A stretch of DNA of 64,000 nucleotides from Clostridia bacterium (GTDB taxonomy: Bacteria > Bacillota > Clostridia > Christensenellales > SZUA-584), in the NCBI GenBank assembly GCA_018648645.1, contig JABGQS010000005.1:24511-88510 (forward strand). The letters are read 5' to 3'. The notes beneath the pieces are model-generated. The model had not been told where the DNA came from, ran no database searches, and saw nothing but the letters and a program-made list of their open reading frames with translations. A program made the position numbers and the translations under genes. Shown here piece by piece: positions 1-64,000 of this stretch. How positions within the stretch are numbered: position 1 is the stretch's first letter; every line of letters begins with the position of its first letter.

Positions 1-39
1 TGCCCACGAATTTTTCTTGCCACAAACCCGAAGAGCTGT

Positions 40-633
40 TTACTCGCCGGTTGCTTCGAACATAAACCCGGACAAAGATTTTGCAGGGTCCATCAGCATG
101 CTGCCCGATAGTGAAACACCCAACATTTGCTGCGTGTCACCAAGCAGCGCGAACAGCTCGGCTTGCTCGGACAACGGCCAGTCGGGCAGCGCGCCGGGAT
201 GTATCGAAGCGATTTTGCTTAGACCCATGTCAGCGACTAAATGTTGTTTGAGATACGCCGATGCGCACGCCAGCACTTGCTCTTTGATTCTCTCCATCCA
301 CCAGCTGTGCAGTATATCGGTAACGGTTTTTGACAACGCTTCAATCTCTTCGCCGCAAGTGGACACAAACACGAACAACCGCTGCACGCCCATAAGGCTC
401 TCGCTCATTACACCGCTGCTCATTTTGCGACCATCCAGCACCACAAAATCGCTGCCTCTCTGCTCTATTATAAGCGGCATATATAGCGCTTTTGGTTTTG
501 CAACCTCACCAACAGATTCGAGCAGTCTAATAAAATCAGCATAGTCGTCGCTGTCCTTTGCTATATGCAGCTTGTCTGCAATTTTGTCCGTGTCCGGCTC
601 AAACGATATGTTATTAAGTATAATTGGATTCAT
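40..633 (-). CDS. Methionine synthase B12 activation-domain-like protein
   Basis: 197-aa ORF with RBS gggggacgaATG. The C-terminal 'HPGALPDWPLSEQAELFALLG...SMLMDPAKSLSGFMF' resembles the MetH activation-domain motif (PGYP..P...E...ELL...M.P..SVSG..F). Confidence 0.55.
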   Translation of the reverse strand: MNPIILNNISFEPDTDKIADKLHIAKDSDDYADFIRLLESVGEVAKPKALYMPLIIEQRGSDFVVLDGRKMSSGVMSESLMGVQRLFVFVSTCGEEIEALSKTVTDILHSWWMERIKEQVLACASAYLKQHLVADMGLSKIASIHPGALPDWPLSEQAELFALLGDTQQMLGVSLSGSMLMDPAKSLSGFMFEATGE

Positions 634-781
634 TCGTCCCCCAAAGCATAAGTTAAGTAATTCTCATTATATAACATTGTGCTGCAATAATCCAGAATAT
701 ATAGTGTTACTTTGTATGCCCCGGCGAAAAAAACTTTACTTTGAGTGCCAAAATAGTTTAAGATAGCATCAAGGAGTTTTT

Positions 782-1639
782 ATGATACTATTTGGACCGG
801 CAGGCAATTCAGAGAGTTTTTACAACGAGGGGCACAAGCGCACGGTAGAGGTTTTTTCGTGGATTGCAAAAATGGGTCTGAACTCGTACGAATACTCTTT
901 TGGGCGCGGCGTGCGATTAAAGCACGACACAGCGCTCGCCATTGGCAAGCAGGCGGCAGCAAACGACGTTACGCTTAGCGTGCACGCTCCGTACTATATC
1001 AACCTTGCGACGCTAGAGCCGGAGAAAGCGACCAACAACATGCGCTACCTCGCCGAGTCGGCAAGAGCGGCAAAGTGGATGGGCGCCAAGCGCGTAGTTT
1101 TTCATCCCGGGTCGCAGGGGCGGGTAACGCGTGGGCAAGCGTTTGAGCAAATAAAAAAAGCGCTGGTGTTGGCGATTGCGCACCTCACTAACGAGCAGCT
1201 TTTTGACGTTACGATATGTCCCGAAACGCTTGGCAAAGTTAAGCAGCTTGGCGACCTTGATGAAGTGATCGAAATGTGCAAGATTGACGAGCGTATTGTG
1301 CCGGCGATTGATTTTGGGCACTTGCACGCAAGAGGCTTTGGCGCACTAAACAGCGAGAGCGACTTTGCGCATATATTGGATAAACTTGAGGACGAGCTTG
1401 GAGGATACAGAGCAAAGCATTTCCATGTGCATTTCAGCAAGATAGAGTACACAGCGCAGGGCGAGAAGCGGCATAGAACATTTGCGGAAACTGAATACGG
1501 GCCCGACTTTACGCCGCTGGCAAAGCTGATAGCACGGCGCGAACTTGAGCCCGTGATTATATGCGAGTCTAAAGGAACAATGGCGGAAGACGCCGCGCAG
1601 ATGAAGGAAATTTATGAGCAGGAGAAAGCAAAACTATGA
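782..1639 (+). CDS. TIM-barrel AP endonuclease family 2 / endonuclease IV-like (xylose-isomerase-like fold) protein
   Basis: 285-aa ORF with RBS aaggag. 'VHAPYYINLA', 'VVFHPG' and 'IDFGHLHA' resemble the Nfo-type metal-ligand blocks. Its stop overlaps the next gene (ATGA). Confidence 0.55.
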   Translation: MILFGPAGNSESFYNEGHKRTVEVFSWIAKMGLNSYEYSFGRGVRLKHDTALAIGKQAAANDVTLSVHAPYYINLATLEPEKATNNMRYLAESARAAKWMGAKRVVFHPGSQGRVTRGQAFEQIKKALVLAIAHLTNEQLFDVTICPETLGKVKQLGDLDEVIEMCKIDERIVPAIDFGHLHARGFGALNSESDFAHILDKLEDELGGYRAKHFHVHFSKIEYTAQGEKRHRTFAETEYGPDFTPLAKLIARRELEPVIICESKGTMAEDAAQMKEIYEQEKAKL

Positions 1640-2694
1640 AAATTGATAAACTGAGAAGTGCCATGAAAAAAACAGGTGCAGACGCTGCACTGATTGCGAG
1701 CGAAGTGAACGTGCAGTACTATTCAGGGTTTACCGGCGACAGCAGCCAGCTGCTGATTACGCAGGACGAGATGCTTTTTTTCACCGACTTTCGATACACC
1801 GAGCAGGCGCAGATGCAGACGAGCTTCAACGTAATTGAAACCAAAGGGCAGACGAGACTGCAGCAGATTTTTGACAGCGTAAAAAAGGCGGGCGCAAAAA
1901 CGCTTGGTATTGACCTTGATGGCGTGATGTACCCTAGCTACAAAAGCTATTCAAAGTTTATCGACGAAGACAAAATTATTGACCTGTCAGCAGCGGTCGG
2001 CGTGGCGCGCTGCGTCAAGGACGATGCGGAAATAGCGGCTATCACAAAAGGCGCACAGCACAACGACAAGCTTTTTGCCAAGGTGTGCACGATGATTGAA
2101 GCAGGAGTCACCGAAGCCGACATCAAGGCGGAGTTGATTTACTACATGAATAAGAACGGCGCAGAGGCAGCGTTTGACCCGATAGTGGCATCGGGGAGCA
2201 ACTCGAGCCTTCCGCACGCAACGCCGACAAGCAAAAAGTTTGTGAGCGGCGACTTTGTCACTATGGACTACGGTTGCAAATTCGGCGGATATTGCAGCGA
2301 TTTTACGCGCACCGTCGTAGTGGGCAAGGTAGACAACGAGCAGCAAAAAGTATATGATACTGTTAAAACAGCAGGCGACTTAGCGACTAAAGCGCTTGCG
2401 CCGGGCGTGAAATGCAGCGACATTGACGCAATCGCGCGAGACTATATAACGAGTAAAGGCTACGGCGAATATTTCGGGCACGGTCTTGGTCACGGCGTCG
2501 GGCGCAACATCCACGAAGCGCCGTCACTTAACGCCACCGGCGAAATTGTGCTGGAGGCAGGCATGGTAATCACCATAGAGCCGGGGATATATCTGCCCGG
2601 CAAATGGGGCGTAAGGATAGAGGATTTGTGCGTGATAACGGAAGACGGGTACGAGAACCTGACAGCCGCACCGCGCGATTTGATTATAATATAA
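1636..2694 (+). CDS. M24 family Xaa-Pro aminopeptidase/dipeptidase
   Basis: 352 aa with a creatinase-like N-terminal domain plus '[20 protein letters not shown]' and '[15 protein letters not shown]...TIEPGIY...GVRIED', the metal ligands of the pita-bread fold. Confidence 0.85.
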
Positions 2695-2713
2695 CTATTG
2701 GAGGAAGATAAAT

Positions 2714-3271
2714 ATGATATCAGCCGGAGATTTTAAAAAAGGCGTTACAATCGATATAGACGGTGTGGTTTGGGCCATAGTAGATTTTCAGCACGTAAAG
2801 CCGGGGAAAGGCGCGGCTTTTGTGCGCACCAAGCTAAAGAACGCGGTAACGGGCAGCGTGCTCGAGAAGACGTTTAACCCGACCGAGAAGTTCCCAAAGG
2901 CGCATATCGACACCAAAGAGATGGAGTATCTCTACAGCGATGGTGACTTATACTATTTCATGGACGGCGAAACGTTCGAGCAGCTTCCGCTCGCCAAAGA
3001 GCAGTGTGAGCACGCGCTGATGTACATTAGCGAGAATATGAGTGCAACCATCAAGTTTTATAAAGGCGTAGCGTTCAGCGTAGACCCTCCAAACTTCGTA
3101 GTGCTCGAAGTCACCGAAACAGATCCCGGGTTCAAGGGAGACACAGCAACAGCGGGCAACAAGCAGGCTGTGCTCGAGACGGGCGCAAAGGTGATGGTGC
3201 CGCTGTTCATCAACCAAGGCGACAAAATTCGTGTGGACACGCGCATCGGCGAGTATATGGAGCGCGCGTAG
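2714..3271 (+). CDS. efp: Elongation factor P
   Basis: 185 aa. '[19 protein letters not shown]' is the canonical EF-P loop containing the modified Lys. Strong RBS ggagga. Confidence 0.95.
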
Positions 3272-3295
3272 CCTAACTATTTGAATAGATAACGT

Positions 3296-3326
3296 AATGG
3301 CGACCTATCTCGGGTTGCCATTTTTA
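3296..3326 (+). terminator. Rho-independent terminator after efp
   Basis: Hairpin aatggcgacc/gggttgccatt followed by a T-run. Confidence 0.6.
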
Positions 3327-3400
3327 TTATATTTTTTGCTTGCAAATTGCTGTTATAGTGTTAATATAAACATCAAAGACTATAAAACTTTCGAGGTATA

Positions 3401-4105
3401 ATGATGAGCGATTTATCAAAATTAAAACAAGACGTGTACCAAGCAAACATGGACCTAGCGGCGTCGGGGCTGGTGCTGCTGACGTGGGGCAACGTAAGCG
3501 CATATGACGAAGTGAGTGGATATGTCGTCATCAAACCGAGCGGCGTAAGCTATGACACAATGAAGCCTGATGACATGGTCGTGGTAGATTTGGACGGCAA
3601 CAAGATTGAGGGCGAGATGAACCCTTCGTCCGACACGCCGACACACTTGGAGATATACAAAGCGTTTGACGGCGTTAAGGCTGTTGTGCACACGCACAGC
3701 AAATGGGCGACCAGCTTTGCGCAGGCGCGGCAGGACATACCGTGCCTAGGGACAACGCACGCCGACAACTTTTACGGCAACATCCCGTGCACACGCAGCA
3801 TGACGCAGCAGGAAATCGAAACGGACTACGAGAAGGAAACGGGCAACGTAATCGTCGAGACGTTTAGCAAACGCAAAATCAAACCGCTGGAAATCAGCGC
3901 AGTCATTGTCGCCAACCACGGACCGTTCTCGTGGGGTACGTCGCTTGGCAAAGCAATCGAGAACGCGCTCGTGATGGAGTACGTAGCCGAAATGGCGTTC
4001 AACGCTCTGCACATAAGCACGAATACTGACATGCCGCAAACCCTTCTTGACAAGCACTTTTTGCGCAAGCACGGCAAAAACGCATATTATGGACAGGATA
4101 AATAA
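3401..4105 (+). CDS. araD: L-ribulose-5-phosphate 4-epimerase (class II aldolase fold)
   Basis: 234 aa. 'TWGNVSAYDE...VIKPSGV', 'PSSDTPTHLEIY' and 'VVHTHS' are typical AraD blocks. Confidence 0.85.
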   Translation: MMSDLSKLKQDVYQANMDLAASGLVLLTWGNVSAYDEVSGYVVIKPSGVSYDTMKPDDMVVVDLDGNKIEGEMNPSSDTPTHLEIYKAFDGVKAVVHTHSKWATSFAQARQDIPCLGTTHADNFYGNIPCTRSMTQQEIETDYEKETGNVIVETFSKRKIKPLEISAVIVANHGPFSWGTSLGKAIENALVMEYVAEMAFNALHISTNTDMPQTLLDKHFLRKHGKNAYYGQDK

Positions 4106-4116
4106 GGAGACAAATC

Positions 4117-5097
4117 ATGAATAAAGTTGTGCTTACCGACCATCTGAATAAGGAACTGGCGCTGATACGGCAGATACTAAAAGAGACGGATACCGAGCTG
4201 ATTGCTGAGGATTGTGGGACGGAGGACGAGACAATCGACGCGGCAAAAGATGCAGATGTGCTCATGACGGCAAACCCAAGGTTTTATACTCCAAAGATGA
4301 TTGGCAGCCTTAATAAATGCAAAGCTGTTGTCATAATGAGCATCGGTTATGACGGCATGGATATTGACGCGCTTACTAAAAACGGCATTATGCTTATTAA
4401 CGTGCCGGACTATTGTCTAAATGAAGTGGCAGACCACGCGCTGGCGCTGCTTCTTGGCATGCACAGAAAGGTCAGCGCATCCGACGCAAAGCTCCGAGAA
4501 CAGCTCGAGTACAGACCATATCAGCTGCGCCCGATAAAGGGACTGAGTGACACAACGGTCGGCATATACGGCTTTGGCAGGATAGCGAGACGCTCTGCAA
4601 AACGGCTCAGCGCTTTTGGATGCACCATTCAGTTCTTCGATCCATATGTGGATAGTGATTACGACGAGGACGGCGTACACGCCAAGAAGGTTAGCTTCGA
4701 GCAGATGTTGAGAACCAGCGACGATATACTTATGCACGCTCCGGCAACAAAAGAAAACTACCACATTTTCAACGATGATGCTTTTGCTCTGTGCGAGAGA
4801 AAGCCGTACGTCATCAACGTAGGCAGGGGCGAGGTAATGGACGAAAACGCGCTTTGTCGTGCAGTCACCAGCGGCAAGGTAAGCGGCGCGGCGCTTGATG
4901 TGCATGAGTATTTCAACGACTTTAAAGCTGATGATGCAATTTTTAACACACCGAACATCGTATTAACGCCGCATTGCGCGTGGTATTCTGAAACTTCGCT
5001 TAACAACATGGCGCGAACGGTGGCGGAAGAAATCAACCGCGTGATGCGCGGGCAGATGCCGCTCTCGGTGGTTAATAAAAAAGAACTTGGGTTATAG
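4117..5097 (+). CDS. D-isomer-specific 2-hydroxyacid dehydrogenase family protein
   Basis: 326 aa with an NAD-binding 'VGIYGFGRIARRSAKRL', 'INVGRGEVMDE' and 'AALDVHE...TPHCAW'. Confidence 0.8.
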   Translation: MNKVVLTDHLNKELALIRQILKETDTELIAEDCGTEDETIDAAKDADVLMTANPRFYTPKMIGSLNKCKAVVIMSIGYDGMDIDALTKNGIMLINVPDYCLNEVADHALALLLGMHRKVSASDAKLREQLEYRPYQLRPIKGLSDTTVGIYGFGRIARRSAKRLSAFGCTIQFFDPYVDSDYDEDGVHAKKVSFEQMLRTSDDILMHAPATKENYHIFNDDAFALCERKPYVINVGRGEVMDENALCRAVTSGKVSGAALDVHEYFNDFKADDAIFNTPNIVLTPHCAWYSETSLNNMARTVAEEINRVMRGQMPLSVVNKKELGL

Positions 5098-5107
5098 TAT
5101 CTAGCCT

Positions 5108-5302
5108 ATCTTGTAAAGGTGAAAAGTTTCACTCAATTTTTTACCAAAAAATTGCGGGTTTTTAGGGCAGCGCCCTAATCGCTGACTTTAGTCAGCGTAT
5201 ATTGCAAAGCGTATTTTGGAAGGTGAATCAGGCAGTCAGCCGATGGATGAATGCCTGAGAGGAAACTTTTTATAGTGAAAAAGTTTCCTATGTTTACAAG
5301 GG
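5108..5302. repeat. Palindrome-dense spacer with imperfect terminal inverted repeats (MITE-like)
   Basis: The ends 'cttgtaaaggtgaaaagtttcact' and 'agtgaaaaagtttcctatgtttacaag' are imperfect inverted copies. At least five internal hairpins lie between them (caatttttt/aaaaaattg, tagggc/gcccta, cgctgact/agtcagcg, aggca/tgcct, ggaaacttttt/aaaaagtttcc). Confidence 0.3.
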
Positions 5303-5306
5303 TGTT

Positions 5307-7520
5307 TTAGAAACTCAATTGCGCGATAAACCTACTTACAACAGCACGGCTTTGGCTGACATCTTCATCAAAAAGCTCAATGCGAAAATCTCGAACGCCC
5401 AGCGAGAACAGCTTGCTGATGTCAGCATTCTCGCAGCGGCTTGCGAGTATATAGTTATTGCATTTCGAGTCGGTGACAATCGGGTATCGGTTCTTTTTTA
5501 TGTCCTGCAAATAATACTGCTCGGTTTTGCACGAGCCGCAACTTTTTGGTAATCCAAGAGAGTCCGAGATAATACAATGCTGCATCGCCATAAGCTCATA
5601 CCTGCCGTAAATCAACGCTTCAAGCATAGGCGAGTGACCGTTCTGTGCCTCATATGCGCGCATCATATCCGTGATTTGCGTGTCGCTGCTCTCGGGAGAT
5701 ATGGCTATTCGCTTTGCACCCAGGCTTGCAAAAATACCAAGCGTTCGCGAATTCAGCGCATTCAAATGGTAATCCAACACAAAGTCGTTATTCCTGTGAT
5801 AGGTGTGCAATCCGCCCGTGTCGGTAACCAACAATCGCATATCGCTCATAGGCGGAGTGTTCTTGGCAAGCCGGCTTGTTTTCAGCCGAGTGTTTGGGTA
5901 CTTGTCGTACATGGAAGTATCACCAACATATATATCGCCGATGGGCAAATCGCGTATCGCATCAAGCTGCGCTTCGTTTCGCACGAGGACATGAACTTGC
6001 GGTGTAGTCTGCGTCATGTGCGGCGTTTTTGGCGGCGCATACGTGAGAGTTCTTCTGCTCGGCAAAGCTGTGCGAAGCCGTGTCAGCTTGTCGGTCGCCT
6101 CGCGGCGCAGTGCATTAAGCGCGCTTTTCGCGATAAAAATGTCCTCATCGCGGCTGATCGAAATATCATCCAGCTCATAAGGCGTGTCGCCCAATTTGCC
6201 TATGTTCTCAGAGAGGTTGCCTGCGGGTTTCGTTTTGCTTTGCACGACAGTTTCTCCGAGAACGCTTGAAGTGTTCTTGCCGTCTGAAAGCGTCAGCGAC
6301 ATCGCCTCGCCTTTGCGCGCGACCAGCTTCGCGGTAACACCGACTTTTTTCTTCTCGAAATCAGCGAGTGCTTTTATTAGTTGAACATCGCTTGTTTTTA
6401 CCACGCTGTCGCCTTTTTTCGTCTCAGCCTTGTTATCAAGCTCAACCACGTCGCCGTTTTGTGCAGAGCTGACCAGCCTGCCGTTTTTATATATCTTGTT
6501 GCATATAAACCCTGTATCAGTGCGCTCAAACTTAACTCCGTCGCCTTGGTGCAAATCGTCCGTCAGCGCAATTTTGATGCGATACTTGTCGCACGATAAA
6601 ACGTGCCCCAACGGCACGCCTTTGTGGTTGGGTCTGCTCGTGCTCATCAGCTCAGCGCCACCCAGCAGATGCCCTTTGGTAAAACCGCGGTTAAACAGTT
6701 TTGTTAGATTATCATAGTCCTTGCCGTCAAGCCGCTCGCCGCGAATAAGCGATGCGTACATTTTTGTGACCAGCCCGACGTATTCGGGTGATTTCATTCT
6801 GCCTTCAATCTTGAAACAAGTGACACCGGCGTCAATCAACTTTTGAACATCCTCGAGTAATCCGAGATCCTTTGGGCTAAGCAGATACGCGTTTTTCAGC
6901 TCGCTCCCTGCGCAATCAATCAACGCATACTTCATTCGGCAGCTTTGCGCGCATCTGCCGCGGTTTCCGCTGCGGTTCTCGGTTAGCGCGCTCATAAGGC
7001 ACTGCCCCGAATAGCATATGCAAAGCGCGCCGTGCACAAACACTTCTTTTTCAATTGTGCTGGTTAGCCCGCCTATCTGCTCTAGGCTCATTTCCCGCGC
7101 GAGGACAGCGCGACACGCGCCGAGCGATTGTACAAAATCGAGGCTGGCGTCATTGTGGTTATGCATTTGCGTGCTTGCGTGAATCTCGATATCGGGGAAG
7201 GTTTGGCGTGCTGTTTCCATCATGCCGATGTCCTGAATAATCAACGCGTCTGCGCCAAGCTCGTATATCTTTTTCACGTGCGAAATAAATTGCTCAATCT
7301 CATCCTCGTAGATAAGCGTGTTAACAGTGATGTACACTTTCACGTTATACAGATGACAAAAATATATCGCCGTTTTCATTTGCTCGTACGTGAAGTTGGC
7401 AGCAAATGCGCGCGCGCCGAAATTGGCACCGCCCATGTATACGGAATCTGCGCCGCCGTGCACTGCCTGATATATCGCGTCTATACTGCCCGCGGGGCTG
7501 AGTAGCTCTAATTTGCTCAT
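5307..7520 (-). CDS. Peptidase U32 family protein (long form)
   Basis: 737 aa. The N-terminal 'LELLSPAGS...AVHGGADSVYMGG' and the Cys cluster 'CICYSGQCLMS...RSGNRGRCAQSCR' are typical of U32. Confidence 0.85.
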   Translation of the reverse strand: MSKLELLSPAGSIDAIYQAVHGGADSVYMGGANFGARAFAANFTYEQMKTAIYFCHLYNVKVYITVNTLIYEDEIEQFISHVKKIYELGADALIIQDIGMMETARQTFPDIEIHASTQMHNHNDASLDFVQSLGACRAVLAREMSLEQIGGLTSTIEKEVFVHGALCICYSGQCLMSALTENRSGNRGRCAQSCRMKYALIDCAGSELKNAYLLSPKDLGLLEDVQKLIDAGVTCFKIEGRMKSPEYVGLVTKMYASLIRGERLDGKDYDNLTKLFNRGFTKGHLLGGAELMSTSRPNHKGVPLGHVLSCDKYRIKIALTDDLHQGDGVKFERTDTGFICNKIYKNGRLVSSAQNGDVVELDNKAETKKGDSVVKTSDVQLIKALADFEKKKVGVTAKLVARKGEAMSLTLSDGKNTSSVLGETVVQSKTKPAGNLSENIGKLGDTPYELDDISISRDEDIFIAKSALNALRREATDKLTRLRTALPSRRTLTYAPPKTPHMTQTTPQVHVLVRNEAQLDAIRDLPIGDIYVGDTSMYDKYPNTRLKTSRLAKNTPPMSDMRLLVTDTGGLHTYHRNNDFVLDYHLNALNSRTLGIFASLGAKRIAISPESSDTQITDMMRAYEAQNGHSPMLEALIYGRYELMAMQHCIISDSLGLPKSCGSCKTEQYYLQDIKKNRYPIVTDSKCNNYILASRCENADISKLFSLGVRDFRIELFDEDVSQSRAVVSRFIAQLSF

Positions 7521-7619
7521 GCGTACAGTATATCATAACTTTAACTAGCCGCCGGACAAAAAAAGACCGCCCGATTTTGGCAGTCCTTGTGTTTGTATTA
7601 TTGCAGCAAAGCGCTGCGT

Positions 7620-8558
7620 TTATACGTGCTGCTTTATGTCTTCAGGCTCGCTTTGCCCGTCGCACTCATCGTCGCCATCGGTACCATAAATCTGCGCATC
7701 GGCGTTGCGATAGTATTTCTTGAACAGCCGGAAATAGCCTTTGGTATCCTCGTTTATAAAATCGCCCTTGATGCGGTTGTCATTCATCATCCGCTCAAAG
7801 TTATACGCGCCGTTCACCTTCCAAAAGCGCAATATCCCGGGGTTGATCGCGTCCACGGGGCAAAGCATCACGCACTTCATGCACATGGCGCACGCGCTGT
7901 CAAAGCACAGCTTTTCCTTCTCGTAGCTGATGTTTTTGGTCGGGCAGCCTTTGAGACAAAGCATGCAATCGTTGCACTTGCTCTTGTCTATCCTGTATAT
8001 TCTGCCGTTGATAATTGCGCCAACCCACTGTATACGAAACACTGCCGAGGTAATAATGTGCCTCAGCTTAAAGTGAAACTCCTTGTGTTTGCCGTCGAGT
8101 ACATCTGCCGCAAACAGCTCGCACAGCTTTTCGTTGTATATGTACATTTGCTTGACAAGCTCGTCCTCGTACCTAAAAACGATGTTGTACGGCATCAACA
8201 GATGCCTGTCGAGCATAACATCAAAGCCTTTGGACACGAGCAGATTGTACAGCTTATGTGACGAAGCGTCGTTGAGATGAAAAGGCTCTCCCGACGTTTT
8301 GATGATGAACGCCTTTTTGTTTGCGTCCGGCAGAGTTTTGACAAACTTTAAGAAGAACTGTGGGCTGTTAAACGCGTGCACAGGATAAGCAAACCCGACA
8401 AAATCAAAGTCTTGCGGGGAGGGCACGTCGTCAAAAGGTTCCTTTATTTCATAAATGGTGGTACCAACATTAGAGCGCTCAAAAGAGTCTCGCACCATGT
8501 TTGCGGTCAACAATGTATTCCCGGTACCTGAAAAAACATAAATAATTGCGCGTTGCAT
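7620..8558 (-). CDS. EFR1-family ferredoxin (flavodoxin-like N-terminus plus 2x[4Fe-4S] motifs)
   Basis: 312 aa. 'IYVFSGTGNT' is a flavodoxin-like start. It also has 'CNDCMLCLKGCP' and 'CAMCMKCVMLCP' ferredoxin motifs. Confidence 0.7.
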   Translation of the reverse strand: MQRAIIYVFSGTGNTLLTANMVRDSFERSNVGTTIYEIKEPFDDVPSPQDFDFVGFAYPVHAFNSPQFFLKFVKTLPDANKKAFIIKTSGEPFHLNDASSHKLYNLLVSKGFDVMLDRHLLMPYNIVFRYEDELVKQMYIYNEKLCELFAADVLDGKHKEFHFKLRHIITSAVFRIQWVGAIINGRIYRIDKSKCNDCMLCLKGCPTKNISYEKEKLCFDSACAMCMKCVMLCPVDAINPGILRFWKVNGAYNFERMMNDNRIKGDFINEDTKGYFRLFKKYYRNADAQIYGTDGDDECDGQSEPEDIKQHV

Positions 8559-8844
8559 GATAAAACCTCAAAATATAAGAAATATAATTACACGTGCATT
8601 ATAGCATACTACGTGAAAAAACGACAATTTTCTGCCTGATTTTTGTGAGATGTTAGACAATAGTAATATTTGCAAAACAGCATTGTGTAACCAGAAAATC
8701 GTTGGGTTTAAGCTGTTAGTGGAGAAATATGGAAGTTAACACTGCTTGATACCTGTTTTCACAATCAATTGCGCTATACCTGTACGAACAACTATGGTAT
8801 CATATATGCAAACAATTCGAATAATCTTTTGGAGGTAATTATAT

Positions 8845-9261
8845 ATGAAAAGTTATAGAAAAGTATTAGCGCTGGATGTGCCAAAGCGCCGCCAGTTTAT
8901 CCACATCACGCCGCAGGTAAACGAAGCGCTGCGCGAGAGCGGCATCAAAGAAGGTCTTTGCCTTGTCAACGCCATGCACATCACGGCAAGCGTGTTTATC
9001 AACGACAACGAGAGCGGTCTGCACAGCGATTTCGAAAAGTGGCTCGAGGGTCTTGCACCCGAGAAACCGTATTCGCAGTATGCGCATAATGGGTATGAAG
9101 ACAACGGCGACGCGCATCTCAAACGCACGATTATGGGCAGAGAGGTCGTTGTTGCGGTCACAAACGGCAAGCTCGATTTTGGTCCGTGGGAAGCGATTTT
9201 TTACGGCGAGTTTGACGGCAAGCGCACCAAGCGCATAATGATCAAGATAATTGGGGAATAG
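8845..9261 (+). CDS. yjbQ: YjbQ/UPF0047 family protein (secondary thiamine-phosphate synthase)
   Basis: 138 aa. '[23 protein letters not shown]' and 'NGDAHLK' are UPF0047 hallmarks. RBS ggaggt. Confidence 0.85.
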
Positions 9262-9397
9262 TAAGTGCAGTAAGAAACGTTTGTATACTTGCCGGCGTTT
9301 TTTTTAACGACGCAATATTATATGTTGAAATTCCTCGCTCGTTGGGTTATAATTTTGCCAAATCGAAAATTTTCAATATTTAAAAGGAGATATAATT

Positions 9398-10645
9398 ATG
9401 GGTGAGTTAAAAGGAGCATGTATATTTGGACAGTCGGGTGGACCGACATCGGTAATTAACGCGAGTGCGACGGGCGTGTTTACGCAGGCGTTGAAGGAAG
9501 AAAACATCACAGCTGTATACGGCGCGGCGCACGGTATCAAAGGTGTTTTGGAAGAGATGCTTTACGACATGAGCAAAGAGGACGCAAAGGAGCTTGAGCT
9601 GCTAAAGACGACGCCTAGCTCGGCACTTGGTTCAGTACGCTACAAGCTGGCAGACGCGGCGGACGACGACACAGACTATAAACGCATGCTAGAGGTTTTC
9701 AAGAAGCACGACGTGCGCTATTTCTTCTACAACGGCGGCAACGACTCGATGGACACATGCAACAAAATAAGCAAGTTCATGGCAAAGAGCGGCTACGAAA
9801 TGCGCGTCATGGGAGTGCCAAAAACGATCGACAACGACCTTTGGGCGACCGACCACTGCCCCGGGTTTGCGAGCGCGGCAAAGTATATCGCGACAACAAC
9901 CATGGAAGTGTATCAGGACGCGCGGGTTTATGACACGGGCACAATCACCATCATCGAGATCATGGGAAGAAACGCAGGTTGGCTGACAGCGGCGGCGGCT
10001 CTCGCATCCACAAAAGGCGCAGGTCCGGATTTGATTTATCTGCCGGAGCGCGACTTTGACATGGATGATTTCCTCGGCAAAGTGCAAAAGATTTACGACG
10101 CGACAGGCAAAGTAATCGTTGCGGTTTCCGAAGGAATTCAGGACAAGGACGGCAAATACATTTCGTCCTACGGCAGCGACATGACAAGCAACACCGACAG
10201 CTTCGGTCACGTACAACTTGGTGGTTTGGCATACACGCTGTCCGGCTTTGTTAAAGAAAAGACGGGCGCAAAGATTCGCGCTATCGAGTTTAGTCTGATG
10301 CAGCGATGCGCAGCGCACGTGGCGTCTAATACCGACATCGACGAGAGTTTCCTTTCGGGACAAACAGCAGTCAAAGAAGCTGTCGGCGGCAAGAGCGATT
10401 ACATGGTCGGCTTCAAGTGCGACCGCACAAATGGCTACAAATGCGAAGTCGCACTGATTCCGCTGGACGATGTGGCAAACAAGGAAAAGACGATACCTGA
10501 CGAGTGGATTACCGCAGACGGCGTTGGCGTAACGCAAGACTTCATCGACTACGCACTGCCATTGATCCAAGGTGAAACACCGCTTCCAAAAGAAGACGGG
10601 TTGCCACGGTTCGCAAAGCTAAAGAAAGTTTTGGTTAGCAAGTAG
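9398..10645 (+). CDS. pfp: Pyrophosphate-dependent 6-phosphofructokinase
   Basis: 415 aa PFK fold. 'GGNDS' (Asp in place of the second Gly of the ATP-PFK GGDG motif) and 'PKTIDND' (Lys instead of Gly) are the signatures associated with PPi use. Confidence 0.75.
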   Translation: MGELKGACIFGQSGGPTSVINASATGVFTQALKEENITAVYGAAHGIKGVLEEMLYDMSKEDAKELELLKTTPSSALGSVRYKLADAADDDTDYKRMLEVFKKHDVRYFFYNGGNDSMDTCNKISKFMAKSGYEMRVMGVPKTIDNDLWATDHCPGFASAAKYIATTTMEVYQDARVYDTGTITIIEIMGRNAGWLTAAAALASTKGAGPDLIYLPERDFDMDDFLGKVQKIYDATGKVIVAVSEGIQDKDGKYISSYGSDMTSNTDSFGHVQLGGLAYTLSGFVKEKTGAKIRAIEFSLMQRCAAHVASNTDIDESFLSGQTAVKEAVGGKSDYMVGFKCDRTNGYKCEVALIPLDDVANKEKTIPDEWITADGVGVTQDFIDYALPLIQGETPLPKEDGLPRFAKLKKVLVSK

Positions 10646-10672
10646 AGTATAGTAATCAGCAGCATATATAAA

Positions 10673-10703
10673 ACGGCAGCGTCTAATCGCTGTCGTTTTT
10701 TTT
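10673..10703 (+). terminator. Rho-independent terminator after pfp
   Basis: acggcagcg/cgctgtcgt stem followed by T8. Confidence 0.7.
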
Positions 10704-10772
10704 GTGCAGATGCGTTTTGCTATCGCCCATATCGTGGTATAATAGCGACATCACTCAGAAAGAGGATATACT

Positions 10773-11960
10773 ATGACTGACATCGAACGCAAGCAGCTTG
10801 AGCTGCACACAGTAACCATTTTCCGCAACCTGCTGGACGATCCGCTAATCAGTCGCTTGTCGGCATTGATGAGCGCGAAGGGGAGCGCAAAGGAGCAGGT
10901 AGACACGTACTGCGAATTTGTGCACGAGCTGCTGCAAAGCGGAGACAACTTGACAGAGTATATTCTGAAGCGCGTGCTGGAGGACGAGAACGTATACATC
11001 GTTCAAAAAGCGCACGACATGCTCGTCAGCGAAGCGCTGGAGAGCAGCGCCAAGCACGAGCTAAAAATACTCGAAAGCATCGCGCGTCTTACGCCCGAAG
11101 ACTTCACTTCGCAAATCGAGTACGACGGGTATCTGCCAAAATGGAACACGTCGCGCATCGATTTCACCGGCGCATACAACGAGCGACTGCGCACCATCGA
11201 CATCGACGGCTACGGCATATTTGCCAAGTTCACGAAGTTTCGCTTCAGAGACGGCGAGATTGTGCCGGTGCAAAGCACAGACCCTGTTCGCTTCGCCGAC
11301 CTTAAGGAGTATGAGCGAGAGCGCAACCAAGTCATAAACAACACGCTTGCGCTTTTGGCCGGTAAAGCGGCGGCAAACGTGCTGCTTTACGGCGACGCGG
11401 GCACAGGCAAATCGTCCACCGTCAAAGCGATTATCAACGAGTATCAAGACAAAGGTCTTCGCCTTATCGAGATTGGCAAAAAGCAAGTCGCCGCGCTTCC
11501 TGCCATCATCGAGAAGCTGAAAAACAATCCGCTCAAGTTCATACTGTTCATCGACGACCTCTCGTTCTCGCAAGAAAACGATGACCTTTACGAGCTGAAA
11601 GCGGCGCTGGAAGGCTCGATATCGTCCATCTCAGCCAACGTGGTCATCTATGCAACCAGCAACCGTCGGCATCTCATCAAAGAAACATTCTCTGACCGAC
11701 AGGGCGACGACGTGCACCGCAACGAAACGCTGCAAGAGCAGTGGTCGCTCTCCGACCGCTTTGGGCTAAAGGTCCCCTTCATGATGCCAAGCAAAGACCT
11801 CTATCTCACCATCGTGCACGAGCTGAAAGCCGACTACAAAATAACAATCGACAACACAGAGCTAGACCTTCTTGCAGAGCGCTACGCCATCGGCGGCAGG
11901 TCGCCCCGTGCCGCGCGCCAGTTTATCGAGCAGCTGAAGTGCGCGGAGGATGGGGAGTAG
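10773..11960 (+). CDS. DUF815-type AAA ATPase
   Basis: 395 aa with Walker A 'GDAGTGKSS' and Walker B 'ILFIDDLSF', then 'VIYATSNRRHL'. Confidence 0.8.
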   Translation: MTDIERKQLELHTVTIFRNLLDDPLISRLSALMSAKGSAKEQVDTYCEFVHELLQSGDNLTEYILKRVLEDENVYIVQKAHDMLVSEALESSAKHELKILESIARLTPEDFTSQIEYDGYLPKWNTSRIDFTGAYNERLRTIDIDGYGIFAKFTKFRFRDGEIVPVQSTDPVRFADLKEYERERNQVINNTLALLAGKAAANVLLYGDAGTGKSSTVKAIINEYQDKGLRLIEIGKKQVAALPAIIEKLKNNPLKFILFIDDLSFSQENDDLYELKAALEGSISSISANVVIYATSNRRHLIKETFSDRQGDDVHRNETLQEQWSLSDRFGLKVPFMMPSKDLYLTIVHELKADYKITIDNTELDLLAERYAIGGRSPRAARQFIEQLKCAEDGE

Positions 11961-11983
11961 GGAGTTAGGGTGTTGGATATGTG

Positions 11984-12012
11984 ACGGCAGTGAGGGATCG
12001 CTGTCGTTTTTT
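11984..12012 (+). terminator. Rho-independent terminator after the DUF815 gene
   Basis: acggcag...ctgtcgt stem plus T6. The 5' arm 'acggcagtgagg' recurs at 12289. Confidence 0.65.
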
Positions 12013-12038
12013 GTTATAGAAAAATTATTCGATAGAAC

Positions 12039-12067
12039 TTGTGGTCGTGAATGTTTTATGGTATAAT
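12039..12067 (+). promoter_or_regulatory. Putative sigma-A promoter (extended -10)
   Basis: TTGTGG, 17-nt spacer, then TGgTATAAT, about 50 nt upstream of the small ORF. Confidence 0.45.
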
Positions 12068-12118
12068 TGTAATAATATGAAAACAGCACATAATAAACGA
12101 GAAGAAAGGAGAACGATT

Positions 12119-12268
12119 ATGGCAGTTAAGCACATTCCAACCAAAGAAGTTCATAAAGGCGTTAAAGGTGGAAAAACTGGTTGTGGTGTTGATACAACCA
12201 AACACCCTAGTCATTGGGTAAATACAAGTGCAAAAAAAACCTGTGATAAGAATGGATGTAAAAACTAA
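12119..12268 (+). CDS. Small Cys/His-containing protein of unknown family (49 aa)
   Basis: RBS aaggagaacgattATG. Sequence MAVKHIPTKEVHKGVKGGKTGCGVDTTKHPSHWVNTSAKKTCDKNGCKN. It is about 69% identical to the N-terminus of the next gene. Confidence 0.55.
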   Translation: MAVKHIPTKEVHKGVKGGKTGCGVDTTKHPSHWVNTSAKKTCDKNGCKN

Positions 12269-12288
12269 AAATCAGTAATAAAGATAAA

Positions 12289-12314
12289 ACGGCAGTGAGG
12301 AACATTGTCGTTTT
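12289..12314 (+). terminator. Rho-independent terminator (weaker copy)
   Basis: acggcag/ttgtcgt stem with G-U pairs followed by TTTT. Related to the terminator at 11984. Confidence 0.45.
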
Positions 12315-12405
12315 ATCTGCTAAAATTTTTTGGTTAGAAAGAAGGACACGAAGTTTAGTGCTATTATTGAAATAAATAGCAAGTATTATGGAAAGGAGAA
12401 AGATT

Positions 12406-13125
12406 ATGGCAGTTAAACATACACCAACAGGTATAGTTCACAGCGGTAAAAAAGGCGGCAAAACAGGGTGCGGAATAGATACCAGAGAGAAGATTAGTCA
12501 CTGGGTAAAGACTAACGAGAAAATAACCTGTGATCAGAATGGTTGTAAAAATAAGAAGAACAATATGAAGAACAATAAGAAGAAAAATAAATTGCTCATT
12601 AAAACATATGAGTTGATTGTGTTTGTTATTTTACTAGTAGTAAGCTCAGTAGCTACATTTGTTTTGGAGGATAAAAACTGTAGGATTTTTCAAGCCTTAG
12701 CTATAGGCGTTTTTTCTTCTACAATAGTTGCTATACTAATATATGTTACTACGATAATTCGAGAAAGAGAAGTGCTAAAGCAAGCTAGAAAAGATATTCT
12801 GTTAAACTTTATTAGAGATGAGATTGATTACATTCACAATATAAATTTAGAGTTAAAATTTTTTGAGAAACATGAAAGCAACTTTGTTGGCATAATAAGG
12901 GTAATTAAAAACAAACCAATATTCTATAAAAATATCTATGAATTAGCTAGCGAGAAAACGAAAGATGCAATTACTAATATAAATCTTAAAACCAATGAGA
13001 TCATACTTGAATTAGAAGAACAGCCAAATGAGGATCAAATACAAAGCTTTACTTCTGATTTAGACGAGTTGATGTTGCCTTTAATAGCTTGTCGAAACGA
13101 AATTGAAAGTAGAAAACTTAACTAA
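12406..13125 (+). CDS. Membrane protein with N-terminal copy of the 49-aa Cys/His module
   Basis: RBS aaggagaaagattATG; the annotated ORF start at 12388 lies inside the RBS. The module is followed by a KNKKNNMKNNKKKNK linker, two hydrophobic helices (LIVFVILLVVSSVATFVL, ALAIGVFSSTIVAILIYVTTII) and a ~120-aa tail. Very AT-rich. Confidence 0.6.
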   Translation: MAVKHTPTGIVHSGKKGGKTGCGIDTREKISHWVKTNEKITCDQNGCKNKKNNMKNNKKKNKLLIKTYELIVFVILLVVSSVATFVLEDKNCRIFQALAIGVFSSTIVAILIYVTTIIREREVLKQARKDILLNFIRDEIDYIHNINLELKFFEKHESNFVGIIRVIKNKPIFYKNIYELASEKTKDAITNINLKTNEIILELEEQPNEDQIQSFTSDLDELMLPLIACRNEIESRKLN

Positions 13126-13295
13126 TTTTATAACTTGGGATATCACGTACCTGCATAGTAGTCTTCTATTTGTTTTTCTCTTACCCAAAAACCCACTCTT
13201 TATTTTTCCCCCACGATACGCTATAATAATCTATGAATATGAAGCATGGAAGAACGGTAGCTTTTTTTTGTGCAAAAACATAAAGGGAGACGCAA

Positions 13296-14588
13296 ATGAT
13301 TTGGAACGAAGGAATCGAGTGCGCATCGCGAGAGAAGATAGAAGCGATACAGCTCGAGCGGCTTAGAAGCACGGTAGAAAACTGTTATAACAACGTGCCG
13401 CATTATAAGAAAAAGCTTGACGCAGCGGGCGTGAAACCAGGCGACTTTAAGACGCTTGCTGACATTACGAAAATTCCGTTTACAGAAAAGGACGACCTGC
13501 GAGCCAACTATCCGTACAAGCTGTTTGCGGTGCCGATGAAAGATGTCGTGCGCATTCACGCGTCGTCGGGCACAACGGGCAAACCAACGGTGGTCGGATA
13601 CACGCAGAACGATTTGGATATGTGGGCAGAGGTTGTGGCACGGCTGGCTTGCGCGGCGGGTGCAACGAGCGAGGACATCGCGCAGATTTCGTTTGGGTAC
13701 ACGCTGTTCACCGGCGCGTTTGGGCTGCACTATGGGCTAGAGAAACTGGGTGCGACGATTATTCCGATATCGGGCGGCAACACAGACCGCCAAATCAACG
13801 TGATGGAGGACTTTGGCACAACGCTGCTGGTCAGCACGCCAAGCTACGCGCTCTATCTTGCCGAGGTCGCGAAAAAGAAGGGCATCGACACCAAGAAGCT
13901 TCCGCTCAAAATCGGCATGTTTGGCGGCGAAGGGCACACAGAGCAAATGCGTGCACAGATAGAAAAGGAGCTCGACATCATCGCGACAGAGAACTACGGG
14001 CTGTCCGAGATTATCGGACCCGGCACCAGCGGCGAGTGTACGGTCAAAGACGGTATGCACATTGCCGAAGACCATTTTTACTGCGAGATTGTAGACAAAG
14101 ACACACTAGAGCCTGTGCCATATGGCGAGCCGGGCGAGATGGTCATCACGTCGCTGAGCAAAGAAGCGCTGCCGATATTGCGCTATCGCACCAAGGACAT
14201 CACGTGGCTGATTCCCGAGAAGTGCAAATGTGGCAGAACGTCGATGCGCATGGCAAAGATACAAGGGCGCACAGACGATATGCTTATCATCCGCGGGGTC
14301 AACGTGTTCCCGTCGCAGATCGAAGGCGTGCTGCTCGATGTCGAGGGCATTGGTCCGCACTACGAGATTATCGTCAAGAAAGACGGTGTGATGGACAAGA
14401 TCGAAGTCATGGTAGAGCTTGTTGACGCAAGCTTGTTAGAGAGCTTCAGCGCACTCGAAGAGATAGAGAAAAAAATTAAACACGATTTGTTTACCATACT
14501 TAACATAAGCGCGGACGTGCATCTGGCAGAGCCGGAATCGCTAAAGCGTTTTGAAGGTAAGGCACAAAGAGTGACAGATTTACGATAA
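13296..14588 (+). CDS. paaK: Phenylacetate-CoA ligase family protein
   Basis: 430 aa with '[17 protein letters not shown]', 'YGLSEIIGPG' and a C-terminal 'GKAQRVTDLR'. Confidence 0.9.
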   Translation: MIWNEGIECASREKIEAIQLERLRSTVENCYNNVPHYKKKLDAAGVKPGDFKTLADITKIPFTEKDDLRANYPYKLFAVPMKDVVRIHASSGTTGKPTVVGYTQNDLDMWAEVVARLACAAGATSEDIAQISFGYTLFTGAFGLHYGLEKLGATIIPISGGNTDRQINVMEDFGTTLLVSTPSYALYLAEVAKKKGIDTKKLPLKIGMFGGEGHTEQMRAQIEKELDIIATENYGLSEIIGPGTSGECTVKDGMHIAEDHFYCEIVDKDTLEPVPYGEPGEMVITSLSKEALPILRYRTKDITWLIPEKCKCGRTSMRMAKIQGRTDDMLIIRGVNVFPSQIEGVLLDVEGIGPHYEIIVKKDGVMDKIEVMVELVDASLLESFSALEEIEKKIKHDLFTILNISADVHLAEPESLKRFEGKAQRVTDLR

Positions 14589-14602
14589 AGAGGGAGAAAC
14601 CA

Positions 14603-16333
14603 ATGACAAAGAAACTAATGCTGGGAAACGCGGCTTTTGCAAGGGGCGCGTGGGAAGCAGGCGCGACAGTAGCGGCTGCATACCCGGGAACACCAAGCAC
14701 AGAAATCACAGAGAACGTGGCAACATACGACGAGATACTTGCGCAGTGGGCGCCTAACGAGAAGGTCGCGCTAGAGGTCGCTATCGGCGCATCGTTCGGC
14801 GGCGCACGGGCGCTTTGTGCCATGAAGCACGTCGGGCTAAACGTAGCGGCAGATCCGCTTTTCACAGCGGCGTACACGGGCGTCAACGGCGGTCTGGTTA
14901 TCGTCGTGGCGGACGATCCCGGAATGAACTCGAGCCAAAACGAGCAGGACTCGCGGTTCTATGCGAGAAGCGCGCACGTGCCGATGCTCGAGCCAAGCGA
15001 CAGCCATGAAGCCAAAGAATTCGTCAAAGCGGCGTTCGAGCTGAGCGAGAAATATGACACTCCGGTGTTTGTGCGTTCAAACACTCGCTTGTCACATTCG
15101 CAAGGCGTTGTAGAGCTGATGGAGCGAGCTGACGTTGCGCTAAAGCCATACGTCAAAGACATTCCAAAGTACGTGATGATGCCGGGCATGGCTCGCAAAC
15201 GTCACGTTATCGTAGAGCAGCGCATGAACGATATCAAAGAGTTTGCGAACTCGACCGAGCTTAACAAGGTCGAGATGAACGATACAGCAATTGGCGTAAT
15301 TACTGCCGGCGTAACGTACAACGACGTTAAGGAAGCACTGCCGAACGCGAGCGTTCTAAAGCTCGGCATGATATATCCGCTTCCCGCAAAAACAATTGCG
15401 GACTTTGCAGCCAAAGTAGACAAGCTGTACATCGTGGAAGAGCTGGAGCCGTTCTTCGAAGACGCTATCAAAGCGATGGGTATCGACATCATCGGTAAAG
15501 AGATTTTCACACTGCAAGGCGAATACAGCGCGAACATGATTGCAAAAGGCATTTTGGGCAAGCAAATTGACAGCAGAGACGCAGGCGTTTTGCCGATGCG
15601 ACCTCCTGTTATGTGTCCGGGATGTCCACACAGAGCGGTCTATCACGTGCTGAAAAAGCTGAAGATTATGGCAACGGGCGACATCGGGTGCTACACGCTT
15701 GGCGCATTGCCACCGCACGAGGGCATCGACATGTGCGTTTGCATGGGCGCAAGCATCAGCATGGCGACAGGGCTGGAGAAAGCACGCGGCAAGGACTTTG
15801 CTCGAAAGCTAGTCGCTGTTATCGGAGACTCGACGTTCTTCCATTCTGGTATCACAGGTTTGGTGGACATGGTATACAACGGCGCGACATCAACAGTGAT
15901 GATACTCGACAACTCGACCACCGGAATGACAGGGCATCAAGATCATCCGTCTACAGGCAAAAACCTGAAAGGCGACGTTGCGGCGGTCATAGACATCGAA
16001 ACGCTGGTGCGTGGGCTTGGCGTAAAGAACGTGCGCACAGTGGACCCGTTCGACATGAAAGCGCTCGAAGTGATATTGAAGGAAGAAACGGCGAGGGAAG
16101 AAGTCAGCGTGATTATCACGCAGCGACCTTGCGCTCTGTTGCCGCAAGTACCTGTTCTGCCCGCGCTCCATATTAACGATACGTGCACGAGCTGCGGTAT
16201 GTGCATGAAGCTAGGCTGCCCGGCTATCGAGCGGCACGAGAACGGCATGTGGATAAACGAAACGCTTTGCAACGGCTGCGGACTTTGCGTAAAGGTGTGC
16301 AAGTTCGATTCGATAAAAAAGGCGGGTGAGTAA
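14603..16333 (+). CDS. iorA: Indolepyruvate:ferredoxin oxidoreductase alpha subunit
   Basis: 576 aa with TPP-binding 'GDIGCYTLG...GDSTFFHSG' and a C-terminal 2x[4Fe-4S] 'CTSCGMCMKLGCP...CNGCGLCVKVC'. Confidence 0.9.
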   Translation: MTKKLMLGNAAFARGAWEAGATVAAAYPGTPSTEITENVATYDEILAQWAPNEKVALEVAIGASFGGARALCAMKHVGLNVAADPLFTAAYTGVNGGLVIVVADDPGMNSSQNEQDSRFYARSAHVPMLEPSDSHEAKEFVKAAFELSEKYDTPVFVRSNTRLSHSQGVVELMERADVALKPYVKDIPKYVMMPGMARKRHVIVEQRMNDIKEFANSTELNKVEMNDTAIGVITAGVTYNDVKEALPNASVLKLGMIYPLPAKTIADFAAKVDKLYIVEELEPFFEDAIKAMGIDIIGKEIFTLQGEYSANMIAKGILGKQIDSRDAGVLPMRPPVMCPGCPHRAVYHVLKKLKIMATGDIGCYTLGALPPHEGIDMCVCMGASISMATGLEKARGKDFARKLVAVIGDSTFFHSGITGLVDMVYNGATSTVMILDNSTTGMTGHQDHPSTGKNLKGDVAAVIDIETLVRGLGVKNVRTVDPFDMKALEVILKEETAREEVSVIITQRPCALLPQVPVLPALHINDTCTSCGMCMKLGCPAIERHENGMWINETLCNGCGLCVKVCKFDSIKKAGE

Positions 16334-16335
16334 CT

Positions 16336-16917
16336 ATGACTAATCAAAACAGCAAAGATATTTTAATCGTGGGTGTGGGCGGACAAGGCACGCTTCTGGC
16401 AAGCAGAATACTCGGCAACCTCGCAATATCGCAAGGGCACGATGTAAAGCTGTCCGAAGTACACGGAATGGCACAGCGCGGCGGCAGCGTGGTTACGCAT
16501 GTTCGTTATGGCAGCAAGGTTTTTGCGCCGACAGTCGATGCAGGCAGCGCAGACATCATCATTGCTTTTGAGAAACTCGAAGCGCTGCGTTGGATTGGCA
16601 AATTGAAACCAAACGGCAAAATGTTTGTCAATACGCAAGAAATTGCGCCGATGCCGGTCGTCACGGGCGCAGTAGCGTACCCAAGTGACATCGAAGGTAC
16701 AATTGCAAACGAAGTACCCGGCACCGTTTTCGTAGACGCGCTGTCGATGGCAAAGCAGGCAGGCAACGCCAAAGCGGTAAATACAGTGCTGATTGGCGTG
16801 CTGGCAAAGCACATGGACATCGACAAACAAGCATTTTTGGACGCGATCAAGGCGACTGTGCCTGAGCGATTCCTAGACATAAACATCATCGCGTTCGAAA
16901 AAGGATATAACAGCTAG
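16336..16917 (+). CDS. iorB: Indolepyruvate:ferredoxin oxidoreductase beta subunit
   Basis: 193 aa with 'IVGVGGQGTLLASRILG' and 'SEVHGMAQRGGSV'. Starts 2 nt after the iorA stop. Confidence 0.9.
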   Translation: MTNQNSKDILIVGVGGQGTLLASRILGNLAISQGHDVKLSEVHGMAQRGGSVVTHVRYGSKVFAPTVDAGSADIIIAFEKLEALRWIGKLKPNGKMFVNTQEIAPMPVVTGAVAYPSDIEGTIANEVPGTVFVDALSMAKQAGNAKAVNTVLIGVLAKHMDIDKQAFLDAIKATVPERFLDINIIAFEKGYNS

Positions 16918-16932
16918 AGATAGGAGAGAGCT

Positions 16933-18225
16933 ATGATTTGGAATCAGAAAATCGAGTGTATGGACAGAGAGCAGTTGTCGGTTCTGCAAACAGAAAAGCT
17001 GCGCAAGACAGCGCAAAAGGTGTACGAGAACGTGCCTTTCTATAAGCAAGCATTTGACGAGCTTGGCGTAAAGCCGGATGACATCAAGTCACTCGACGAT
17101 TTGCAAAGCCTGCCGTTCACAGTAAAAAGCGATTTGCGCGACCACTATCCGTTTGGGCTGTTCAGCGCAAAATCGGAAGACATCGTGCGGCTGCACGCGT
17201 CTTCGGGCACAACGGGCAAACCGACGGTTGTCGGCTACACCGCGCGCGATATCAAAAACTGGGGAGACCTGATGGCGCGAAGCTTTGCGTTTGCAGGCGG
17301 CAATAAGAACTCGGTGATACAAGTGGCGTACGGCTATGGGCTGTTTACAGGAGGTCTTGGCGCGCACTATGGCGCAGAAGCGCTTGGCGCAACCACGATA
17401 CCGATTTCGGGAGGCAACACAAAACGCCAAATCATGCTGATGCAGGACTTTGGCACAACGATTATCGCGGCGACACCTTCGTACATGCTGTTTATGGCAG
17501 AGACTATGGAAGAGATGGGCGTTGATCCAAAATCGCTAAAGCTGGAGGCGGGCGTGTTTGGCGCAGAGCCTTGGACAGAAGCGATGCGTACAGAGATCGA
17601 GCAGCGCTTTGGCATTCTCGCCATCGATATATACGGACTATCCGAAATCATGGGACCGGGTGTGGCGAGCGATTGCGAGTGCAAGTGCGGTCTGCACATC
17701 TCCGAAGACTTCTTCCTGCCCGAGATTATCGATCCGGTGACGCTAAAGCCGCTGCCATACGGGAGCGAGGGCGAGCTTGTTTTCACAACCATCGACAAAG
17801 ACGGCATTCCGCTGATACGATACAGAACGCGCGACATCACCTCGCTTAACGCAGACACTTGCGAGTGCGGCAGAACGATGGTGCGAATGCAAAAGGTATT
17901 GGGGCGCAGCGACGATATGCTGATTATCCGCGGTGTCAATGTGTTCCCGTCACAAATCGAAGGCGTGTTGATGGACATAGCGGGCGTATCTCCGCACTAC
18001 CAAATCGTCGTAGACCGTGCCCACAATTTCGACAGACTCGAAGTGCAGGTAGAGGTGGAAGGCAGCTTGTTTAGCGACGAGGTCAGGCGACTTGAGGAGC
18101 TTCGCGCAAAGATTCAAGCAGATATACAAACAGTGCTCGGCATAAATGTGAAAGTATCGCTGGTCGAGCCTAAGACGATTGAGCGAAGCATGGGCAAAGC
18201 AAAAAGAGTGATTGATAACCGCTAA
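16933..18225 (+). CDS. paaK: Phenylacetate-CoA ligase family protein (second paralogue)
   Basis: 430 aa, colinear with the 13296 copy ('[17 protein letters not shown]', '[10 protein letters not shown]', '[10 protein letters not shown]'). Confidence 0.9.
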
Positions 18226-18325
18226 AAGGAGCAAGCAAAGCTTGACACATTTTGATTGAACCATAGTGAATCGAGTGAAGTTGACAAGCAGTTGCTGCTT
18301 CGAGTATGAAAGGAAGGTCATAAAT

Positions 18326-18748
18326 ATGATTAAACAATTATCCGTTTTTATTGAGAACAAAAAGGGCAGACTTGCAAAAATTACAGGCGTGCTGGCAGAC
18401 GCCGGGATAGACCTCATCGCGCTGTCGATTGCCGACACGACCAACTTTGGCATAATGCGTGGCATCGTGAAAGACCCCGACAAAGCAGTCAATATTCTAA
18501 AAGAGAACGGCTTTACGGCGAGCCTTGCAGAAGTGTTCGTGGTAGAAGTTCCGGACGAGCCGGGCGGACTTTCAAACGTATTACAGCTGCTTGACGAAGC
18601 GGACGTTAGCATAGAGTATCTATATTCGTTTGTGTTCGCACAAAACGAAAACGCGCTTATCCTCTTTAGGGTAGAAGATATTGACGGTGCGGTAGCCAAG
18701 CTAAAGCAAAACGGTGTAAAGCTGCTTACAGCCGACGATATTTATTAG
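18326..18748 (+). CDS. ACT domain-containing protein
   Basis: 'MIKQLSVFIENKKGRLAKITGVLADAGIDLIALSIADT' is a typical ACT start. RBS gaaaggaagg lies before the internal ATG at 18326; the ORF opens at 18266. Confidence 0.8.
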   Translation: MIKQLSVFIENKKGRLAKITGVLADAGIDLIALSIADTTNFGIMRGIVKDPDKAVNILKENGFTASLAEVFVVEVPDEPGGLSNVLQLLDEADVSIEYLYSFVFAQNENALILFRVEDIDGAVAKLKQNGVKLLTADDIY

Positions 18749-18757
18749 GAAAAGATT

Positions 18758-19876
18758 ATGTTGATTCGACCGACGTACGCAAAGGTAGACTTATCTGCCA
18801 TCAAGCAAAACGTGACGAGCATAAAGAATGTCGCCAACAGCGCGCTGTTTTGTGCTGTCGTAAAGGCGGATGCGTACGGTCACGGAGCCGTGATGGTAAG
18901 CCGCGCCGCACTAAGCGCAGGTGCAGATTGGCTTGCTGTGGCGCTGCCCGAAGAAGCGCGCGAGCTGCGCGGCGACGGTATCACTGCGCCGATTCTAGTG
19001 ATGGGACCGTCGAGCAAATGGCAGTGGGAAGTCGCAAGCGAGCTGAATCTCAGCATGGTCGTCGCATCAATGGACTGCATCGACAGCGCAATCGCGGTGT
19101 CCAAAGCAACGGGTGTCAGCTTCAAGCTGCACGTAAAAGTAGACACGGGCATGAACCGTGTTGGGTTTATGAGCTTGCCGGAAATGGAAGCGGCGCTTGA
19201 TATAATTGACAATGAGCCAACGCTGGAACTCGAAGGCTTGATGACACATTTCGCCTGCGCCGACGAAGCAGACAAATCATACACGAACATGCAAAACGAG
19301 AAATTCAAACAGTTTATTGACGCAGTGCACAAACGCGGATTAAATCCAATCATACACGCGGCAAACAGCGCGGCGACTATCGACTGCGAAGGTTTGTCCT
19401 ACGATATGGTGCGCATCGGCATATCGCTGTATGGGTGCTATCAGTCGTACGAGGTGAACCAAAACGTAAAGCTGACTCCGGCACTATCGTTTCACACACA
19501 AATCTCGTATATTAAAACCATAGAGCCGGGCGACAAATTAAGCTATGGCGGAACTTTCGCAGCAGAAAAACCAATGCGAGTGGCAACGCTGCCAATCGGC
19601 TACGCAGACGGGTTCAACCGTTTGTTGTCAAACAACGGGCATGTGCTTGTCCGCGGCAAACGTGTGCCGATTATCGGGCGTGTGTGCATGGATCAGTCGC
19701 TCATCGACATTACCGATATTAAGAACGCAAAGCTTCACGACGAAGTGGTTTGCATTGGCTCGCAAGGTGGCGAGCAGATTCTCGCAAGCGAGTTTGCAAA
19801 AAACATCGGCACTATTGACTACGAAGTGCTATGCGCTATTTCCAAAAGAGTACCAAGGTTATATTATGAGCAATAA
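18758..19876 (+). CDS. alr: Alanine racemase
   Basis: 372 aa with the PLP-Lys block 'AVVKADAYGHG' and 'YGGTF...ATLPIGYADG'. Confidence 0.92.
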   Translation: MLIRPTYAKVDLSAIKQNVTSIKNVANSALFCAVVKADAYGHGAVMVSRAALSAGADWLAVALPEEARELRGDGITAPILVMGPSSKWQWEVASELNLSMVVASMDCIDSAIAVSKATGVSFKLHVKVDTGMNRVGFMSLPEMEAALDIIDNEPTLELEGLMTHFACADEADKSYTNMQNEKFKQFIDAVHKRGLNPIIHAANSAATIDCEGLSYDMVRIGISLYGCYQSYEVNQNVKLTPALSFHTQISYIKTIEPGDKLSYGGTFAAEKPMRVATLPIGYADGFNRLLSNNGHVLVRGKRVPIIGRVCMDQSLIDITDIKNAKLHDEVVCIGSQGGEQILASEFAKNIGTIDYEVLCAISKRVPRLYYEQ

Positions 19877-20432
19877 GCGAAGGCTACGGCGAAGGATGAA
19901 GAGTTTGCGGCGAGGTCAAAGCGCTGCCGACAACACAATCCTCAGCGAGCAGATTAAGCATAAGTTAATGCGGTTGAAATGTGTACAGGACGCGCAATGC
20001 ATTATGGCGTATTTTCCACATCAAGGCGAGGTAGATTTACGCGAGTTTATGCAAGAGTGCATGGATGAGAACAAATGCGTCGCTCTGCCGCGTATCGTGC
20101 ATCACGGTGTGATGGCAGCGGTGCAATACACTTCGGATTCTGCTATGGGACGCAACCGGCACGGCATTGCTGAGCCGACAGGCAAAACCGAAATAGACCC
20201 TAATCAAATCGACGTGGTCATTGTCCCGGCATTGGCGCTGGGTGAAGACTTGCACCGTATCGGCTATGGCGGTGGTTACTACGACAGGTATCTCAAGAAA
20301 ACGCATGCGGCAAAAATCGGAGTGGGTTTCGATTTTCAAATAGTGCCGCATTTGCCAAAGCACGCGCACGATGTTCCGCTCGATATGATAGTCAGCGAAA
20401 AACGCACTATCGGAGAAGCGTCATGCGAGTGA
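19866..20432 (+). CDS. 5-formyltetrahydrofolate cyclo-ligase
   Basis: Internal start MSNKRRL at 19866; the upstream part of the ORF overlaps alr out of frame. 'GIAEP...DVVIVPALALGEDLHRIGYGGGYYDRYL' is the MTHFS motif. Confidence 0.8.
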   Translation: MSNKRRLRRRMKSLRRGQSAADNTILSEQIKHKLMRLKCVQDAQCIMAYFPHQGEVDLREFMQECMDENKCVALPRIVHHGVMAAVQYTSDSAMGRNRHGIAEPTGKTEIDPNQIDVVIVPALALGEDLHRIGYGGGYYDRYLKKTHAAKIGVGFDFQIVPHLPKHAHDVPLDMIVSEKRTIGEASCE

Positions 20433-20965
20433 TAGCGGGCAAGTATAAAAGCAGAAGGCTGGAGTGCCCAAAAGGTAACGTGATGCGCCCAACGACCGAT
20501 AAAGTGAAGGAAGCGATGTTTGGCTCGCTGCAGTTCAAAATCCCGGGAGCAAAAGTGCTCGACGCGTTTGCCGGCAGCGGGTCGCTTGGTATAGAAGCGC
20601 TTAGCCGCGCCGCCGCGCACGTAGATTTTGTCGAGAACAACCGAGATTGTCTGCGCGCTTTGACAAGCAACCTCAATATGCTGGACGCCGAAAACTATTC
20701 TCTAATAAAAGGCGATTTGCTCAAAAGCGCATCTAGACTTCAAACCTACGACATAGTGTTTCTGGACCCGCCGTATGACGCGCAGCTGTATTTGCCGACG
20801 CTGAACATGGCACACGAGCGCGGTATATTAGAGCCGGGCTGCACAATCGTTATGGAATGCCGCAAGAAATTTGATTTTATATTGCCAAAGGAGTATAATT
20901 TTATCAAGAGAAAAGACTACGGTGACATATCGCTTTGGTTTTTGGAATACGGAGAAAGCTCATGA
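20423..20965 (+). CDS. rsmD: 16S rRNA (guanine966-N2)-methyltransferase
   Basis: 180 aa with 'RPTTDKVKEAMFGSL', 'LDAFAGSGSLGIEALSR' and 'DIVFLDPPY'. Confidence 0.88.
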   Translation: MRVIAGKYKSRRLECPKGNVMRPTTDKVKEAMFGSLQFKIPGAKVLDAFAGSGSLGIEALSRAAAHVDFVENNRDCLRALTSNLNMLDAENYSLIKGDLLKSASRLQTYDIVFLDPPYDAQLYLPTLNMAHERGILEPGCTIVMECRKKFDFILPKEYNFIKRKDYGDISLWFLEYGESS

Positions 20966-21441
20966 GCAAATGTGTATACGCAGGAAGTTTTGACCCGATA
21001 ACCAGCGGACATCTGGACATTATCGAGCGCGCAGCCGCAAGGTTTGGCGAAGTTACGATTGTGGTTCCCGTTAACATAGAAAAGAAATGTGCGTTTTCAC
21101 TTGAGCAGCGTCTTGCTATGATACAAAAGAGTACCGCGCATATTGGCGGCGTAAGCGTTAACAGCGTGGACGGGCTGCTCGTCGACTATATGAAGCAGAT
21201 TGGCGCAGACTTGATAATAAGAGGGCTGCGCTCTTTGTCAGACTTTGACCACGAGTATCAACTGGCTTCGGTAAACGCGAAGCTGTACGACGATATTGAA
21301 ACGGTGTTTTTGATGGCGAACCCAAGGTACTCGTTCGTCAGCTCCAGCATCGTGAGAGAGTTGATTTTCCACGGCGGCGATATTGACGGCTTTGTTCCGG
21401 GCATCATCATTGGCGACATAAAAAAATATATTGGTGGGTGA
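20962..21441 (+). CDS. coaD: Phosphopantetheine adenylyltransferase
   Basis: 'YAGSFDPITSGHLDIIERA' (T/HxGH) and 'SSSIVRE'. The ATGA overlaps the rsmD stop. Confidence 0.93.
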   Translation: MSKCVYAGSFDPITSGHLDIIERAAARFGEVTIVVPVNIEKKCAFSLEQRLAMIQKSTAHIGGVSVNSVDGLLVDYMKQIGADLIIRGLRSLSDFDHEYQLASVNAKLYDDIETVFLMANPRYSFVSSSIVRELIFHGGDIDGFVPGIIIGDIKKYIGG

Positions 21442-21445
21442 AGAC

Positions 21446-21910
21446 ATGAAAACATTTGAACTTTTAGATGAGTTAAAAGAGGAGCTGGAGAGCAGCCCTA
21501 AGACAGCCTTTTCCAACAAAAAGGCAGTCGATTTAGAGGTTATCACAGAGATATTACAGGATCTCAAAACGGTCGTTCCAAAGGAACTTAAGGAAGCTAA
21601 AAAGCTGCTCGGTGATAAAGAAAAAATACTCGCGGATGCAAAGGCGCAGGCAGAGCAGATTGTGGACGGCGCGCAGGCAGAGCTTGATAAAAGAGTGGCA
21701 GAAGACGAAGTGACAAAGGCGGCAGAGCAAGACGCGGAAACATTGATGAAAAAAGCGAAAAGCAACGCCAAAGAAATCACGATGGGCGCAAGGGAATACG
21801 CTGACGACATCATGCAAGAGCTCGAAATGTATTTCGCTGACTACCTAAAGCTGATACGCAAAAACAGGCTACAGCTTGCTGGAAAAAGAAAACCTGAAAA
21901 ACGCCCTTAG
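21446..21910 (+). CDS. Hypothetical coiled-coil protein (ATPase subunit H/b-like)
   Basis: 154 aa, Lys/Glu/Ala-rich heptad-like sequence. RBS ggtgggtga. No catalytic motif recognised. Confidence 0.5.
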   Translation: MKTFELLDELKEELESSPKTAFSNKKAVDLEVITEILQDLKTVVPKELKEAKKLLGDKEKILADAKAQAEQIVDGAQAELDKRVAEDEVTKAAEQDAETLMKKAKSNAKEITMGAREYADDIMQELEMYFADYLKLIRKNRLQLAGKRKPEKRP

Positions 21911-21933
21911 AACGACATTAAAAAAGTATTACC

Positions 21934-21969
21934 ACAGCCGTAAAGTTGATGAAAACATGCGGCTGTTTT
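21934..21969. terminator. Convergent-gene hairpin terminator
   Basis: acagccg...cggctgt stem followed by TTTT, between two converging genes. The loop is long (about 19 nt). Confidence 0.4.
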
Positions 21970-21973
21970 CATG

Positions 21974-23152
21974 CTATTTAGTTATAATTAGTCTTTGAGT
22001 GAAGTCTCTGGCAGCTCTGTTAAACGGCTCTTTTTTTTGTGTGAGCGCGTACAAATCCGTCGCTATTAAATCCATGTCCGTATAATAATCCGACTTTCCT
22101 ATGACGAGAGGCACCTTGCACGCATCAGCCAGCGTGGACATTACGCTTTGGCCGGCTACCCCCAGCACATGCATGTGATTGACTTTTTTACGGTTGTGTT
22201 TTTCGACCATATCGCGGGTTATGCCAAACAGCGCATACAGCAGTATTCGCGATATGCGGGTATAGGTGTATCGTTTTGTTTTGATTGCGTCAATCAGCTC
22301 GGCTCTCGTAGAGCATGTCTTAGCTGCGCTATATATGCGATTCTCGAGTCCTTCGCTCACTTCGTGCAAGGTTTTGATATAGCCGGTGCCGCCAACCCTA
22401 AGTCGATAGAGCAGCTGTTTGTCAAAGCTGTCAGCAAAGACGGGAGTAAGCCCGGCAAGCAATTGCTCCTTGATATAATCCGCGCAGACATTAGGCATGG
22501 ATACAAACGCCTCCGCCAAATGATTGCTCTGCATCGCGCTGCGAATGGCGGTTGCGCTAGACAGCGTTGTTGATATATCGCTGCTGTGATAGCCCTGCCC
22601 GACGCGCTGTATCGCAATTGGCTCCAGTTTAGATTTGTGCTTTTTGATCGCTTTTATATACTCGGTAGCAAGAATCGCGTTCGGCATTTTGAGTGCCTTG
22701 GGGGCATCCGGGAGAGCAGCATTCATCCTTGCTTGCGCAAAGCTCATGCCCTGCGAGAGGTTTTCTCTCAGCGCGCGTTTATATTTGCGCGGCTCTTTGG
22801 CGAGTGTCCCGGCAAGAGCGCTAATCGCAGTAAGGTCGGTTGTTTCGCACCCAAAGCTTATATAATCTGCGCCAATTGCATCGAGAATCTTAACACCGCC
22901 GGACGCAAAGCCTTCTGCACTTTGTACCGCGCTCAGCAGCGGCAGCTCAATCACGGCATCAGCGCCGCCTTTCAGCGCACACATTGTACGGCTCCATTTG
23001 TCAAAAACGGCAGGCTCACCGCGCTGAACAAAATTGCCGCTCATCACGCAGACAATCAGGTCTGCACGGCTCTTTTCGCGCGTTTTTTCGATATGTAATT
23101 GATGTCCATTGTGAAATGGGTTATATTCAACAATAATTCCACAAATAATCAT
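21974..23152 (-). CDS. tmcAL: tRNA(Met) cytidine acetate ligase (YlbM family nucleotidyltransferase)
   Basis: 392 aa. 'GIIVEYNPFHNGHQLHI' and 'VMSGNFVQRGEPA' are TmcAL hallmarks. RBS aaaggaga. Confidence 0.85.
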   Translation of the reverse strand: MIICGIIVEYNPFHNGHQLHIEKTREKSRADLIVCVMSGNFVQRGEPAVFDKWSRTMCALKGGADAVIELPLLSAVQSAEGFASGGVKILDAIGADYISFGCETTDLTAISALAGTLAKEPRKYKRALRENLSQGMSFAQARMNAALPDAPKALKMPNAILATEYIKAIKKHKSKLEPIAIQRVGQGYHSSDISTTLSSATAIRSAMQSNHLAEAFVSMPNVCADYIKEQLLAGLTPVFADSFDKQLLYRLRVGGTGYIKTLHEVSEGLENRIYSAAKTCSTRAELIDAIKTKRYTYTRISRILLYALFGITRDMVEKHNRKKVNHMHVLGVAGQSVMSTLADACKVPLVIGKSDYYTDMDLIATDLYALTQKKEPFNRAARDFTQRLIITK

Positions 23153-23274
23153 AAATTCTCCTTTGCAAAACCACCAAAGTTATATATAATAGTTTGGTTA
23201 GTAGTATTATAACACTTTTTTAGTAGTGTTGTTTAGATAAAATTTTATATTTTTTGAAGGGAGCATATTAAGGT

Positions 23275-24264
23275 ATGAGCTTAATGGATGACATTAAAGG
23301 CAAAGCACGAGCCGCCTCGAAACACGTGGTTTTACCGGAGGGTACGGAGGAGCGGACTATCAAGGCCGCAGCGATTATCGCAAAAGAAGGAATCGCACAG
23401 GTCACGCTGATTGGTAATGTGGCAGAGATTAAAAAGAAGGCGGCGGGACTGGATTACTCAGGGGTATCAATCATAGACCCGAACGACTCGGACAAGACAC
23501 AGGAGTATGCAGATAAGTACTACGAGCTACGCAAACACAAAGGCGTAACACCTGACACAGCGAAGCAGCAGGTACTGGACCCACTGTACTACGCTTGCAT
23601 GATGATCAAGATGGGCGACGCAGACGGCATGGTGGCAGGAGCCATTCACACTACAGGAGACACGCTTAGGCCCGCATTTCAAATCATCAAAACGGCACCC
23701 GGAATATCGGTGGTGTCAAGCTCATTTATAATGGAACTTCCCACAAACGATTTTGGACACAACGGAATATTGATGTTTGGCGATTGCGCAGTAAACCCCT
23801 GCCCTGATGCAGATCAATTGGCGGCAATTGCGATATCCACAGCAAAAACAGGCGCGCAGCTTGCGGGTATGGACCCAAAAGTAGCGATGCTTTCTTTTTC
23901 GACCAAAGGCAGCGCAAAGCACGAGCTGGTTGACAAAGTCAGCCTAGCCACGCAGAAGGTACACGAGCTTGCACCAGAACTTTCTGCTGACGGAGAGCTT
24001 CAGGCTGACGCGGCGCTCGTCGAAAAGGTTGGGCAGCTGAAAAGCCCCGGCAGCGAAGTAGCGGGCAAAGCAAACGTGCTGATTTTCCCCGACTTGCAGG
24101 CAGGAAACATCGGCTATAAGCTGGTGCAGCGCCTTGCGGGAGCGCAGGCGATCGGACCAATCTGCCAAGGACTTGCAGCCCCGGTGAACGACCTATCACG
24201 CGGGTGCAGCGTAGACGATATTGTATCGGTTGTAGCGATTACTGCCGTTCAAGCACTTAATTAG
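23275..24264 (+). CDS. pta: Phosphate acetyltransferase
   Basis: 329 aa with 'VVLPEGTEERTIKAA', 'DGMVAGA.HTTGDTLRPA' and 'PVNDLSRGCSVDDIV'. Confidence 0.93.
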   Translation: MSLMDDIKGKARAASKHVVLPEGTEERTIKAAAIIAKEGIAQVTLIGNVAEIKKKAAGLDYSGVSIIDPNDSDKTQEYADKYYELRKHKGVTPDTAKQQVLDPLYYACMMIKMGDADGMVAGAIHTTGDTLRPAFQIIKTAPGISVVSSSFIMELPTNDFGHNGILMFGDCAVNPCPDADQLAAIAISTAKTGAQLAGMDPKVAMLSFSTKGSAKHELVDKVSLATQKVHELAPELSADGELQADAALVEKVGQLKSPGSEVAGKANVLIFPDLQAGNIGYKLVQRLAGAQAIGPICQGLAAPVNDLSRGCSVDDIVSVVAITAVQALN

Positions 24265-24273
24265 GAGGAAAAA

Positions 24274-25479
24274 ATGAATATACTTGTTATAAACGCAGGA
24301 AGCTCATCCGTAAAGTATCAGCTAATCGAGATGACGCAGACAAAGGTTATCGCCAAGGGAGGAATAGAGCGCATTGGCATCGAGGGCTCGAACCTAGAGC
24401 ACAAACCAAACGGTAAAGACAAGATTGTTATAGAGACTCCGATAGCCGACCACACGCAGGCGATAGCAATGGTGCTGGATGCACTGACGGACAAAGATCA
24501 CGGCGTTATCAAAAGCATGGACGAGATCGGCGCGGTTGGTCACAGAGTAGTTCATGGTTCAGAGTTTTTCTCTAGCGGTGTTATTGTTGATGACAAGGTG
24601 CTCGGTCAAATTCAAGAGTGTGCAGAGCTTGCACCACTTCACAACCCGGCAAGCCTCATGGGTATCAAAGCTTGTCAAAAAATTATGCCGGGCACGCCGA
24701 TGGTTACAGTTTTTGACACGGCTTTCCATCAAACAATGCCGAAAAACGCTTATCTGTACGGGCTTTCATACGAAGCATACGAGAAATTCCGTGTTCGTAA
24801 ATACGGCTTTCACGGCACATCGCACAAGTTTGTTGCCGAGAGATACGCAGAAATTACAGGCAAAAAGATTGAAGACTTAAAGCTGATTACGTGTCACCTC
24901 GGCAACGGATCGAGCGTGTGCGCTGTTGACGGTGGCAAATCTGTAGACACATCAATGGGCTTTACACCGCTTGAAGGTCTTGTAATGGGAACGCGCAGCG
25001 GCGATATCGATCCGGCGATTGTGCCATTCCTGATGAACAAAATGCACATGAACCTCGACGAAACCATCACGTATCTCAACAAGCAGTGTGGTGTTTGGGG
25101 GCTGTCGGGCGAATCGAGCGACTTTAGAGATTTGTGGAAAGCCAGCGGGAAGGGTATCGAGCGTGCAACAGTCGCGCTTCAGGTTTTCTGCTATCGCCTA
25201 AAGAAGTTCATCGGCAGCTACGCAGCGGCAATGGGCGGCGTGGATGCGATCATCTTCACAGCGGGCATCGGCGAGAACGACTATCTCGTTCGCGAGTGGA
25301 GCGTGGAAGGGCTACAGTTCCTCGGCGCGATTATCGACAAGCCGCTAAACGAAGAGTTCGAGCATGTGCGCGGCAACGATGTGAAGCTATCGACCGAAGA
25401 TTCGACAGTAGACATTTGGTGCATCCCGACCAACGAAGAGCTTGCAATCGCCAAAGAGACATACGCGCTTTGCAAATAG
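24274..25479 (+). CDS. ackA: Acetate kinase
   Basis: 401 aa with 'ILVINAGSSSVKYQL', 'GHRVVHG', 'CHLGNGSS' and 'FTAGIGEN'. Confidence 0.95.
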   Translation: MNILVINAGSSSVKYQLIEMTQTKVIAKGGIERIGIEGSNLEHKPNGKDKIVIETPIADHTQAIAMVLDALTDKDHGVIKSMDEIGAVGHRVVHGSEFFSSGVIVDDKVLGQIQECAELAPLHNPASLMGIKACQKIMPGTPMVTVFDTAFHQTMPKNAYLYGLSYEAYEKFRVRKYGFHGTSHKFVAERYAEITGKKIEDLKLITCHLGNGSSVCAVDGGKSVDTSMGFTPLEGLVMGTRSGDIDPAIVPFLMNKMHMNLDETITYLNKQCGVWGLSGESSDFRDLWKASGKGIERATVALQVFCYRLKKFIGSYAAAMGGVDAIIFTAGIGENDYLVREWSVEGLQFLGAIIDKPLNEEFEHVRGNDVKLSTEDSTVDIWCIPTNEELAIAKETYALCK

Positions 25480-25502
25480 TATAGACAAAAATTCGCGCAC
25501 CA

Positions 25503-25725
25503 TGTATAATGGTTCTCTAGAGAGGACACCGACTTAATCATTTGCTTTTTAAGGGACTTTTCGACGTGACTGGAATCGAAAAGAAGCGATATAGGCTCGG
25601 TAACAGCTTCTTTGTGGATTGAATAAGATTTAAGTGCCCGGGATGTTGAACTCTTGGGAATTTGGGTGGTACCGCGGGTAATTCTCGTCCCTGTCAAGTA
25701 TTGATGGGGACGTTTTGTTATAGTA
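25503..25725 (+). promoter_or_regulatory. T-box leader (riboswitch) with promoter and intrinsic terminator, upstream of hisS-aspS
   Basis: Extended -10 TGTATAAT at 25503. AG-bay-like 'aaggga' with distal hairpin cttttcga/tcgaaaag (25551-25583). Conserved T-box sequence 'aatttgggtggtaccgcgg' at 25659-25677. Terminator cgtccc/gggacg plus TTTT at 25686-25716. Confidence 0.8.
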
Positions 25726-25741
25726 ATAAAGAGGTGAAGCA

Positions 25742-27004
25742 ATGTTAACAAGAGCGCCGAAAGGCACAAAAGACGTTCTGCCGGGCGAGAGCTATAAGTG
25801 GCAGTATATCGAAAAAATAATGAGAGACGTTTGCGCACGGTTTGCGTACAGGGAAATTCGAACGCCTACGTTCGAGCATACCGAGCTATTTTTGCGCGGG
25901 ATCGGTGACACTACCGATGTAGTGCAAAAAGAGATGTACACGTTTCTTGACAAGAAGGAGCGCAGCATCACGCTGAAACCCGAAGGCACGGCAGGCGTGG
26001 TGAGAAGCTTCGTAGAGAGCAGCATGGGCGGGGCCGCACAGCCGACAAAGATGTACTATCTCAACTGTCCTGTTTTTAGGTATGAAAACCCTCAGCATGG
26101 GCGTTACAGAGAACACCATCAGTTCGGAATAGAAGGTTTCGGATCAGAGAAACCGTCGATAGATGCAGAGGTAATTTCCTTAGCATTAACAGTGCTTCGT
26201 GAGCTCGGTGTAAGCGGACTTGCGCTGAATATAAACAGCATTGGCTGCAAGCAATGCCGACCGGATTACAACAAAGCGTTGATTGAGTATCTAAGCAAAA
26301 ACAAAGACGGACTCTGCCGCGATTGTCAGCAAAGAATGGGCACTAATCCACTGCGCGTTCTTGATTGCAAGCAGGAAACATGCTCTGCAATAGTCAAAAA
26401 CGCGCCAAAGATGATTGATTATCTGTGTGGGGAATGCAGTACACACTTTGATGGGCTAAAAGCAAGGCTGAAAAGTGCGGATATTGACTACGTGGTCAAC
26501 CCGATGATCGTGCGCGGGCTGGATTATTACACAAAGACGGTGTTTGAGATAATATCCACCGATATCGGTGCACTGGGAACAGTGTGCGGCGGAGGAAGAT
26601 ACGATGAGCTAGTGGAAGAGCTTGGCGGAAAGCCGACACCCGGCATAGGTTTCGGCATGGGCATGGAGCGATTGCTCCTGGTGCTCGAATCGCTGGGGAT
26701 AGATATTCCCGAGCCGAGCTTGTGTGACGTGTATGTGTGCACGCTGGGCGAAAATGCGAGCGAAAAAGGATTCAAGATAACAGCTGACCTTCGGGCAGCC
26801 GGCATCAAGGCAGAGTGTGATCACACGGGCAGAAGCATGAAAGCGCAAATGAAGTATGCAGGTAAGATAGGCGCAGGCAAAGTGATTATCATCGGCGAAA
26901 ATGAGATAGCAAAGGGCGTCGCGGCGGTCAGAGATATGAAGGCAAGCGAAGAGAAAACAGTTGCTTTTGAGCAGCTTAATGAATTTATAAAGGGTGGAGA
27001 GTAA
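25742..27004 (+). CDS. hisS: Histidine-tRNA ligase
   Basis: 420 aa with class II motifs 'YREIRTPTFE', 'FRYENPQHGRYREHHQFG' and 'GGGRYD'. Confidence 0.95.
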   Translation: MLTRAPKGTKDVLPGESYKWQYIEKIMRDVCARFAYREIRTPTFEHTELFLRGIGDTTDVVQKEMYTFLDKKERSITLKPEGTAGVVRSFVESSMGGAAQPTKMYYLNCPVFRYENPQHGRYREHHQFGIEGFGSEKPSIDAEVISLALTVLRELGVSGLALNINSIGCKQCRPDYNKALIEYLSKNKDGLCRDCQQRMGTNPLRVLDCKQETCSAIVKNAPKMIDYLCGECSTHFDGLKARLKSADIDYVVNPMIVRGLDYYTKTVFEIISTDIGALGTVCGGGRYDELVEELGGKPTPGIGFGMGMERLLLVLESLGIDIPEPSLCDVYVCTLGENASEKGFKITADLRAAGIKAECDHTGRSMKAQMKYAGKIGAGKVIIIGENEIAKGVAAVRDMKASEEKTVAFEQLNEFIKGGE

Positions 27005-28786
27005 ATGAGCGAGTTTTTACAAGGATGGAAAAGAACAGATTACTGTACCAACTTCAGCGTAGACAACGTAGGTAATGAAGTGACTCTGATGGGCTGGGTG
27101 CAGACTCGACGCGACCTAGGCGCACTGATATTTGTTGATCTGCGGGACAGAACGGGTATCATGCAGGTGGTGTTCGACGAGTCGCTGATGGAGACGGATT
27201 TCGCTAAAGCGGAGAAGCTGCGAAGCGAGTTTGTTATCGCGGTGCAGGGCGAGATCGTTCGCCGCGACGATGAAACCGTCAACGAGAATCTGCCGACCGG
27301 GCTTATTGAAGTTTCGGTAAAGCGGCTAAAGGTGCTTAGCAAATCAAAAACACCGCCGTTCGAGATTGATGACGACAAAGCCGTGCGAGAAGAGAAGCGG
27401 CTCAAATACAGATACCTCGATCTGCGCAGACCAACCATGCAAAACAATATGATGGTACGAAGCAAGATTTCTGCCGCGGCAAGAGAGTATTTGACGGACA
27501 ATGGTTTTCTCGATATAGAAACGCCGATGCTGACCAAGAGCACACCTGAAGGCGCGCGCGATTATCTGGTGCCGTCAAGGGTACACGGAGGCAGCTTTTA
27601 CGCGCTGCCGCAGTCTCCGCAGACAATGAAACAGCTGCTTATGATGTCCGGGTTCGACAAGTATTTCCAAATCGTAAAGTGTTTCCGCGACGAGGATTTG
27701 CGCGCCGATAGACAACCGGAGTTCACGCAGATTGATATCGAAATGAGCTTTGTGGATGTTGACGACATAATCGCCGCAAACGAAGGCTTGATGGCGCACG
27801 TGTTCAAAAAGGTTATGGACATCGACATAGAGCTGCCGCTAAAGCGTATACCGTTCAAAGAAGCGATGGACAGATACGGCAGCGATAAGCCGGACACACG
27901 CTTTGACCTAGAGCTCGTGAACGTCAGCGACATCGTCGAAAACAGCGGTTTTAAAGTGTTCTCGTCGGTTGTCAAAAACGGCGGAAGCGTTCGTGCAATA
28001 AACGCTAAAGGCTGCGTAGACAAATTCGCGCGCAGACAAATTGACGCACTTGTCGATTTCGTGAAAATATACGGTGCAAAAGGTATGGCGTGGATTTCAA
28101 TGAAAGAAGAGGGCATGCAATCGCCGATAACCAAGTTCTTCAGCGAAGAGGACATCAATTCTCTTCTCGAGCGCACGGGAGCGGAAACCGGCGACCTCAT
28201 ATTCTTCGTCGGTGACACCGACAAAGTGGTGTTCGACTCGCTTGGCAACCTAAGATTGAAGCTGGCAGAAACGCTTGGTCTTATCGACGAGAGCGTGTTT
28301 GATTTGCTGTGGGTGGTAGACTTCCCTGTGTTCGAATACAGCGAGGAAGAAAAGCGCTATACAGCTATGCACCATCCGTTCACATCGCCAAAGGACGAGG
28401 ACGTAGACAAACTGGAAACTGACCCGGCGGGCGCGTATGCCAAAGCATATGACATCGTGCTGAACGGCAACGAGATCGGCGGCGGAAGTATACGTATTCA
28501 CGACACAAAAATACAGAAAAGAATGCTGCACGCGCTGGGGTTCAGCGATGAGGAAGCGCAAGAGAACTTCGGATTCCTGCTTGAAGCGCTTAAATACGGA
28601 ACACCACCGCACGGCGGAATCGCGTATGGTCTTGACAGGCTTGCGATGCTGCTTCTTGGGTGCTCGTCCATCAGAGACGTTATTGCGTTCCCGAAAGTGC
28701 AGAACGCTTCTGACCCGCTTACGAACGCACCGTCCAAGGTTTCGGCAAAACAGCTGCTTGAACTCAGCCTAAAGGTAACGGAATAG
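27005..28786 (+). CDS. aspS: Aspartate-tRNA ligase
   Basis: 593 aa with 'FRDEDLRADRQPEFTQID', 'GGGSIRIHD' and 'PPHGGIAYGLDR'. Starts immediately after the hisS stop. Confidence 0.95.
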   Translation: MSEFLQGWKRTDYCTNFSVDNVGNEVTLMGWVQTRRDLGALIFVDLRDRTGIMQVVFDESLMETDFAKAEKLRSEFVIAVQGEIVRRDDETVNENLPTGLIEVSVKRLKVLSKSKTPPFEIDDDKAVREEKRLKYRYLDLRRPTMQNNMMVRSKISAAAREYLTDNGFLDIETPMLTKSTPEGARDYLVPSRVHGGSFYALPQSPQTMKQLLMMSGFDKYFQIVKCFRDEDLRADRQPEFTQIDIEMSFVDVDDIIAANEGLMAHVFKKVMDIDIELPLKRIPFKEAMDRYGSDKPDTRFDLELVNVSDIVENSGFKVFSSVVKNGGSVRAINAKGCVDKFARRQIDALVDFVKIYGAKGMAWISMKEEGMQSPITKFFSEEDINSLLERTGAETGDLIFFVGDTDKVVFDSLGNLRLKLAETLGLIDESVFDLLWVVDFPVFEYSEEEKRYTAMHHPFTSPKDEDVDKLETDPAGAYAKAYDIVLNGNEIGGGSIRIHDTKIQKRMLHALGFSDEEAQENFGFLLEALKYGTPPHGGIAYGLDRLAMLLLGCSSIRDVIAFPKVQNASDPLTNAPSKVSAKQLLELSLKVTE

Positions 28787-28789
28787 GGT

Positions 28790-29470
28790 TTGGGTGCACG
28801 GCACGAAAAACTGGTCGGACAACATGGACTCGTTCAGCTAAGCAAAGCGCACGTTGTGATATTCGGCATCGGCGGGGTCGGCGGATATGTCGCCGAAGCG
28901 TTGGCGCGCACCTTCGTGGGCAAGTTGACGCTTGTCGATTGCGACGATGTTGACGAGAGTAATCTCAATCGACAAATTGTCGCGCTGACCAGCACAATCG
29001 GCATGCCAAAGGTCGAGGTGATGAAAGCACGCGTTTTGGATATCAATCCGAACTGCGACGTGACTGCAAAAAAAGTGTTTATCGATGCAGATAACGCAGC
29101 GTCACTAATAGAAGGTGCAACTTACGCTGTGGACGCGGTAGATAACGTGACTGCAAAGCTCGCGATTATCACAGCGTGCCAAGCTGCAAATATCCCCGCG
29201 ATATCGGCGATGGGCGCAGGCAACAAGCTTGCGGGCGACTTCAAGGTCTCGGACATATCTAAAACCAGCGGAGACGCACTTGCTCGAGTGATGCGCAGAG
29301 AACTGCGACGTCGCGGTATAGACCACCAAAAGGTGGTGTGCACAGACAGCAAAGCGATGCTGCAAATAGAAAAGGGCGAAGCCATGCCGAGCATATCGTA
29401 TATGCCGGGACTTTGCGGGCTTGTAATCGCGGGCGAAGTAGTACGCGATATCATAAAGGAGCGACCATGA
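28790..29470 (+). CDS. tcdA: tRNA threonylcarbamoyladenosine dehydratase (ThiF/E1-like)
   Basis: TTG start. 'VVIFGIGGVGGYVAEALAR...LVDCDDVDESNLNRQ' is the E1-like nucleotide-binding block. Confidence 0.8.
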   Translation: MGARHEKLVGQHGLVQLSKAHVVIFGIGGVGGYVAEALARTFVGKLTLVDCDDVDESNLNRQIVALTSTIGMPKVEVMKARVLDINPNCDVTAKKVFIDADNAASLIEGATYAVDAVDNVTAKLAIITACQAANIPAISAMGAGNKLAGDFKVSDISKTSGDALARVMRRELRRRGIDHQKVVCTDSKAMLQIEKGEAMPSISYMPGLCGLVIAGEVVRDIIKERP

Positions 29471-29913
29471 CGGAATACGGACTGGTGGTTAAAACAGAAA
29501 ACCAAACCGCTTTTGTGCGCTTTATACGCAGTTCTGCGTGCGGCAAATGCAAAGCGTGTGGTATGCTAAGCACCCAAAACGAGATAATTGTAGAGGTGCC
29601 AAACGACATAGGCGCCCGCGTTGGAGAGTACGTGCAGGTCAGCATCGTGATGAAAAAGGCGATAAAAGCGTCAGCAATAGCGTACATGTTCCCGCTCGTC
29701 ATGCTGTTTGCAGGCGTGCTTTTTGGCTGGCTTTTGACGGATGTGTGGCATATTTTTGTAAATAGAGACCCTGTTATGGCTATTTGCGCGCTAATTTTCG
29801 CTGTATTATCGTTTTTGCTTTTAAAAATCGCGTCGCCGTTGTATAATAAGACGGTAAGAAGAGTTTACACGATGATAGGTGTTAAGAAAGACGAAGATAA
29901 GGAGATAGAATAA
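29467..29913 (+). CDS. RseC/MucC (SoxR-reducing system) family membrane protein
   Basis: Start at ATG 29467, where ATGA overlaps the tcdA stop. 'SSACGKCKACG' Cys motif followed by two hydrophobic helices. Confidence 0.7.
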   Translation: MTEYGLVVKTENQTAFVRFIRSSACGKCKACGMLSTQNEIIVEVPNDIGARVGEYVQVSIVMKKAIKASAIAYMFPLVMLFAGVLFGWLLTDVWHIFVNRDPVMAICALIFAVLSFLLLKIASPLYNKTVRRVYTMIGVKKDEDKEIE

Positions 29914-30239
29914 TGTCAGATAGTGCAATAGAAATTACAAACTTGAACTTTGAAGAAAAAGTGACAAACAACGAAATCCCGGTGTTGATTGACTTTTGGG
30001 CAGAATGGTGTGCGCCATGTAAAATGATAGCACCAGCGATAGACGAAATCGCTGTCGAGTATAAAGGCAAAGCGGTTATAGGAAAAGTGGACATCGACTC
30101 ACAGGTTGAGCTTGCACAAAAGTTTGGCGTAATGAGTATTCCGACACTCCTACTCTTCAAAAACGGCGAGCCGGTCGGTAAAGTTGTCGGCGTTGTTGGC
30201 AAAGACAAAATCGCCAGCATGATAGACTCGGCGATATAA
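29913..30239 (+). CDS. trxA: Thioredoxin
   Basis: 108 aa. 'DFWAEWCAPCKMIAP' is the active site WCAPC, a variant of WCGPC. The start shares one nucleotide with the upstream stop (taATG). Confidence 0.9.
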   Translation: MSDSAIEITNLNFEEKVTNNEIPVLIDFWAEWCAPCKMIAPAIDEIAVEYKGKAVIGKVDIDSQVELAQKFGVMSIPTLLLFKNGEPVGKVVGVVGKDKIASMIDSAI

Positions 30240-30305
30240 AAAACATATAGTATTATTTGAAAAAATTTGGTATAATGAAGTATCGTAAGGATGATGGGGG
30301 CAATT

Positions 30306-30566
30306 ATGGAACCATTAAGAGTTTCGGCAAAATCACAGCCTAAGTCGGTCGCAGGGGCAATCGCGGCAATGGTGAACGATTATGACAAAGCTGAGATTGT
30401 AGCTGTTGGTGCAGGAGCTGTAAATCAAGCGATTAAGGCGATTGCGATCACTCGCGGTTTTATGGCGCCAAGGGGTATCGACCTCGTGGTTATACCCGCC
30501 TTTAACAATGTCGAAATCGACGGAGTAGCAAGAACGTCAATAAAGTTATTTGTTGAAATTCGATAG
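30306..30566 (+). CDS. spoVS: Stage V sporulation protein S
   Basis: 'MEPLRVSAKSQPKSVAGAIA...VGAGAVNQAIKAIAI.RGF' is a near-canonical SpoVS sequence (86 aa). Confidence 0.9.
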   Translation: MEPLRVSAKSQPKSVAGAIAAMVNDYDKAEIVAVGAGAVNQAIKAIAITRGFMAPRGIDLVVIPAFNNVEIDGVARTSIKLFVEIR

Positions 30567-30583
30567 AGTAGCATAAATAAATT

Positions 30584-30609
30584 TCGGCAGATAATGCCGA
30601 TTTTTTTTT
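30584..30609 (+). terminator. Rho-independent terminator after spoVS
   Basis: tcggca/tgccga stem followed by T9. Confidence 0.7.
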
Positions 30610-30656
30610 GTCAGAGCAAGCGAATTTAGAGAAGTTTTAGAAAGCGAGAGCCGGAT

Positions 30657-33600
30657 TTGTTTTTAAAATGCATTGAAATGACGGGGTTCAAATCTTTCCC
30701 GGAAAAAACTCAAATGCACATGAACGGATCGATCACGGGCGTGGTTGGACCAAACGGCAGCGGTAAAAGCAATGTTTCGGATGCGGTGCGCTGGGTGCTT
30801 GGCGAGCAAAGCGCGAAGTCTTTGCGCGGGTCAACTATGCAGGACGTGATTTTTACCGGCACGCAAAAACGTAAGGCGAGAAACTTTTGCGAAGTCTCGC
30901 TTATTTTTGACAACCTTGATAATCGCATGAACAGCGAGTATTCCGAGATTGAAGTGCGGCGCAAACTATACCGCAGCGGCGAGAGCGAGTATTACATCAA
31001 CGGCAGCAAATGCAGGTTGAAAGACATCTTAGAGATGTTTCGCGACACCGGCATCGGTAAAGAAGGCTATTCGATTATCGGACAAGGCAGAATCGACGAA
31101 ATATTAAGCGAAAAATCCATTGACCGCCGCAAGGTTTTCGAAGAAGCGTCGGGCATCATGAAATATCGCGTGCGCAAGGAAGAAGCGGAACGCAAGCTAG
31201 AGAAAACCGGGCAGAACCTGCTTCGCGTAGAAGACATTCTAATCGAGCAGAATTTGCAAATCAAACCACTCAAACGGCAGGCAGAGAACGCAAAAGTGTA
31301 TCTTGAGCTTAGCGAAAAGCTAAAGCGTCTCGATGTCAATTTGTTTCTATTCAACTACGATAAAAGAAAACAGCGTATTGCCAAGCTCAGCCAAAACAAA
31401 CAGGCTCTCGCTGAAGACAAAGCGCAAAAAGAACTGGTGCTCAAAGAGTTTGGCGACCAGTATGTGCTAGAGCAGCAAAATGCCAAGCAGATTGAGGAAA
31501 AGGGCGACGAGATTGCTGGCCTTCTCAGCCAAGCTCACGCTAAAATTGAACACGTTGAGGGCGAGATTAAGCTTTGCGAGGAGCGTGAGCAAAACCTAAG
31601 CAAAGACTCGGACAGATTAAAGCTCGAGATGGACGAGACGGACGCAAAAATGAGCGCTGGCTTGGCAAGTGAGCGGACCAACGCGCAGCGCATCAGTGCG
31701 CTTGAGGGCGAGCTTGCGACTGCCCGAGAAGCTGCAAGCGAAGCGGGCAGAGAAATTGCAGAGCTTAGCGGCGTCTTTGAAGACAGAGTTAGAATTATTG
31801 AGACTGTACAAAGTGAAAAAGTAGACGCAATCGAAAAGATCGCAGATGTTAAAAGCGCAGTCAGCGCGCTGGAAGAAAAGCAGCGCAGCGCGCAGCTGCG
31901 GGTCAGTGAAGCGGACGAGCGAATAGCTGCGCTTGAGCAGCAGATTTCGGCGGAAACCAAAGAGCTTGAAGCGGCGCACAAAGCGCAGGAATCTCTGGCG
32001 GCACAGCAAAAGCAGCTGACAGACAGCTTTAACGAGAAAGTATATAAATCCGGCAAAAGCAAAGAGCAATTGACGGCAATGCGCAGCGAGCTGGAGAGCT
32101 CGCGAAGAGACTATGCGACGTGCGCATCTTCCGCAAAGCTTTTGTCCGACATGAAAAACAGCTTTGAAGGTTATAAGCAAAGCGTTGCGCGATTGATGGC
32201 CTCAGCGCAGGACAGCGGCGACATTGGCAGGCGGATAATAGGCACGTTTGCCGACGTTGTAAACGTTCCGGCAAATTACGAGACAGCAATAGAGATGTGT
32301 CTTGGTGCCGCGCTCCAAAACGTGGTAGTTCAGAGCGAGCACGACGCAAAGCATATCATATCTTATTTAAGAAAAGAAAACATGGGCAGGGTGACTTTCC
32401 TGCCGCTTGATGCATTGAAGGCGCGAACGTTTACCGATAAAGAGAAAACGGAGCTGAACGGCAGCGGCGTGGTTGGCATTGCGAGCGAACTCGTCTCGTG
32501 CAGTAAAGGCTGCGAGAAAGCCGTAGATTTCCTGCTTGGACGCACTGTGATTGTGCAAAGCGCTGATGCAGCGATAGCGCTGTTGAAAAGCTGCGGGTTT
32601 GCTTTGCGCGCGGTGACATTGGACGGCGACATATACAACCCGAGCGGCAGCATCACAGGCGGCAGCGTAAGCAAAAACCGCGGCGGTTTGGTGTCGCGTG
32701 AGCGCAGAGAAGAGGAACTTAGCAAACGGGCAGACACTTTGAAGGGCAAAACTAGCGAGCTGGAATCGCAGCTTGCAAGAATGGACAGTGACTTGGCTCA
32801 GCTGACGAGCGATATTGAAACAACGCGAAAATCGCTGCAGACAAATGAAATTGAAATTGCCAAAGGCAAAGAGAAAATAGACACTTTGACAAGCTCAGCA
32901 GAGAACGCGCAGCAGACGATCACGAAGCAGGCGCAGGTGAAGGACGAGATTAGCAGTCAAGCGGCTTCATTTGATAAAGAGATAAAAGGCTTCGCAGCAC
33001 TGCAAAATGACATGCAGCAAAGCAGCAACACCAAGAGTGAAGACTACAAGCGCATGGAGGATGAGTATCGCGCAAACGCCGAGCTGATTGAAAGCAAGAA
33101 AGCGTTGATGCACGAGGCCGAGATCAAAATCGCGGAGCTGGCTCATGAGAACACGACGCTCGCCGGCGAAAATCTGCGGCTTGGCGATGAAAGACACGAT
33201 GCGCAAAAAGCCAAAGCGCTAAAAGGAAAAACGATTGAGCTGAACGTCGAGAGCATCGAAAATCTACTATCGCTCAAGAACGAGCTGACAGCGCTGCTTG
33301 CGCAGAAAAGAAACGCGCTTGATGAATTAAAGCAGCAGCAGATTGACATGATAGCGCAAAGAGGTTTGCTGAGCGAGGCTCTGAGCGAAAGAGATAAAAA
33401 AATACTTAAAGCGAGGCAAGAGCACAGCGATATTGCAGAAAAAGCAATGCGTGTGGACTTTTCGATAGAGAAGGTGCAGACGGACATCGAAGGCGCGCAA
33501 AACAGGCTTTGGGAGACATATCAGCTGACGTACGCAAACGCACTGCCGCTTAGAGAAGAGATTGACATGAACGCCGCGAAAACGCAAGCGGACGACATGC

Positions 33601-34211
33601 GGCGCAAGATAAGGTATCTTGGGAACGTGAACCCGAACGCGATAGAGGACTATGCAGAGCTTAAAGAGCGCATGGACAGCCTGGAGACTCAGAAAGCGGA
33701 TTTGGTCAAAGCCGGGCAGGATCTTGAAAAGCTGATTGTGTCACTGCTCTCCGAGATGCGCAAAACGTTCCGCGACAGCTTCGAGCAGATAAGTAAACAC
33801 TTTAACAAAGCGTTCAAGGACTTGTTCGACGGAGGAAGGGCAGAGCTGCACCTAGAGGAAGGCGTCGACATCATGGATGCAGGAATCGAAATTGTGGCAG
33901 AGCCGCCGGGCAAAAAGCTGCAAAAGATTTCGCTGCTCTCGGGCGGAGAAAAGGCGCTGACAGCAATCAGTCTGCTGTTTGCGTTGCTTAAAATAAATCC
34001 GTCGCCTGTGTGCATCCTCGACGAAATTGACGCTGCGCTGGACGAAGCAAACGTGTATAAGTTCTCGGACTACCTAAAGAAGTACGCCCAGAACATGCAG
34101 TTTATCGTTATTACGCACAGAAAACCAACGATGGTCATCTGCGACAGCCTGTTTGGTTTCGCGATGGAAGAAAAGGGTGTATCAAAACTGCTATCGGTAA
34201 GGTTGGACTAA
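30657..34211 (+). CDS. smc: Chromosome segregation protein SMC
   Basis: 1184 aa, TTG start. N-terminal 'GFKSF...GPNGSGKSN', long coiled coils with a hinge, and C-terminal 'LSGGEKALTAISLLFA...LDEIDAALD'. Confidence 0.95.
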   Translation: MFLKCIEMTGFKSFPEKTQMHMNGSITGVVGPNGSGKSNVSDAVRWVLGEQSAKSLRGSTMQDVIFTGTQKRKARNFCEVSLIFDNLDNRMNSEYSEIEVRRKLYRSGESEYYINGSKCRLKDILEMFRDTGIGKEGYSIIGQGRIDEILSEKSIDRRKVFEEASGIMKYRVRKEEAERKLEKTGQNLLRVEDILIEQNLQIKPLKRQAENAKVYLELSEKLKRLDVNLFLFNYDKRKQRIAKLSQNKQALAEDKAQKELVLKEFGDQYVLEQQNAKQIEEKGDEIAGLLSQAHAKIEHVEGEIKLCEEREQNLSKDSDRLKLEMDETDAKMSAGLASERTNAQRISALEGELATAREAASEAGREIAELSGVFEDRVRIIETVQSEKVDAIEKIADVKSAVSALEEKQRSAQLRVSEADERIAALEQQISAETKELEAAHKAQESLAAQQKQLTDSFNEKVYKSGKSKEQLTAMRSELESSRRDYATCASSAKLLSDMKNSFEGYKQSVARLMASAQDSGDIGRRIIGTFADVVNVPANYETAIEMCLGAALQNVVVQSEHDAKHIISYLRKENMGRVTFLPLDALKARTFTDKEKTELNGSGVVGIASELVSCSKGCEKAVDFLLGRTVIVQSADAAIALLKSCGFALRAVTLDGDIYNPSGSITGGSVSKNRGGLVSRERREEELSKRADTLKGKTSELESQLARMDSDLAQLTSDIETTRKSLQTNEIEIAKGKEKIDTLTSSAENAQQTITKQAQVKDEISSQAASFDKEIKGFAALQNDMQQSSNTKSEDYKRMEDEYRANAELIESKKALMHEAEIKIAELAHENTTLAGENLRLGDERHDAQKAKALKGKTIELNVESIENLLSLKNELTALLAQKRNALDELKQQQIDMIAQRGLLSEALSERDKKILKARQEHSDIAEKAMRVDFSIEKVQTDIEGAQNRLWETYQLTYANALPLREEIDMNAAKTQADDMRRKIRYLGNVNPNAIEDYAELKERMDSLETQKADLVKAGQDLEKLIVSLLSEMRKTFRDSFEQISKHFNKAFKDLFDGGRAELHLEEGVDIMDAGIEIVAEPPGKKLQKISLLSGGEKALTAISLLFALLKINPSPVCILDEIDAALDEANVYKFSDYLKKYAQNMQFIVITHRKPTMVICDSLFGFAMEEKGVSKLLSVRLD

Positions 34212-34214
34212 GCA

Positions 34215-35114
34215 ATGAGTATATTTAATAAAATCAGAGACGGACTGAAAAAAACTAGAGACAGCGTGTCGTCCATGGTGGGCGACGTTTTGAGTTCGTT
34301 TACAAAAATAGACGAGGACTTTTTTGAAGAGCTTGAGGAAACGCTGATCCTTTGTGACATCGGCGTAAGCGCAACAGGCAAGATTATGGACGCGCTGCGT
34401 GAGAGAGTGAAAGCGGACAAAATTACAGAAACTGCGGGCGTAAAAAAACTGCTGATTGACATTATCGCAGACATGCTGAGTTTTGACGATACGGAGATAT
34501 CTTTCCCAAGCGTGGTGCTCATCGTTGGCGTCAACGGCGTCGGCAAAACGACCAGCATCGGTAAACTGGCAAAGCACTATAAGAACGACGGCAAAAAGGT
34601 GTATCTTGCGGCAGCGGACACTTTCCGCGCGGCGGCGGTAGAGCAGCTTAGCGAATGGGGAGTGCGCGCAGACGTCAAGGTTATCAAGTACGGGCAGGGT
34701 GCAGACCCGGCTGCAGTGGTGTATGACGCTATTGATTCTGCCAAGCACAACGACGTTGACTTGCTAATCTGCGACACGGCGGGCAGGCTACACAATAAGA
34801 AAAATTTAATGAACGAGCTGGAGAAAATAAACAGGGTTATCGACAAATCATACAGCGAAGCGGATAAGAAAACGTATCTGGTGGTCGACGCAACGACGGG
34901 GCAAAACGCTGTCGTGCAGGCAAGAGAATTTGGTGAGGTTACGGACCTATCCGGCGTGATACTCACAAAGCTCGATGGCACGGCTAAAGGCGGTATCGTT
35001 TGCGCAATATCGGGCGAGCTTAATCTTCCTGTGGTGTTTGTAGGTGTGGGCGAAGCGCTGGACGATTTACAGCCGTTTGACGCGCTGGCATTTGCGCAGA
35101 GTCTGCTCGAATAA
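34215..35114 (+). CDS. ftsY: Signal recognition particle receptor FtsY
   Basis: 299 aa with 'GVNGVGKTTSIGKLA', 'DTAGRL' and 'TKLDGTAKGG'. Confidence 0.95.
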   Translation: MSIFNKIRDGLKKTRDSVSSMVGDVLSSFTKIDEDFFEELEETLILCDIGVSATGKIMDALRERVKADKITETAGVKKLLIDIIADMLSFDDTEISFPSVVLIVGVNGVGKTTSIGKLAKHYKNDGKKVYLAAADTFRAAAVEQLSEWGVRADVKVIKYGQGADPAAVVYDAIDSAKHNDVDLLICDTAGRLHNKKNLMNELEKINRVIDKSYSEADKKTYLVVDATTGQNAVVQAREFGEVTDLSGVILTKLDGTAKGGIVCAISGELNLPVVFVGVGEALDDLQPFDALAFAQSLLE

Positions 35115-35119
35115 AACGC

Positions 35120-35147
35120 TTGACAAAAACCCAAATATCTATATAAT
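35120..35147 (+). promoter_or_regulatory. Putative sigma-A promoter for ylxM-ffh
   Basis: TTGACA (35120-35125), 16-nt spacer, TATAAT (35142-35147). Confidence 0.45.
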
Positions 35148-35150
35148 ACT

Positions 35151-35184
35151 ACTGTAAAGTTAAATAGCTTTACAGTTATTTTTT
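35151..35184 (+). terminator. Hairpin plus T-run downstream of ftsY, overlapping the predicted start of the ylxM transcript
   Basis: actgtaaag/ctttacagt stem followed by tatttttt. Confidence 0.5.
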
Positions 35185-35207
35185 GGAGCAATGTTATTGG
35201 GGCAGTA

Positions 35208-35495
35208 ATGGAAAAAGATTTTGAGACGGTTTTGCTATTTGATATATATGCGAATCTGCTGACGGACAAGCAGCAGCGGCTTTGCGATATGTATTACAAC
35301 CAAGACTACTCATTGGCAGAGATTGCAGACATCGAGCACACGAGCAGGCAGGCGGTGCGCGACGGCATTGGCAAAGCAAAGCAGAAGCTCAATCATTTTG
35401 AGCAGTGCCTTTGTATAAGCGACAAAAAAAGCGCGACAATCGAAGCGATAGAGAAAGATGACATGCAGGCAATCGCGCGCATTTGGGAGAAGTAA
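35208..35495 (+). CDS. ylxM: YlxM/p13-like putative DNA-binding protein (UPF0122)
   Basis: 95 aa. 'LFDIYANLLTDKQQRLCDMYYNQDYSLAEIA...SRQAVRD' is a sigma-70 region-4-like HTH. It sits in the conserved position before ffh. Confidence 0.8.
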   Translation: MEKDFETVLLFDIYANLLTDKQQRLCDMYYNQDYSLAEIADIEHTSRQAVRDGIGKAKQKLNHFEQCLCISDKKSATIEAIEKDDMQAIARIWEK

Positions 35496-35497
35496 CA

Positions 35498-36811
35498 ATG
35501 GCGTTTGAGGGACTAAGCGAAAAACTTCAGCACGTGCTTGGCAAGCTGTCCAACAGGGGCAGGCTCACGGAGGTCGAGGTAAAAGCGGCCATGCGTGAGG
35601 TTAAGCTCGCGCTTCTCGAAGCGGATGTCAACTTCAAAGTGGTCAAAGGCTTTATTAAGAACGTGACAGAGCGCGCTGTCGGCGAGGATGTACTCACCAG
35701 CTTAACACCCGGGCAGCAGGTTATCAAAATCGTGCGGGACGAGCTTGTGCATGTGCTTGGCGACACAAACGAAGGCGTAAACTTTTCGGCCAATCCACCA
35801 ACCATTATCATGATGTGTGGGTTGCAGGGCGCGGGTAAAACAACCATGTGCGGCAAGCTGGCGCAGATGTGGATACAGGACGGCAAGAAAGTCATGCTGG
35901 TGGCGCTAGACATATACAGACCGGCAGCAATTGACCAATTGAAAATAGTTGCAGAGCAGTCGGGCGCAGACTTTTTTGAGCAAGGACAGCAGGACGTTGT
36001 CAAGACTGCCAAGCAGGCTTTGAGTATAGCCGAGAGCAAATTGACGGATATCGTGATTCTCGACACGGCGGGCAGACTTCACATAGACAGCGAGATGATG
36101 GACGAGCTAATCCGCGTTGCGGACAAAGTGAAACCGCACGAAAAGCTGCTTGTGGTAGACGCCATGACAGGCCAAGACGCAGTCAACGCAGCAACAGCGT
36201 TCAACGAGAGTCTCGAGCTCGATGGTGTTGTTATTACTAAGCTCGACGGCGATTCGCGCGGCGGCGCGGCGATCTCGGTAAAAGCGGTTACGGGCAAACC
36301 CATCAAGTTTGCAGGTATCGGCGAAAAGCTGAGCGATGTAGAAGTGTTTCATCCCGACCGCATGGCGGGCAGGATTCTCGGCATGGGCGATATGCTTACG
36401 CTGATAGAGAAAGCCGAGAAATCGTTTGATGAAACGCAGGCGGCAGAGCTTGAGCGCAAGATTCGCAAAGCAGAGTTCACGCTCGAAGATTTCCTGGAGC
36501 AGATGGGACAGCTTAAGAACATGGGCGGTATTGAAGACATGCTCGCGATGATGCCGGGCGGCAACAAGTTCTCCGGTATGCAGCTGGACGAGAAGCAAAT
36601 GGCGCAAACAGAGGCGATTATACAATCGATGACAATGGACGAACGAAGAAGACCGAACATCATCGGCGGCGGCCGCAAAAAACGTATCGCTCGGGGCAGT
36701 GGCACTAAAGTGCAGGACGTTAATCGTCTGCTGACTCAGTTCGAGCAAATGAAAAAGATGATGAAAAGCATGACCAAACGTGGTGGCAAAGGTATGCAAA
36801 TGCCTTTCTAA
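35498..36811 (+). CDS. ffh: Signal recognition particle protein Ffh
   Basis: Start MAFEGLSEKL. 'GLQGAGKTT', 'DTAGRL', 'TKLDGDSRGGAA' and a Met-rich M domain. Confidence 0.95.
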   Translation: MAFEGLSEKLQHVLGKLSNRGRLTEVEVKAAMREVKLALLEADVNFKVVKGFIKNVTERAVGEDVLTSLTPGQQVIKIVRDELVHVLGDTNEGVNFSANPPTIIMMCGLQGAGKTTMCGKLAQMWIQDGKKVMLVALDIYRPAAIDQLKIVAEQSGADFFEQGQQDVVKTAKQALSIAESKLTDIVILDTAGRLHIDSEMMDELIRVADKVKPHEKLLVVDAMTGQDAVNAATAFNESLELDGVVITKLDGDSRGGAAISVKAVTGKPIKFAGIGEKLSDVEVFHPDRMAGRILGMGDMLTLIEKAEKSFDETQAAELERKIRKAEFTLEDFLEQMGQLKNMGGIEDMLAMMPGGNKFSGMQLDEKQMAQTEAIIQSMTMDERRRPNIIGGGRKKRIARGSGTKVQDVNRLLTQFEQMKKMMKSMTKRGGKGMQMPF

Positions 36812-36842
36812 ATAAACAATAAAAATATTAACGGAGGAAAAC

Positions 36843-37085
36843 ATGGCAGTAAAAATTAGACTGAAGAGAATCGGGGCAAAGAAGAATCCTTTTTACAGGA
36901 TCGTTGTTGCGGACGCTAGAGCACCTAGAGACGGACGCTTTATCGAAGAAATCGGCAACTATGACCCAATGAGCAAGAAGTGTGTTGTGGACGGCGAAAA
37001 AGCACAGGAATGGATCAAAAAGGGCGCGCAGCCGACAGAGACAGTTCGCGCATTGCTTAAGAAAAACGGCGCAATCGAAAAATAA
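36843..37085 (+). CDS. rpsP: 30S ribosomal protein S16
   Basis: '[35 protein letters not shown]' is canonical. Confidence 0.95.
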
Positions 37086-37121
37086 AAACGACTTGCAGCT
37101 TTTAGCTGACGGAGAAGAAAT

Positions 37122-37358
37122 ATGTTAGAGCTAGTAAAGTATATCGCACAGGAGCTCGTAGATAATCCGGACGAAGTGAAGGTAAACGAGGTCGAAGGCG
37201 AAAAGTCCATCGTGCTAGAGCTTAGCGTAGCACAGGAAGACATGGGCAAGGTTATCGGCAAGCAGGGCAGAATCGCAAAAGCGATACGCAGCGTTGTCAA
37301 AGCTTCCTCGATTAAATCAAAGAAGAAGTACGTGGTAGAGATTATAGAGCATGACTGA
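37122..37358 (+). CDS. KH domain RNA-binding protein (YlqC family)
   Basis: 78 aa with 'VAQEDMGKVIGKQGRIAKAIRSVV' (GxxG KH motif). Confidence 0.85.
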   Translation: MLELVKYIAQELVDNPDEVKVNEVEGEKSIVLELSVAQEDMGKVIGKQGRIAKAIRSVVKASSIKSKKKYVVEIIEHD

Positions 37359-37845
37359 GATAGCCAAAATACTAAAACCTCAAGGTATACACGGCGAGGT
37401 TAAGGTGCAGCTTTTCAGCAATGACGTTGACGCGTTTTTTGAGCGAGGCTTTGCGTACAACAAACAAGGCAGGAAAGTCGAATACACGCCTATTCGCTCG
37501 AGCGGGCTGAACGTAATCGTGCGCTTTGATGGCGTCAACACAAGAAACGACGCCGAGCGTTTACGCGGCGTTTTTCTATACCTAAACCGCGAGGACTTTA
37601 AGGAGCTTGATGAGCACGAGCACTATATTTGTGACATGATTGGCGCGAAAGTAGTTGACGAAACGGGCACCAATCTTGGCATTCTCAAAGAGATTCTACA
37701 GCACGGCGCGGCAGATGTATATGTCGTCAAGGGTGACAAGAACTTAATGTTCCCGGCACTAAAGAGCGTTATCACTAGTGTCGCCGACGGGCAAATTGTC
37801 GTAAACAGCAAGACACTAAGCGAGGTGGCGGTGTATGACGATTAA
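37351..37845 (+). CDS. rimM: Ribosome maturation factor RimM
   Basis: 164 aa with 'KPQGIHGEVKV' and a C-terminal PRC barrel. Overlaps neighbouring genes at both ends. Confidence 0.9.
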   Translation: MTEIAKILKPQGIHGEVKVQLFSNDVDAFFERGFAYNKQGRKVEYTPIRSSGLNVIVRFDGVNTRNDAERLRGVFLYLNREDFKELDEHEHYICDMIGAKVVDETGTNLGILKEILQHGAADVYVVKGDKNLMFPALKSVITSVADGQIVVNSKTLSEVAVYDD

Positions 37846-38557
37846 TGTTTTAACGCTGTTTCCCGACATGTTCGATTCCGTAAAAGCGTCGAGCATATGG
37901 GCGCGCGCAATCGACTCTGATAACATCACAATCAACACAATCGACATTCGCGATTTCGCCACCGACAAGCACAACCGTGCGGACGATTCCCCGTTTGGCG
38001 GCGGAGCGGGCATGGTTCTCAAACCCGAGCCTGTCAGCGCATGCTTCGACGATGTAACTGCTTCTTGTCCGCAGCCATATATCAACGTTTATATGTCTCC
38101 ATGCGGAAAAACGCTTTCACACGATATTAGTGTCAACCTTAGCAAGTTCGCTTGCATCAACATACTGTGCGGACACTACGAAGGCGTCGACCAACGTGCG
38201 ATAGACAAACACATCGACTTAGAGATTTCGATTGGCGACTACGTGCTGACGGGCGGAGAGCTTGCGGCAATGGTCGTGATAGACGCGTGTATGCGTCACA
38301 TCGACGGCGTACTCGGAAATGAAACTTCCACCGACAACGAGTCGTTCTCGGATGCACTGCTGGAACACCCACAGTACACCCGACCTGCGAGCTATAACGA
38401 CGTAGACGTTCCCGATGTCCTGCTGTCCGGTCACCACGCAAATGTGCAGGCTTATAGCCGCCAAATGTCGATACTCATGACGGCGCGGCGACGGCCGGGT
38501 CTGCTCAGCAAAACGGTGCTGGGAAAATCAGATATTGAATATATCACAAGAAAATAG
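37835..38557 (+). CDS. trmD: tRNA (guanine37-N1)-methyltransferase
   Basis: 240 aa with 'VLTLFPDMF', 'RADDSPFGGGAGMV', 'CGHYEGVDQR' and 'SIGDYVLTGGELAAMV'. Confidence 0.93.
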   Translation: MTINVLTLFPDMFDSVKASSIWARAIDSDNITINTIDIRDFATDKHNRADDSPFGGGAGMVLKPEPVSACFDDVTASCPQPYINVYMSPCGKTLSHDISVNLSKFACINILCGHYEGVDQRAIDKHIDLEISIGDYVLTGGELAAMVVIDACMRHIDGVLGNETSTDNESFSDALLEHPQYTRPASYNDVDVPDVLLSGHHANVQAYSRQMSILMTARRRPGLLSKTVLGKSDIEYITRK

Positions 38558-38771
38558 TGTACAGCTCATATCGAGCAGTTATACTGTTTATACATTTTTT
38601 AATATGCAAACGATAATCCAAATCTTTTCTATCGCCTTTTAATAGGCAAAACACCCCTATAATTCACCGAATCTAATTAATTTATGCATAAAACTTTATT
38701 TAATAATGAATAAATGGTATAGTGTTTACAAATAATAATGTAGGTCTATAATAAAATTAAGGAGCAGAAAA

Positions 38772-39215
38772 ATGGATGCTATTGATGCGGGGATACTCAG
38801 TATTTTGCAGCAAAACGCGAGGACATCGGTAAAGGACATTAGTGACAAGGTTTCGCTGTCTGCGCCGTCTGTAAAAGAGCGGATCAACAAGATGACAGAC
38901 TCAGGACTGATACGCGAATTCACAACCGTGCTCGAGCCCAAACAGCTTGGCAAAAATCTGACTGCGTTTATGTTTTTAACGCTAAAGCTCGCCAATGTCA
39001 ACGACAAGTTTTTGCACATGATCGAGAATGAACCGGACGTGTTGTCGTGCTACTACCTAACGGGTGACTTTGACTACATGATTCAAATCGTCACGACAGA
39101 CTCAAGTCAACTGGAAAAGGTCTTGTCCAAGATTAAAAGCACTCATGAGGTCGCAAGAACACGAACTGTTATCGCGCTGTCCACCAAGAAGGAAAAGCAT
39201 TCTGTCGCCCCTTAA
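38772..39215 (+). CDS. Lrp/AsnC family transcriptional regulator
   Basis: 147 aa with an N-terminal HTH 'ILSILQQNARTSVKDISDKVSLSAPSVKERINKM' and a RAM-like C-terminus. Confidence 0.85.
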   Translation: MDAIDAGILSILQQNARTSVKDISDKVSLSAPSVKERINKMTDSGLIREFTTVLEPKQLGKNLTAFMFLTLKLANVNDKFLHMIENEPDVLSCYYLTGDFDYMIQIVTTDSSQLEKVLSKIKSTHEVARTRTVIALSTKKEKHSVAP

Positions 39216-39238
39216 TAAGTTTTGTCAGGAGCAATATT

Positions 39239-40363
39239 ATGATTATTGGTGTACCTACAGAAATTAAGAACAACGAGAACAGGGTGTCATTGACTCCCGC
39301 GGGGACGCACAAGCTAAAGGAGTTCGGGCACGAGATACTGGTGCAAAAAGGAGCTGGGCTGGGCAGCGGGTTTGCGGACAGCGAATACGCGCAGCAGGGA
39401 GCGCTCATCGTGGATACAGCGAAAGAGGTATTCGACGGAGCAGAGCTTATCGTCAAAGTGAAAGAGCCGATTCCAGAAGAATACGATTTATTCAAAGTCG
39501 GGCAGAGCTTGTTCACTTACCTTCACCTAGCACCCAATGCACAATTAACCCAAATGTTAGTCGACAAAAAAATAACGGGCATAGCATACGAGACGCTGCA
39601 GCTTGCGGACGGGTCGCTGCCGCTGCTTATCCCCATGAGCGAAGTCGCGGGCAGAATGTCGATACAAGTAGCAGCGATGCTCCAGCAAAAATATTACGGC
39701 GGAAGAGGCATGCTGCTTGGCGGCATCCCGGGCGTTTTGCCGGCAGAGGTCGTCATCATAGGCGGTGGTATCGTTGGCAGCAACGCAGCGCAGATGGCAG
39801 TCGGAATGGGCGCTAATGTGACGGTTATCGACACAAACCAGCGGCGCCTGGCCGAGCTTGACGATTTGTACAGAGGTAGAATCAACACGCTTATGAGCAG
39901 CCCTTATGCAGTTGCACAGGCGGTGCAGAAAGCGGACGTGCTTATCGGTGCAGTGCTTGTCGCAGGTGCAAAAGCGCCAAAGACAGTCAGCGAAGACATG
40001 GTCAAAAGCATGAAGCGCGGCTCGGTCATCGTGGATGTCGCGATCGACCAAGGTGGCACAGTGGAGACCATTGACAGAGTGACCACGCACGACAACCCGG
40101 CGTACGAGAAACACGGAGTTATACACTACTCGGTCGCAAACATGCCCGGCGCAGTTGCGTATACATCTACGCAAGGGCTGACAGGCGTCACGCTTGCCTG
40201 GCTCGAGAAACTCGCCACGGAGGGTATAGAGAACGCCATTCGCGGCTCTGTCCCGCTGCAGCATGCGCTTAATACATATAAAGGCAACGTAACGTGCGAA
40301 CCGGTAGCATCCGCGCTGGGCTTTGAGTACAAAGCGTTCTCAAAAACAATATTAACTTCATGA
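39239..40363 (+). CDS. ald: Alanine dehydrogenase
   Basis: 374 aa with '[16 protein letters not shown]', '[13 protein letters not shown]' and '[11 protein letters not shown]'. Confidence 0.92.
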
Positions 40364-40393
40364 GATTGTCTGTTTTTTCGGGCAGTCTCTTTT
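40362..40393 (+). terminator. Rho-independent terminator after ald
   Basis: gagattgtc/ggcagtctc stem (with G-U pairs) followed by TTTT. Confidence 0.5.
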
Positions 40394-40463
40394 CATTTTC
40401 TATATCTCCAATAGCAAATTTTATGTTATAATAACATTAAGTTTTGAAGGAAAGTGAGAGACT

Positions 40464-41624
40464 ATGGCTAAATTTATAATTGTGGTTATGGACAGCGTCG
40501 GAGTGGGCGAGCAGCCGGACGCTGCGGACTATGGCGATACCGGCTCAAACACGCTTGGTAACATCGTGAAGCAAAGCGGCGGCATCCACATGCCGAACCT
40601 GGCACGGCTTGGGCTAAGCGAGCTGGTCGATGGTATAAACAGCGACGAAATCGTCGGGGCTTACGGAAAAAGCGCAGAGATTTTCCCGGGTAAAGACACG
40701 ACCGGCGGACACTTCGAAATCGCGGGGTTGATACTGGAGCAGCCGTTTCCTGTGTTTAAGAAATTCCCTCGCAAATTCATTAAAGCGTTCGAGAAAGCAG
40801 TCGGCAGAAAAACAATCGCAAACTATGCTGCGTCGGGCACAGAGATCATCAAGGAGCTAGGCAAACAGCACGTGGACACGGGCGATTTGATAGTGTACAC
40901 TTCGGCGGACAGCGTGTTCCAAATTGCGATGCACGAGGGTGTGATCCCTATCGATGAGCAGTATCGCATTTGCGAGATAGCGCGTGCAATGTTGGTGGGT
41001 AAGCTGGCCGTGGGGCGAGTCATTTGCAGACCGTTTGTCGGTGAAGAGGGCGCATACACCCGCACCACCAATCGCAAAGACTATTCGTTCGAGCCACCGG
41101 GCGAAACGATATTGTCAGCGCTCAAAAGTAATGGACTTGAAGTAGCAGGTGTCGGCAAAATCGAGGATATTTTCGCAAACGTTGGGCTGACTAAAAGCAA
41201 CCACACAACCGACAACGACTCAAGCATAACCGCTACGATTGAATATATGAACGAAGATTTTGACGGGCTGGTGTTTACCAACCTTGTCGATTTTGATATG
41301 CTGTACGGACACAGAAACAATGTGGAGGGCTACAAAAATGCGCTCGAAGCGATGGATGCGCGCGTACCCGAGATTCTCGAAGCACTCGGCAAAGACGACA
41401 TAGTGCTGTTCACTGCCGACCACGGGTGCGACCCGACCACGCCAAGCACCGACCACTCGCGCGAGTACATACCAATTTTGGCGTACGGCAATGGAGTTGC
41501 GGGCAGCGTAAACATCGGGATTAGAGAATCGTTCGCAGACATCGCGGCAACCGTCGCAGACTTTTTCGAGTTAAACGACTGGAACGTTGGACAATCGCTT
41601 TTTGGCGATATAAAGAAAGGATAA
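40464..41624 (+). CDS. deoB: Phosphopentomutase
   Basis: 386 aa with 'VMDSVGVGE', 'GKDTTGGHFE', 'FTNLVDFDMLYGHRN' and 'TADHGCDPT'. Confidence 0.92.
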   Translation: MAKFIIVVMDSVGVGEQPDAADYGDTGSNTLGNIVKQSGGIHMPNLARLGLSELVDGINSDEIVGAYGKSAEIFPGKDTTGGHFEIAGLILEQPFPVFKKFPRKFIKAFEKAVGRKTIANYAASGTEIIKELGKQHVDTGDLIVYTSADSVFQIAMHEGVIPIDEQYRICEIARAMLVGKLAVGRVICRPFVGEEGAYTRTTNRKDYSFEPPGETILSALKSNGLEVAGVGKIEDIFANVGLTKSNHTTDNDSSITATIEYMNEDFDGLVFTNLVDFDMLYGHRNNVEGYKNALEAMDARVPEILEALGKDDIVLFTADHGCDPTTPSTDHSREYIPILAYGNGVAGSVNIGIRESFADIAATVADFFELNDWNVGQSLFGDIKKG

Positions 41625-41629
41625 CTATT

Positions 41630-42448
41630 ATGACAATGGACAGAATTAATCAGGTATACTCGTATTTGAACGAGAACGTGAAAACAAAACCGGACGTGTG
41701 TGTTGTTCTCGGCAGCGGTCTTGGGAGCTATGCCGACACAATCGAAGACGCGCAGGTCCTAGACTACAAAAACATACCCGGCTTTCCCGTCTCAACCGTT
41801 CCGGGGCACGCAGGACGCTTGGTGTTTGGCAAAAAGCACGGCGTCAACATCGCGTGCATGCAGGGCAGAGTGCACTGCTACGAAGGCTACAGCACTGCCG
41901 AAACGGTGATACCTCTGCGCGCGCTTATTAAGCTCGGCGTTAAGAAGCTGCTTATGACAAACGCTGCGGGCGGTGTCAATATGGACTTTAGCCCCGGCGA
42001 TATTATGCTGATTCGTGACCACATAAACTTCACATCGCTAACTCCGCTCGAAGGTCCCAACCTTGACGAGTTTGGACCAAGGTTTCCCGACATGTCGTAC
42101 GCTTACGATAAAGAGCTGATAGCAGCGCTGGACGCAGCTGCAAAAGACAACAACATTCCAGTGCAAAAAGGCGTTTACATGATGCTCAAAGGCCCTTCTT
42201 TCGAGACACCGTCAGAGATCAAAGCGGTCAGGATTCTCGGCGCAGACGCGGTCGGCATGTCCACCGTGCCGGAGATTTTGGCAGCGGCACACGCGGGCGT
42301 CAAATCGTGCGCGATGTCGTGCATCACCAACATGGCGGCGGGCATACTCGACCAGCCGTTGAATCACGAGGAAGTCATGGAAACGGGCGCAATCGCCGCG
42401 GACAACATCAAAACGATCATCGATGGATTTATACAAAGAGTAGGATAA
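41630..42448 (+). CDS. punA: Purine nucleoside phosphorylase (PNP family 1, trimeric type)
   Basis: 272 aa with 'LGSGLG', 'GHAGRLVFG', 'MQGRVHCYEGY' and 'GADAVGMSTVPE'. Confidence 0.9.
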   Translation: MTMDRINQVYSYLNENVKTKPDVCVVLGSGLGSYADTIEDAQVLDYKNIPGFPVSTVPGHAGRLVFGKKHGVNIACMQGRVHCYEGYSTAETVIPLRALIKLGVKKLLMTNAAGGVNMDFSPGDIMLIRDHINFTSLTPLEGPNLDEFGPRFPDMSYAYDKELIAALDAAAKDNNIPVQKGVYMMLKGPSFETPSEIKAVRILGADAVGMSTVPEILAAAHAGVKSCAMSCITNMAAGILDQPLNHEEVMETGAIAADNIKTIIDGFIQRVG

Positions 42449-42461
42449 GCAAAATAGTATT

Positions 42462-42485
42462 AAGCCCGAATTCTCGGGCTTTTTA
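42462..42485 (+). terminator. Rho-independent terminator after punA
   Basis: aagcccga/tcgggctt stem followed by TTTT. Confidence 0.75.
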
Positions 42486-42581
42486 TATATAAACATTAAA
42501 TATTTATTGATAAACAATAAATATAGTGTTATACTATCCCTGACGAGCGACTAAGAAAACTAGTATAACAGGAGTTTTGCG

Positions 42582-43463
42582 GTGAAGGAAAGAATCTCAT
42601 CGAAACGTAAAAGAACAAAACGAATCATAATCTTGAGCTTTATTCCGGCGATTTTGGTTGTGCTTGTAGTCAGCGCTTTCTGCATCGGTCTGACTACGCG
42701 TCATTACGATATAAGAACTGACAAGCTTAGTAAGGGACAGAGCGTGAGGATCGTGGTTATAGCTGACCTGCACAGCAATTACTACGGTGAAGAGCAGCAG
42801 GATTTGATTGCAATGATCAAAGAGCAAAAGCCGGACATCATAGCACTAGTTGGCGATATCATTGATGATAACCGAGCAGAAGACGGAGCTATCGATTTCT
42901 TTGAAGGCATTCAAAACCTTGCACCAACTTACTATGTTCTGGGGAACCATGAGGTCTGGATCGGGGAAACTAATCGCATCAAGGAAATGGTTGCAAGCTA
43001 TGGGATAAAGGTGTTGACAAACGAAAGCGATTATATAACGATTAACGATATTGAACTTTGTATCAGCGGAATAGACGATCCGGTTACAATTAGCAGTTTT
43101 AAGGAATCATGCAGCGAGGCATTGATAACAGACAGCAAGTTATTGTCAGGCTTTTTCAATCTTGATAAAGACGTTTATAACATATTACTTGCTCACAGAC
43201 CGGAGCGTTTCGAGTCGTATCAAAACTATGAATTTGACCTCGTACTTTGCGGACACACGCATGGTGGGCAGGTTAGAATTCCCGGCATACTCAATGGAGT
43301 AGTGGCACCCAACCAAGGTTACTTTCCAAAGTATGCAGGCGGCAGATACGAGGAAAACATGCAAACGATGATTGTCAGCAGAGGACTGGGAGTATATGAG
43401 CTAGTGCCAAGAGTATTCAATCCGCCGGAAGTCGTCGTGATTGATATTGTGAGAGAGGATTAG
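42582..43463 (+). CDS. Membrane-anchored metallophosphoesterase (YkuE-like), copy 1
   Basis: GTG start after aggag. N-terminal TM helix, then 'IADLHS', 'GDIIDD', 'GNHE' and 'GHTHGGQVRIPG'. Confidence 0.85.
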   Translation: MKERISSKRKRTKRIIILSFIPAILVVLVVSAFCIGLTTRHYDIRTDKLSKGQSVRIVVIADLHSNYYGEEQQDLIAMIKEQKPDIIALVGDIIDDNRAEDGAIDFFEGIQNLAPTYYVLGNHEVWIGETNRIKEMVASYGIKVLTNESDYITINDIELCISGIDDPVTISSFKESCSEALITDSKLLSGFFNLDKDVYNILLAHRPERFESYQNYEFDLVLCGHTHGGQVRIPGILNGVVAPNQGYFPKYAGGRYEENMQTMIVSRGLGVYELVPRVFNPPEVVVIDIVRED

Positions 43464-43513
43464 GATTTGACGTTAGAATAATTTGATGTATAGAATTCAG
43501 ACGAGAGGTTTTA

Positions 43514-44404
43514 ATGCGTAAAGACAGATTTGTAACCAAGCGAACAAGGAAAAAGAGACGCAGATTGATTATTTGGGGCTGCGTCGTTGCTGTGCTTGTG
43601 GGGTTGCTGATATGGATGTTCTACGGCGAGATCGTTGTGAAACACTACGTAGTAAACAGCGACAAAGTAAGCAACGGTAACAGCGTAAGAATCGTGGTAA
43701 TTGCCGATTTGCATAGCACATACTACGGCGAAAATCAGCAAGACATCATCGCGAAAATCAAGGAGCAGAACCCGGACATCATCGCACTTGTCGGGGACAT
43801 TGTGGACGACAACAGAAGCGAGAGCGGCGCAATCGAGTTTTTGGAAGGTATCCGCGGGATTTGCCCAACGTACTATGTGCTCGGCAACCACGAGGTGTGG
43901 TCGGGGCAGTGGGAACACATCAAAGAGATGGTCGCAAGCTACGGTATAATAGTGCTGACCAACGAGAGCGAAACCATCACAATCAATGGCATAGAGCTGT
44001 GCATAGGCGGTGTAGATGACCCGGAGGTTTTTGAATATTCGACCGACGAGCAAATCCGCGCGATGTCGTCCGATGAGGAGATGCTGGATGCGTTTGTAAG
44101 CCTTAACCACAACACGTACAACATATTGCTTGCCCATCGTCCCGAGCGTTTTGAGATGTACCAAAAGTACGGGTTCGACCTCGTTCTTTCGGGACACGCG
44201 CATGGCGGACAAGTTCGGATTCCCGGGCTCATTAACGGCATTATGGCTCCCGACCAAGGTCTTTTCCCAAAATATGCCGGCGGTAAGTATGTGGAGAACA
44301 GTCAAACGATGATTGTCAGCCGGGGGTTTGGCTTGGACGAGCGTATGCCAAGGCTGTTCAACCCGCCCGAAGTCGTCGTTGTAGATATTGTGGGTGAAGG
44401 GTAG
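43514..44404 (+). CDS. Membrane-anchored metallophosphoesterase (YkuE-like), copy 2
   Basis: 296 aa, colinear with copy 1 ('RIVVIADLHS.YYGE.QQD.IA.IKEQ.PDIIALVGDI.DDNR', 'GNHEVW', 'GHAHGGQVRIPG'). Confidence 0.85.
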   Translation: MRKDRFVTKRTRKKRRRLIIWGCVVAVLVGLLIWMFYGEIVVKHYVVNSDKVSNGNSVRIVVIADLHSTYYGENQQDIIAKIKEQNPDIIALVGDIVDDNRSESGAIEFLEGIRGICPTYYVLGNHEVWSGQWEHIKEMVASYGIIVLTNESETITINGIELCIGGVDDPEVFEYSTDEQIRAMSSDEEMLDAFVSLNHNTYNILLAHRPERFEMYQKYGFDLVLSGHAHGGQVRIPGLINGIMAPDQGLFPKYAGGKYVENSQTMIVSRGFGLDERMPRLFNPPEVVVVDIVGEG

Positions 44405-44410
44405 ATAAAC

Positions 44411-45451
44411 TTAATTGCTTTCCTTGACGGCGTGTTTCTTCCTGTAGGCAATCGCCGAAACGACCGTTATCAAAACTGCGATGACAACAATCGTGACAAG
44501 AACGATTGCGCCAACGAGATATATCTTATAGATGAAAATGATTATTCCAAAACCCGCGAAGGCAAGTTGAATCAGCGACAGTATTATTACAACGATCAAA
44601 TGGTTATTAAAACGCTTGTTCAGCACATGGTGCAAATGCATTTTGTCAGGCTGCATGATAGGTTTTTTAATCAGAATTCTTCGCAGTATAGACATACACA
44701 TGTCGGTAATCGGAACTAATAAGATATAAAGCGGAACAACAAGCGACAAGATGCTCGCCTCTTTTGATATGCTCATTATTGACAGCATTCCAAGTATAAA
44801 ACCGATGAACATGCTGCCTGCGTCGCCCATAAATATCATTGCCGGAGTTCTGTTGTAAGGAATGAAGCCGGCGATAGCTCCGCTTAGGGAAAGCGCGATT
44901 GGCAACGCAAAAACAGTCCTGCCCTGTAGCGCAAAAAGGATAGCAAAAGCTATGGTCGCGACCAGTGATAAATAACTCGAAAGTCCGTCGATTCCGTCCG
45001 AAAAATTAACTGCGTTTGTGACGCCGACGATCCATATTATAACGAAGGCACCAAAGAAAATTTCTGCAGTCAAAGTATTTACATGCGTGACTACGTAAAT
45101 CTGAAGGCTCCCGACGTACACGACTATGGCAAGAACAATCAGCACAATTAGTCGTTTTTTTGCGCCTACGGTCAAGACATCATCAATCAGCCCAATCAGC
45201 GCAACGCCGGAAAGACCGCCAATCATAACCAGCTTTACGATTACGCTGGTTGAAGTAGCAAAAAGCGAAATGGAAACGACAGTAGCGATTAGTATCGCAA
45301 CGCCGCCCAATAGCGGAGTTGGGATATTGTGGCTTTTTCGTTTGTCGGGCACATCTAATACGCTTCTTTTTTTCGCAATCACAATCATCAACGGAGTTAA
45401 GAACAACGAGAGCAAAAGTGGAACGAATATTGATAATAAATTGTTCAACAT
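44411..45451 (-). CDS. Glycosyltransferase family 4 polyprenyl-phosphate HexNAc-1-P transferase (WecA/TagO/MraY-like)
   Basis: Start MLNNLLSIF after ggtgag (ATG at 45451). Multi-pass membrane protein with 'GLIDD', 'NAVNFSDGIDGL' and 'IFMGDAGSMFIGF'. Confidence 0.85.
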   Translation of the reverse strand: MLNNLLSIFVPLLLSLFLTPLMIVIAKKRSVLDVPDKRKSHNIPTPLLGGVAILIATVVSISLFATSTSVIVKLVMIGGLSGVALIGLIDDVLTVGAKKRLIVLIVLAIVVYVGSLQIYVVTHVNTLTAEIFFGAFVIIWIVGVTNAVNFSDGIDGLSSYLSLVATIAFAILFALQGRTVFALPIALSLSGAIAGFIPYNRTPAMIFMGDAGSMFIGFILGMLSIMSISKEASILSLVVPLYILLVPITDMCMSILRRILIKKPIMQPDKMHLHHVLNKRFNNHLIVVIILSLIQLAFAGFGIIIFIYKIYLVGAIVLVTIVVIAVLITVVSAIAYRKKHAVKESN

Positions 45452-45698
45452 AATCTCACCTTTGGTCGACTTGTCAAAGCGCTTTTGCAAGAGGCATATT
45501 GCCACCTCATCTTATTTTAATACAAACCAAAGGAAATTGCTACAATTGACCAAAAACAAAGTGGACATTACAAAAAAATAACAGTAAACGCTCATTTGAA
45601 ATACTCCCTATCTTGTTTGCGCGTTTGCTCAGGGAAAAAGCAGCTGCATATTAAGGGTTGTGCAGAGTAAAATATTTTTTTCAAAGGTCGCACAAATC

Positions 45699-45727
45699 TT
45701 GACGCAACTCCGCCAATATGCTATATT
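45699..45727 (+). promoter_or_regulatory. Putative sigma-A promoter for tRNA-Leu
   Basis: TTGACG, 17-nt spacer, TATATT, ending about 19 nt before the tRNA 5' end. Confidence 0.5.
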
Positions 45728-45745
45728 AGTTAAGCTACTAAAAGC

Positions 45746-45832
45746 GCCGAAGTGGCGGAATTGGCAGACGCGCTGGATTCAAAATCCAGTATGGGCAACT
45801 ATGTGTGGGTTCAAGTCCCACCTTCGGTACCA
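45746..45832 (+). tRNA. tRNA-Leu (anticodon CAA), class II with long variable arm, CCA encoded
   Basis: Hand-folded. Acceptor gccgaag/cttcggt (G1-U72), D arm gcg/cgc, anticodon stem ctgga/tccag with loop ttCAAaa, T arm gtggg-ttcaagt-cccac, 3' ACCA. Confidence 0.9.
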
Positions 45833-45869
45833 AAACAAAAGACAGCCCTAGCGGCTGTCTTTTGTTTTG
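45821..45869 (+). repeat. 49-nt direct repeat, copy 1 (tRNA-Leu 3' end plus terminator), att-like
   Basis: 'ccttcggtaccaaaacaaaagacagccctagcggctgtcttttgttttg' is identical by eye to 48419-48467. Confidence 0.8.
45832..45869 (+). terminator. Long-stem terminator directly after tRNA-Leu
   Basis: aaaacaaaagacagcc/ggctgtcttttgtttt, a ~16-bp perfect stem with a T-rich 3' arm. Confidence 0.75.
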
Positions 45870-46150
45870 ATAATGAAATACGTAGGACTTGAACGGGTTT
45901 GAGCCGCCGCCAGAGGCGGATGAAGGCGAGAACCCCGGCGTGATAGCGAAGCAAAGCCTCGCGGAGCAAGTCCCGAACAACCTGACAGCCCTAGCGGCTG
46001 TCTTTTGTTTTGATAATGGAATACGTAGGACTTGAACGTGAGCCTGCCGCCGCACACTTCGTGTGTTTTATGTGGCGGATGAAGGCAGGCAAGGCGGCGT
46101 GATTGCAAGGCGCAGCCTCGTGGAGCAAGCCCCGCCTTTGGTACTAAAAA
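45870..46150 (+). repeat. Two tandem ~150-nt units, each ending in a decayed tRNA-Leu copy
   Basis: Both units start 'gataatgRaatacgtaggacttgaacg'. Both contain a GC hairpin (ccgcc...ggcgg), then 'gcggatgaaggc...ggcgtgatWgc.aag...agcctcgYggagcaagYcccg'. This parallels the tRNA from 'gtggcgga' through 'ggttcaagtccc' to 'ccttcggtac'. A partial terminator copy at 45984-46012 separates the units. Confidence 0.6.
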
Positions 46151-46151
46151 C

Positions 46152-46250
46152 TTGGAATCGAGTAATAGTACTCTTTTGCTTGTCGCTGTTGCTGGTGGTA
46201 CTGTTGCATTAATACTTATTCGCAAAAAGAAGAAAGAGAAAAAAGAATAA
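46152..46250 (+). pseudogene. Orphan C-terminal membrane-anchor fragment of a surface protein
   Basis: The frame ending at TAA 46248 reads ...LESSNSTLLLVAVAGGTVALILIRKKKKEKKE*. It has no start codon or upstream coding body. It resembles the C-terminus of the LRR protein (..KNSTWIIVLIASIVAAIAITLF..KNRKK). Confidence 0.35.
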
Positions 46251-46444
46251 AACAACACTATCCATCATACAAAGAAGCATAAATGTTATTTGCTCATGTT
46301 TCGCATCCAGCGCAGAGACATGAGCAGTTTGGAGTTAGGAGAATCGAATAAAGGTAATTTGTAGCAAAAAGGAATCAAAAATGTAGAATTTGCTTACAAC
46401 CTTCGTTTAAAAACGAAAGTTGTAAGCGCAATGATTGAATGCTG

Positions 46445-46478
46445 TTTCCTTTGTGTAGGTGTCAATCCTTCGGCACCA
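46445..46478 (+). repeat. 34-nt tRNA-3'-end-like direct repeat, left copy
   Basis: 'tttcctttgtgtaggtgtcaatccttcggcacca' versus 48397-48430 'tttcctttgtgtaggagtcaatccttcggtacca' (2 mismatches). Confidence 0.7.
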
Positions 46479-46568
46479 AAAAATGGGAACGAAACAGTAT
46501 TGCTACGAAAAATCATTTCCTGCACAGGCATGTTGCTTTTAGGAAGGTCAATATTATGATGTAATAAA

Positions 46569-48140
46569 TTACTTCTTTCTATTTTTAAATACTCCTGATT
46601 TTGTAATAAACATAGTACTAAATAGCGTTATCGCTATAGCTGCAACTATGGAAGCTATCAACACTATTATCCAAGTTGAATTCTTCTCCTTATACTCTGA
46701 ATCCATTTCTGTATTTTTATCTGTTTCATAATCCTCTAGAGTCTGTTCCTCTTGAACAATCGCGGGCGCGAGTGCAGAGTCATGGGTTGGTTCGGGAGTC
46801 AGAACTGAAGCCCCTTCAGGCGTTTGCGAAGATGTTGGTGAGGATGCTGGAGAAGACATTGGCGAGGATGTTGGCGAAGACATTGGTGAGGATGCTGGTG
46901 AAGCGCTTGGAGAAGATACCGGCCACCAGTCTGCATACAGTATCATATCACCCGTTACCGTGAATGGGAACTCTATTTCTGTTAGCTGCGAAGGTGTTAC
47001 ATGAGCATACCAACCGTGAAACTCGTAACCATTTTTTGCTGGTGTCGGTGGAGCCGTTACCCCATGTCCGGCTGCTTTATACAGTGTCGGCACAGGGCTT
47101 CCCCCTTGCGAATCGAACTCAATAACCCAAACAGCGTGGAACGGAAAACCATTTGCTGCAGCAAAAGCCTCTGCGGTGCTTCCAGTATACCCATAAATGC
47201 CATCGTTGTTTAGTGAAGATGACCTAAACACACCTACACCAATTGTAACTGTTGGACTAAGTATGACAACCTTTTCTAAGCCATAGCAGTTCTTAAGTAC
47301 GCCGTATTCAATCACCTTCACACTTTCTGGAATTATCATTTCCGAAAGTAAATAACATTGTAAAAACGTCCCTGAGTATATGGTTCTCAAGGTGCTGGGC
47401 AAGCTTACATTTTCGAGCGAATTGCCAGAAATTCCTCCAATTGAAACCACACCTTCCGGTATTTCAAGGCTGGTAAGCGAATGACAAGCTCTTAATCCAT
47501 ATAGAAAAACTAAAGTGCTTGGCAGACTTATGCTTTCTAGAGATGTGCATTGAGTAAAAGTATTACTACTTATAGTTGTCACACCTTCCGGTATATCAAT
47601 GCTTATTAGTGCTGTACAGCGATAGAATGCCATAGCATATATATTAGTCAAGGTGCTTGGTAAACTTACGCTGGCAAGCGATGAGCAGTCATAAAACGCT
47701 TCAGCGTGGATGGTAGTCACGCCTTCGGGAATTATGACGCTTGTGAGTGCGCTGCAGCCTCTAAAAGCACCCCATCCTATTTCCCTCAAACTCCTGGGTA
47801 AAATCACGCTGGTCATCAATGTTCTTGAATGAAATGCATATTTGCCTATTTTTTTAACGCCTTCGGGTATTGTTACACTGGTTATACTTATTGTAAACTT
47901 GCTGTAAAATGCATTTTCAGCAATCTCTGTCACAGCTTTCCCGCTCAGTGTGGCGGGTATATTCACAATGTTTCCGCCAGAGTATCCTGACACAGCTACG
48001 GTACCATCTGCAAGTTCAATCCAATTAAAATCACCATCTGTTCCCGTATCACCCTGAACAGAAAAGGCACTTGGAATAAAAACGAACATCAAACATATAC
48101 TCAGTAAAACTGCACTGAAATAACGAATTGAGTTTTTCAT
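46569..48140 (-). CDS. BspA-type leucine-rich-repeat surface protein with Ser/Pro-rich stalk and C-terminal TM anchor
   Basis: Start MKNSIRYF after ggagg (ATG at 48140). Signal peptide, then about 10 repeats of 'L.SV.IPEGVT.I...AF..C.SL'. 'GYEFHGWY' is a Listeria-Bacteroides-type repeat. Stalk 'SPSASPASSPMSSPTSSPMSSPASSPTSS', then a C-terminal hydrophobic helix plus KNRKK. Confidence 0.8.
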   Translation of the reverse strand: MKNSIRYFSAVLLSICLMFVFIPSAFSVQGDTGTDGDFNWIELADGTVAVSGYSGGNIVNIPATLSGKAVTEIAENAFYSKFTISITSVTIPEGVKKIGKYAFHSRTLMTSVILPRSLREIGWGAFRGCSALTSVIIPEGVTTIHAEAFYDCSSLASVSLPSTLTNIYAMAFYRCTALISIDIPEGVTTISSNTFTQCTSLESISLPSTLVFLYGLRACHSLTSLEIPEGVVSIGGISGNSLENVSLPSTLRTIYSGTFLQCYLLSEMIIPESVKVIEYGVLKNCYGLEKVVILSPTVTIGVGVFRSSSLNNDGIYGYTGSTAEAFAAANGFPFHAVWVIEFDSQGGSPVPTLYKAAGHGVTAPPTPAKNGYEFHGWYAHVTPSQLTEIEFPFTVTGDMILYADWWPVSSPSASPASSPMSSPTSSPMSSPASSPTSSQTPEGASVLTPEPTHDSALAPAIVQEEQTLEDYETDKNTEMDSEYKEKNSTWIIVLIASIVAAIAITLFSTMFITKSGVFKNRKK

Positions 48141-48396
48141 ATGGATTACCTCCAAAAAGAAATTGATTCATTTTCAAGTAATAATTTTGAGTATTCATTA
48201 TTGTTCGAGGATTAGTCTGAATAAACGTCTTTTGATGTTACTTTATTATACCATAATATTAATACCTTTACCATATGACAAAAAATTGCTGATAAATTAT
48301 AATTGTCAGCAGTACCGATACTTATTAGACTCATATAATATAAATCTTTTAACGTCGCTTAAAAATAAATGTAGTTAGGGATACAATCCTGCTTTA

Positions 48397-48430
48397 TTTC
48401 CTTTGTGTAGGAGTCAATCCTTCGGTACCA
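48397..48430 (+). repeat. 34-nt tRNA-3'-end-like direct repeat, right copy
   Basis: See the 46445 copy. It runs into the 49-nt repeat. Confidence 0.7.
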
Positions 48431-48467
48431 AAACAAAAGACAGCCCTAGCGGCTGTCTTTTGTTTTG
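48419..48467 (+). repeat. 49-nt direct repeat, copy 2 (att-like) including the terminator hairpin
   Basis: Identical by eye to 45821-45869. Confidence 0.8.
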
Positions 48468-48616
48468 GTACTACATATGGAGGGATTGAACGATCAGCTG
48501 CATTGCGAAGCGCACTTCGCGGCCTTGTATAGCGGGTGCAGTCTAAAATATAAGCACCTATCGCGAAAACAACTAATTATGCTATAATGAAACCAAGTCA
48601 AATACAGGAGCGGGCG

Positions 48617-49708
48617 ATGACAGAAAGACAGCGATTTCTCGCCGTGATGGCGGGGAAAAAACCGGACAAACCACCATGGTACGGCGACCTTTCCTATTAC
48701 TACTTCGCGTTGCAAAAAGACAACCTTCTCGATAAAAAGTATCAAGGCGATGAGGGCTACTTGCAGTTTCACATAGACAAAGGCGTCGGCATCTATTTTT
48801 ACGCGCCAAATATGTGGGACATCTCTTACAGCGGAAATGTGCACTACGAGGAAAGAATAGTCGGTACCCGGAAATTCACATCATACACAACACCGCACGG
48901 CGATATAACATGCACACAAAAATATTCGTCGACAACGTACTCGTGGGCGTACACATCGCACTTTGTAAACGACATGGAGCAGCTCAAACTCATGCAATAC
49001 GTGCTTGAGAACACAGTCTATCACGCAAACTACGACGAGTTTAATCGCGTTGACAAGCTGTGGGCAGATTACGGGCTGCCTGCTGCGCTTGCCCCGATTT
49101 CGGTATCGCCACTGCAAAAGTTGCTGGCAAGATGGGCGGGAGTTGCGACCACGGTCGAGTTGTTTGCGAAGGACATGGACGGGTTTGAGAAAATCCTCGC
49201 CGACATGCAAAAAACCGAAGACAAGCCGTTCGAGATAATATGCAATTCGAATGCGCAGTACGTAGAATTTGCGGAAAACCTGTCGAGCGAAATCACCGGG
49301 CGCATGTTTTTTGACATGTTCAACGCGGAGTATTACTCGCAAAGAACCAGGCAGCTGCACAACGCGGGCAAATACGTCGGTATCCATATCGACGGCACAT
49401 TGTCGCCTTGCTTGTCCATGCTAAAGGGTTGCGGGTTTGACGCAGCAGAAGCGGTGACTCCTGCGCCGGTCGGCGATATAGAAATCGAAGATTTGCGAGC
49501 TGCCGCGGGCGATATCGTGATTATCGGCGGGCTGCCGGGCGCGCTTTTCACAGCGCAGTATTCGGACGCATTTTTTGACTCTCATCTTTTGCGACTGCTC
49601 CAAGCATTCGAGAACGACAGCAAGTTCATCGTCGGCGTTGCAGACCAAGTGCCGCCCGACGTTGTGCCGGGGCGTGTAGAGCGCGTGCGCGAAGTAATCG
49701 GGGAATAG
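48617..49708 (+). CDS. Uroporphyrinogen decarboxylase (URO-D) family protein, MtaA/CmuA-like
   Basis: Start MTERQRFLAVM after aggag (the ORF opens at 48587). 'RQRFLAVMAGKKPDKPPW' is a URO-D-like N-terminus. 'GIHIDG...GFDAAEAVTP' is TIM-barrel-like. Promoter TGcTATAAT at about 48570. Confidence 0.55.
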   Translation: MTERQRFLAVMAGKKPDKPPWYGDLSYYYFALQKDNLLDKKYQGDEGYLQFHIDKGVGIYFYAPNMWDISYSGNVHYEERIVGTRKFTSYTTPHGDITCTQKYSSTTYSWAYTSHFVNDMEQLKLMQYVLENTVYHANYDEFNRVDKLWADYGLPAALAPISVSPLQKLLARWAGVATTVELFAKDMDGFEKILADMQKTEDKPFEIICNSNAQYVEFAENLSSEITGRMFFDMFNAEYYSQRTRQLHNAGKYVGIHIDGTLSPCLSMLKGCGFDAAEAVTPAPVGDIEIEDLRAAAGDIVIIGGLPGALFTAQYSDAFFDSHLLRLLQAFENDSKFIVGVADQVPPDVVPGRVERVREVIGE

Positions 49709-49787
49709 CAGAGAATAAAAAACGCCTTGACACGAATTGTCAAGGGCGTTTTTTTATGTAAAATATGTAAGCAGTCATTTGCGACGG

Positions 49788-51263
49788 TTATATATAAAAC
49801 AAGTCCTTAGTCGCAAACTGGTCATCGCTGGTAAAGTTGATACCGAGGCTTCTAAACATCGACTCGTCGGCCTGGCTCAAAATAACGGTGCAGTGCACTT
49901 CGCATGCCCTCAGATCAAAAAGCTTCTCATACGCCTTTTTAGATGTTGGGTTCGTGTTCGAGCTAATGGACAGCGCGATCAGCACTTCTTCGATATTCAG
50001 CTGCGAATTCTTGTGGTTCAGCACGTCGCCTTTCAGCGCAATAATGGTCTCCAGTATCGAGGGCGAAATCAAATCAAGCTCGTCCGGAATACCCGACAAT
50101 AGTTTGATCGCGTTCAGTATAAGCGCGGCCGAGGGGTTGATAAGCGCAGAACCCCTTGCGGTCACAATTCTACCATCGTGCAGCTCGATAGCTGCGCCAA
50201 TAGCGTCTCCCGCCTTTTCTCTCGCTGGCACAACAACATTGCGCTCTTCGGGCTTCAGATCAAGATCCTTCATAATCAGCTCGGCCCGCTGCGCCGTTTC
50301 GAGATCAAAATGTCCCTTTTTATACTCGCACAAACTCTGAAAATAACGCCTGATAATTTCCTGCTTTGCGGCGGCTCGCACGACTTCGTCGTCGGTGATG
50401 CTAAACCCGGCTTGGTTAACACCCATGTCGGTCGGCGATTTATATATCGATTCCTCTCCCGTGATCTTCTCAAGTATCCTTTTGAGCACAGGGAAAACTT
50501 CAATGTCTCTGTTATAATTCACAACCGTTTCGTCATAAGCTTCAAGGTGAAACGAGTCGATTTGATTTACATCCTTTAAGTCCACAGTCGCCGACTCGTA
50601 AGCAATGTTCACGGGGTGCTTTAGCGGCAGATTCCAAATCGGGAAAGTTTCGAATTTAGAATACCCTGCCTGCACGCCGTTTCTGCTTTCGTGATAAAGC
50701 TGCGAAAGACAGGTCGCAAGCTTGCCGCTGCCGGGGCCGGGTGCGGTCACGACCACAAGCGGCTTTGTCGTTTCGATAAACGGATTTGCTCCGTATCCGT
50801 CCTTGCTGACAATCATTTCAACGTCGGTTGGATATCCTTTTGTGAATTTATGTGTATAGGTTTTAATACCGCGCCGTTTAAGCTTTTCGATAAATTTGGT
50901 TGCCGAAGGCTGCTCTTGATACCTCGTAATCACGACGCTGTTGATATTCAGCCCAAGTCCTCTCAAGTCATCTATCAACCGCATAACATCCATATCATAC
51001 GTGATGCCGTAGTCCGCCCTAATTTTGTTTTTCTCGATATCGCCGGCATATACGCAAATTATGATTTCGAGATTGTCCTTCAATTGCGTTAAAAGCTTAA
51101 CCTTTGCGTTAACGTCAAACCCGGGCAGCACCCTTGCTGCGTGATGGTCGGTAAACAGCTTGCCGCCAAACTCGAGGTACAGCTTATGGTTGTTATCAAC
51201 GCGCTCAAGTATATACTGCGTTTGCTCCGTTAAGTACTTCTCGTGATCAAAACCAATCTTCAT
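49788..51263 (-). CDS. DUF1846 (UPF0371) family protein
   Basis: 491 aa. '[22 protein letters not shown]...[20 protein letters not shown]' is the typical UPF0371 N-terminus. Confidence 0.8.
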
Positions 51264-51421
51264 TCACAGTCTCCCTTAAAATATTTACTCTGCTAATTGT
51301 ATCAATAATTTTGCGTATAAACAATGCAAAAACAAAAATACTAAACTTTTGTAACATTAAGTATTTTTATGGGGATTATAACATTTAATTTTGCACCCAA
51401 GCAGCTTAATCGAGCCGATTT

Positions 51422-52279
51422 TCAAATTATATCAACGTCAATATCGAGCGTCTTGCAGGTGCTTGCCCACAGCCGCTTTTGCATTTGCGCATCAAAGATG
51501 TTCTCGCGCACGGGCGTAATCGCGCCGTTTTCTAAGTACTTGCCGGTGACTCCGGTCAGCTCGTCTGCGATTGCGGCATAGATGCTCGTCCTCGCTGCCT
51601 GCTCGTTTGTCTGCGCCCTGCCTGCAATCATTTTGTTTGCCAGCCGCCAATACCACGTATCGGACGGAAATATTCCCGTAACGCTATGCCCGGGGTTGAC
51701 GGAATTCACGGTGACGCCGCGGTCTTTCAAACGCGCTGCCAGCTCGAAGGAGAAATACATCAGCGCGAGTTTGGACGCAGCGTACGCCGGGAAGTTGCTC
51801 CTCGCGCCGAGTGAGGGCTTGTTTAGCTTCAGCTTGCCGCCGTAATACGCGCCGGACGACAGGTTGACGATGCGGGCTTTTCCGGTGTCCAATATCGCAG
51901 GCAGCAGCAAATGGGTCAAATACACCGTGCCGTAATAATTAACCCCCATCGTGGTTTCAAACCCGTCCTTGGTAAGCGTATGCTTGCGACAAAATACACC
52001 CGCGTTGTTAATCAACACATCAAGCCGATCGTACTTTTTATTAAAAGCGTCAGCAAACACTTCGATGGACTTTAGGTTCGCTAAATCGAGCTGCATCAAA
52101 TCGACATCACAGCCGCTTGCCTTTTCGAAACTCGCGCATACAGGCGCCGACTTCTCCGCATCTCGGCACGCCATCACAATTTTCGTGTTTTCATCGAGCA
52201 ACCCGCGCAGTGTCTCAATGCCGATGCCCGCATTTGCGCCTGTAATGACAATTACTTTCTTATCGCTGGTCTTCTTCAT
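51422..52279 (-). CDS. SDR family oxidoreductase
   Basis: Start MKKTSDKKVIVITGANAGIG after gaaggag (TGxxxGxG). 'NNAG' and 'YAASK' form the catalytic motif. Confidence 0.85.
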   Translation of the reverse strand: MKKTSDKKVIVITGANAGIGIETLRGLLDENTKIVMACRDAEKSAPVCASFEKASGCDVDLMQLDLANLKSIEVFADAFNKKYDRLDVLINNAGVFCRKHTLTKDGFETTMGVNYYGTVYLTHLLLPAILDTGKARIVNLSSGAYYGGKLKLNKPSLGARSNFPAYAASKLALMYFSFELAARLKDRGVTVNSVNPGHSVTGIFPSDTWYWRLANKMIAGRAQTNEQAARTSIYAAIADELTGVTGKYLENGAITPVRENIFDAQMQKRLWASTCKTLDIDVDII

Positions 52280-52383
52280 AGAACTCCTTCGTCGAATCCG
52301 CATGGTTCGTGCTTTATAAGAATGAGAACACACAGATAAAAACAGCACACGAAACGACGCATGCTGCTTTAATTTGTATAATA

Positions 52384-52698
52384 CTATTTCAGCTTCACTG
52401 CTGTGCCGTATACCATGACCTCAGCCGCGCCCTGCGTCACGCTGCTTGTGGCATATCGTATATTGACAACTCCGTCTGCACCGAGCTTCTCCGCTTCGTC
52501 CACCATACGTTTTGTCGCGATTGCGCGCGCTTCGTTAATCATCTCTGTATACTGGGTAAGCTCTCCACCAACGAGGTTTTTAAACCCGGCTAAAATATCT
52601 TTACCAACGTTCTTCGCTCTTATTGTAGAGCCTTTCACAATCCCCAGTGTCTCAATCTTTTTTCCTGAAACATAATCAGTATTTACTAACAACATCAT
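52384..52698 (-). CDS. ybjQ: YbjQ/UPF0145 family protein
   Basis: 104 aa with 'IETLGIVKGSTIRAKNVGKDILAGFKNLVGGE...Y..M...AR..A..RM...A..LGADGVVN.R'. Confidence 0.85.
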   Translation of the reverse strand: MMLLVNTDYVSGKKIETLGIVKGSTIRAKNVGKDILAGFKNLVGGELTQYTEMINEARAIATKRMVDEAEKLGADGVVNIRYATSSVTQGAAEVMVYGTAVKLK

Positions 52699-52897
52699 CT
52701 ATGTCCTCCTTTTTTATTTCTCTTATTCGCTGCACAGTAACAGCTATCATAGCGGCTATCAAAGCTGCCAGTACAACTATTATTATTACTTTTACAAAAA
52801 CAAATGGAATTAGACAAGCAATCCATCCGAAATATGCGCCCATTGCAGCGCAGGCAAGAGCCGCGATAATAATCGGTGCAATAATCTTCTTTAACAT
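52676..52897 (-). CDS. Small two-helix membrane protein
   Basis: Start MLKKIIAPIII after ggagg. 73 aa, two hydrophobic helices and an acidic tail. Overlaps the ybjQ start by 23 nt. Confidence 0.5.
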   Translation of the reverse strand: MLKKIIAPIIIAALACAAMGAYFGWIACLIPFVFVKVIIIVVLAALIAAMIAVTVQRIREIKKEDIDDVVSKY

Positions 52898-53058
52898 AAC
52901 GACCTCCGTTAATCCTAGTTTATCACAAGAGACACGAGTTTTAAAGCCATTCATGGCATTGCAGCACAATTTTTTGACGTGAGAATTGACGGATGGTATA
53001 ATACATCTCGACGCACATGCGCTAGACAAGCGCTGAACCGGCGAACGGAGAAATTGAC

Positions 53059-54003
53059 ATGATGATTAGCGACTTTAAGCAAAAAGACGTGGAGCAGGCA
53101 AGGCAGCTTGCGCTAAGCAATTACAACGAGGAGCGAGCGGCTCTGCCAGCTCTTCCGGCGATAGAAAGCACGCCGGATATTGGCGAATTCGCACAAAACG
53201 GTCTTGGTGTCGCTATGTATGAAGGCGAGACCATGCTCGGGTTCTTGTGCGGTCAAAAGTTCGACAACTTTGGCATCAAGCGCGTTTATTCGCCCGAGCA
53301 CGCACACGGCGCGATAAAACAAAACAGAGCGAAGATATACTCGAGACTGTACCAAGCGGCAAGCGAAAAGTGGGTGACGCAAAAGGCGCTCATACACTCG
53401 GTCACGTTGTATTCGCACGACGAGACTGCAAAGCATAGCTTTTTCAACAACGTGTTTGGTGCATGCGTGATGTACGCCGCTATGGACATCAGTAAGTCGC
53501 CAAATATAAGAAAGTGTGACAATGAGCGATACGAGCTGTGCGAGCTAACTCCCGAGCGCTTTGGCGAGGTGTTGCCGCTGCAAAACAAGCTGCTCTCGCA
53601 TTTGCGCCAAGCGCCTGTTTTTCTGCCATACGAGAAAATCACACAAGAGCGCTTTGCGACATTCAAAGGCAAGCGATACTTTGCTGCGCTGGAGGATAAC
53701 CAAATCATCGCGTATCTGCGCACACAAGAGAACGCCGAAAACTTCGTTACGTGCGATGCAGGTACAGTTAACATCACGGGCGCATACATGTATCCCGAGC
53801 ACAGAGGCGCAGGGGTCTATACCGGTCTGTTGTCATTTGTAGTGGACACGATGCGCGCTGAAGGATACGAGCGCATCAGCGTGGATTTTGAGACGTACAA
53901 TCCAAACGCTCTCGGGTTTTGGACGAAATACTTTACGCCGTACACAACCAGCGTAACGCGCAGCATAGAGCCGCAGATACTCAACACGAGAGAGATTGAC
54001 TGA
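53059..54003 (+). CDS. GNAT family N-acetyltransferase
   Basis: 314 aa. The C-terminal 'MYPEHRGAGVYTGLLSFVVDTMRAEGYERISVDFETYNPNALGFW' is a GNAT motif A-like acetyl-CoA site. Confidence 0.6.
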   Translation: MMISDFKQKDVEQARQLALSNYNEERAALPALPAIESTPDIGEFAQNGLGVAMYEGETMLGFLCGQKFDNFGIKRVYSPEHAHGAIKQNRAKIYSRLYQAASEKWVTQKALIHSVTLYSHDETAKHSFFNNVFGACVMYAAMDISKSPNIRKCDNERYELCELTPERFGEVLPLQNKLLSHLRQAPVFLPYEKITQERFATFKGKRYFAALEDNQIIAYLRTQENAENFVTCDAGTVNITGAYMYPEHRGAGVYTGLLSFVVDTMRAEGYERISVDFETYNPNALGFWTKYFTPYTTSVTRSIEPQILNTREID

Positions 54004-54054
54004 TAAGCGCGCAATCGCAATAAAACGATAAACACATTGGAAGGAAACAAAACG

Positions 54055-55302
54055 ATGCAATACAGAAAAATGCCAAACACAAAAGAGCAGCTCTCTGCAC
54101 TTGGATACGGAGTCATGCGCATGCCGACAAAACGAGGCAAGGCGGGCGGCATGACGACGTTGATTGATGCCGAAAAATCCAAGAAGCTGATTCGCTACGC
54201 TATCGACAACGGCGTTAATTATCTCGACACCGCATATCCGTACCACAGAGGCACATCCGAGAGCTTTCTGGGCGAGCATGTTTTGCCGGACGGTTATCGC
54301 GAAAAGGTTTTTATCGCAACAAAGATGCCGACCTTTTCGATTAATAAAACAGAGAGATTTAACGAGATATTTGAAAAACAGCTAAAGAAACTCAAAGTTG
54401 ACTATATCGACTACTACTTAATGCACAGTCTGGACGGAAGCACGTGGGGCAAGATGAAAGGTCTTGGCGTTATTGAATGGATGGACAAAGTTCGCGCGCA
54501 GGGCAAGGTTAAGAAAATCGGGTTCTCGTTTCACGGGCTGCATGACGAGTTTAAGCAGATTGTTGATGAGTACGACTGGGAGTTTGTGCAAGTGCAGTAT
54601 AATATACTGGACATAGATTTTCAGGCGGGTATAAAAGGCATCCGCTATGCGCATAGCAAAGGTCTTGGGGTCATCGTAATGGAACCGCTTCGCGGCGGCG
54701 CGCTGGTCGGCAAAATGCCCAAAGCAGTCAAAGAGATATATCACAATGCGCCAGTTAAGCGAAGTGCTGCAGAGTGGGCGCTCAGGTGGATATACGACCA
54801 CCCGGAGGTTTCGCTGGTGCTGTCGGGAATGAACGATATTCATCACATCGAGGAAAACATACGCGTTGCAAGCGAAACTTTGCCAAACTCTATGAGTGAA
54901 GATGAGCACGAGATAATAGTGCAGGTAAGAGAAAAATATCGCGAGCAATTGACTGTCGCCTGCACCGGCTGCGGCTATTGCGTGCCGTGTCCCGAAAGCA
55001 TCAACATCCCCGACATGCTCAAAGGTCTAAACAACTACCACATGCACGGCAAGACGATACCCAAGCTGTTTCATACACTGCGCAACGGCGTCATGACGAG
55101 CGACCACAAACCGCACTTCGCAAGCAGCTGCACACAATGCGGCAAGTGCGAGAAAAAGTGCCCGCAGCATATCGAAATTCGCAAGGAACTGCGGCACGTT
55201 GCAAAGGATATGGAAAGCCCGATACTGAAAGCGGGCGCAGCGCTAGCCCGCCCGATAATGAATACAAAAAAGAAGACGCAGGAAACCGCGCCGTCTGAAT
55301 AA
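54055..55302 (+). CDS. Aldo/keto reductase with C-terminal 2x[4Fe-4S]-type Cys motifs
   Basis: 'LGYGVMR...GVNYLDTAYPYHRG.SE' is an AKR start. C-terminal 'CTGCGYCVPCP' and 'CTQCGKCEKKCP'. Confidence 0.8.
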   Translation: MQYRKMPNTKEQLSALGYGVMRMPTKRGKAGGMTTLIDAEKSKKLIRYAIDNGVNYLDTAYPYHRGTSESFLGEHVLPDGYREKVFIATKMPTFSINKTERFNEIFEKQLKKLKVDYIDYYLMHSLDGSTWGKMKGLGVIEWMDKVRAQGKVKKIGFSFHGLHDEFKQIVDEYDWEFVQVQYNILDIDFQAGIKGIRYAHSKGLGVIVMEPLRGGALVGKMPKAVKEIYHNAPVKRSAAEWALRWIYDHPEVSLVLSGMNDIHHIEENIRVASETLPNSMSEDEHEIIVQVREKYREQLTVACTGCGYCVPCPESINIPDMLKGLNNYHMHGKTIPKLFHTLRNGVMTSDHKPHFASSCTQCGKCEKKCPQHIEIRKELRHVAKDMESPILKAGAALARPIMNTKKKTQETAPSE

Positions 55303-55325
55303 ACTTGTATATATTGTTATTGAAA

Positions 55326-55356
55326 TAAGGGCGCGGTCTATAAAACGCGCCTTTAT
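55326..55356. terminator. Bidirectional hairpin between converging genes
   Basis: taagggcgcg/cgcgccttta stem flanked by A/T runs. Confidence 0.6.
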
Positions 55357-56432
55357 TATTCCATCTCTGTCTCACTAACCGGCTTCTCGGGGTCGGTCGG
55401 GTCCCATCTCGGATACTCTTCATCTATCGCAATTTTTTCGATATGGTCAACCAAATCACTGCTCAACACCACTTCTATAACTGTGCCTGCCGGGCACTCA
55501 AAGTATACGAACTTGGCAGCTTCCACAGTTGTACGTATGCACCCGCTTGTAGCGGACGATCCGATTGAATTGTACGATTTATATAAAAGCGTATCGAACT
55601 TCTTGCTCCGGTATATCGGTCCGTGGATATACACGCCGCTTGTATACTTCGTGTAGTACGGAGAATACTGCGAGCTGTTCCATCGCTTCCAAGGTCCTTT
55701 GCTGCTAATCTCGAAAACCCCAAGCGCGGTCATTCTGGCCGACCTGCCAACTGCGCATGGGAAAGCGGCAACCAACTTTGTGTACTGACCATTCTCGTCG
55801 TATGTGAACACCGCCATTGTATAGTCCTCTTTATCAACGATAATGTAATACTTATTTTGAAGCGGCGTGTTGTCGCTGGCCAGCGCATCCATGCTGACAA
55901 CTTTTTGATATTGCGAGCTCAAAAGTACATCGTCCGCAATTCCATCCTCGCCCATATCCTCAAAGCTGAGAAGAAGGATGCTGCCACGGCGTATGTTTGA
56001 GATAGACCACGAGTCAATATCGGGCCAAAGAATATCTTTAAAGTAGACAACATCGTTTTCGTCAAGCGCATACAGCACATTATAATCTGCTGATTCAACG
56101 ATATCCCAATCAGCGGTAAGCGAATCGTAACTGATGTTATATTCCAGTGTTCCGTTTTGCAGGGTTAAGTCGCCGAGTTTAACTTCGGCCAGCTCGTTTG
56201 GTTCAGGTATATACGCCGGCTCGGGCGTTGCGATTGGCGTTTGCTCCGATGTTTGTGTTGGCTGCGGGGTTTGTGTTTCGGTTGGCACAGCGCTCGCGGC
56301 TGCCGGCTCATCAGTCGGCTCAGGGCTGCCCGTCCGGTTCGCCGGGTTGTTTATAGTCGCTAGAACGATAATTGCGACAATTACGACCAACGCAAGAAGT
56401 ATTTTTAATATAAGTGATTTGCGAGATTTCAT
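55356..56432 (-). CDS. L,D-transpeptidase (YkuD) family protein with N-terminal TM anchor
   Basis: ATG at 56432 after ggagag. TM helix, Pro/Thr/Glu-rich linker, and catalytic 'IHG......S.GSSATSGCIRT'. Confidence 0.8.
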   Translation of the reverse strand: MKSRKSLILKILLALVVIVAIIVLATINNPANRTGSPEPTDEPAAASAVPTETQTPQPTQTSEQTPIATPEPAYIPEPNELAEVKLGDLTLQNGTLEYNISYDSLTADWDIVESADYNVLYALDENDVVYFKDILWPDIDSWSISNIRRGSILLLSFEDMGEDGIADDVLLSSQYQKVVSMDALASDNTPLQNKYYIIVDKEDYTMAVFTYDENGQYTKLVAAFPCAVGRSARMTALGVFEISSKGPWKRWNSSQYSPYYTKYTSGVYIHGPIYRSKKFDTLLYKSYNSIGSSATSGCIRTTVEAAKFVYFECPAGTVIEVVLSSDLVDHIEKIAIDEEYPRWDPTDPEKPVSETEME

Positions 56433-56652
56433 AGGCAACTCTCCAGTTGAACTTTAAAATAAATTTTATCACACTCGGACAATTAATGCAATATAGAGGA
56501 CGCACATGAAGTGTAAATATTTAGCTATATGCAGTAAAACATACCTTATATTGTGCCATTATCTTGATAAAAGATGTTGGATATGCTATTATTGCAATGT
56601 CATTTGCACAAGGATATTTGATAAATAAATTAGAAGGTTTGCTATTAAAAAG

Positions 56653-58434
56653 ATGAATGAATTGCTTGCGTACCCATATGACCCGGAATTAATTCTAAAG
56701 CGCAAAAAGCGCATAAAAAAAGAGCTGCTGTCAAGCGGAGCTAACTTTACGGGCAAAAAAATCGCCATCCTGGGTGGTTCGACAACGCACGATATCGCAG
56801 CTTGTCTCGAGCTTTTTTTGCTTGATCACGGTATAAAACCTACCTTTTACGAAAGCGAATTCGGGCAGTATTGGCAGGACGCGATGTTTGGCAGCGAAAC
56901 GCTCGACAGCTTTGCTCCGGACGTTATTTATATTCACACAAGCTATCGAAATATCGCAGACTTCCCAACAATCAACGACTCAGAGCAGGAAATCGACGAT
57001 ATACTCATTGAACAATACCGTCACTTTACAGACATGTGGGCGACTCTGCGCGGCAAATTTCACTGCACCATCATACAAAACAACTTCGAGATGCCGTTTT
57101 TCCGGCTGCTTGGGAACAAAGACGCAAGCGACCCGCACGGCAGAACAAACTATCTAAGTCGTCTTAACAGCATGTTCTACGAGTATGCAAACAGCACGGA
57201 CGACTTTTACATCAACGACATCAACTACTTATCAGCCAGCTACGGTCTGCAAAAATGGTCAGACACTTTCTTTTGGCACATGTACAAGTACAGCTTAGCG
57301 GTTCCGGCGATACCACACCTCGCGCACAACATCGCGAACATAATCAAATCGCTCTACGGCAAAAACAAAAAGTCGCTGGTGCTGGATCTCGACAACACGC
57401 TTTGGGGCGGAGTTGTGGGTGACGACGGTGTGCAGGGCATCCAAATCGGGCACGAAACACCGATGGGGCAGGTCTACAGCGAGTTCCAAGAGTATGCAAA
57501 AGCGCACAAGGATCTCGGCGTGCTGCTGTGTGTCAATTCTAAAAACGACCACGAAAACGCGATGGAGGGATTGAATCACCCCGAAGGAACATTGAAGCCG
57601 GACGACTTTATCGTCATCAAAGCTAACTGGGAAAACAAGGACCAAAACATTGTTGACATCGCAAACGAGCTGAACATTCTGCCCGAGAGCTTGGTGTTTA
57701 TCGATGACAACCCTGTCGAGCGCGAAATCGTAAAGGCGCAGGTGGACGGCGTCAATGTACCGAGTGTCGGCAGCGTTGAAACGTTCATTAATATAATCGA
57801 CAAATCGGGTTTCTTCGAAGTGACAAACTTCTCTGACGATGACAAGGGCAGAAACGATATGTACGTCGCAAACGCAAAGCGAGCTGCGCTAAACAAAACA
57901 TATGAGAACTACGAGGATTATCTAAGCTCGCTCGAGATGAGCGCGACGATTGCTGATTTCGAAACTATATACGTGCCGCGGATAACGCAGTTGACAAACA
58001 AGTCGAACCAGTTTAACCTAACGACAAAGCGGTACTCTCAAAGCGAGATTGAAAGCGTTATGGACGGCGACAACTACATAGGTCTATACGGTAAATTGAG
58101 TGACAAATTCGGCGACAACGGGCTTGTGTCCATCGTGATTGGCAGGGTGCAGGAAACAGCGCTGCACATCGAACTTTGGCTGATGAGCTGCCGCGTGCTA
58201 AAGCGGAACATGGAAGACGCGATGATGGACGAGCTAATCTGCCGAGCGAAGCAGCGCGGCATCGAGACGATAATCGGATACTACTACAAAACTGCAAAAA
58301 ACAACATGGTAAGCTCCTTCTACGAGCGCTTTGGGTTTGCCAAAACAAGCGAAAACGAGAACGGTGACTCGGCTTGGGAGCTTAGTATAAAGGACTATAC
58401 CAATAAAAACAATGTGATTAAGGTGGAAAGCTGA
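56653..58434 (+). CDS. FkbH-like HAD-IIIC family protein (predicted glyceryl-ACP-forming loader)
   Basis: 593 aa. The N-terminal domain has 'KIAILGGSTT'. The HAD core has 'LVLDLDNTLWGGVVGDDG' (DxDxT), 'CVNSKN' and 'FIDDNPVE'. The C-terminal GNAT-like domain has 'WLMSCRVLKR' (candidate acyl-Cys). Confidence 0.8.
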   Translation: MNELLAYPYDPELILKRKKRIKKELLSSGANFTGKKIAILGGSTTHDIAACLELFLLDHGIKPTFYESEFGQYWQDAMFGSETLDSFAPDVIYIHTSYRNIADFPTINDSEQEIDDILIEQYRHFTDMWATLRGKFHCTIIQNNFEMPFFRLLGNKDASDPHGRTNYLSRLNSMFYEYANSTDDFYINDINYLSASYGLQKWSDTFFWHMYKYSLAVPAIPHLAHNIANIIKSLYGKNKKSLVLDLDNTLWGGVVGDDGVQGIQIGHETPMGQVYSEFQEYAKAHKDLGVLLCVNSKNDHENAMEGLNHPEGTLKPDDFIVIKANWENKDQNIVDIANELNILPESLVFIDDNPVEREIVKAQVDGVNVPSVGSVETFINIIDKSGFFEVTNFSDDDKGRNDMYVANAKRAALNKTYENYEDYLSSLEMSATIADFETIYVPRITQLTNKSNQFNLTTKRYSQSEIESVMDGDNYIGLYGKLSDKFGDNGLVSIVIGRVQETALHIELWLMSCRVLKRNMEDAMMDELICRAKQRGIETIIGYYYKTAKNNMVSSFYERFGFAKTSENENGDSAWELSIKDYTNKNNVIKVES

Positions 58435-58435
58435 T

Positions 58436-58678
58436 ATGACAAGAGAGAAGGTAACAGGCGAAGTTCAAAACATTTTCAGAGACTTGTTTGACGATGAGTC
58501 GATTGTTATAGATGACAACACGACTGCAGACGATGTCGAGGATTGGGATTCACTCGAGCACATCAATTTAATCACCTCCATAGAAAAGCATTTTAGCATT
58601 AAGTTTGCAATGAGCGAAGTCACACACTTCAAGAATGTCGGCAACATGATAGACACCATCACAACAAAGGTATCCTGA
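58436..58678 (+). CDS. Acyl carrier protein (DltC-like size)
   Basis: 80 aa, acidic. 'DVEDWDSLEHINLITSIE' carries the phosphopantetheine Ser context (DSL). Starts 1 nt after the upstream stop. Confidence 0.8.
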   Translation: MTREKVTGEVQNIFRDLFDDESIVIDDNTTADDVEDWDSLEHINLITSIEKHFSIKFAMSEVTHFKNVGNMIDTITTKVS

Positions 58679-58706
58679 CTAAGCATAACAAAAGCAAGGA
58701 GGAGTC

Positions 58707-60125
58707 ATGACTTTTACAACGTTATATTTTCTTGTGTTTGTTGCCGTAGTCGTCTTGGTATACCTTCTTTTGCCGCAAAAGATCAAACCGCATTTCATTA
58801 TACTCGCCAGCTTGGTTTTCTACTTCTTCTGGAAAGCATGGGCGCCGGTTTTCATAATCGCATTCGCGCTGTTCAACTTCGTCATGGCAAAGGTTCTCGC
58901 AAAACAAAAAAGCAAAAAGTTCTTTGTGCTACTGATGAGCGTCAGTCTCAGTGTGATTCTGTTCTTCGTTTTCCGCTATGGCATCTTTAACGGCATCATC
59001 GCCGCGATTACGGGCGGCAACACCATCATGATACTTTTCCCGCTTGGGTTCTCGTACTACATGTTCAAGTGCGTCAGCTACTTGATCGACGTGAACAACG
59101 GCACAATTGCGCCTGAGCCGCGCTTCGATTACTTTCTGATATACGTGACATATTTCCCGGAGGTTTCGATGGGACCCATCACACGCGCAGTCGATTTTTT
59201 GCCGCAGATTCGCATAAAAAAAGTCATCGACACGACAGCGCTCAACAAAGGGCTTGCGCTGGTTGCGTGGGGGTTTTTCAAAAAAATTGTGTTTGCAGAC
59301 ATGCTGGCGAGCATGATAAATCCGTACTACAACGATTTAACTCTGTCGAATAACGGATTTGCATGGTTCTTCGTTGCGTTTGGCTTCCTGCTCCAGCTCT
59401 ATCTCGACTTTTCAGCGTACACCAACATATCCATCGGCGTCTCCAAGATGCTCGGCTACGACATCAAGCCGAACTTTAACGCGCCGTTTTTCTCGCAGAG
59501 CATATCCGAGTTTTGGCGCAAATGGCACATCAGCTTGTCAAGCTGGCTAGCGGACTACGTGTTTACTCCGCTCCAGTTTTTACTGCGTCGCCTAGGCAAA
59601 TTTGCTTCAATCATCCCCGCGCTTATTACATTCACGCTAATCGGCGTTTGGCACGGCGGCACGTCGTCATACCTCGTCTTTGGTTTCTCGATGGGCGTGC
59701 TCGTCGCCATCGACGCGATTGTTGCAAGGAAGCGCAAAAAGCTCAAGAAGACACTGCCGAAATCGTTGTTTAGCACAGTCGGCATAATCATAACCATGCT
59801 GCTCAACATATTGGTGTTCGTCTTTATGCGCACGGGTGTAGCAGCGGACGGGTTTGCAATCATCGACAAGATTTTCAGCTTTTCGACATGGTCGCTACAG
59901 CTAGGCTTTGGGTTAGAGTTCTTTATCATATTTGCGCTGTCGATAGCTGTCGCGATATGCTCGCACATTATCGAGAGCAGAAAAGACAAGTTTTTGGACG
60001 GCTTTGCGCGGCTAAAATTGCCGGTGACATGGCTGGTGTACCTAGTTGTAATTTTCGCAATCGTACTGTTTGGATACTACGGCCCCGGATACGACGCAAT
60101 CGAATTTATATACATCGGATTCTAG
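58707..60125 (+). CDS. MBOAT family O-acyltransferase (DltB/AlgI-like)
   Basis: 472 aa polytopic protein. 'FWRKWHISLSSWLADYVFTPL' contains the conserved MBOAT His. RBS aaggagga. Confidence 0.88.
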   Translation: MTFTTLYFLVFVAVVVLVYLLLPQKIKPHFIILASLVFYFFWKAWAPVFIIAFALFNFVMAKVLAKQKSKKFFVLLMSVSLSVILFFVFRYGIFNGIIAAITGGNTIMILFPLGFSYYMFKCVSYLIDVNNGTIAPEPRFDYFLIYVTYFPEVSMGPITRAVDFLPQIRIKKVIDTTALNKGLALVAWGFFKKIVFADMLASMINPYYNDLTLSNNGFAWFFVAFGFLLQLYLDFSAYTNISIGVSKMLGYDIKPNFNAPFFSQSISEFWRKWHISLSSWLADYVFTPLQFLLRRLGKFASIIPALITFTLIGVWHGGTSSYLVFGFSMGVLVAIDAIVARKRKKLKKTLPKSLFSTVGIIITMLLNILVFVFMRTGVAADGFAIIDKIFSFSTWSLQLGFGLEFFIIFALSIAVAICSHIIESRKDKFLDGFARLKLPVTWLVYLVVIFAIVLFGYYGPGYDAIEFIYIGF

Positions 60126-60139
60126 AAGGAGGGATGAGC

Positions 60140-61204
60140 ATGAAAAAATTATTCTTTGCAGTTAAACTCGTTGTTTTTGTCGCGATTTTTGTAGTGCTGC
60201 TCGTCTTCGCATCCTATATCGTCCGCCCGCAAAGCGACATGAAAACGCGCTTCACCGGCTTTTACGCAGAGCCAAAGGACAGCATAGACGTTATAGTTAT
60301 CGGATCAAGCCCCGTAGCGCCGCTGTATGCCGCTCCGCTGATATGGAATGAGTTCGGTATCACTCTGTACCCTCTTGGAACAAACTCGCAGCCAACTGTC
60401 GGCATCAAATATCTTGTCAAGGAAGCGCAGAAACGGCAGGGCAGCAGCTTGTTCGTCATCGACGTGTCGTTGTTTATGGTAGAGCCGCAAAGCCTGCTAA
60501 CCGAGCCGAACATCCGCAACATCGTCGACAACATGACGTATTCGCTAAACAGAATTGGGGCAATCAACGAGATGGTGCAGATCCCCGGCGAGCGCATAAA
60601 CTATTATTTTGACATCAGCAAATATCATTCTGTGCTGCGCGATGGCGAGCTAAGCGCAGCGTCTTTCAAAGACTTCGATTTCGCTGTACCGTCGGTTTAC
60701 AAAGGGTATTTCTTTGTGGACGCGGTCGAGCCGTTTGACCCGGTCGATGTTTCGGGTATAACTGAAACAAAACCGATCCCCGATGAATCAGAGCAGATTC
60801 TGCTCGACTTGATGGCATATTGCGAGTCGGAACAATTGGACGTGATGTTTGTAATCGCGCCGTATATCACAAGCGATGAGCGCAAAATGTCGCACAACTA
60901 TCTGCAAGCGCTTATTGAAAGCCACGGCTACACCTTCATCGATTTTAACGACAAAGCCGGCGAATTTGGCATCGACTATTCGACCGATTTATATAACAGA
61001 AACCATCTCAACCTAAGCGGGGCCGAAAAGTTCTCGATGTACTTTGGTGCATATTTGGCGGACACATACGACTTTGCCGACAATCGAGGCAGCGCGGACT
61101 ACACCTCTTGGGATGATGCATACGCTGCATGGGAGACTCAGGCAGCTATCGCCCGAGAAAAAATCGCAGAAAACGCAGAGCGGCTGAGCAACATCAGCAG
61201 ATAG
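60140..61204 (+). CDS. DltD/AlgJ-like SGNH-fold protein with N-terminal membrane anchor
   Basis: Start MKKLFFAVKLVVFVAIFVVLLVF 8 nt after aaggaggg. 'DVIVIGSSPV' is a candidate nucleophile Ser. The C-terminal 'DLYNRNHLNLSG' resembles the D...HL..G block of DltD-type proteins. Confidence 0.6.
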   Translation: MKKLFFAVKLVVFVAIFVVLLVFASYIVRPQSDMKTRFTGFYAEPKDSIDVIVIGSSPVAPLYAAPLIWNEFGITLYPLGTNSQPTVGIKYLVKEAQKRQGSSLFVIDVSLFMVEPQSLLTEPNIRNIVDNMTYSLNRIGAINEMVQIPGERINYYFDISKYHSVLRDGELSAASFKDFDFAVPSVYKGYFFVDAVEPFDPVDVSGITETKPIPDESEQILLDLMAYCESEQLDVMFVIAPYITSDERKMSHNYLQALIESHGYTFIDFNDKAGEFGIDYSTDLYNRNHLNLSGAEKFSMYFGAYLADTYDFADNRGSADYTSWDDAYAAWETQAAIAREKIAENAERLSNISR

Positions 61205-61351
61205 GTTGATTGAATATGCGAAATTCTTTGTATTTTTAGTAAACTGTTATCAATTATCATTATATCTTTGAATATTTGCTTAAATAGTGTTAGTATACCT
61301 GCAATCGGGTTTAATAATACTGTAGTCAAATCTTGTAGGAGAAATATACAA

Positions 61352-61948
61352 ATGAAAAAGATTAGTATCGTTATAGTGATTGTAATGCTGGCAGCGGTTT
61401 TTACCGGTTGCGGAGCGCCCGCGCCAACGGTAACGCAGGACAATACTGCCAATGAGGAAGCTCCGATAGATGAAGCTGTGGAAGAAACACAGGAAGAGGA
61501 TTTTGGTCCGTTTAACGAAAACGACCTCACCTTTGTTCACGAGGGAGTGCAGTACCCAATCAGCACGCCCGCGAAGCCGCTGCTCGATTTGTTCGGCACC
61601 GACTTTGAGGAAATCGTCGCACCAAGCTGCTCGTTTGTCGGCGAGGATAAACAGTTCATATACGACTTTGCAACCGTATACACCTATCCGATGGACGGTG
61701 TTGATTTAATCAACGAAGTATACATCTATGGCGGCGACTTTGTCACAGGTCGCGGCATTGCCCTAGGCGATACGCTGGAAATGGTAATCGAGGCATACGG
61801 CGAGGGCGGCTTCGAGGACGGCGAAAGCTACGTTTACGCTGTTGGCGGTGACCCGGATGACGCGACAAGCCCGCGATTGTACTTTGATATAACAGACGGA
61901 GTTGTGTCGGGCATCAGCTACTTTGGCGCAAACGGCATTGTGCTCTAG
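61352..61948 (+). CDS. Lipoprotein of unknown function
   Basis: Start MKKISIVIVIVMLAAVFTGCG (lipobox FTGC) after gtaggag. Acidic linker followed by a ~150-aa domain. Confidence 0.7.
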   Translation: MKKISIVIVIVMLAAVFTGCGAPAPTVTQDNTANEEAPIDEAVEETQEEDFGPFNENDLTFVHEGVQYPISTPAKPLLDLFGTDFEEIVAPSCSFVGEDKQFIYDFATVYTYPMDGVDLINEVYIYGGDFVTGRGIALGDTLEMVIEAYGEGGFEDGESYVYAVGGDPDDATSPRLYFDITDGVVSGISYFGANGIVL

Positions 61949-61980
61949 CCCAAAACCGACAGTATGAATTACAGACACAA

Positions 61981-62014
61981 AAAAACGGCAGCTAATATTG
62001 GATGCCGTTTTTTT
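61981..62014. terminator. Bidirectional terminator
   Basis: aaaaacggca...tgccgttttttt, flanked by an A-run and a T-run, between converging genes. Confidence 0.7.
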
Positions 62015-62025
62015 ACATGACGCGT

Positions 62026-62391
62026 TTACTTATCCAAATACGCTTTCATTGCGCTCAGCATCTGCTGGCTGATAATGTGCTCAATCTTGCACGCGTCTTC
62101 TTCGGCCTGTTTTGGGCTAAGCTCCAGCGAGCTGATTATAAACTGTGTGATCAACTTGTGATTCTCATATATCTTCTCGCTGACTTCTCGTCCTTGCGCT
62201 GTCAATATAACGGGTCCGTACCGCTCCTGTTCAATAAGCCCCTGCTCTTTCAGGAGCCCCATGGCTTTGGTTACACTGGGTTTGCTGACTCCCAGCAGCT
62301 TGGCGATATCCGCAGTATGCGCGTGCTGCGCTTCCCTCTCCAGTAAATAGATTGTCTCCAAATACATTTCTCTAGATTCATTATACTTCAT
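62026..62391 (-). CDS. DtxR/MntR family metal-dependent transcriptional regulator (short)
   Basis: 121 aa. 'SREMYLETIYLLE......HTADIAKLLGVSKPSVTKAMGLLKEQGLI' is a DtxR-type wHTH. RBS ggagga. Confidence 0.8.
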   Translation of the reverse strand: MKYNESREMYLETIYLLEREAQHAHTADIAKLLGVSKPSVTKAMGLLKEQGLIEQERYGPVILTAQGREVSEKIYENHKLITQFIISSLELSPKQAEEDACKIEHIISQQMLSAMKAYLDK

Positions 62392-62417
62392 ATATGTTTG
62401 TCCTCCGTTACCTGATG

Positions 62418-63728
62418 CTATTTTACAATATCGTATATCAGCGGGATTGCTTCGGGCTTTGTATCGCTGATTTGATAGCTATCCAAAAGAATACTCGCCG
62501 CTGTCTGCCCCTTCATCTCGTCGTTGATATACAGCGTGGCAAGGCTTTCGCCCTTTGCTACCGCGTCACCAACGCGTTTTTTTAGCACAAAACCGACGCT
62601 CGGATCAATCACGTCCGACTTTCTTGCGCGCCCTGCGCCTAGCGAGCCTGCTGCAAGACCAACTTTGGTGGTGTCGACCGCGCTGATATAACCGCTGCTC
62701 TGCGCTTCAAGTTCTTCCTTTTCCCTAACGTGAATATACGAGTAAGGGTCGTCCACAAAAGCGGTGTTTCCGCCAAGCGCTTCAATCATGTGCTTTAGCT
62801 TATCCTTCGCTGCGCCCGATTTCAGCGCGCCAATCAGCATCTCCCGCGCTTGCTCGTTGTTTCTCGCGCCGCCACCCAGCATCAGCATGTGCTCTGCCAA
62901 TGTCAGGCTTACGCTCATCAGTGGCGTGTCGAGGGGCAGCTTTCCGCTGAGTGCGTCCACCGCTTCGGCGACTTCGATTAAATTACCAATCGACATGCCG
63001 AGCGGCTGATTCATATCCGTTATAACAGCAATCGTTTCGCGGCCAGAGCCTTTGCCGATTGCCACCATCTCTTTAGCGAGCGCAATTGCGCTTTCCTTCG
63101 TCTCCATAAACGCGCCGTTGCCCGTTTTGACATCAAGCACAATGGCGTCGCATCCCGAGGCCAGCTTTTTGCTCATGATGCTCGAGGCTATAAGCGGCAT
63201 GCTGTTTACCGTACTCGTCACATCGCGCAGCGCATAAAGCAACTTGTCGGCGGGCACGAGGTTTTGGCTTTGCCCAACAACGGCGATGCCGGTTTGCTTT
63301 ACAATGCGCAGCAACTCGTCCGTGTCTCTTGCTAAATCAACGCCGGGGATCGCTTCGAGTTTATCAACAGTACCGCCGGTGTGCCCAAGACCCCGACCCG
63401 ACATTTTTGCGATCGGGACACCGCACGCAGCAACTAATGGTGCAGCAATCAACGTGGTCGTGTCGCCAACACCGCCGGTAGAGTGCTTGTCCACCTTTAC
63501 GCCGGGGATAGGCGACAAATCGACTGTATCGCCCGAGTTCGCCATCGCTATGGTCAGCGCGACCGTCTCGGTCTCATTCATACCAACAAAACATATCGCC
63601 ATCAGCAGTGCGGCTATCTGATAATCAGGAATGCTGCCGCCGACATATCCGTCGATGACAAACTGTATTTCCGGCTTCGACAACGATTCTCCGTTTTTCT
63701 TTTTTGCAATAATATCTACCGTTCTCAA
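62418..63728 (-). CDS. pdp: Pyrimidine-nucleoside (thymidine) phosphorylase
   Basis: 'DKHSTGGVGD', 'SGRGLGHTGGT.DKLE' and 'ALRDVT'. The ORF extends to ATG 63755. A TTG at 63728, 7 nt after aaggaag, gives the canonical N-terminus MRTVDIIAKKKNGE. Confidence 0.9.
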   Translation of the reverse strand: MRTVDIIAKKKNGESLSKPEIQFVIDGYVGGSIPDYQIAALLMAICFVGMNETETVALTIAMANSGDTVDLSPIPGVKVDKHSTGGVGDTTTLIAAPLVAACGVPIAKMSGRGLGHTGGTVDKLEAIPGVDLARDTDELLRIVKQTGIAVVGQSQNLVPADKLLYALRDVTSTVNSMPLIASSIMSKKLASGCDAIVLDVKTGNGAFMETKESAIALAKEMVAIGKGSGRETIAVITDMNQPLGMSIGNLIEVAEAVDALSGKLPLDTPLMSVSLTLAEHMLMLGGGARNNEQAREMLIGALKSGAAKDKLKHMIEALGGNTAFVDDPYSYIHVREKEELEAQSSGYISAVDTTKVGLAAGSLGAGRARKSDVIDPSVGFVLKKRVGDAVAKGESLATLYINDEMKGQTAASILLDSYQISDTKPEAIPLIYDIVK

Positions 63729-63856
63729 ACGAACACTTCCTTTTGCGAGTATCATACTTATAAACCTTTTTCACTAGTCTATTTTATCACATAAAGCCTA
63801 AACTGTCATGCTTTGCAAAAACCCTAAAAAAAACATCAAAAACATTGAAATTTCTA

Positions 63857-63885
63857 TTGACGAAAAACCGCGCAAGACATATAAT
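63857..63885 (+). promoter_or_regulatory. Putative sigma-A promoter
   Basis: TTGACG, 17-nt spacer, TATAAT, about 30 nt upstream of a gggagg RBS. Confidence 0.5.
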
Positions 63886-63912
63886 CATATTATGTTTAAG
63901 GGAGGTTCTCTC

Positions 63913-64000
63913 TTGTTATCACAAATGCAAACAAAAACTAAATGCGACATGGTGGTAGACACGCTTTTAGCCGCTATCATCGACAAAAAATATCCAACGG
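63913..64000 (+). CDS. 5' end of an unidentified protein gene (truncated by the window edge)
   Basis: gggagg RBS, 7 nt, then a TTG start (alternative ATG at 63925). Only about 29 codons are visible (..MQTKTKCDMVVDTLLAAIIDKKYPT). Confidence 0.3.
   Translation, partial: MLSQMQTKTKCDMVVDTLLAAIIDKKYPT

Follow-up and report, generated by a model that had tools for sequence, protein, structure and literature searches.

A mobile 49-residue Cys/His module occurs free and fused to a membrane protein in an AT-rich islet of a marine Clostridia genome

Two members of one small protein family lie side by side in an AT-rich islet of ~1.3 kb in a marine Clostridia MAG, one as a free-standing protein of 49 aa (12119-12268, plus strand) and the other as the N-terminal 49 residues of a protein of 239 aa (12406-13125, plus strand). 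All positions are those of the window, by which we mean the whole stretch of 64,000 nucleotides that was analysed. The family, represented by PHROG 38555, is tight, horizontally mobile and almost always found as a free-standing 49-aa protein. Our best guess is that it provides a cytoplasmic binding module that serves a conflict system in two forms, one free and one tethered to the membrane. The explanation as a whole, which combines a zinc mini-domain, an old pair of copies, a fusion by loss of a stop codon and recognition by a free and a tethered copy, is the one we favour, tentatively and with somewhat less than even confidence.

The islet and its two units

The islet is flanked by a DUF815 ATPase gene on one side and by paaK on the other, so that its surroundings at this locus are housekeeping genes and not a defence island. 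The source samples come from an oxygen-minimum zone (contigs Ga0008651 and Ga0233437). Windowed GC is 0.27-0.35 over 12050-13250 as against ~0.53 in the flanks, and the GC3 of gene 1 (0.22), module 2 (0.35) and the tail (0.28) is far below that of DUF815 (0.71) and paaK (0.66). An earlier note on this DNA had taken the islet as acquired from its AT-richness and had proposed a check of windowed GC and codon usage; the drop in both measures runs across the islet and supports a compositionally foreign origin. A search of metagenomes for an empty site, made through relatives of the DUF815 gene, returned the same contig only, and Rfam over 11500-13600 gave chance-level matches only. Hairpin folding of the AT-rich spacer before paaK gave no convincing terminator. 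An integron cassette was considered and rejected, the hairpins when read by eye being devoid of RYYYAAC / GTTRRRY attC cores.

Each of the two paralogous units consists of a hairpin, a promoter-like region, a strong ribosome-binding site and a gene (Table 1). The sequence ACGGCAGTGAGG occurs exactly twice, at 11984 and 12289, each time as the 5′ arm of a strong hairpin, and none of 200 shuffles folds as well as T1 or T2; the terminator-like hairpins with a shared 5′ arm that the note had placed before each gene are thus both present. Hairpin T1 lies 23 nt past the DUF815 stop, at the left boundary of the islet or of repeat unit 1, and T2 is homologous to it through the identical 12-nt arm. For the promoter-like region of unit 1, reading by eye gives TTGTGG, 17 nt and TGgTATAAT (12039-12067), and the scan tool gives TTGTAA, 16 nt and CATAAT (12067-12094); the -10 region of unit 1 aligns with TATTAT in unit 2. 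The translation-start context gaaaggagaaNgattATGgcagttaa, which the note had described as common to both genes, is found at each of them. Aligned with each other, the non-coding leaders of the two units score 21 (shuffled, -0.3 ± 4.6), a value that is reached in 0 of 1000 shuffles.

Table 1. Coordinates of the features of the islet in the window
Feature	Position	Strand	Basis or remark
Hairpin T1 and T-run, terminator-like	11983..12014	+	5′ arm ACGGCAGTGAGG; -18.1 kcal/mol, z = -5.5
Promoter-like region, unit 1	12039..12094	+	Consensus matches only
Shine-Dalgarno AAGGAG of 49-aa gene	12106..12111	+	Sequence
Free-standing 49-aa protein, PHROG 38555 family	12119..12268	+	Profile match, homologues, model
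Hairpin T2, 16-bp stem, terminator-like for gene 1	12282..12318	+	-20.4 kcal/mol, z = -7.4
Shine-Dalgarno AAGGAG of 239-aa gene	12393..12398	+	Sequence
Second module copy, residues 1-49 of 239-aa protein	12406..12552	+	Alignment; pLDDT 95-96
Lys/Asn-rich linker, residues 50-66	12553..12603	+	pLDDT <50 to 57
Transmembrane hairpin: helix 1 (residues 67-87), short loop, helix 2 (94-117)	12604..12756	+	Topology prediction, model
Orphan all-helical C-terminal tail, residues 118-239, and stop codon	12757..13125	+	Predicted cytoplasmic
AT-rich spacer to paaK start	13126..13295	+	Right edge of low-GC islet

When the 49-aa protein is aligned without gaps to the start of the 239-aa protein, 34 of 49 positions are identical, which is exactly the value that had been obtained by hand alignment, and the likeness is significant (32/47 identities by BLASTP, E = 3e-14). 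A tandemly duplicated unit, as the note had proposed, therefore stands in so far as the homology extends over hairpin, leader, ribosome-binding site and module, but a recent tandem duplication is ruled out by the divergence between the copies. As many as 115 of 150 family members are nearer to copy 1 than copy 2 is, and the synonymous sites between the two copies are saturated. Since the two copies are about as diverged as members from different phyla, any duplication must be old. As the two modules are not each other's nearest relatives, it is also possible that two family members were captured independently rather than duplicated.

A mobile family of 49-residue proteins

PHROG 38555 is a prokaryotic-virus orthologous group with no annotation, and both modules of the window belong to it: over positions 1-49 of 49 its profile matches the 49-aa protein with E = 2.7e-22 and residues 1-49 of the 239-aa protein with E = 1.2e-23. 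We found ~100 homologous clusters, mostly of exactly 49 aa and with 63-82% identity, and 99 representatives of the family in a set of 1.84 billion proteins. Across 185,579 species genomes the family is present in 322 stretches from at least 10 phyla, the host lineages being Bacteroidota, Balneolales/Rhodothermales-type, Pseudomonadota, Bacillota, Spirochaetota, Gemmatimonadota, Planctomycetota, Chloroflexota, Chlorobiota/Ignavibacteria and Myxococcota. The major-allele frequency of the family genes at codon positions 1, 2 and 3 is 0.88, 0.87 and 0.58, and judged from sequence the family is a real coding gene under purifying selection. The earlier note had called the module an unknown family. 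It is indeed a Cys/His mini-domain of no named family, but it is not an orphan. Scans of both window proteins against Pfam and PADLOC-DB 2.0 (each at E<=10) and NCBIfam gave no match, although PADLOC models do match neighbours of homologues, and Pfam at E<=10 over 44 family members gave no consistent match. One family member has a Bacteriocin_II match at E = 0.71, which is noise. The literature search returned no mention of the PHROG 38555 identifier or of four accessions or locus tags, and by keyword only general papers on defence islands. It may be noted that 5 of the 8 matching plasmid records carry no annotated feature under the match, the gene table itself being incomplete; proteins of this kind are often missed by annotation. 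One long family member, P0168 (484 aa), was set aside as probably a spurious read-through ORF with a degenerate module (H12Q, H32Q, W33R).

Among close family members H5, C22 and C42 never vary, and the conservation of H12, H32 and C47 is 90% or higher, so that the invariance which the note had ascribed to all six holds for the first three only. The most distant members keep only H12, C22, W33, C42 and C47. Both window copies have the marks of membership (H12, C22-G23, W33, C42 and G46-C47). Because H32 is lost in distant members it is an unlikely ligand, and the candidate ligands are likely to be H12, C22, C42 and C47 instead, with a spacing of H-x9-C-x19-C-x4-C that suggests an H-C-C-C zinc site. 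Of the small metal-binding knuckle proposed in the note there thus remains the conserved Cys/His mini-domain, without H32 as a ligand and without a CxxC knuckle. A zinc ribbon, knuckle or C2H2 finger finds no match here either, since the cysteines at 22, 42 and 47 are single, CxxC is absent and no zinc-finger Pfam model matches. AlphaFold2 confidently predicts a mini-fold that is rich in beta strands (pLDDT 87 for the free 49-aa protein and 95-96 for the module within the model of the fused protein). Foldseek with the 49-aa model found nothing at E<=0.001 in PDB or BFVD (best E 6.2 and 1.4), and a PDB profile search with the module gave no match; the homology and fold searches that the note had called for thus found no named family (Pfam, PDB profile search and Foldseek on AF2 models). 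Three other assignments were rejected. The motif GxKGGKTG is not a Walker A, its spacing being unlike GxxxxGK[ST] and K19 varying between K, T, R and H. A type I toxin or small membrane peptide is at odds with a hydrophilic, Lys-rich protein that has no hydrophobic stretch. A class II bacteriocin or other ribosomal peptide precursor is at odds with conservation over the whole length and with the lack of a leader-type N-terminus; the neighbours of homologues are variable, with no transporter or modification enzyme among them.

A conserved partner gene was sought and rejected, since the neighbours in 82 loci scatter over 64 upstream clusters and 76 downstream families, and no neighbour gene is conserved across phyla. 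Where the downstream gene is on the same strand and encodes 140 aa or more, it carries a defence-type domain in 11 of 30 cases (Mrr, HsdR-N, HNH, Z1-SNF2, PLD, SIR2, TIR-SLOG, STAND and OLD-type). Family members are also present on plasmids and in 4-kb islets bounded by tRNA-Thr, and integrases occur within 6 kb in 9 loci. As no neighbour is shared across phyla, the association with defence islands may be hitch-hiking in variable regions.

Hitch-hiking of this kind would fit a 49-aa protein that handles general stress, metal or redox conditions, for example as a stationary-phase zinc/thiol buffer, and that merely rides in variable regions, with the fusion anchoring the same activity at the membrane. 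Such a role is suggested by seven potential His/Cys ligands in 49 residues, by hosts that are mostly marine or saline, by Flavobacteriaceae loci that place it in the company of other small stress-type genes (DUF4177, YegP-like, TerB-like, YidD-like), downstream of a two-component pair, by a sigma-H-like promoter upstream in two Bacillaceae loci, by a second small basic family that adjoins in 8 loci, and by the gene GC, which follows the GC of the host (r = 0.83) in the way that a long stay there would produce. Yet a family that is so rare and patchy and still 63-82% identical across phyla is better explained as mobile cargo, and the share of defence-type effectors among the downstream neighbours as well as the locations on plasmids and in tRNA-bounded islets speak against it. 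We consider this reading somewhat unlikely.

The module could instead be an inhibitor or modulator by which mobile elements act on a universal component of the host or of its defence (anti-defence or host takeover), the fusion then being a lineage-specific variant. The protein is small and free-standing, has its own promoter and is carried by plasmids and islets, a PHROG entry exists, and extreme conservation across phyla is what a highly conserved target would lead one to expect. However, the family is almost absent from phage genomes, with 0 matches in 50,697 GenBank phage records and 3 carriers among 2.9 million IMG/VR contigs, one of which resembles a Bacillaceae restriction island; its usual site is in chromosomal islands beside defence genes, not in plasmid leading regions or phage early regions. 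An inhibitor is therefore unlikely in our estimate.

The membrane fusion

The linker, the two hydrophobic helices and the tail that the earlier note had read in the second copy were all located, and topology prediction agrees that this copy is a membrane protein, with both ends predicted to be cytoplasmic; the net charge of +9 on the N-side leads to a predicted N-in/C-in topology. The linker is derived in part from a 12-nt unit present three times (12547-12589), a slippage-type repeat. Within the linker lies Met54 (ATG at 12565), which may once have been the start codon of a separate gene for a membrane protein: read from this methionine on, KNNKKKNKLLIK and the membrane helix behind it resemble the N-terminus of such a protein, although the ribosome-binding site before Met54 is weak. 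The free copy ends in AAAAAC TAA AAA and the fused copy reads AAAAAT AAG AAG at the corresponding gene end, and the fusion probably arose by loss of the stop codon. At one other locus (L025) a separate protein with membrane helices and a coiled coil is encoded 101 nt downstream of the 49-aa gene. The probability of the tail ORF by chance is ~9e-9 and its codon position 1 is 71% purine; on such coding statistics the tail ORF is genuine.

Searched for in full length, and likewise as its membrane-plus-tail part alone, the long protein found only itself among 5.8 billion clusters; the membrane-plus-tail part has no match among the neighbours in 82 loci, and Foldseek matched the 239-aa model to nothing in PDB but generic helical bundles (best E 0.64). 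The note had asked whether homologues always form a short-plus-long pair. The answer is negative, as the fusion, and with it the pair, is found in 1 of 83 loci, in this genome only, with no other among the 99 library representatives. PHROG 38555 contains no 239-aa fusion, unlike the window genome; here it is the 12119-12268 gene that has the usual free-standing form of ~49 aa and the 239-aa gene that departs from it. The fusion hints at the function of the module, but because the membrane-plus-tail part is without homologues this Rosetta-stone argument rests on one genome.

The confinement of the fusion to this population could also mean that only the free 49-aa gene matters and that the 239-aa ORF is an accidental read-through of a decaying copy into an orphan gene, with no function as a fusion. 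Read-through and frameshift variants do occur sporadically in the family (P0109, P0131, P0133), module 2 has three substitutions that are unseen elsewhere in it (P30I, N35K, K44Q), and the linker is of the slippage type. Against decay, every conserved His, Cys and Trp of module 2 is intact and its family-profile score is as good as that of copy 1, the fused ORF retains its own strong ribosome-binding site, 12 contigs of several different metagenomes encode the 239-aa protein without a single difference, and by the predicted topology the module faces the reducing compartment, which is the correct side for it. We find an accident of this kind improbable.

Very improbable, finally, is a small DNA-binding accessory of mobile elements (an excisionase-like directionality factor or a partition adaptor), for although the protein is a basic mini-protein, its gene is the last before a tRNA-derived direct repeat in two islets, an integrase is near in the 9 loci mentioned and distant relatives follow a ParA-like ATPase (Enterococcus plasmid) or a resolvase (Clostridium plasmid), most loci have no adjoining integrase, resolvase or ParA, the flanks of the module genes hold no conserved DNA motif, and such factors are normally poorly conserved, which makes 63-82% identity across phyla unusual.

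Known systems and a working model

Several known systems resemble the module or the long protein in part. The haloarchaeal C(P)XCG zinc-finger micro-proteins are free-standing, of ~60 aa and have pleiotropic or unknown roles; like them the module is free-standing, shorter than 60 aa and apparently built with one Cys/His metal site, but it has no CxxC/C(P)XCG knuckles and no sequence or fold match to any zinc-finger model, and it is bacterial and mobile. Small zinc proteins of the TraR/DksA and YacG type, some of them on mobile elements, bind a universally conserved machine, a mode of action that would explain the cross-phylum conservation of the module; they have C4 sites with CxxC pairs and other folds, and we detected no similarity to the module. 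ZAS anti-sigma factors are membrane-anchored and zinc-binding, with an HxxxCxxC motif in a helical domain and an adjacent ECF sigma gene. The long protein shares with them the layout of an N-terminal cytoplasmic Cys/His domain, a positive segment and a membrane anchor; it differs in having no HxxxCxxC, a module predicted to be beta-rich, two membrane helices with a cytoplasmic C-terminal domain, no adjacent sigma gene (its neighbours being DUF815 and paaK) and no Pfam match, and a ZAS-type factor was rejected on motif, predicted fold and neighbours. Some effectors of abortive infection or defence, such as the transmembrane effectors of CBASS/Pycsar-type systems, join a cytoplasmic sensor to transmembrane helices in one polypeptide. 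The long protein resembles them in its architecture of a cytoplasmic domain, putatively for recognition, and a membrane hairpin, and the module family occurs in defence islands; the islet differs in its housekeeping flanks and has no cyclase or other signal generator and no PADLOC match.

For the favoured reading, that of a binding module used free and tethered, we propose the following course. The module would be a self-folding mini-domain around one zinc bound by H12, C22, C42 and C47, with Lys, His and Trp on three short strands as a putative binding face for nucleic acid or a conserved protein. An old tandem duplication may have come first, and the pair may then have been taken up as one from a donor of low GC that was probably Bacillota-like. 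The second copy would have lost its stop codon, so that its reading frame continued into a neighbouring gene for a membrane protein, of which Met54 was formerly the first codon; the module would in this way have come to lie at the membrane on its cytoplasmic side, beside a cytoplasmic helical bundle. One cytoplasmic ligand would be recognised by the module in either form, in solution by the free copy, whereas the tethered copy would link this recognition with an effector or tether that is embedded in the membrane, much as abortive-infection-like systems do. Since both copies would recognise one ligand, the free copy could buffer or compete with the tethered one. The decoy or regulator plus membrane effector that the earlier note had in mind has only circumstantial backing, from the defence-island context of the family and from the prediction that in either protein the module lies in the cytoplasm. 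A bolder version, in which a new-fold zinc mini-protein serves as a portable cytoplasmic sensor in defence islands (sensing, for instance, foreign nucleic acid or some conserved factor of phage or host) and the window holds a fusion of sensor and membrane effector with a free paralogue as buffer or antidote, we regard as quite unlikely; if true, it would be a new minimal two-gene abortive-infection system.

Identity of 63-82% extends from Flavobacteriaceae to Bacillota to Planctomycetota in a family without a Pfam entry, solved structure or fold relative, and if functional, the module would be among the most conserved unannotated mini-proteins that move between bacterial phyla. The window holds the only known case in which it is covalently tied to another protein, with a free paralogue beside it, and the fusion thereby gives a testable handle on a family that is otherwise without a functional clue.

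The repeated unit and its family

The earlier note had described an AT-rich islet carrying a tandem pair of genes that share a 49-residue module, and this outline stood in every detail on recomputation. Ungapped alignment of the 49-aa protein with residues 1-49 of the long protein gave exactly the 34/49 identities claimed, and the similarity is significant by BLASTP (32/47 identities, E=3e-14). The same initiation context, gaaaggagaaNgattATGgcagttaa, is found at both starts. Two copies of the 12-mer ACGGCAGTGAGG, and no more, are present in the window, each as the 5′ arm of a strong hairpin with T residues behind it (folding energies of -18.1 and -20.4 kcal/mol, z = -5.5 and -7.4, 0 of 200 shuffles as stable), in agreement with the terminator proposed before each gene. 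Alignment of the non-coding leaders, from hairpin to start codon, likewise exceeds chance (score 21 vs -0.3 +/- 4.6; 0 of 1000 shuffles). GC content is 0.27-0.35 over 12050-13250 against about 0.53 on both sides, the islet region being the lowest-GC 1-kb bin of the entire window (0.311), and GC3 is 0.22 in the free gene, 0.35 in the fused module and 0.28 in the tail, as opposed to 0.71 in the flanking DUF815 gene and 0.66 in paaK; the islet is as AT-rich as had been claimed.

It may be noted that a second, milder low-GC stretch (0.39-0.43) at 46-49 kb of the window is due to the gene of a 528-aa protein that combines leucine-rich repeats (BspA-like by eye) and Ser/Pro-rich repeats with a membrane anchor at its C-terminus. 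Also, 5 of 8 independent metagenome contigs with the 239-aa gene start inside the same 13 nt of the inter-unit spacer, which reflects either assembly breaks from the AT-rich repeat or upstream content varying in the population. The 15-mer CGGCAGTGAGGGATC of the first hairpin (T1) is found again just before the start codon of a Gemmatimonadota homologue (locus L012), with GAGGGA as the ribosome-binding site there; with a blastn-short E of 0.11 in the ~0.9-Mb locus set, this match may be chance.

Positions of features in the window, in the long protein and in homologue loci
Feature	Sequence	Position	Strand	Remark
49-aa ORF	window	12119-12268	+	
239-aa ORF	window	12406-13125	+	
ACGGCAGTGAGG copies	window	11984 and 12289		
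CGGCAGTGAGGGATC in T1	window	11985-11999		
CGGCAGTGAGGGATC copy	L012	5982-5996		
Contig starts	window	12369-12381		inter-unit spacer
12-nt repeat	window	12547-12589		three units
528-aa protein gene	window	46569-48155	-	
Module	long protein	residues 1-49		
Lys/Asn linker	long protein	residues 50-66		pLDDT below 60
Hydrophobic helices	long protein	residues 67-87 and 94-117		six-residue loop between
Predicted helical bundle	long protein	residues 118-239		
P0122 gene	L095	663-1019		possible fusion
P0131 gene	L096	923-1219		possible fusion
tRNA-Thr-bounded islet	L036	1939-6287		
tRNA-Thr-bounded islet	L037	2291-6249		

The module had not been recognised, and Pfam, NCBIfam and PADLOC indeed gave no match for either protein even at E<=10, nor did a Pfam scan of 44 family members give a consistent one; but both proteins match end to end a PHROGs entry of unknown function, phrog_38555 (49 positions; E = 2.7e-22 and 1.2e-23). 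When 5.8 billion protein clusters were searched by word index, about 100 relatives emerged, most of them exactly 49 aa long and with 63-82% identity. HMMER, run in full over 1.84 billion representatives, yielded only 99, and a scan of 185,579 genomes (one per species) gave 322 coding stretches. The members form a tight group, and no distant superfamily could be detected. Taking 80 loci fetched from the species-genome scan together with the named homologues of the cluster search, the hosts are Flavobacteriaceae, other Bacteroidota, Balneolales/Rhodothermales-type lineages and Chlorobiota/Ignavibacteria; Alpha- and Gammaproteobacteria, Bacilli, Clostridia and Halanaerobium; and Spirochaetota, Gemmatimonadota, Planctomycetota, Chloroflexota and Myxococcota, chiefly marine or saline organisms. 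In 80 family genes the major-allele frequency at codon positions 1, 2 and 3 is 0.88, 0.87 and 0.58; therefore it is the protein that is under purifying selection, and not a conserved DNA or RNA element. Family gene GC tracks host GC (r=0.83), so the window copies are unusually unadapted to their host, as expected of a recent arrival. Literature searches found no paper on the family, which is already catalogued yet uncharacterised; what is new is the duplicated and membrane-fused form.

Origin of the pair and of the fusion

The proposal that the whole unit was duplicated in tandem stands in part. The two units have hairpin arm, -10 region and ribosome-binding site in common, but the copies are as diverged from each other as from foreign members: of 150 family members, 115 lie nearer to copy 1 than copy 2 does, the DNA identity of the two (102/147) ranks 58th of 81, and the share of identical codons at identical residues (18/34) equals the family median, which means that synonymous sites are saturated. 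The simplest reading is that the whole unit was duplicated in tandem long ago; a less simple alternative is that two family members were captured independently and their flanks later converted. As the composition of the islet remains far from that of the host, such a duplication probably took place in the donor. We infer a low-GC, Bacillota-like donor from the strong AAGGAG sites and from the best protein matches of both modules, which are Bacillota (Halanaerobium kushneri and Bacillota MAGs, 39/49). A short-plus-long pair is not a habit of the homologues, as two copies occur in the window only among the 83 loci surveyed.

The long protein has the linker, two hydrophobic helices and ~120-aa tail described in the earlier note. 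Net charge is +9 ahead of the first helix and 0 in the loop, so that by the positive-inside rule module and tail are both predicted to be cytoplasmic; a metal site built on Cys would be stable in that compartment. For the membrane-plus-tail part, the 5.8 billion clusters contain no homologue, and nothing similar was found among neighbours of other loci or, by fold, in the PDB. Yet it is not a chance ORF: 190 stop-free codons have P ~9e-9 at this composition (0 of 20,000 shuffles), codon position 1 is 71% purine, and the other two frames hold 25-26 stops. Right after the module a AATAAGAAGAAC-like 12-nt unit, present three times, encodes part of the KKNN-type linker. The free copy ends in ...AAA AAC TAA AAA, where the fused copy has ...AAA AAT AAG AAG; four codons on, Met54 (ATG at 12565), followed by the Lys-rich KNNKKKNKLLIK and a membrane helix, resembles a typical membrane-protein N-terminus and the start of a once separate gene. 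Copy 2 would then have lost its stop codon and become fused in frame with an adjoining membrane-protein gene. Sporadic read-through variants exist elsewhere in the family (P0109, P0131), and at one locus (L025) a separate gene 101 nt downstream of the 49-aa gene encodes a protein with membrane helices and a coiled coil that is not similar in sequence to the tail in the window. No conserved residue is lost from module 2, which has three changes found nowhere else (P30I, N35K, K44Q). The long protein is encoded without a single difference by 12 contigs of several marine metagenomes and by a Clostridia MAG.

Two further fusions are possible: P0122, with two hydrophobic segments before the module (an internal ATG could instead yield a 53-aa free form), and P0131, with a 49-residue helical C-terminal extension.

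Predicted fold and metal site

AlphaFold2 gave pLDDT 87 and pTM 0.60 for the 49-aa protein (44 sequences), and the module reached pLDDT 95-96 in a model from 63 sequences. In the predicted fold there are three short strands (2-5, 10-14, 33-36) and a loop rich in Gly (KGGKTGCG), while C42 and C47 sit in a turn at the C-terminus; neither Foldseek against PDB and BFVD nor a PDB profile search found a relative. Of the residues that had been called invariant (C22, H32, C42, C47, H5 and H12), only H5, C22 and C42 are so in close members, H12, H32 and C47 being at least 90% conserved, as is W33. The most distant members keep only H12, C22, W33, C42 and C47; most of the proposed ligand set thus persists but H32 is lost. 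This pattern suggests a single structural metal site H12/C22/C42/C47, most likely for zinc. The absence of a CxxC knuckle excludes the module from the classical zinc ribbons and knuckles. The strands carry Lys, His and Trp, residues that would be suited to contacts with nucleic acid or with an acidic protein surface.

Genomic surroundings and possible role

Immediate neighbours in 82 loci fall into 64 upstream and 76 downstream clusters, and the 49-aa gene is without a fixed partner. It typically has its own promoter region, with a Bacteroidetes-type TAnnTTTG box in Flavobacteriaceae and a strong Shine-Dalgarno sequence outside them. Two loci (L002, L030) share AAAGGAATATGACGATTTATGTAGAATA some 40-70 nt upstream of it; this sequence fits the Bacillus sigma-H promoter consensus (RnAGGAwWW, 11-12 nt, RnnGAATww), which hints at stationary-phase expression in Bacillaceae.

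The family's surroundings are variable, mobile or defence regions. The commonest Pfam families among the 149 nearest neighbours are HsdR-N, SNF2/ResIII, phage integrase, HNH, DUF3800, Mrr, TIR, SIR2 and Bro-N, and PADLOC models matched are type I restriction, SIR2 and several candidate systems. When same-strand downstream genes of at least 140 aa were scanned individually, 11 of 30 had defence-type domains: Mrr_cat, HSDR_N (x2), HNH, HNH_5, Z1+SNF2, PLDc_2, SIR2_2, TIR+SLOG, Metallophos+STAND and AAA_21+OLD-TOPRIM. Islets of ~4 kb in two Bacillota MAGs have tRNA-Thr at one end and a 32-nt direct repeat of its 3′ end at the other, with the 49-aa gene last, a Bro-N/DinD-like gene before it and no integrase inside; an integrase lies within 6 kb in 9 loci. 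In 22 Flavobacteriaceae loci, including Kordia antarctica (L001), a TPR/HATPase gene and a LuxR-type response-regulator gene lie upstream of a conserved hot spot, where the 49-aa gene is found among variable small genes (DUF4177-, YegP-, YidD-, TerB-, HNH- and thermonuclease-like) and, in Kordia, Cas9-Cas1-Cas2. Eight PLSDB plasmids carry a family gene (Vibrio campbellii, V. alginolyticus, Marinobacter pMAQU01), and Enterococcus and Clostridium plasmids hold more distant relatives. Phages almost entirely lack the family: 50,697 GenBank phage records gave no match and 2.9 million IMG/VR contigs gave 3, among them a Bacillaceae type I restriction island.

These distant plasmid relatives (41-44% identity) immediately follow a ParA-like AAA ATPase (Enterococcus lactis pY3-3, L101) and a resolvase (Clostridium tagluense, L102), respectively; nearby are a YoeB/YefM toxin-antitoxin pair, an AIPR gene and a Sau3AI restriction-modification system. 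Another family of small basic proteins, also unannotated, adjoins the 49-aa gene within ~1 kb, often 4-7 nt past its stop, in 8 loci of Bacteroidota and Alpha- and Gammaproteobacteria (L005, L013, L021, L022, L023, L047, L060, L066); its proteins have one or two units of KQRKTSKSAxSAASRVLKDxRTGKDSKKAAGSALSQ, no Pfam match, and no copy in the window.

Because of the defence-island context, a role in genetic conflict is our leading guess. The module would be a zinc-stabilised binding unit; the free form would bind a ligand in solution, the fused form would take the same recognition to the membrane hairpin and helical bundle as effector or tether, and the free copy may compete with or buffer the tethered one. 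We hold this model as a whole tentatively, with somewhat less than even confidence. A stress or metal mini-protein that merely hitch-hikes is unlikely, though the strongest of its rivals. An inhibitor used by mobile elements against a conserved host or defence target is improbable. An accidental fusion without function is more doubtful still, and a recombination or partition accessory is the least probable. By every sequence criterion tested the window pair belongs to PHROG 38555; tests of membership failed for classical zinc finger, ZAS anti-sigma factor, PADLOC defence protein, type I toxin, bacteriocin precursor and phage gene. The layout of the long protein resembles that of membrane-anchored zinc anti-sigma factors and of sensor-plus-membrane-helix abortive-infection effectors, but the defining motifs of both are absent from it. 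What stands out is the conservation of the family across phyla together with its lack of a fold relative, and the fusion provides an experimental handle on it.

Follow-up and report, generated by a model that had tools for sequence, protein, structure and literature searches.

A four-gene cluster in Clostridia that looks like an uncharacterised, carrier-linked variant of MBOAT-SGNH envelope acylation with an FkbH-like loader

Organisation of the cluster

Four tightly packed genes at positions 56653-61204 (forward strand) of the 64-kb window, by which we mean the whole stretch of DNA analysed, look like a real and uncharacterised variant of MBOAT-SGNH envelope acylation. They encode an FkbH-like protein, a small carrier protein, an MBOAT and a membrane-anchored protein that we call P4. 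The reading that we favour, with somewhat more confidence than doubt, is that they form a carrier-protein-dependent system which O-acylates an envelope polymer from outside the membrane by a glyceryl route. The domains, residues, fused motif, absence of DltX and DltA and gene linkage described below are observed, while the substrate, product, direction of transfer and acceptor are all inferred.

The four ORFs were recovered at the coordinates previously assigned to them, and these coordinates confirm the co-directional packing, with intergenic gaps of 1, 28 and 14 nt, reported in an earlier note on this DNA. Gaps of 1-28 nt suggest a single operon. The divergent L,D-transpeptidase and the downstream lipoprotein of that note are also real, as judged from their ORFs, a PF03734 match and a lipobox.

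55356-56432, reverse strand: YkuD-type L,D-transpeptidase, divergent neighbour (PF03734, 58.9 bits)
56564-56592, forward strand: promoter-like site TTGATA-17-TATTAT with extended -10 TG, 60 nt 5' of the first gene (consensus match only)
56653-58434, forward strand: FkbH-like gene, 593 aa, long form, loader candidate
58436-58678, forward strand: carrier protein gene, 80 aa, acidic, beginning 1 nt past the FkbH stop
58707-60125, forward strand: MBOAT gene, 472 aa
60140-61204, forward strand: fourth gene (P4), 354 aa, membrane-anchored, predicted DltD-like SGNH fold
61352-61948, forward strand: lipoprotein, 198 aa, lipobox FTGC, downstream and co-conserved

The promoter-like site is weak evidence, since such sites are as numerous in this region as in shuffled sequence. 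The start of P4 was placed at the ATG at 60140, which has AGGAGG 8 nt ahead of it and agrees with homologues that start MKK; the mechanical ORF 59888-61204 was rejected as an upstream extension overlapping the MBOAT gene. The neighbours of the cluster in the window are housekeeping genes, and no PKS, NRPS, FabH-like, FkbK/FkbI-type dehydrogenase or O-methyltransferase gene was found in the 64 kb. There is no AMP-binding (DltA-type) gene in or beside the cluster; the two AMP-binding genes of the window (13296-14588 and 16933-18225) are separated from it by more than 38 kb.

The FkbH-like protein and its carrier

All of the motifs named in the earlier note were found at matching places in the translated proteins, and they are listed here together with the C-terminal motif of the MBOAT.

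57382-57411, forward strand: HAD motif I LDLDNTLWGG, residues 244-253 of the FkbH-like protein (Asp245/Asp247/Thr249), unchanged across the aligned canonical short FkbH proteins
58183-58200, forward strand: MSCRVL, residues 511-516 of the FkbH-like protein, with Cys513 as candidate acyl-S-enzyme cysteine (alignment)
58544-58561, forward strand: WDSLEH, carrier residues 37-42, with predicted phosphopantetheine Ser39 (PP-binding match, alignment)
59514-59546, forward strand: WRKWHISLSSW, MBOAT residues 270-280, with predicted catalytic His274 in WRKWH, aligning with the His region of DltB
60105-60122, forward strand: FIYIGF, an FxYxxF acyl-shuttle motif with Tyr469, the last six MBOAT residues
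P4 residues 54-58, forward strand: IGSSP (translated ORF)
P4 residues 283-294, forward strand: DLYNRNHLNLSG (translated ORF)

The FkbH-like protein is built from an N-terminal FkbH_N domain (residues 36-232; PF21211, 49.5 bits), a HAD-IIIC phosphatase domain and a C-terminal Cys-bearing domain. A profile search of the kind proposed earlier matched residues 239-564 to the FkbH domain (TIGR01686) at 282 bits, above the curated family cutoff of 146.65 bits, and a further match was to HAD-IIIC (TIGR01681, 71 bits). Residues 21-395 match PDB 3slr (BF1531; E 6e-50). More than 8000 homologues exist, with identities of 61-72% among the 120 matches listed.

Canonical short FkbH proteins were included in the alignment. 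One belongs to a hydroxymalonyl-ACP cassette of Streptomyces, and another to an NRPS/PKS cluster of Bacillus thuringiensis that we take to be the zwittermicin cluster. The HAD-IIIC motifs are all invariant (DxDxT, D245/D247/T249; motif II Ser, S296; motif III Lys, K329; DD, D351/D352), and Cys513, in MSCRV, is the sole Cys invariant across the long-form and canonical proteins. The catalytic Asp and Cys residues claimed for this protein are thus retained, and the alignment makes Cys513 a candidate for its acyl-carrying residue. Identity to the canonical enzymes reaches only 27-29% over the shared part; given this, the long form and an N-terminal domain without assigned function, the substrate could differ.

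The carrier scores 25.2 bits against the PP-binding profile (cutoff 20.8); among the profile models, no DltC model matched it and the generic acyl carrier protein models all remained below threshold. Ser39 and Met1 are its only invariant residues in an alignment with carriers of related loci, in agreement with the acidic carrier and WDSLEH serine described previously.

The cluster shares with the glyceryl-ACP synthases FkbH, OzmB and Tmn16 an above-cutoff TIGR01686 match, the HAD-IIIC motifs, the invariant Cys and a stand-alone carrier next door. It differs in the size of the loader (593 aa with FkbH_N, versus approximately 340-370 aa) and in lacking downstream dehydrogenases, a methyltransferase, a FabH-like enzyme and a PKS; its carrier is instead inferred to feed a membrane acyltransferase. 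The methoxymalonyl/hydroxymalonyl-ACP-type genes of a Streptomyces canus cassette (L009), in contrast, have no counterparts in the window.

The MBOAT and its fused shuttle motif

The proposed MBOAT with a conserved His was substantiated by a PF03062 match of 79 bits and the presence of WRKWH. Its score against the DltB model TIGR04091 is 174 bits, under the cutoff of 375, and its best PDB sequence matches are DltB structures (6bug and 8jem; E 1e-25 over residues 99-363). On these scores, the MBOAT is a relative of DltB and not an equivalog.

The acyl-shuttle function of FxYxxF was defined in PMC12148441, where the motif is on the separate peptide DltX in Dlt systems, fused in PatA/AlgI-type MBOATs, and carried by extra TM helices in PatA. 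In the present MBOAT, two extra hydrophobic segments (395-425 and 432-462) extend beyond the DltB-aligning part and precede FIYIGF, and FxYxxF lies at the C-terminus or within two residues of it in 49 of 53 MBOATs of related loci. The upstream intergenic region (56400-56700) was searched for a DltX gene and contains no small ORF ending in FxYxxF; DltX is absent because the shuttle motif is fused onto the MBOAT instead. A fused shuttle in a carrier-linked MBOAT is a new observation of the present analysis, and the combination of a Dlt-like carrier-protein donor with a Pat/Alg-like fused shuttle makes the system a hybrid.

The fourth protein

P4 had been described as DltD/AlgJ-like, and this description stands at the level of fold but not of sequence. 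Its AlphaFold (AF2) model (pLDDT 95.3) gave DltD as best Foldseek matches (3bma, 6pfx and 7dxm; E 3e-5 to 2e-3), with GDSL/SGNH enzymes and PatB ranking next and TM-scores of only ~0.4. Sequence searches of Pfam, NCBIfam and the PDB gave no match, including none to the DltD family PF04914, and a profile of 43 P4 homologues failed to reach the DltD chains in the PDB. P4 is therefore not a DltD family member by sequence; as modelled, it has an SGNH fold nearest to that of DltD, the likeness being at fold level only.

P4 possesses a single N-terminal TM helix with Lys-Lys ahead of it. The candidate residues Ser57, Gly73, Asn131, Asp283 and His289 (S59/G75/N133/D285/H291 when counted from 60134) occupy positions that are invariant among homologues. 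In the AF2 model the candidate Ser sits after strand 1, and the candidate Asp is 6 residues ahead of the His, unlike the usual DxxH. Hence P4 displays the sequence and fold features of an extracytoplasmic SGNH partner with a Ser/His pair and is a candidate for that role, catalysis being inferred. The P4 family is large, with 12,756 cluster representatives.

Recurrence of the cluster and exchange of the loader

MAGs of Christensenellaceae and related Clostridia contain these four genes at 56-72% identity, and the set is also found in many Lachnospiraceae, among them Butyrivibrio and Eisenbergiella-like members, so that the expected co-conservation was upheld in all of these groups. In the Lachnospiraceae, the module lies inside glycosyltransferase and glycan-synthesis loci. 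On Sinorhizobium pSymB, the set recurs with a different fourth gene. Relatives whose P4 is only ~40% identical still have the genes in this order, which excludes chance juxtaposition. The four-gene combination is present in many gut bacteria, and the source genome is itself a gut-type member of the Clostridia.

The full set was present in 26 of 80 genome loci of P4, and a carrier gene adjoins the MBOAT-P4 pair in all 36 pairs with enough upstream DNA, 26 of which also have FkbH. No MBOAT, carrier or FkbH gene was seen within 7-9 kb in 36 of the 80 P4 loci, implying that P4 is not strictly dependent on an adjacent MBOAT. Among metagenome loci of the long FkbH, an MBOAT is nearby in ~45 of 80 and a stand-alone carrier alongside in ~55 of 80; some long FkbH genes have no carrier gene (L006, L120 and L128), and others, together with a carrier gene, have housekeeping genes around them. 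Many related loci contain an added VOC-family gene whose best match, below cutoff, is methylmalonyl-CoA epimerase.

Distant P4 relatives occur in clusters encoding an amino-acid racemase, a DltA-like adenylase, a DltC-like carrier, an MBOAT (ending FIYSQF), P4 and a lipoprotein. The loader is thus swapped and the back end kept, which points to the back end as an exporter of carrier-protein-bound acyl groups, irrespective of which loader feeds it.

A YkuD homologue lies within ~2.5 kb of the cluster, in two different arrangements, in five related loci (L002, L011, L012, L013 and L015), and the L,D-transpeptidase is co-conserved in the closest clade. The lipoprotein adjoins the cluster in six of six related loci with enough flank (L002, L011-L013, L015 and L003/L004); its AF2 model (pLDDT 82) gave only weak BLIP/YjgB/YfeY-like fold matches. 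That the cluster travels here with these two genes points to a wall-associated polymer or peptidoglycan as acceptor.

Comparison with known acylation systems

The earlier note proposed that the cluster keeps the Dlt export logic and changes the cargo. The carrier, the MBOAT and the DltD-like fold of P4 bear out the first part of this, the change of cargo being inferred; but there is no DltX, the fused shuttle is of the Pat/Alg type, and the FkbH-like protein is of the long form, with one more domain at its N-terminus. Indeed, the cluster resembles Dlt in its compact operon and in the inferred roles of its parts (a small carrier thioester presented to an MBOAT, an FxYxxF shuttle and a membrane-anchored final transferase of DltD-like fold), and among characterised relatives of its MBOAT, DltB scores best. 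It departs from Dlt in that DltA is replaced by an FkbH-type HAD enzyme with no need of ATP, the MBOAT itself bears the shuttle on two additional hydrophobic segments, no DltC equivalog is present as carrier, P4 has no DltD sequence match, and the predicted cargo is a hydroxy acid rather than an amino acid (D-alanine).

With PatA/PatB, AlgI/AlgJ/AlgX and WssH/WssI, the cluster shares the catalytic His, an FxYxxF fused on added TM helices, an extracytoplasmic SGNH partner encoded separately and an envelope polymer as (here inferred) target. Those systems use acetyl-CoA and have no carrier, whereas this cluster has an adjacent carrier and a dedicated loader, its donor being inferred; the non-Dlt MBOAT/SGNH pathways are described as lacking carrier proteins in a 2025 paper (PMC12148441).

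A different parallel is offered by Campylobacter jejuni, where the FkbH-domain protein cj1302 is encoded within a surface-glycan (flagellin glycosylation) locus. The flagellin glycan of this organism bears di-O-methylglyceric acid, a substituent derived from glyceric acid, and ACPs are encoded in the locus as well. There, in contrast, the modification is made in the cytoplasm on a nucleotide-sugar or glycan, and we know of no MBOAT-SGNH export step for this locus.

Proposed pathway and alternatives

From knowledge of its family, the FkbH-like enzyme would take 1,3-bisphosphoglycerate and form a (phospho)glyceryl thioester on Cys513; its HAD site (Asp245/Asp247) would strip the phosphate, and the glyceryl group would pass to the phosphopantetheine arm on carrier Ser39 without ATP-dependent adenylation. 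Phosphoglyceryl-S-OzmB and glyceryl-S-OzmB intermediates are described in a review (PMC9057759). By analogy with DltB and PatA, His274 of the MBOAT may then transfer the acyl group, presented as a carrier thioester on the cytoplasmic side of the membrane, to Tyr469 in its own extracytoplasmic FIYIGF, from which P4 would presumably take it onto Ser57 and esterify a hydroxyl of an extracellular acceptor. No experiment lies behind any of these steps. Glyceryl as cargo, and the acceptor polymer, are inferences from family knowledge only, and we know of no glyceryl-esterified wall polymer in Clostridia.

The cargo and the acceptor are where this proposal could be amended. The same export machinery could carry something other than plain glyceryl, either another acyl phosphate or a unit altered on the carrier ahead of export by epimerisation, methylation or dehydration to lactyl or pyruvoyl. 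The unexplained N-terminal domain, the low identity to canonical FkbH, the VOC-family gene of related loci and the Campylobacter jejuni locus all leave room for this, and the paper on Cj1295 has glyceric acid among its terms. Nevertheless, no tailoring gene lies between carrier and MBOAT in the window, the protein retains every catalytic motif of the glyceryl-loading family, and every characterised FkbH enzyme or domain known to us uses 1,3-bisphosphoglycerate, so that we regard a different cargo as unlikely, if worth keeping in mind. We are more doubtful still that the group goes to peptidoglycan, a glycolipid or the co-conserved lipoprotein instead of a polysaccharide or teichoic acid, or that the SGNH protein is mainly an esterase that removes the group. 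In the source clade the companions of the cluster are indeed a YkuD L,D-transpeptidase and a lipoprotein, not glycosyltransferases, a lipoprotein of this family also lies after P4 in the adenylase variant, and PatB, a peptidoglycan O-acetyltransferase, is among the P4 fold matches. Against this, P4 and the module are embedded in glycosyltransferase/asparagine-synthase-like glycan loci in Lachnospiraceae, the lipoprotein fold offers no functional clue, and the pairing of MBOAT and SGNH proteins is a transferase signature (PMC12148441).

Two further explanations would separate the loader from the export genes. If the MBOAT and P4 were an ordinary acetyl-CoA O-acetyltransferase of the PatA/PatB or AlgI/AlgJ type, with the FkbH and carrier genes as unrelated neighbours, the fused FxYxxF would be typical and the frequent occurrence of P4 without FkbH or carrier would be expected; yet the unbroken association of a carrier with the 36 MBOAT-P4 pairs that have enough upstream DNA, the FkbH gene in 26 of them, the operon-like gaps, and an adenylase variant that joins the same back end to its own carrier make this highly improbable. 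To supply polyketide, tetronate or nonribosomal peptide synthesis with a glycerate-derived unit is the only role of FkbH proteins established by experiment, but with housekeeping neighbours, no PKS/NRPS or tailoring genes in the window, and linkage in many genomes to MBOAT and extracytoplasmic SGNH genes instead, we find it scarcely credible here.

Significance

Full-text literature searches revealed no paper in which FkbH is linked to DltB, or an acyl carrier protein to an MBOAT-SGNH pair, in the present sense, and the window has no PKS/NRPS; the view that no system of this composition has been characterised therefore remains unchallenged. The broadest claim, on which we are evenly divided, is that this is the first carrier-dependent MBOAT-SGNH pathway outside Dlt, loader-swappable between FkbH and a racemase plus adenylase, and that its FkbH form installs a glycolysis-derived glyceryl (C3 hydroxyacyl) ester on surface polymers. 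If true, the hosts of the glyceryl ester would be abundant gut and rumen Firmicutes together with some rhizobia, and the cluster would represent an envelope modification and an export route not recognised before.

Organization of the four-gene cluster

The four co-directional genes described in the earlier note are open reading frames of 593, 80, 472 and 354 amino acids on the plus strand of the window, and the intergenic gaps that the note gave (1, 28 and 14 nt) are reproduced once the start of gene 4 is set at 60140. This ATG is preceded by AGGAGG 8 nt upstream, and homologues of the encoded protein start with MKK. The longest ORF for gene 4, which opens at 59888, was rejected as an ORF-calling artefact, the additional 252 nt (59888-60139) being in another frame and overlapping the MBOAT gene. 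Promoter and terminator scans of the cluster region gave a result no better than shuffled sequence. The cluster and its flanking genes are as follows:

55356-56432, minus strand, YkuD L,D-transpeptidase
56653-61204, plus strand, cluster of FkbH-like loader, carrier protein, MBOAT and fourth protein (P4)
60140-61204, plus strand, P4, membrane-anchored
61352-61948, plus strand, lipoprotein of 198 amino acids

All of the motifs quoted in the earlier note are present, and profile searches upheld three of its four assignments, while the family of gene 4 could not be established by sequence. FkbH_N (PF21211), HAD-IIIC (TIGR01681) and the FkbH domain TIGR01686, the last at 282 bits against a cutoff of 146.65, were all recognized in gene 1. 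The product of gene 2 is a carrier with a PP-binding domain, scoring 25.2 bits (cutoff 20.8), and that of gene 3 is an MBOAT (PF03062, 79 bits). The sole NCBIfam match of this MBOAT is DltB, at 174 bits and below the equivalog cutoff of 375, and among solved structures DltB chains are the closest to it (E about 1e-25).

Elsewhere in the window, at 13296-18225, a TPP/ferredoxin oxidoreductase gene lies between those of two paralogous 430-aa AMP-binding proteins (AMP-binding_C_2 domain), which we read as phenylacetate-CoA-ligase-like; the arrangement resembles a module for the fermentation of aromatic 2-oxoacids. The GC minimum of the window (0.396) lies at 12001-14000.

The FkbH-like loader

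Proteins of the canonical FkbH/OzmB type span about 340-370 aa (PMC9057759 among other sources). The window protein is a long form with 235 additional residues at its N-terminus, which resemble BF1531 (3slr), a structural-genomics protein. Residues 236-593 were aligned with two canonical proteins, one from Streptomyces canus, encoded among acyl-CoA dehydrogenase, ACP and 3-hydroxyacyl-CoA dehydrogenase genes, and one from Bacillus thuringiensis, encoded in an NRPS/PKS cluster that we take to be the zwittermicin cluster. The HAD motifs are all invariant, and exactly one cysteine is invariant, that of MSCRV (Cys513). Enzymes of this type convert 1,3-bisphosphoglycerate, via phosphoglyceryl-S-enzyme and glyceryl-S-enzyme, into glyceryl-ACP (review PMC9057759). 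Assembly lines thus offer a direct precedent for the suggestion that an FkbH-like protein replaces DltA; what the long form uses as its substrate is still inferred.

A fused shuttle motif in the MBOAT

The MBOAT ends in FIYIGF, a feature missed in the earlier note. In the Dlt system, the acyl group passes via the invariant tyrosine of FxYxxF in the microprotein DltX, and in PatA and other non-Dlt MBOATs this motif is fused at the C-terminus on two extra helices (2025, PMC12148441). Beyond its DltB-aligned part, the window MBOAT possesses two extra hydrophobic segments followed by the motif, and no DltX-like small ORF was found upstream of the cluster. Among the MBOATs of related loci, 49 of 53 carry FxYxxF at the C-terminus or within two residues of it. 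The cluster therefore resembles Dlt in its carrier-protein donor but differs in that the shuttle is fused and DltX absent; conversely, it shares the fused shuttle with PatA-type MBOATs but differs from them in its donor. Non-Dlt MBOAT/SGNH pathways are stated to lack a carrier protein (PMC12148441), a rule which this locus contradicts.

The fourth protein has a DltD-like fold

Searches of Pfam, NCBIfam and the PDB by sequence, with P4 alone or with a 43-sequence profile, returned nothing significant, and its assignment thus depends on a structure model alone. The AlphaFold model, built from the alignment of 43 homologues (mean pLDDT 95.3), shows an alpha/beta domain preceded by a transmembrane helix at the N-terminus. 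In a Foldseek search of the PDB, DltD came top (3bma, 6pfx and 7dxm; E 3e-5 to 2e-3, probability 1.0), ahead of generic GDSL/SGNH esterases and of PatB, a peptidoglycan O-acetyltransferase. Since TM-scores are modest (about 0.4) and the P4-family sequence profile does not reach DltD, the likeness is one of fold and not of family membership.

The homologue alignment reveals a serine directly after the first strand (IGSS; cysteine in distant members), an invariant glycine, an asparagine within a DN pair, and an invariant aspartate and histidine near the C-terminus, the former six residues before the latter and thus not in DxxH spacing. These conserved positions are compatible with an SGNH-type site. 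P4 belongs to a large family (12,756 cluster representatives at E <= 1e-3) that is practically without annotation.

Conservation and genomic context

The P4 search, for which a 27-sequence subset was used in the locus scan as the full 43-sequence alignment was too diverse, gave 80 genome loci. The MBOAT gene lies immediately upstream of P4 in 38 of these, and a carrier gene adjoins the MBOAT-P4 pair in all 36 loci with enough upstream DNA. FkbH is also present in 26, and the four-gene set recurs in Christensenellaceae and in many Lachnospiraceae. Two Christensenellaceae MAGs contain the same four genes at 66-74% identity, with the same YkuD and lipoprotein genes flanking them, and in two other Clostridia MAGs (L013 and L015) all six genes are retained but rearranged. 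The set of Butyrivibrio, like that of many other Lachnospiraceae, is located within glycan loci, alongside glycosyltransferases, asparagine-synthase-like amidotransferases and NeuB, often with an added VOC-family gene.

P4 stands alone in a further 36 of the 80 loci (within L016-L090), without MBOAT, carrier or FkbH within 7-9 kb, and a strict dependence of P4 on an adjacent MBOAT was rejected on this ground. The order in these glycan loci is asparagine-synthase-like amidotransferase, GT4 glycosyltransferase, P4, amidotransferase (e.g., L076 5803-11959 and L038 5903-11985).

Among 80 metagenome loci with a long FkbH (48-65% identity; mostly gut and rumen), about 55 possess the carrier and about 45 the MBOAT. 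In one variant, the FkbH-carrier pair is set among housekeeping genes; others are listed here, together with a Sinorhizobium plasmid locus:

L096 2415-9063, MBOAT, DHHW/AlgX-like SGNH protein with N-terminal zinc ribbon, long FkbH and ACP; no P4
L120 6986-11270 and L128 6986-11272, long FkbH, unannotated 370-aa protein and 454-aa MBOAT; no carrier gene between them
L010 3201-9089 (Sinorhizobium meliloti pSymB, CP140948.1), VOC, MBOAT ending FLYQGF, 409-aa protein, ACP and 628-aa long FkbH

The L096 arrangement implies that the loader partners at least two unrelated SGNH families. In L120 and L128, hand-over may be carrier-independent, or the carrier may be encoded elsewhere. The L010 cluster, situated near capsule genes, indicates that the FkbH-carrier-MBOAT triad is also present in Alphaproteobacteria, and about 40 S. 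meliloti plasmid records were hit. Its 409-aa protein, annotated as a 'TonB-dependent receptor', has no Pfam or NCBIfam match.

A small VOC/glyoxalase gene is frequent beside the FkbH-carrier pair (L001, a related locus, 6050-6454; L010 3201-3668; about 20 other loci), and is absent from the window cluster. It scores best against methylmalonyl-CoA epimerase (47 bits, below cutoff), and the product may act as an epimerase at the 2-position of a hydroxyacyl thioester on the carrier.

A separate observation concerns two glycan loci (L006 7001-10410 and L007 1329-4738), where a multi-pass protein of 531 aa (precomputed PF27792 'CHIM_prot') takes the place of carrier and MBOAT behind a long FkbH; this FkbH is 62% identical to that of the window and was seen on 41 contigs or more. 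DUF6044, DUF6020 and an AT3 acyltransferase are also encoded at these loci.

A sister cluster with a different loader

The P4 relatives that have diverged furthest (about 26% identity) occur in a sister cluster on two metagenome contigs found through P0100:

L003 3762-9749 and L004 2140-8127, amino-acid racemase (TIGR00035, above cutoff), DltA-like adenylation enzyme, DltC-like 75-aa carrier, MBOAT ending FIYSQF, P4-like protein and homologue of the window lipoprotein

This looks like a Dlt-like system, with fused shuttle, for a D-amino acid other than alanine. With racemase and adenylation enzyme as its loaders, it indicates that the back end can be fed with carrier-bound acyl groups by two unrelated kinds of loader. 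Among the comparative evidence, this loader swap speaks most strongly for the window cluster being an acyl-export system with FkbH as its loader.

Proposed mechanism and acceptor

The domain identities, catalytic residues, shuttle motif and gene linkage of the cluster are observed, and a chemistry may be inferred for them. FkbH would transfer glyceryl from 1,3-bisphosphoglycerate to Cys513 and on to the phosphopantetheine of carrier Ser39; His274 of the MBOAT would pass the acyl group to Tyr469 on the outward-facing tail; and the anchored SGNH protein (Ser57/His289) would accept it and esterify an extracellular acceptor.

Other readings can be envisaged. A cargo that is modified or different from glyceryl is unlikely, though it retains a real chance, and we regard a different acceptor, or P4 acting as an esterase, as rather improbable. 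That the MBOAT belongs to an ordinary acetyl-CoA system, with FkbH and carrier as unrelated neighbours, is very unlikely, being contradicted by the unbroken linkage of the carrier gene (36/36). A natural-product extender-unit pathway is hardly credible: the window contains only housekeeping genes, a context that contradicts it and was the ground for rejecting a polyketide or tetronate role.

For the favoured glyceryl-export reading, the acceptor is likewise inferred. In Lachnospiraceae it is probably a glycan; in the window organism, the L,D-transpeptidase and lipoprotein conserved along with the cluster are a hint that the target is associated with the wall. The lipoprotein shares an invariant SC.F.G.DKQ stretch with its homologues, of which only 28 could be detected; all those whose context was examined adjoin this cluster type. 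A fold search gave only weak BLIP/YjgB/YfeY-like matches (small beta-rich domains) and no functional lead.

Significance

Teichoic acids decorated with D-alanine, and peptidoglycan, alginate and cellulose decorated with acetate, are examples of envelope-polymer acylation, which governs resistance to antibiotics and lysozyme, recognition by phages and the immune system, and the properties of biofilms. In its logic the cluster follows known MBOAT-SGNH acylation and does not constitute a category of its own. A full-text literature search found no description of an FkbH/carrier/MBOAT system; subscription papers were thinly covered, and a prior description is not excluded.

Current models recognize two donors for MBOAT-SGNH systems, D-alanyl-DltC and acetyl-CoA. 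The locus predicts a third: a hydroxy acid would be taken straight from glycolysis without ATP, borne on a dedicated carrier, and would leave the cell by way of an MBOAT whose tyrosine shuttle is fused. The chemistry of gellan includes glycerate esters, and we know of no transferase assigned to them. As the module is common in gut and rumen Lachnospiraceae and Christensenellaceae (and also occurs on Sinorhizobium pSymB), it could account for unassigned substituents on commensal surface glycans. The module, which is widespread and open to direct testing, would add a new predicted envelope modification, and the four genes offer a compact system for studying how MBOATs choose between carrier-protein and CoA donors.
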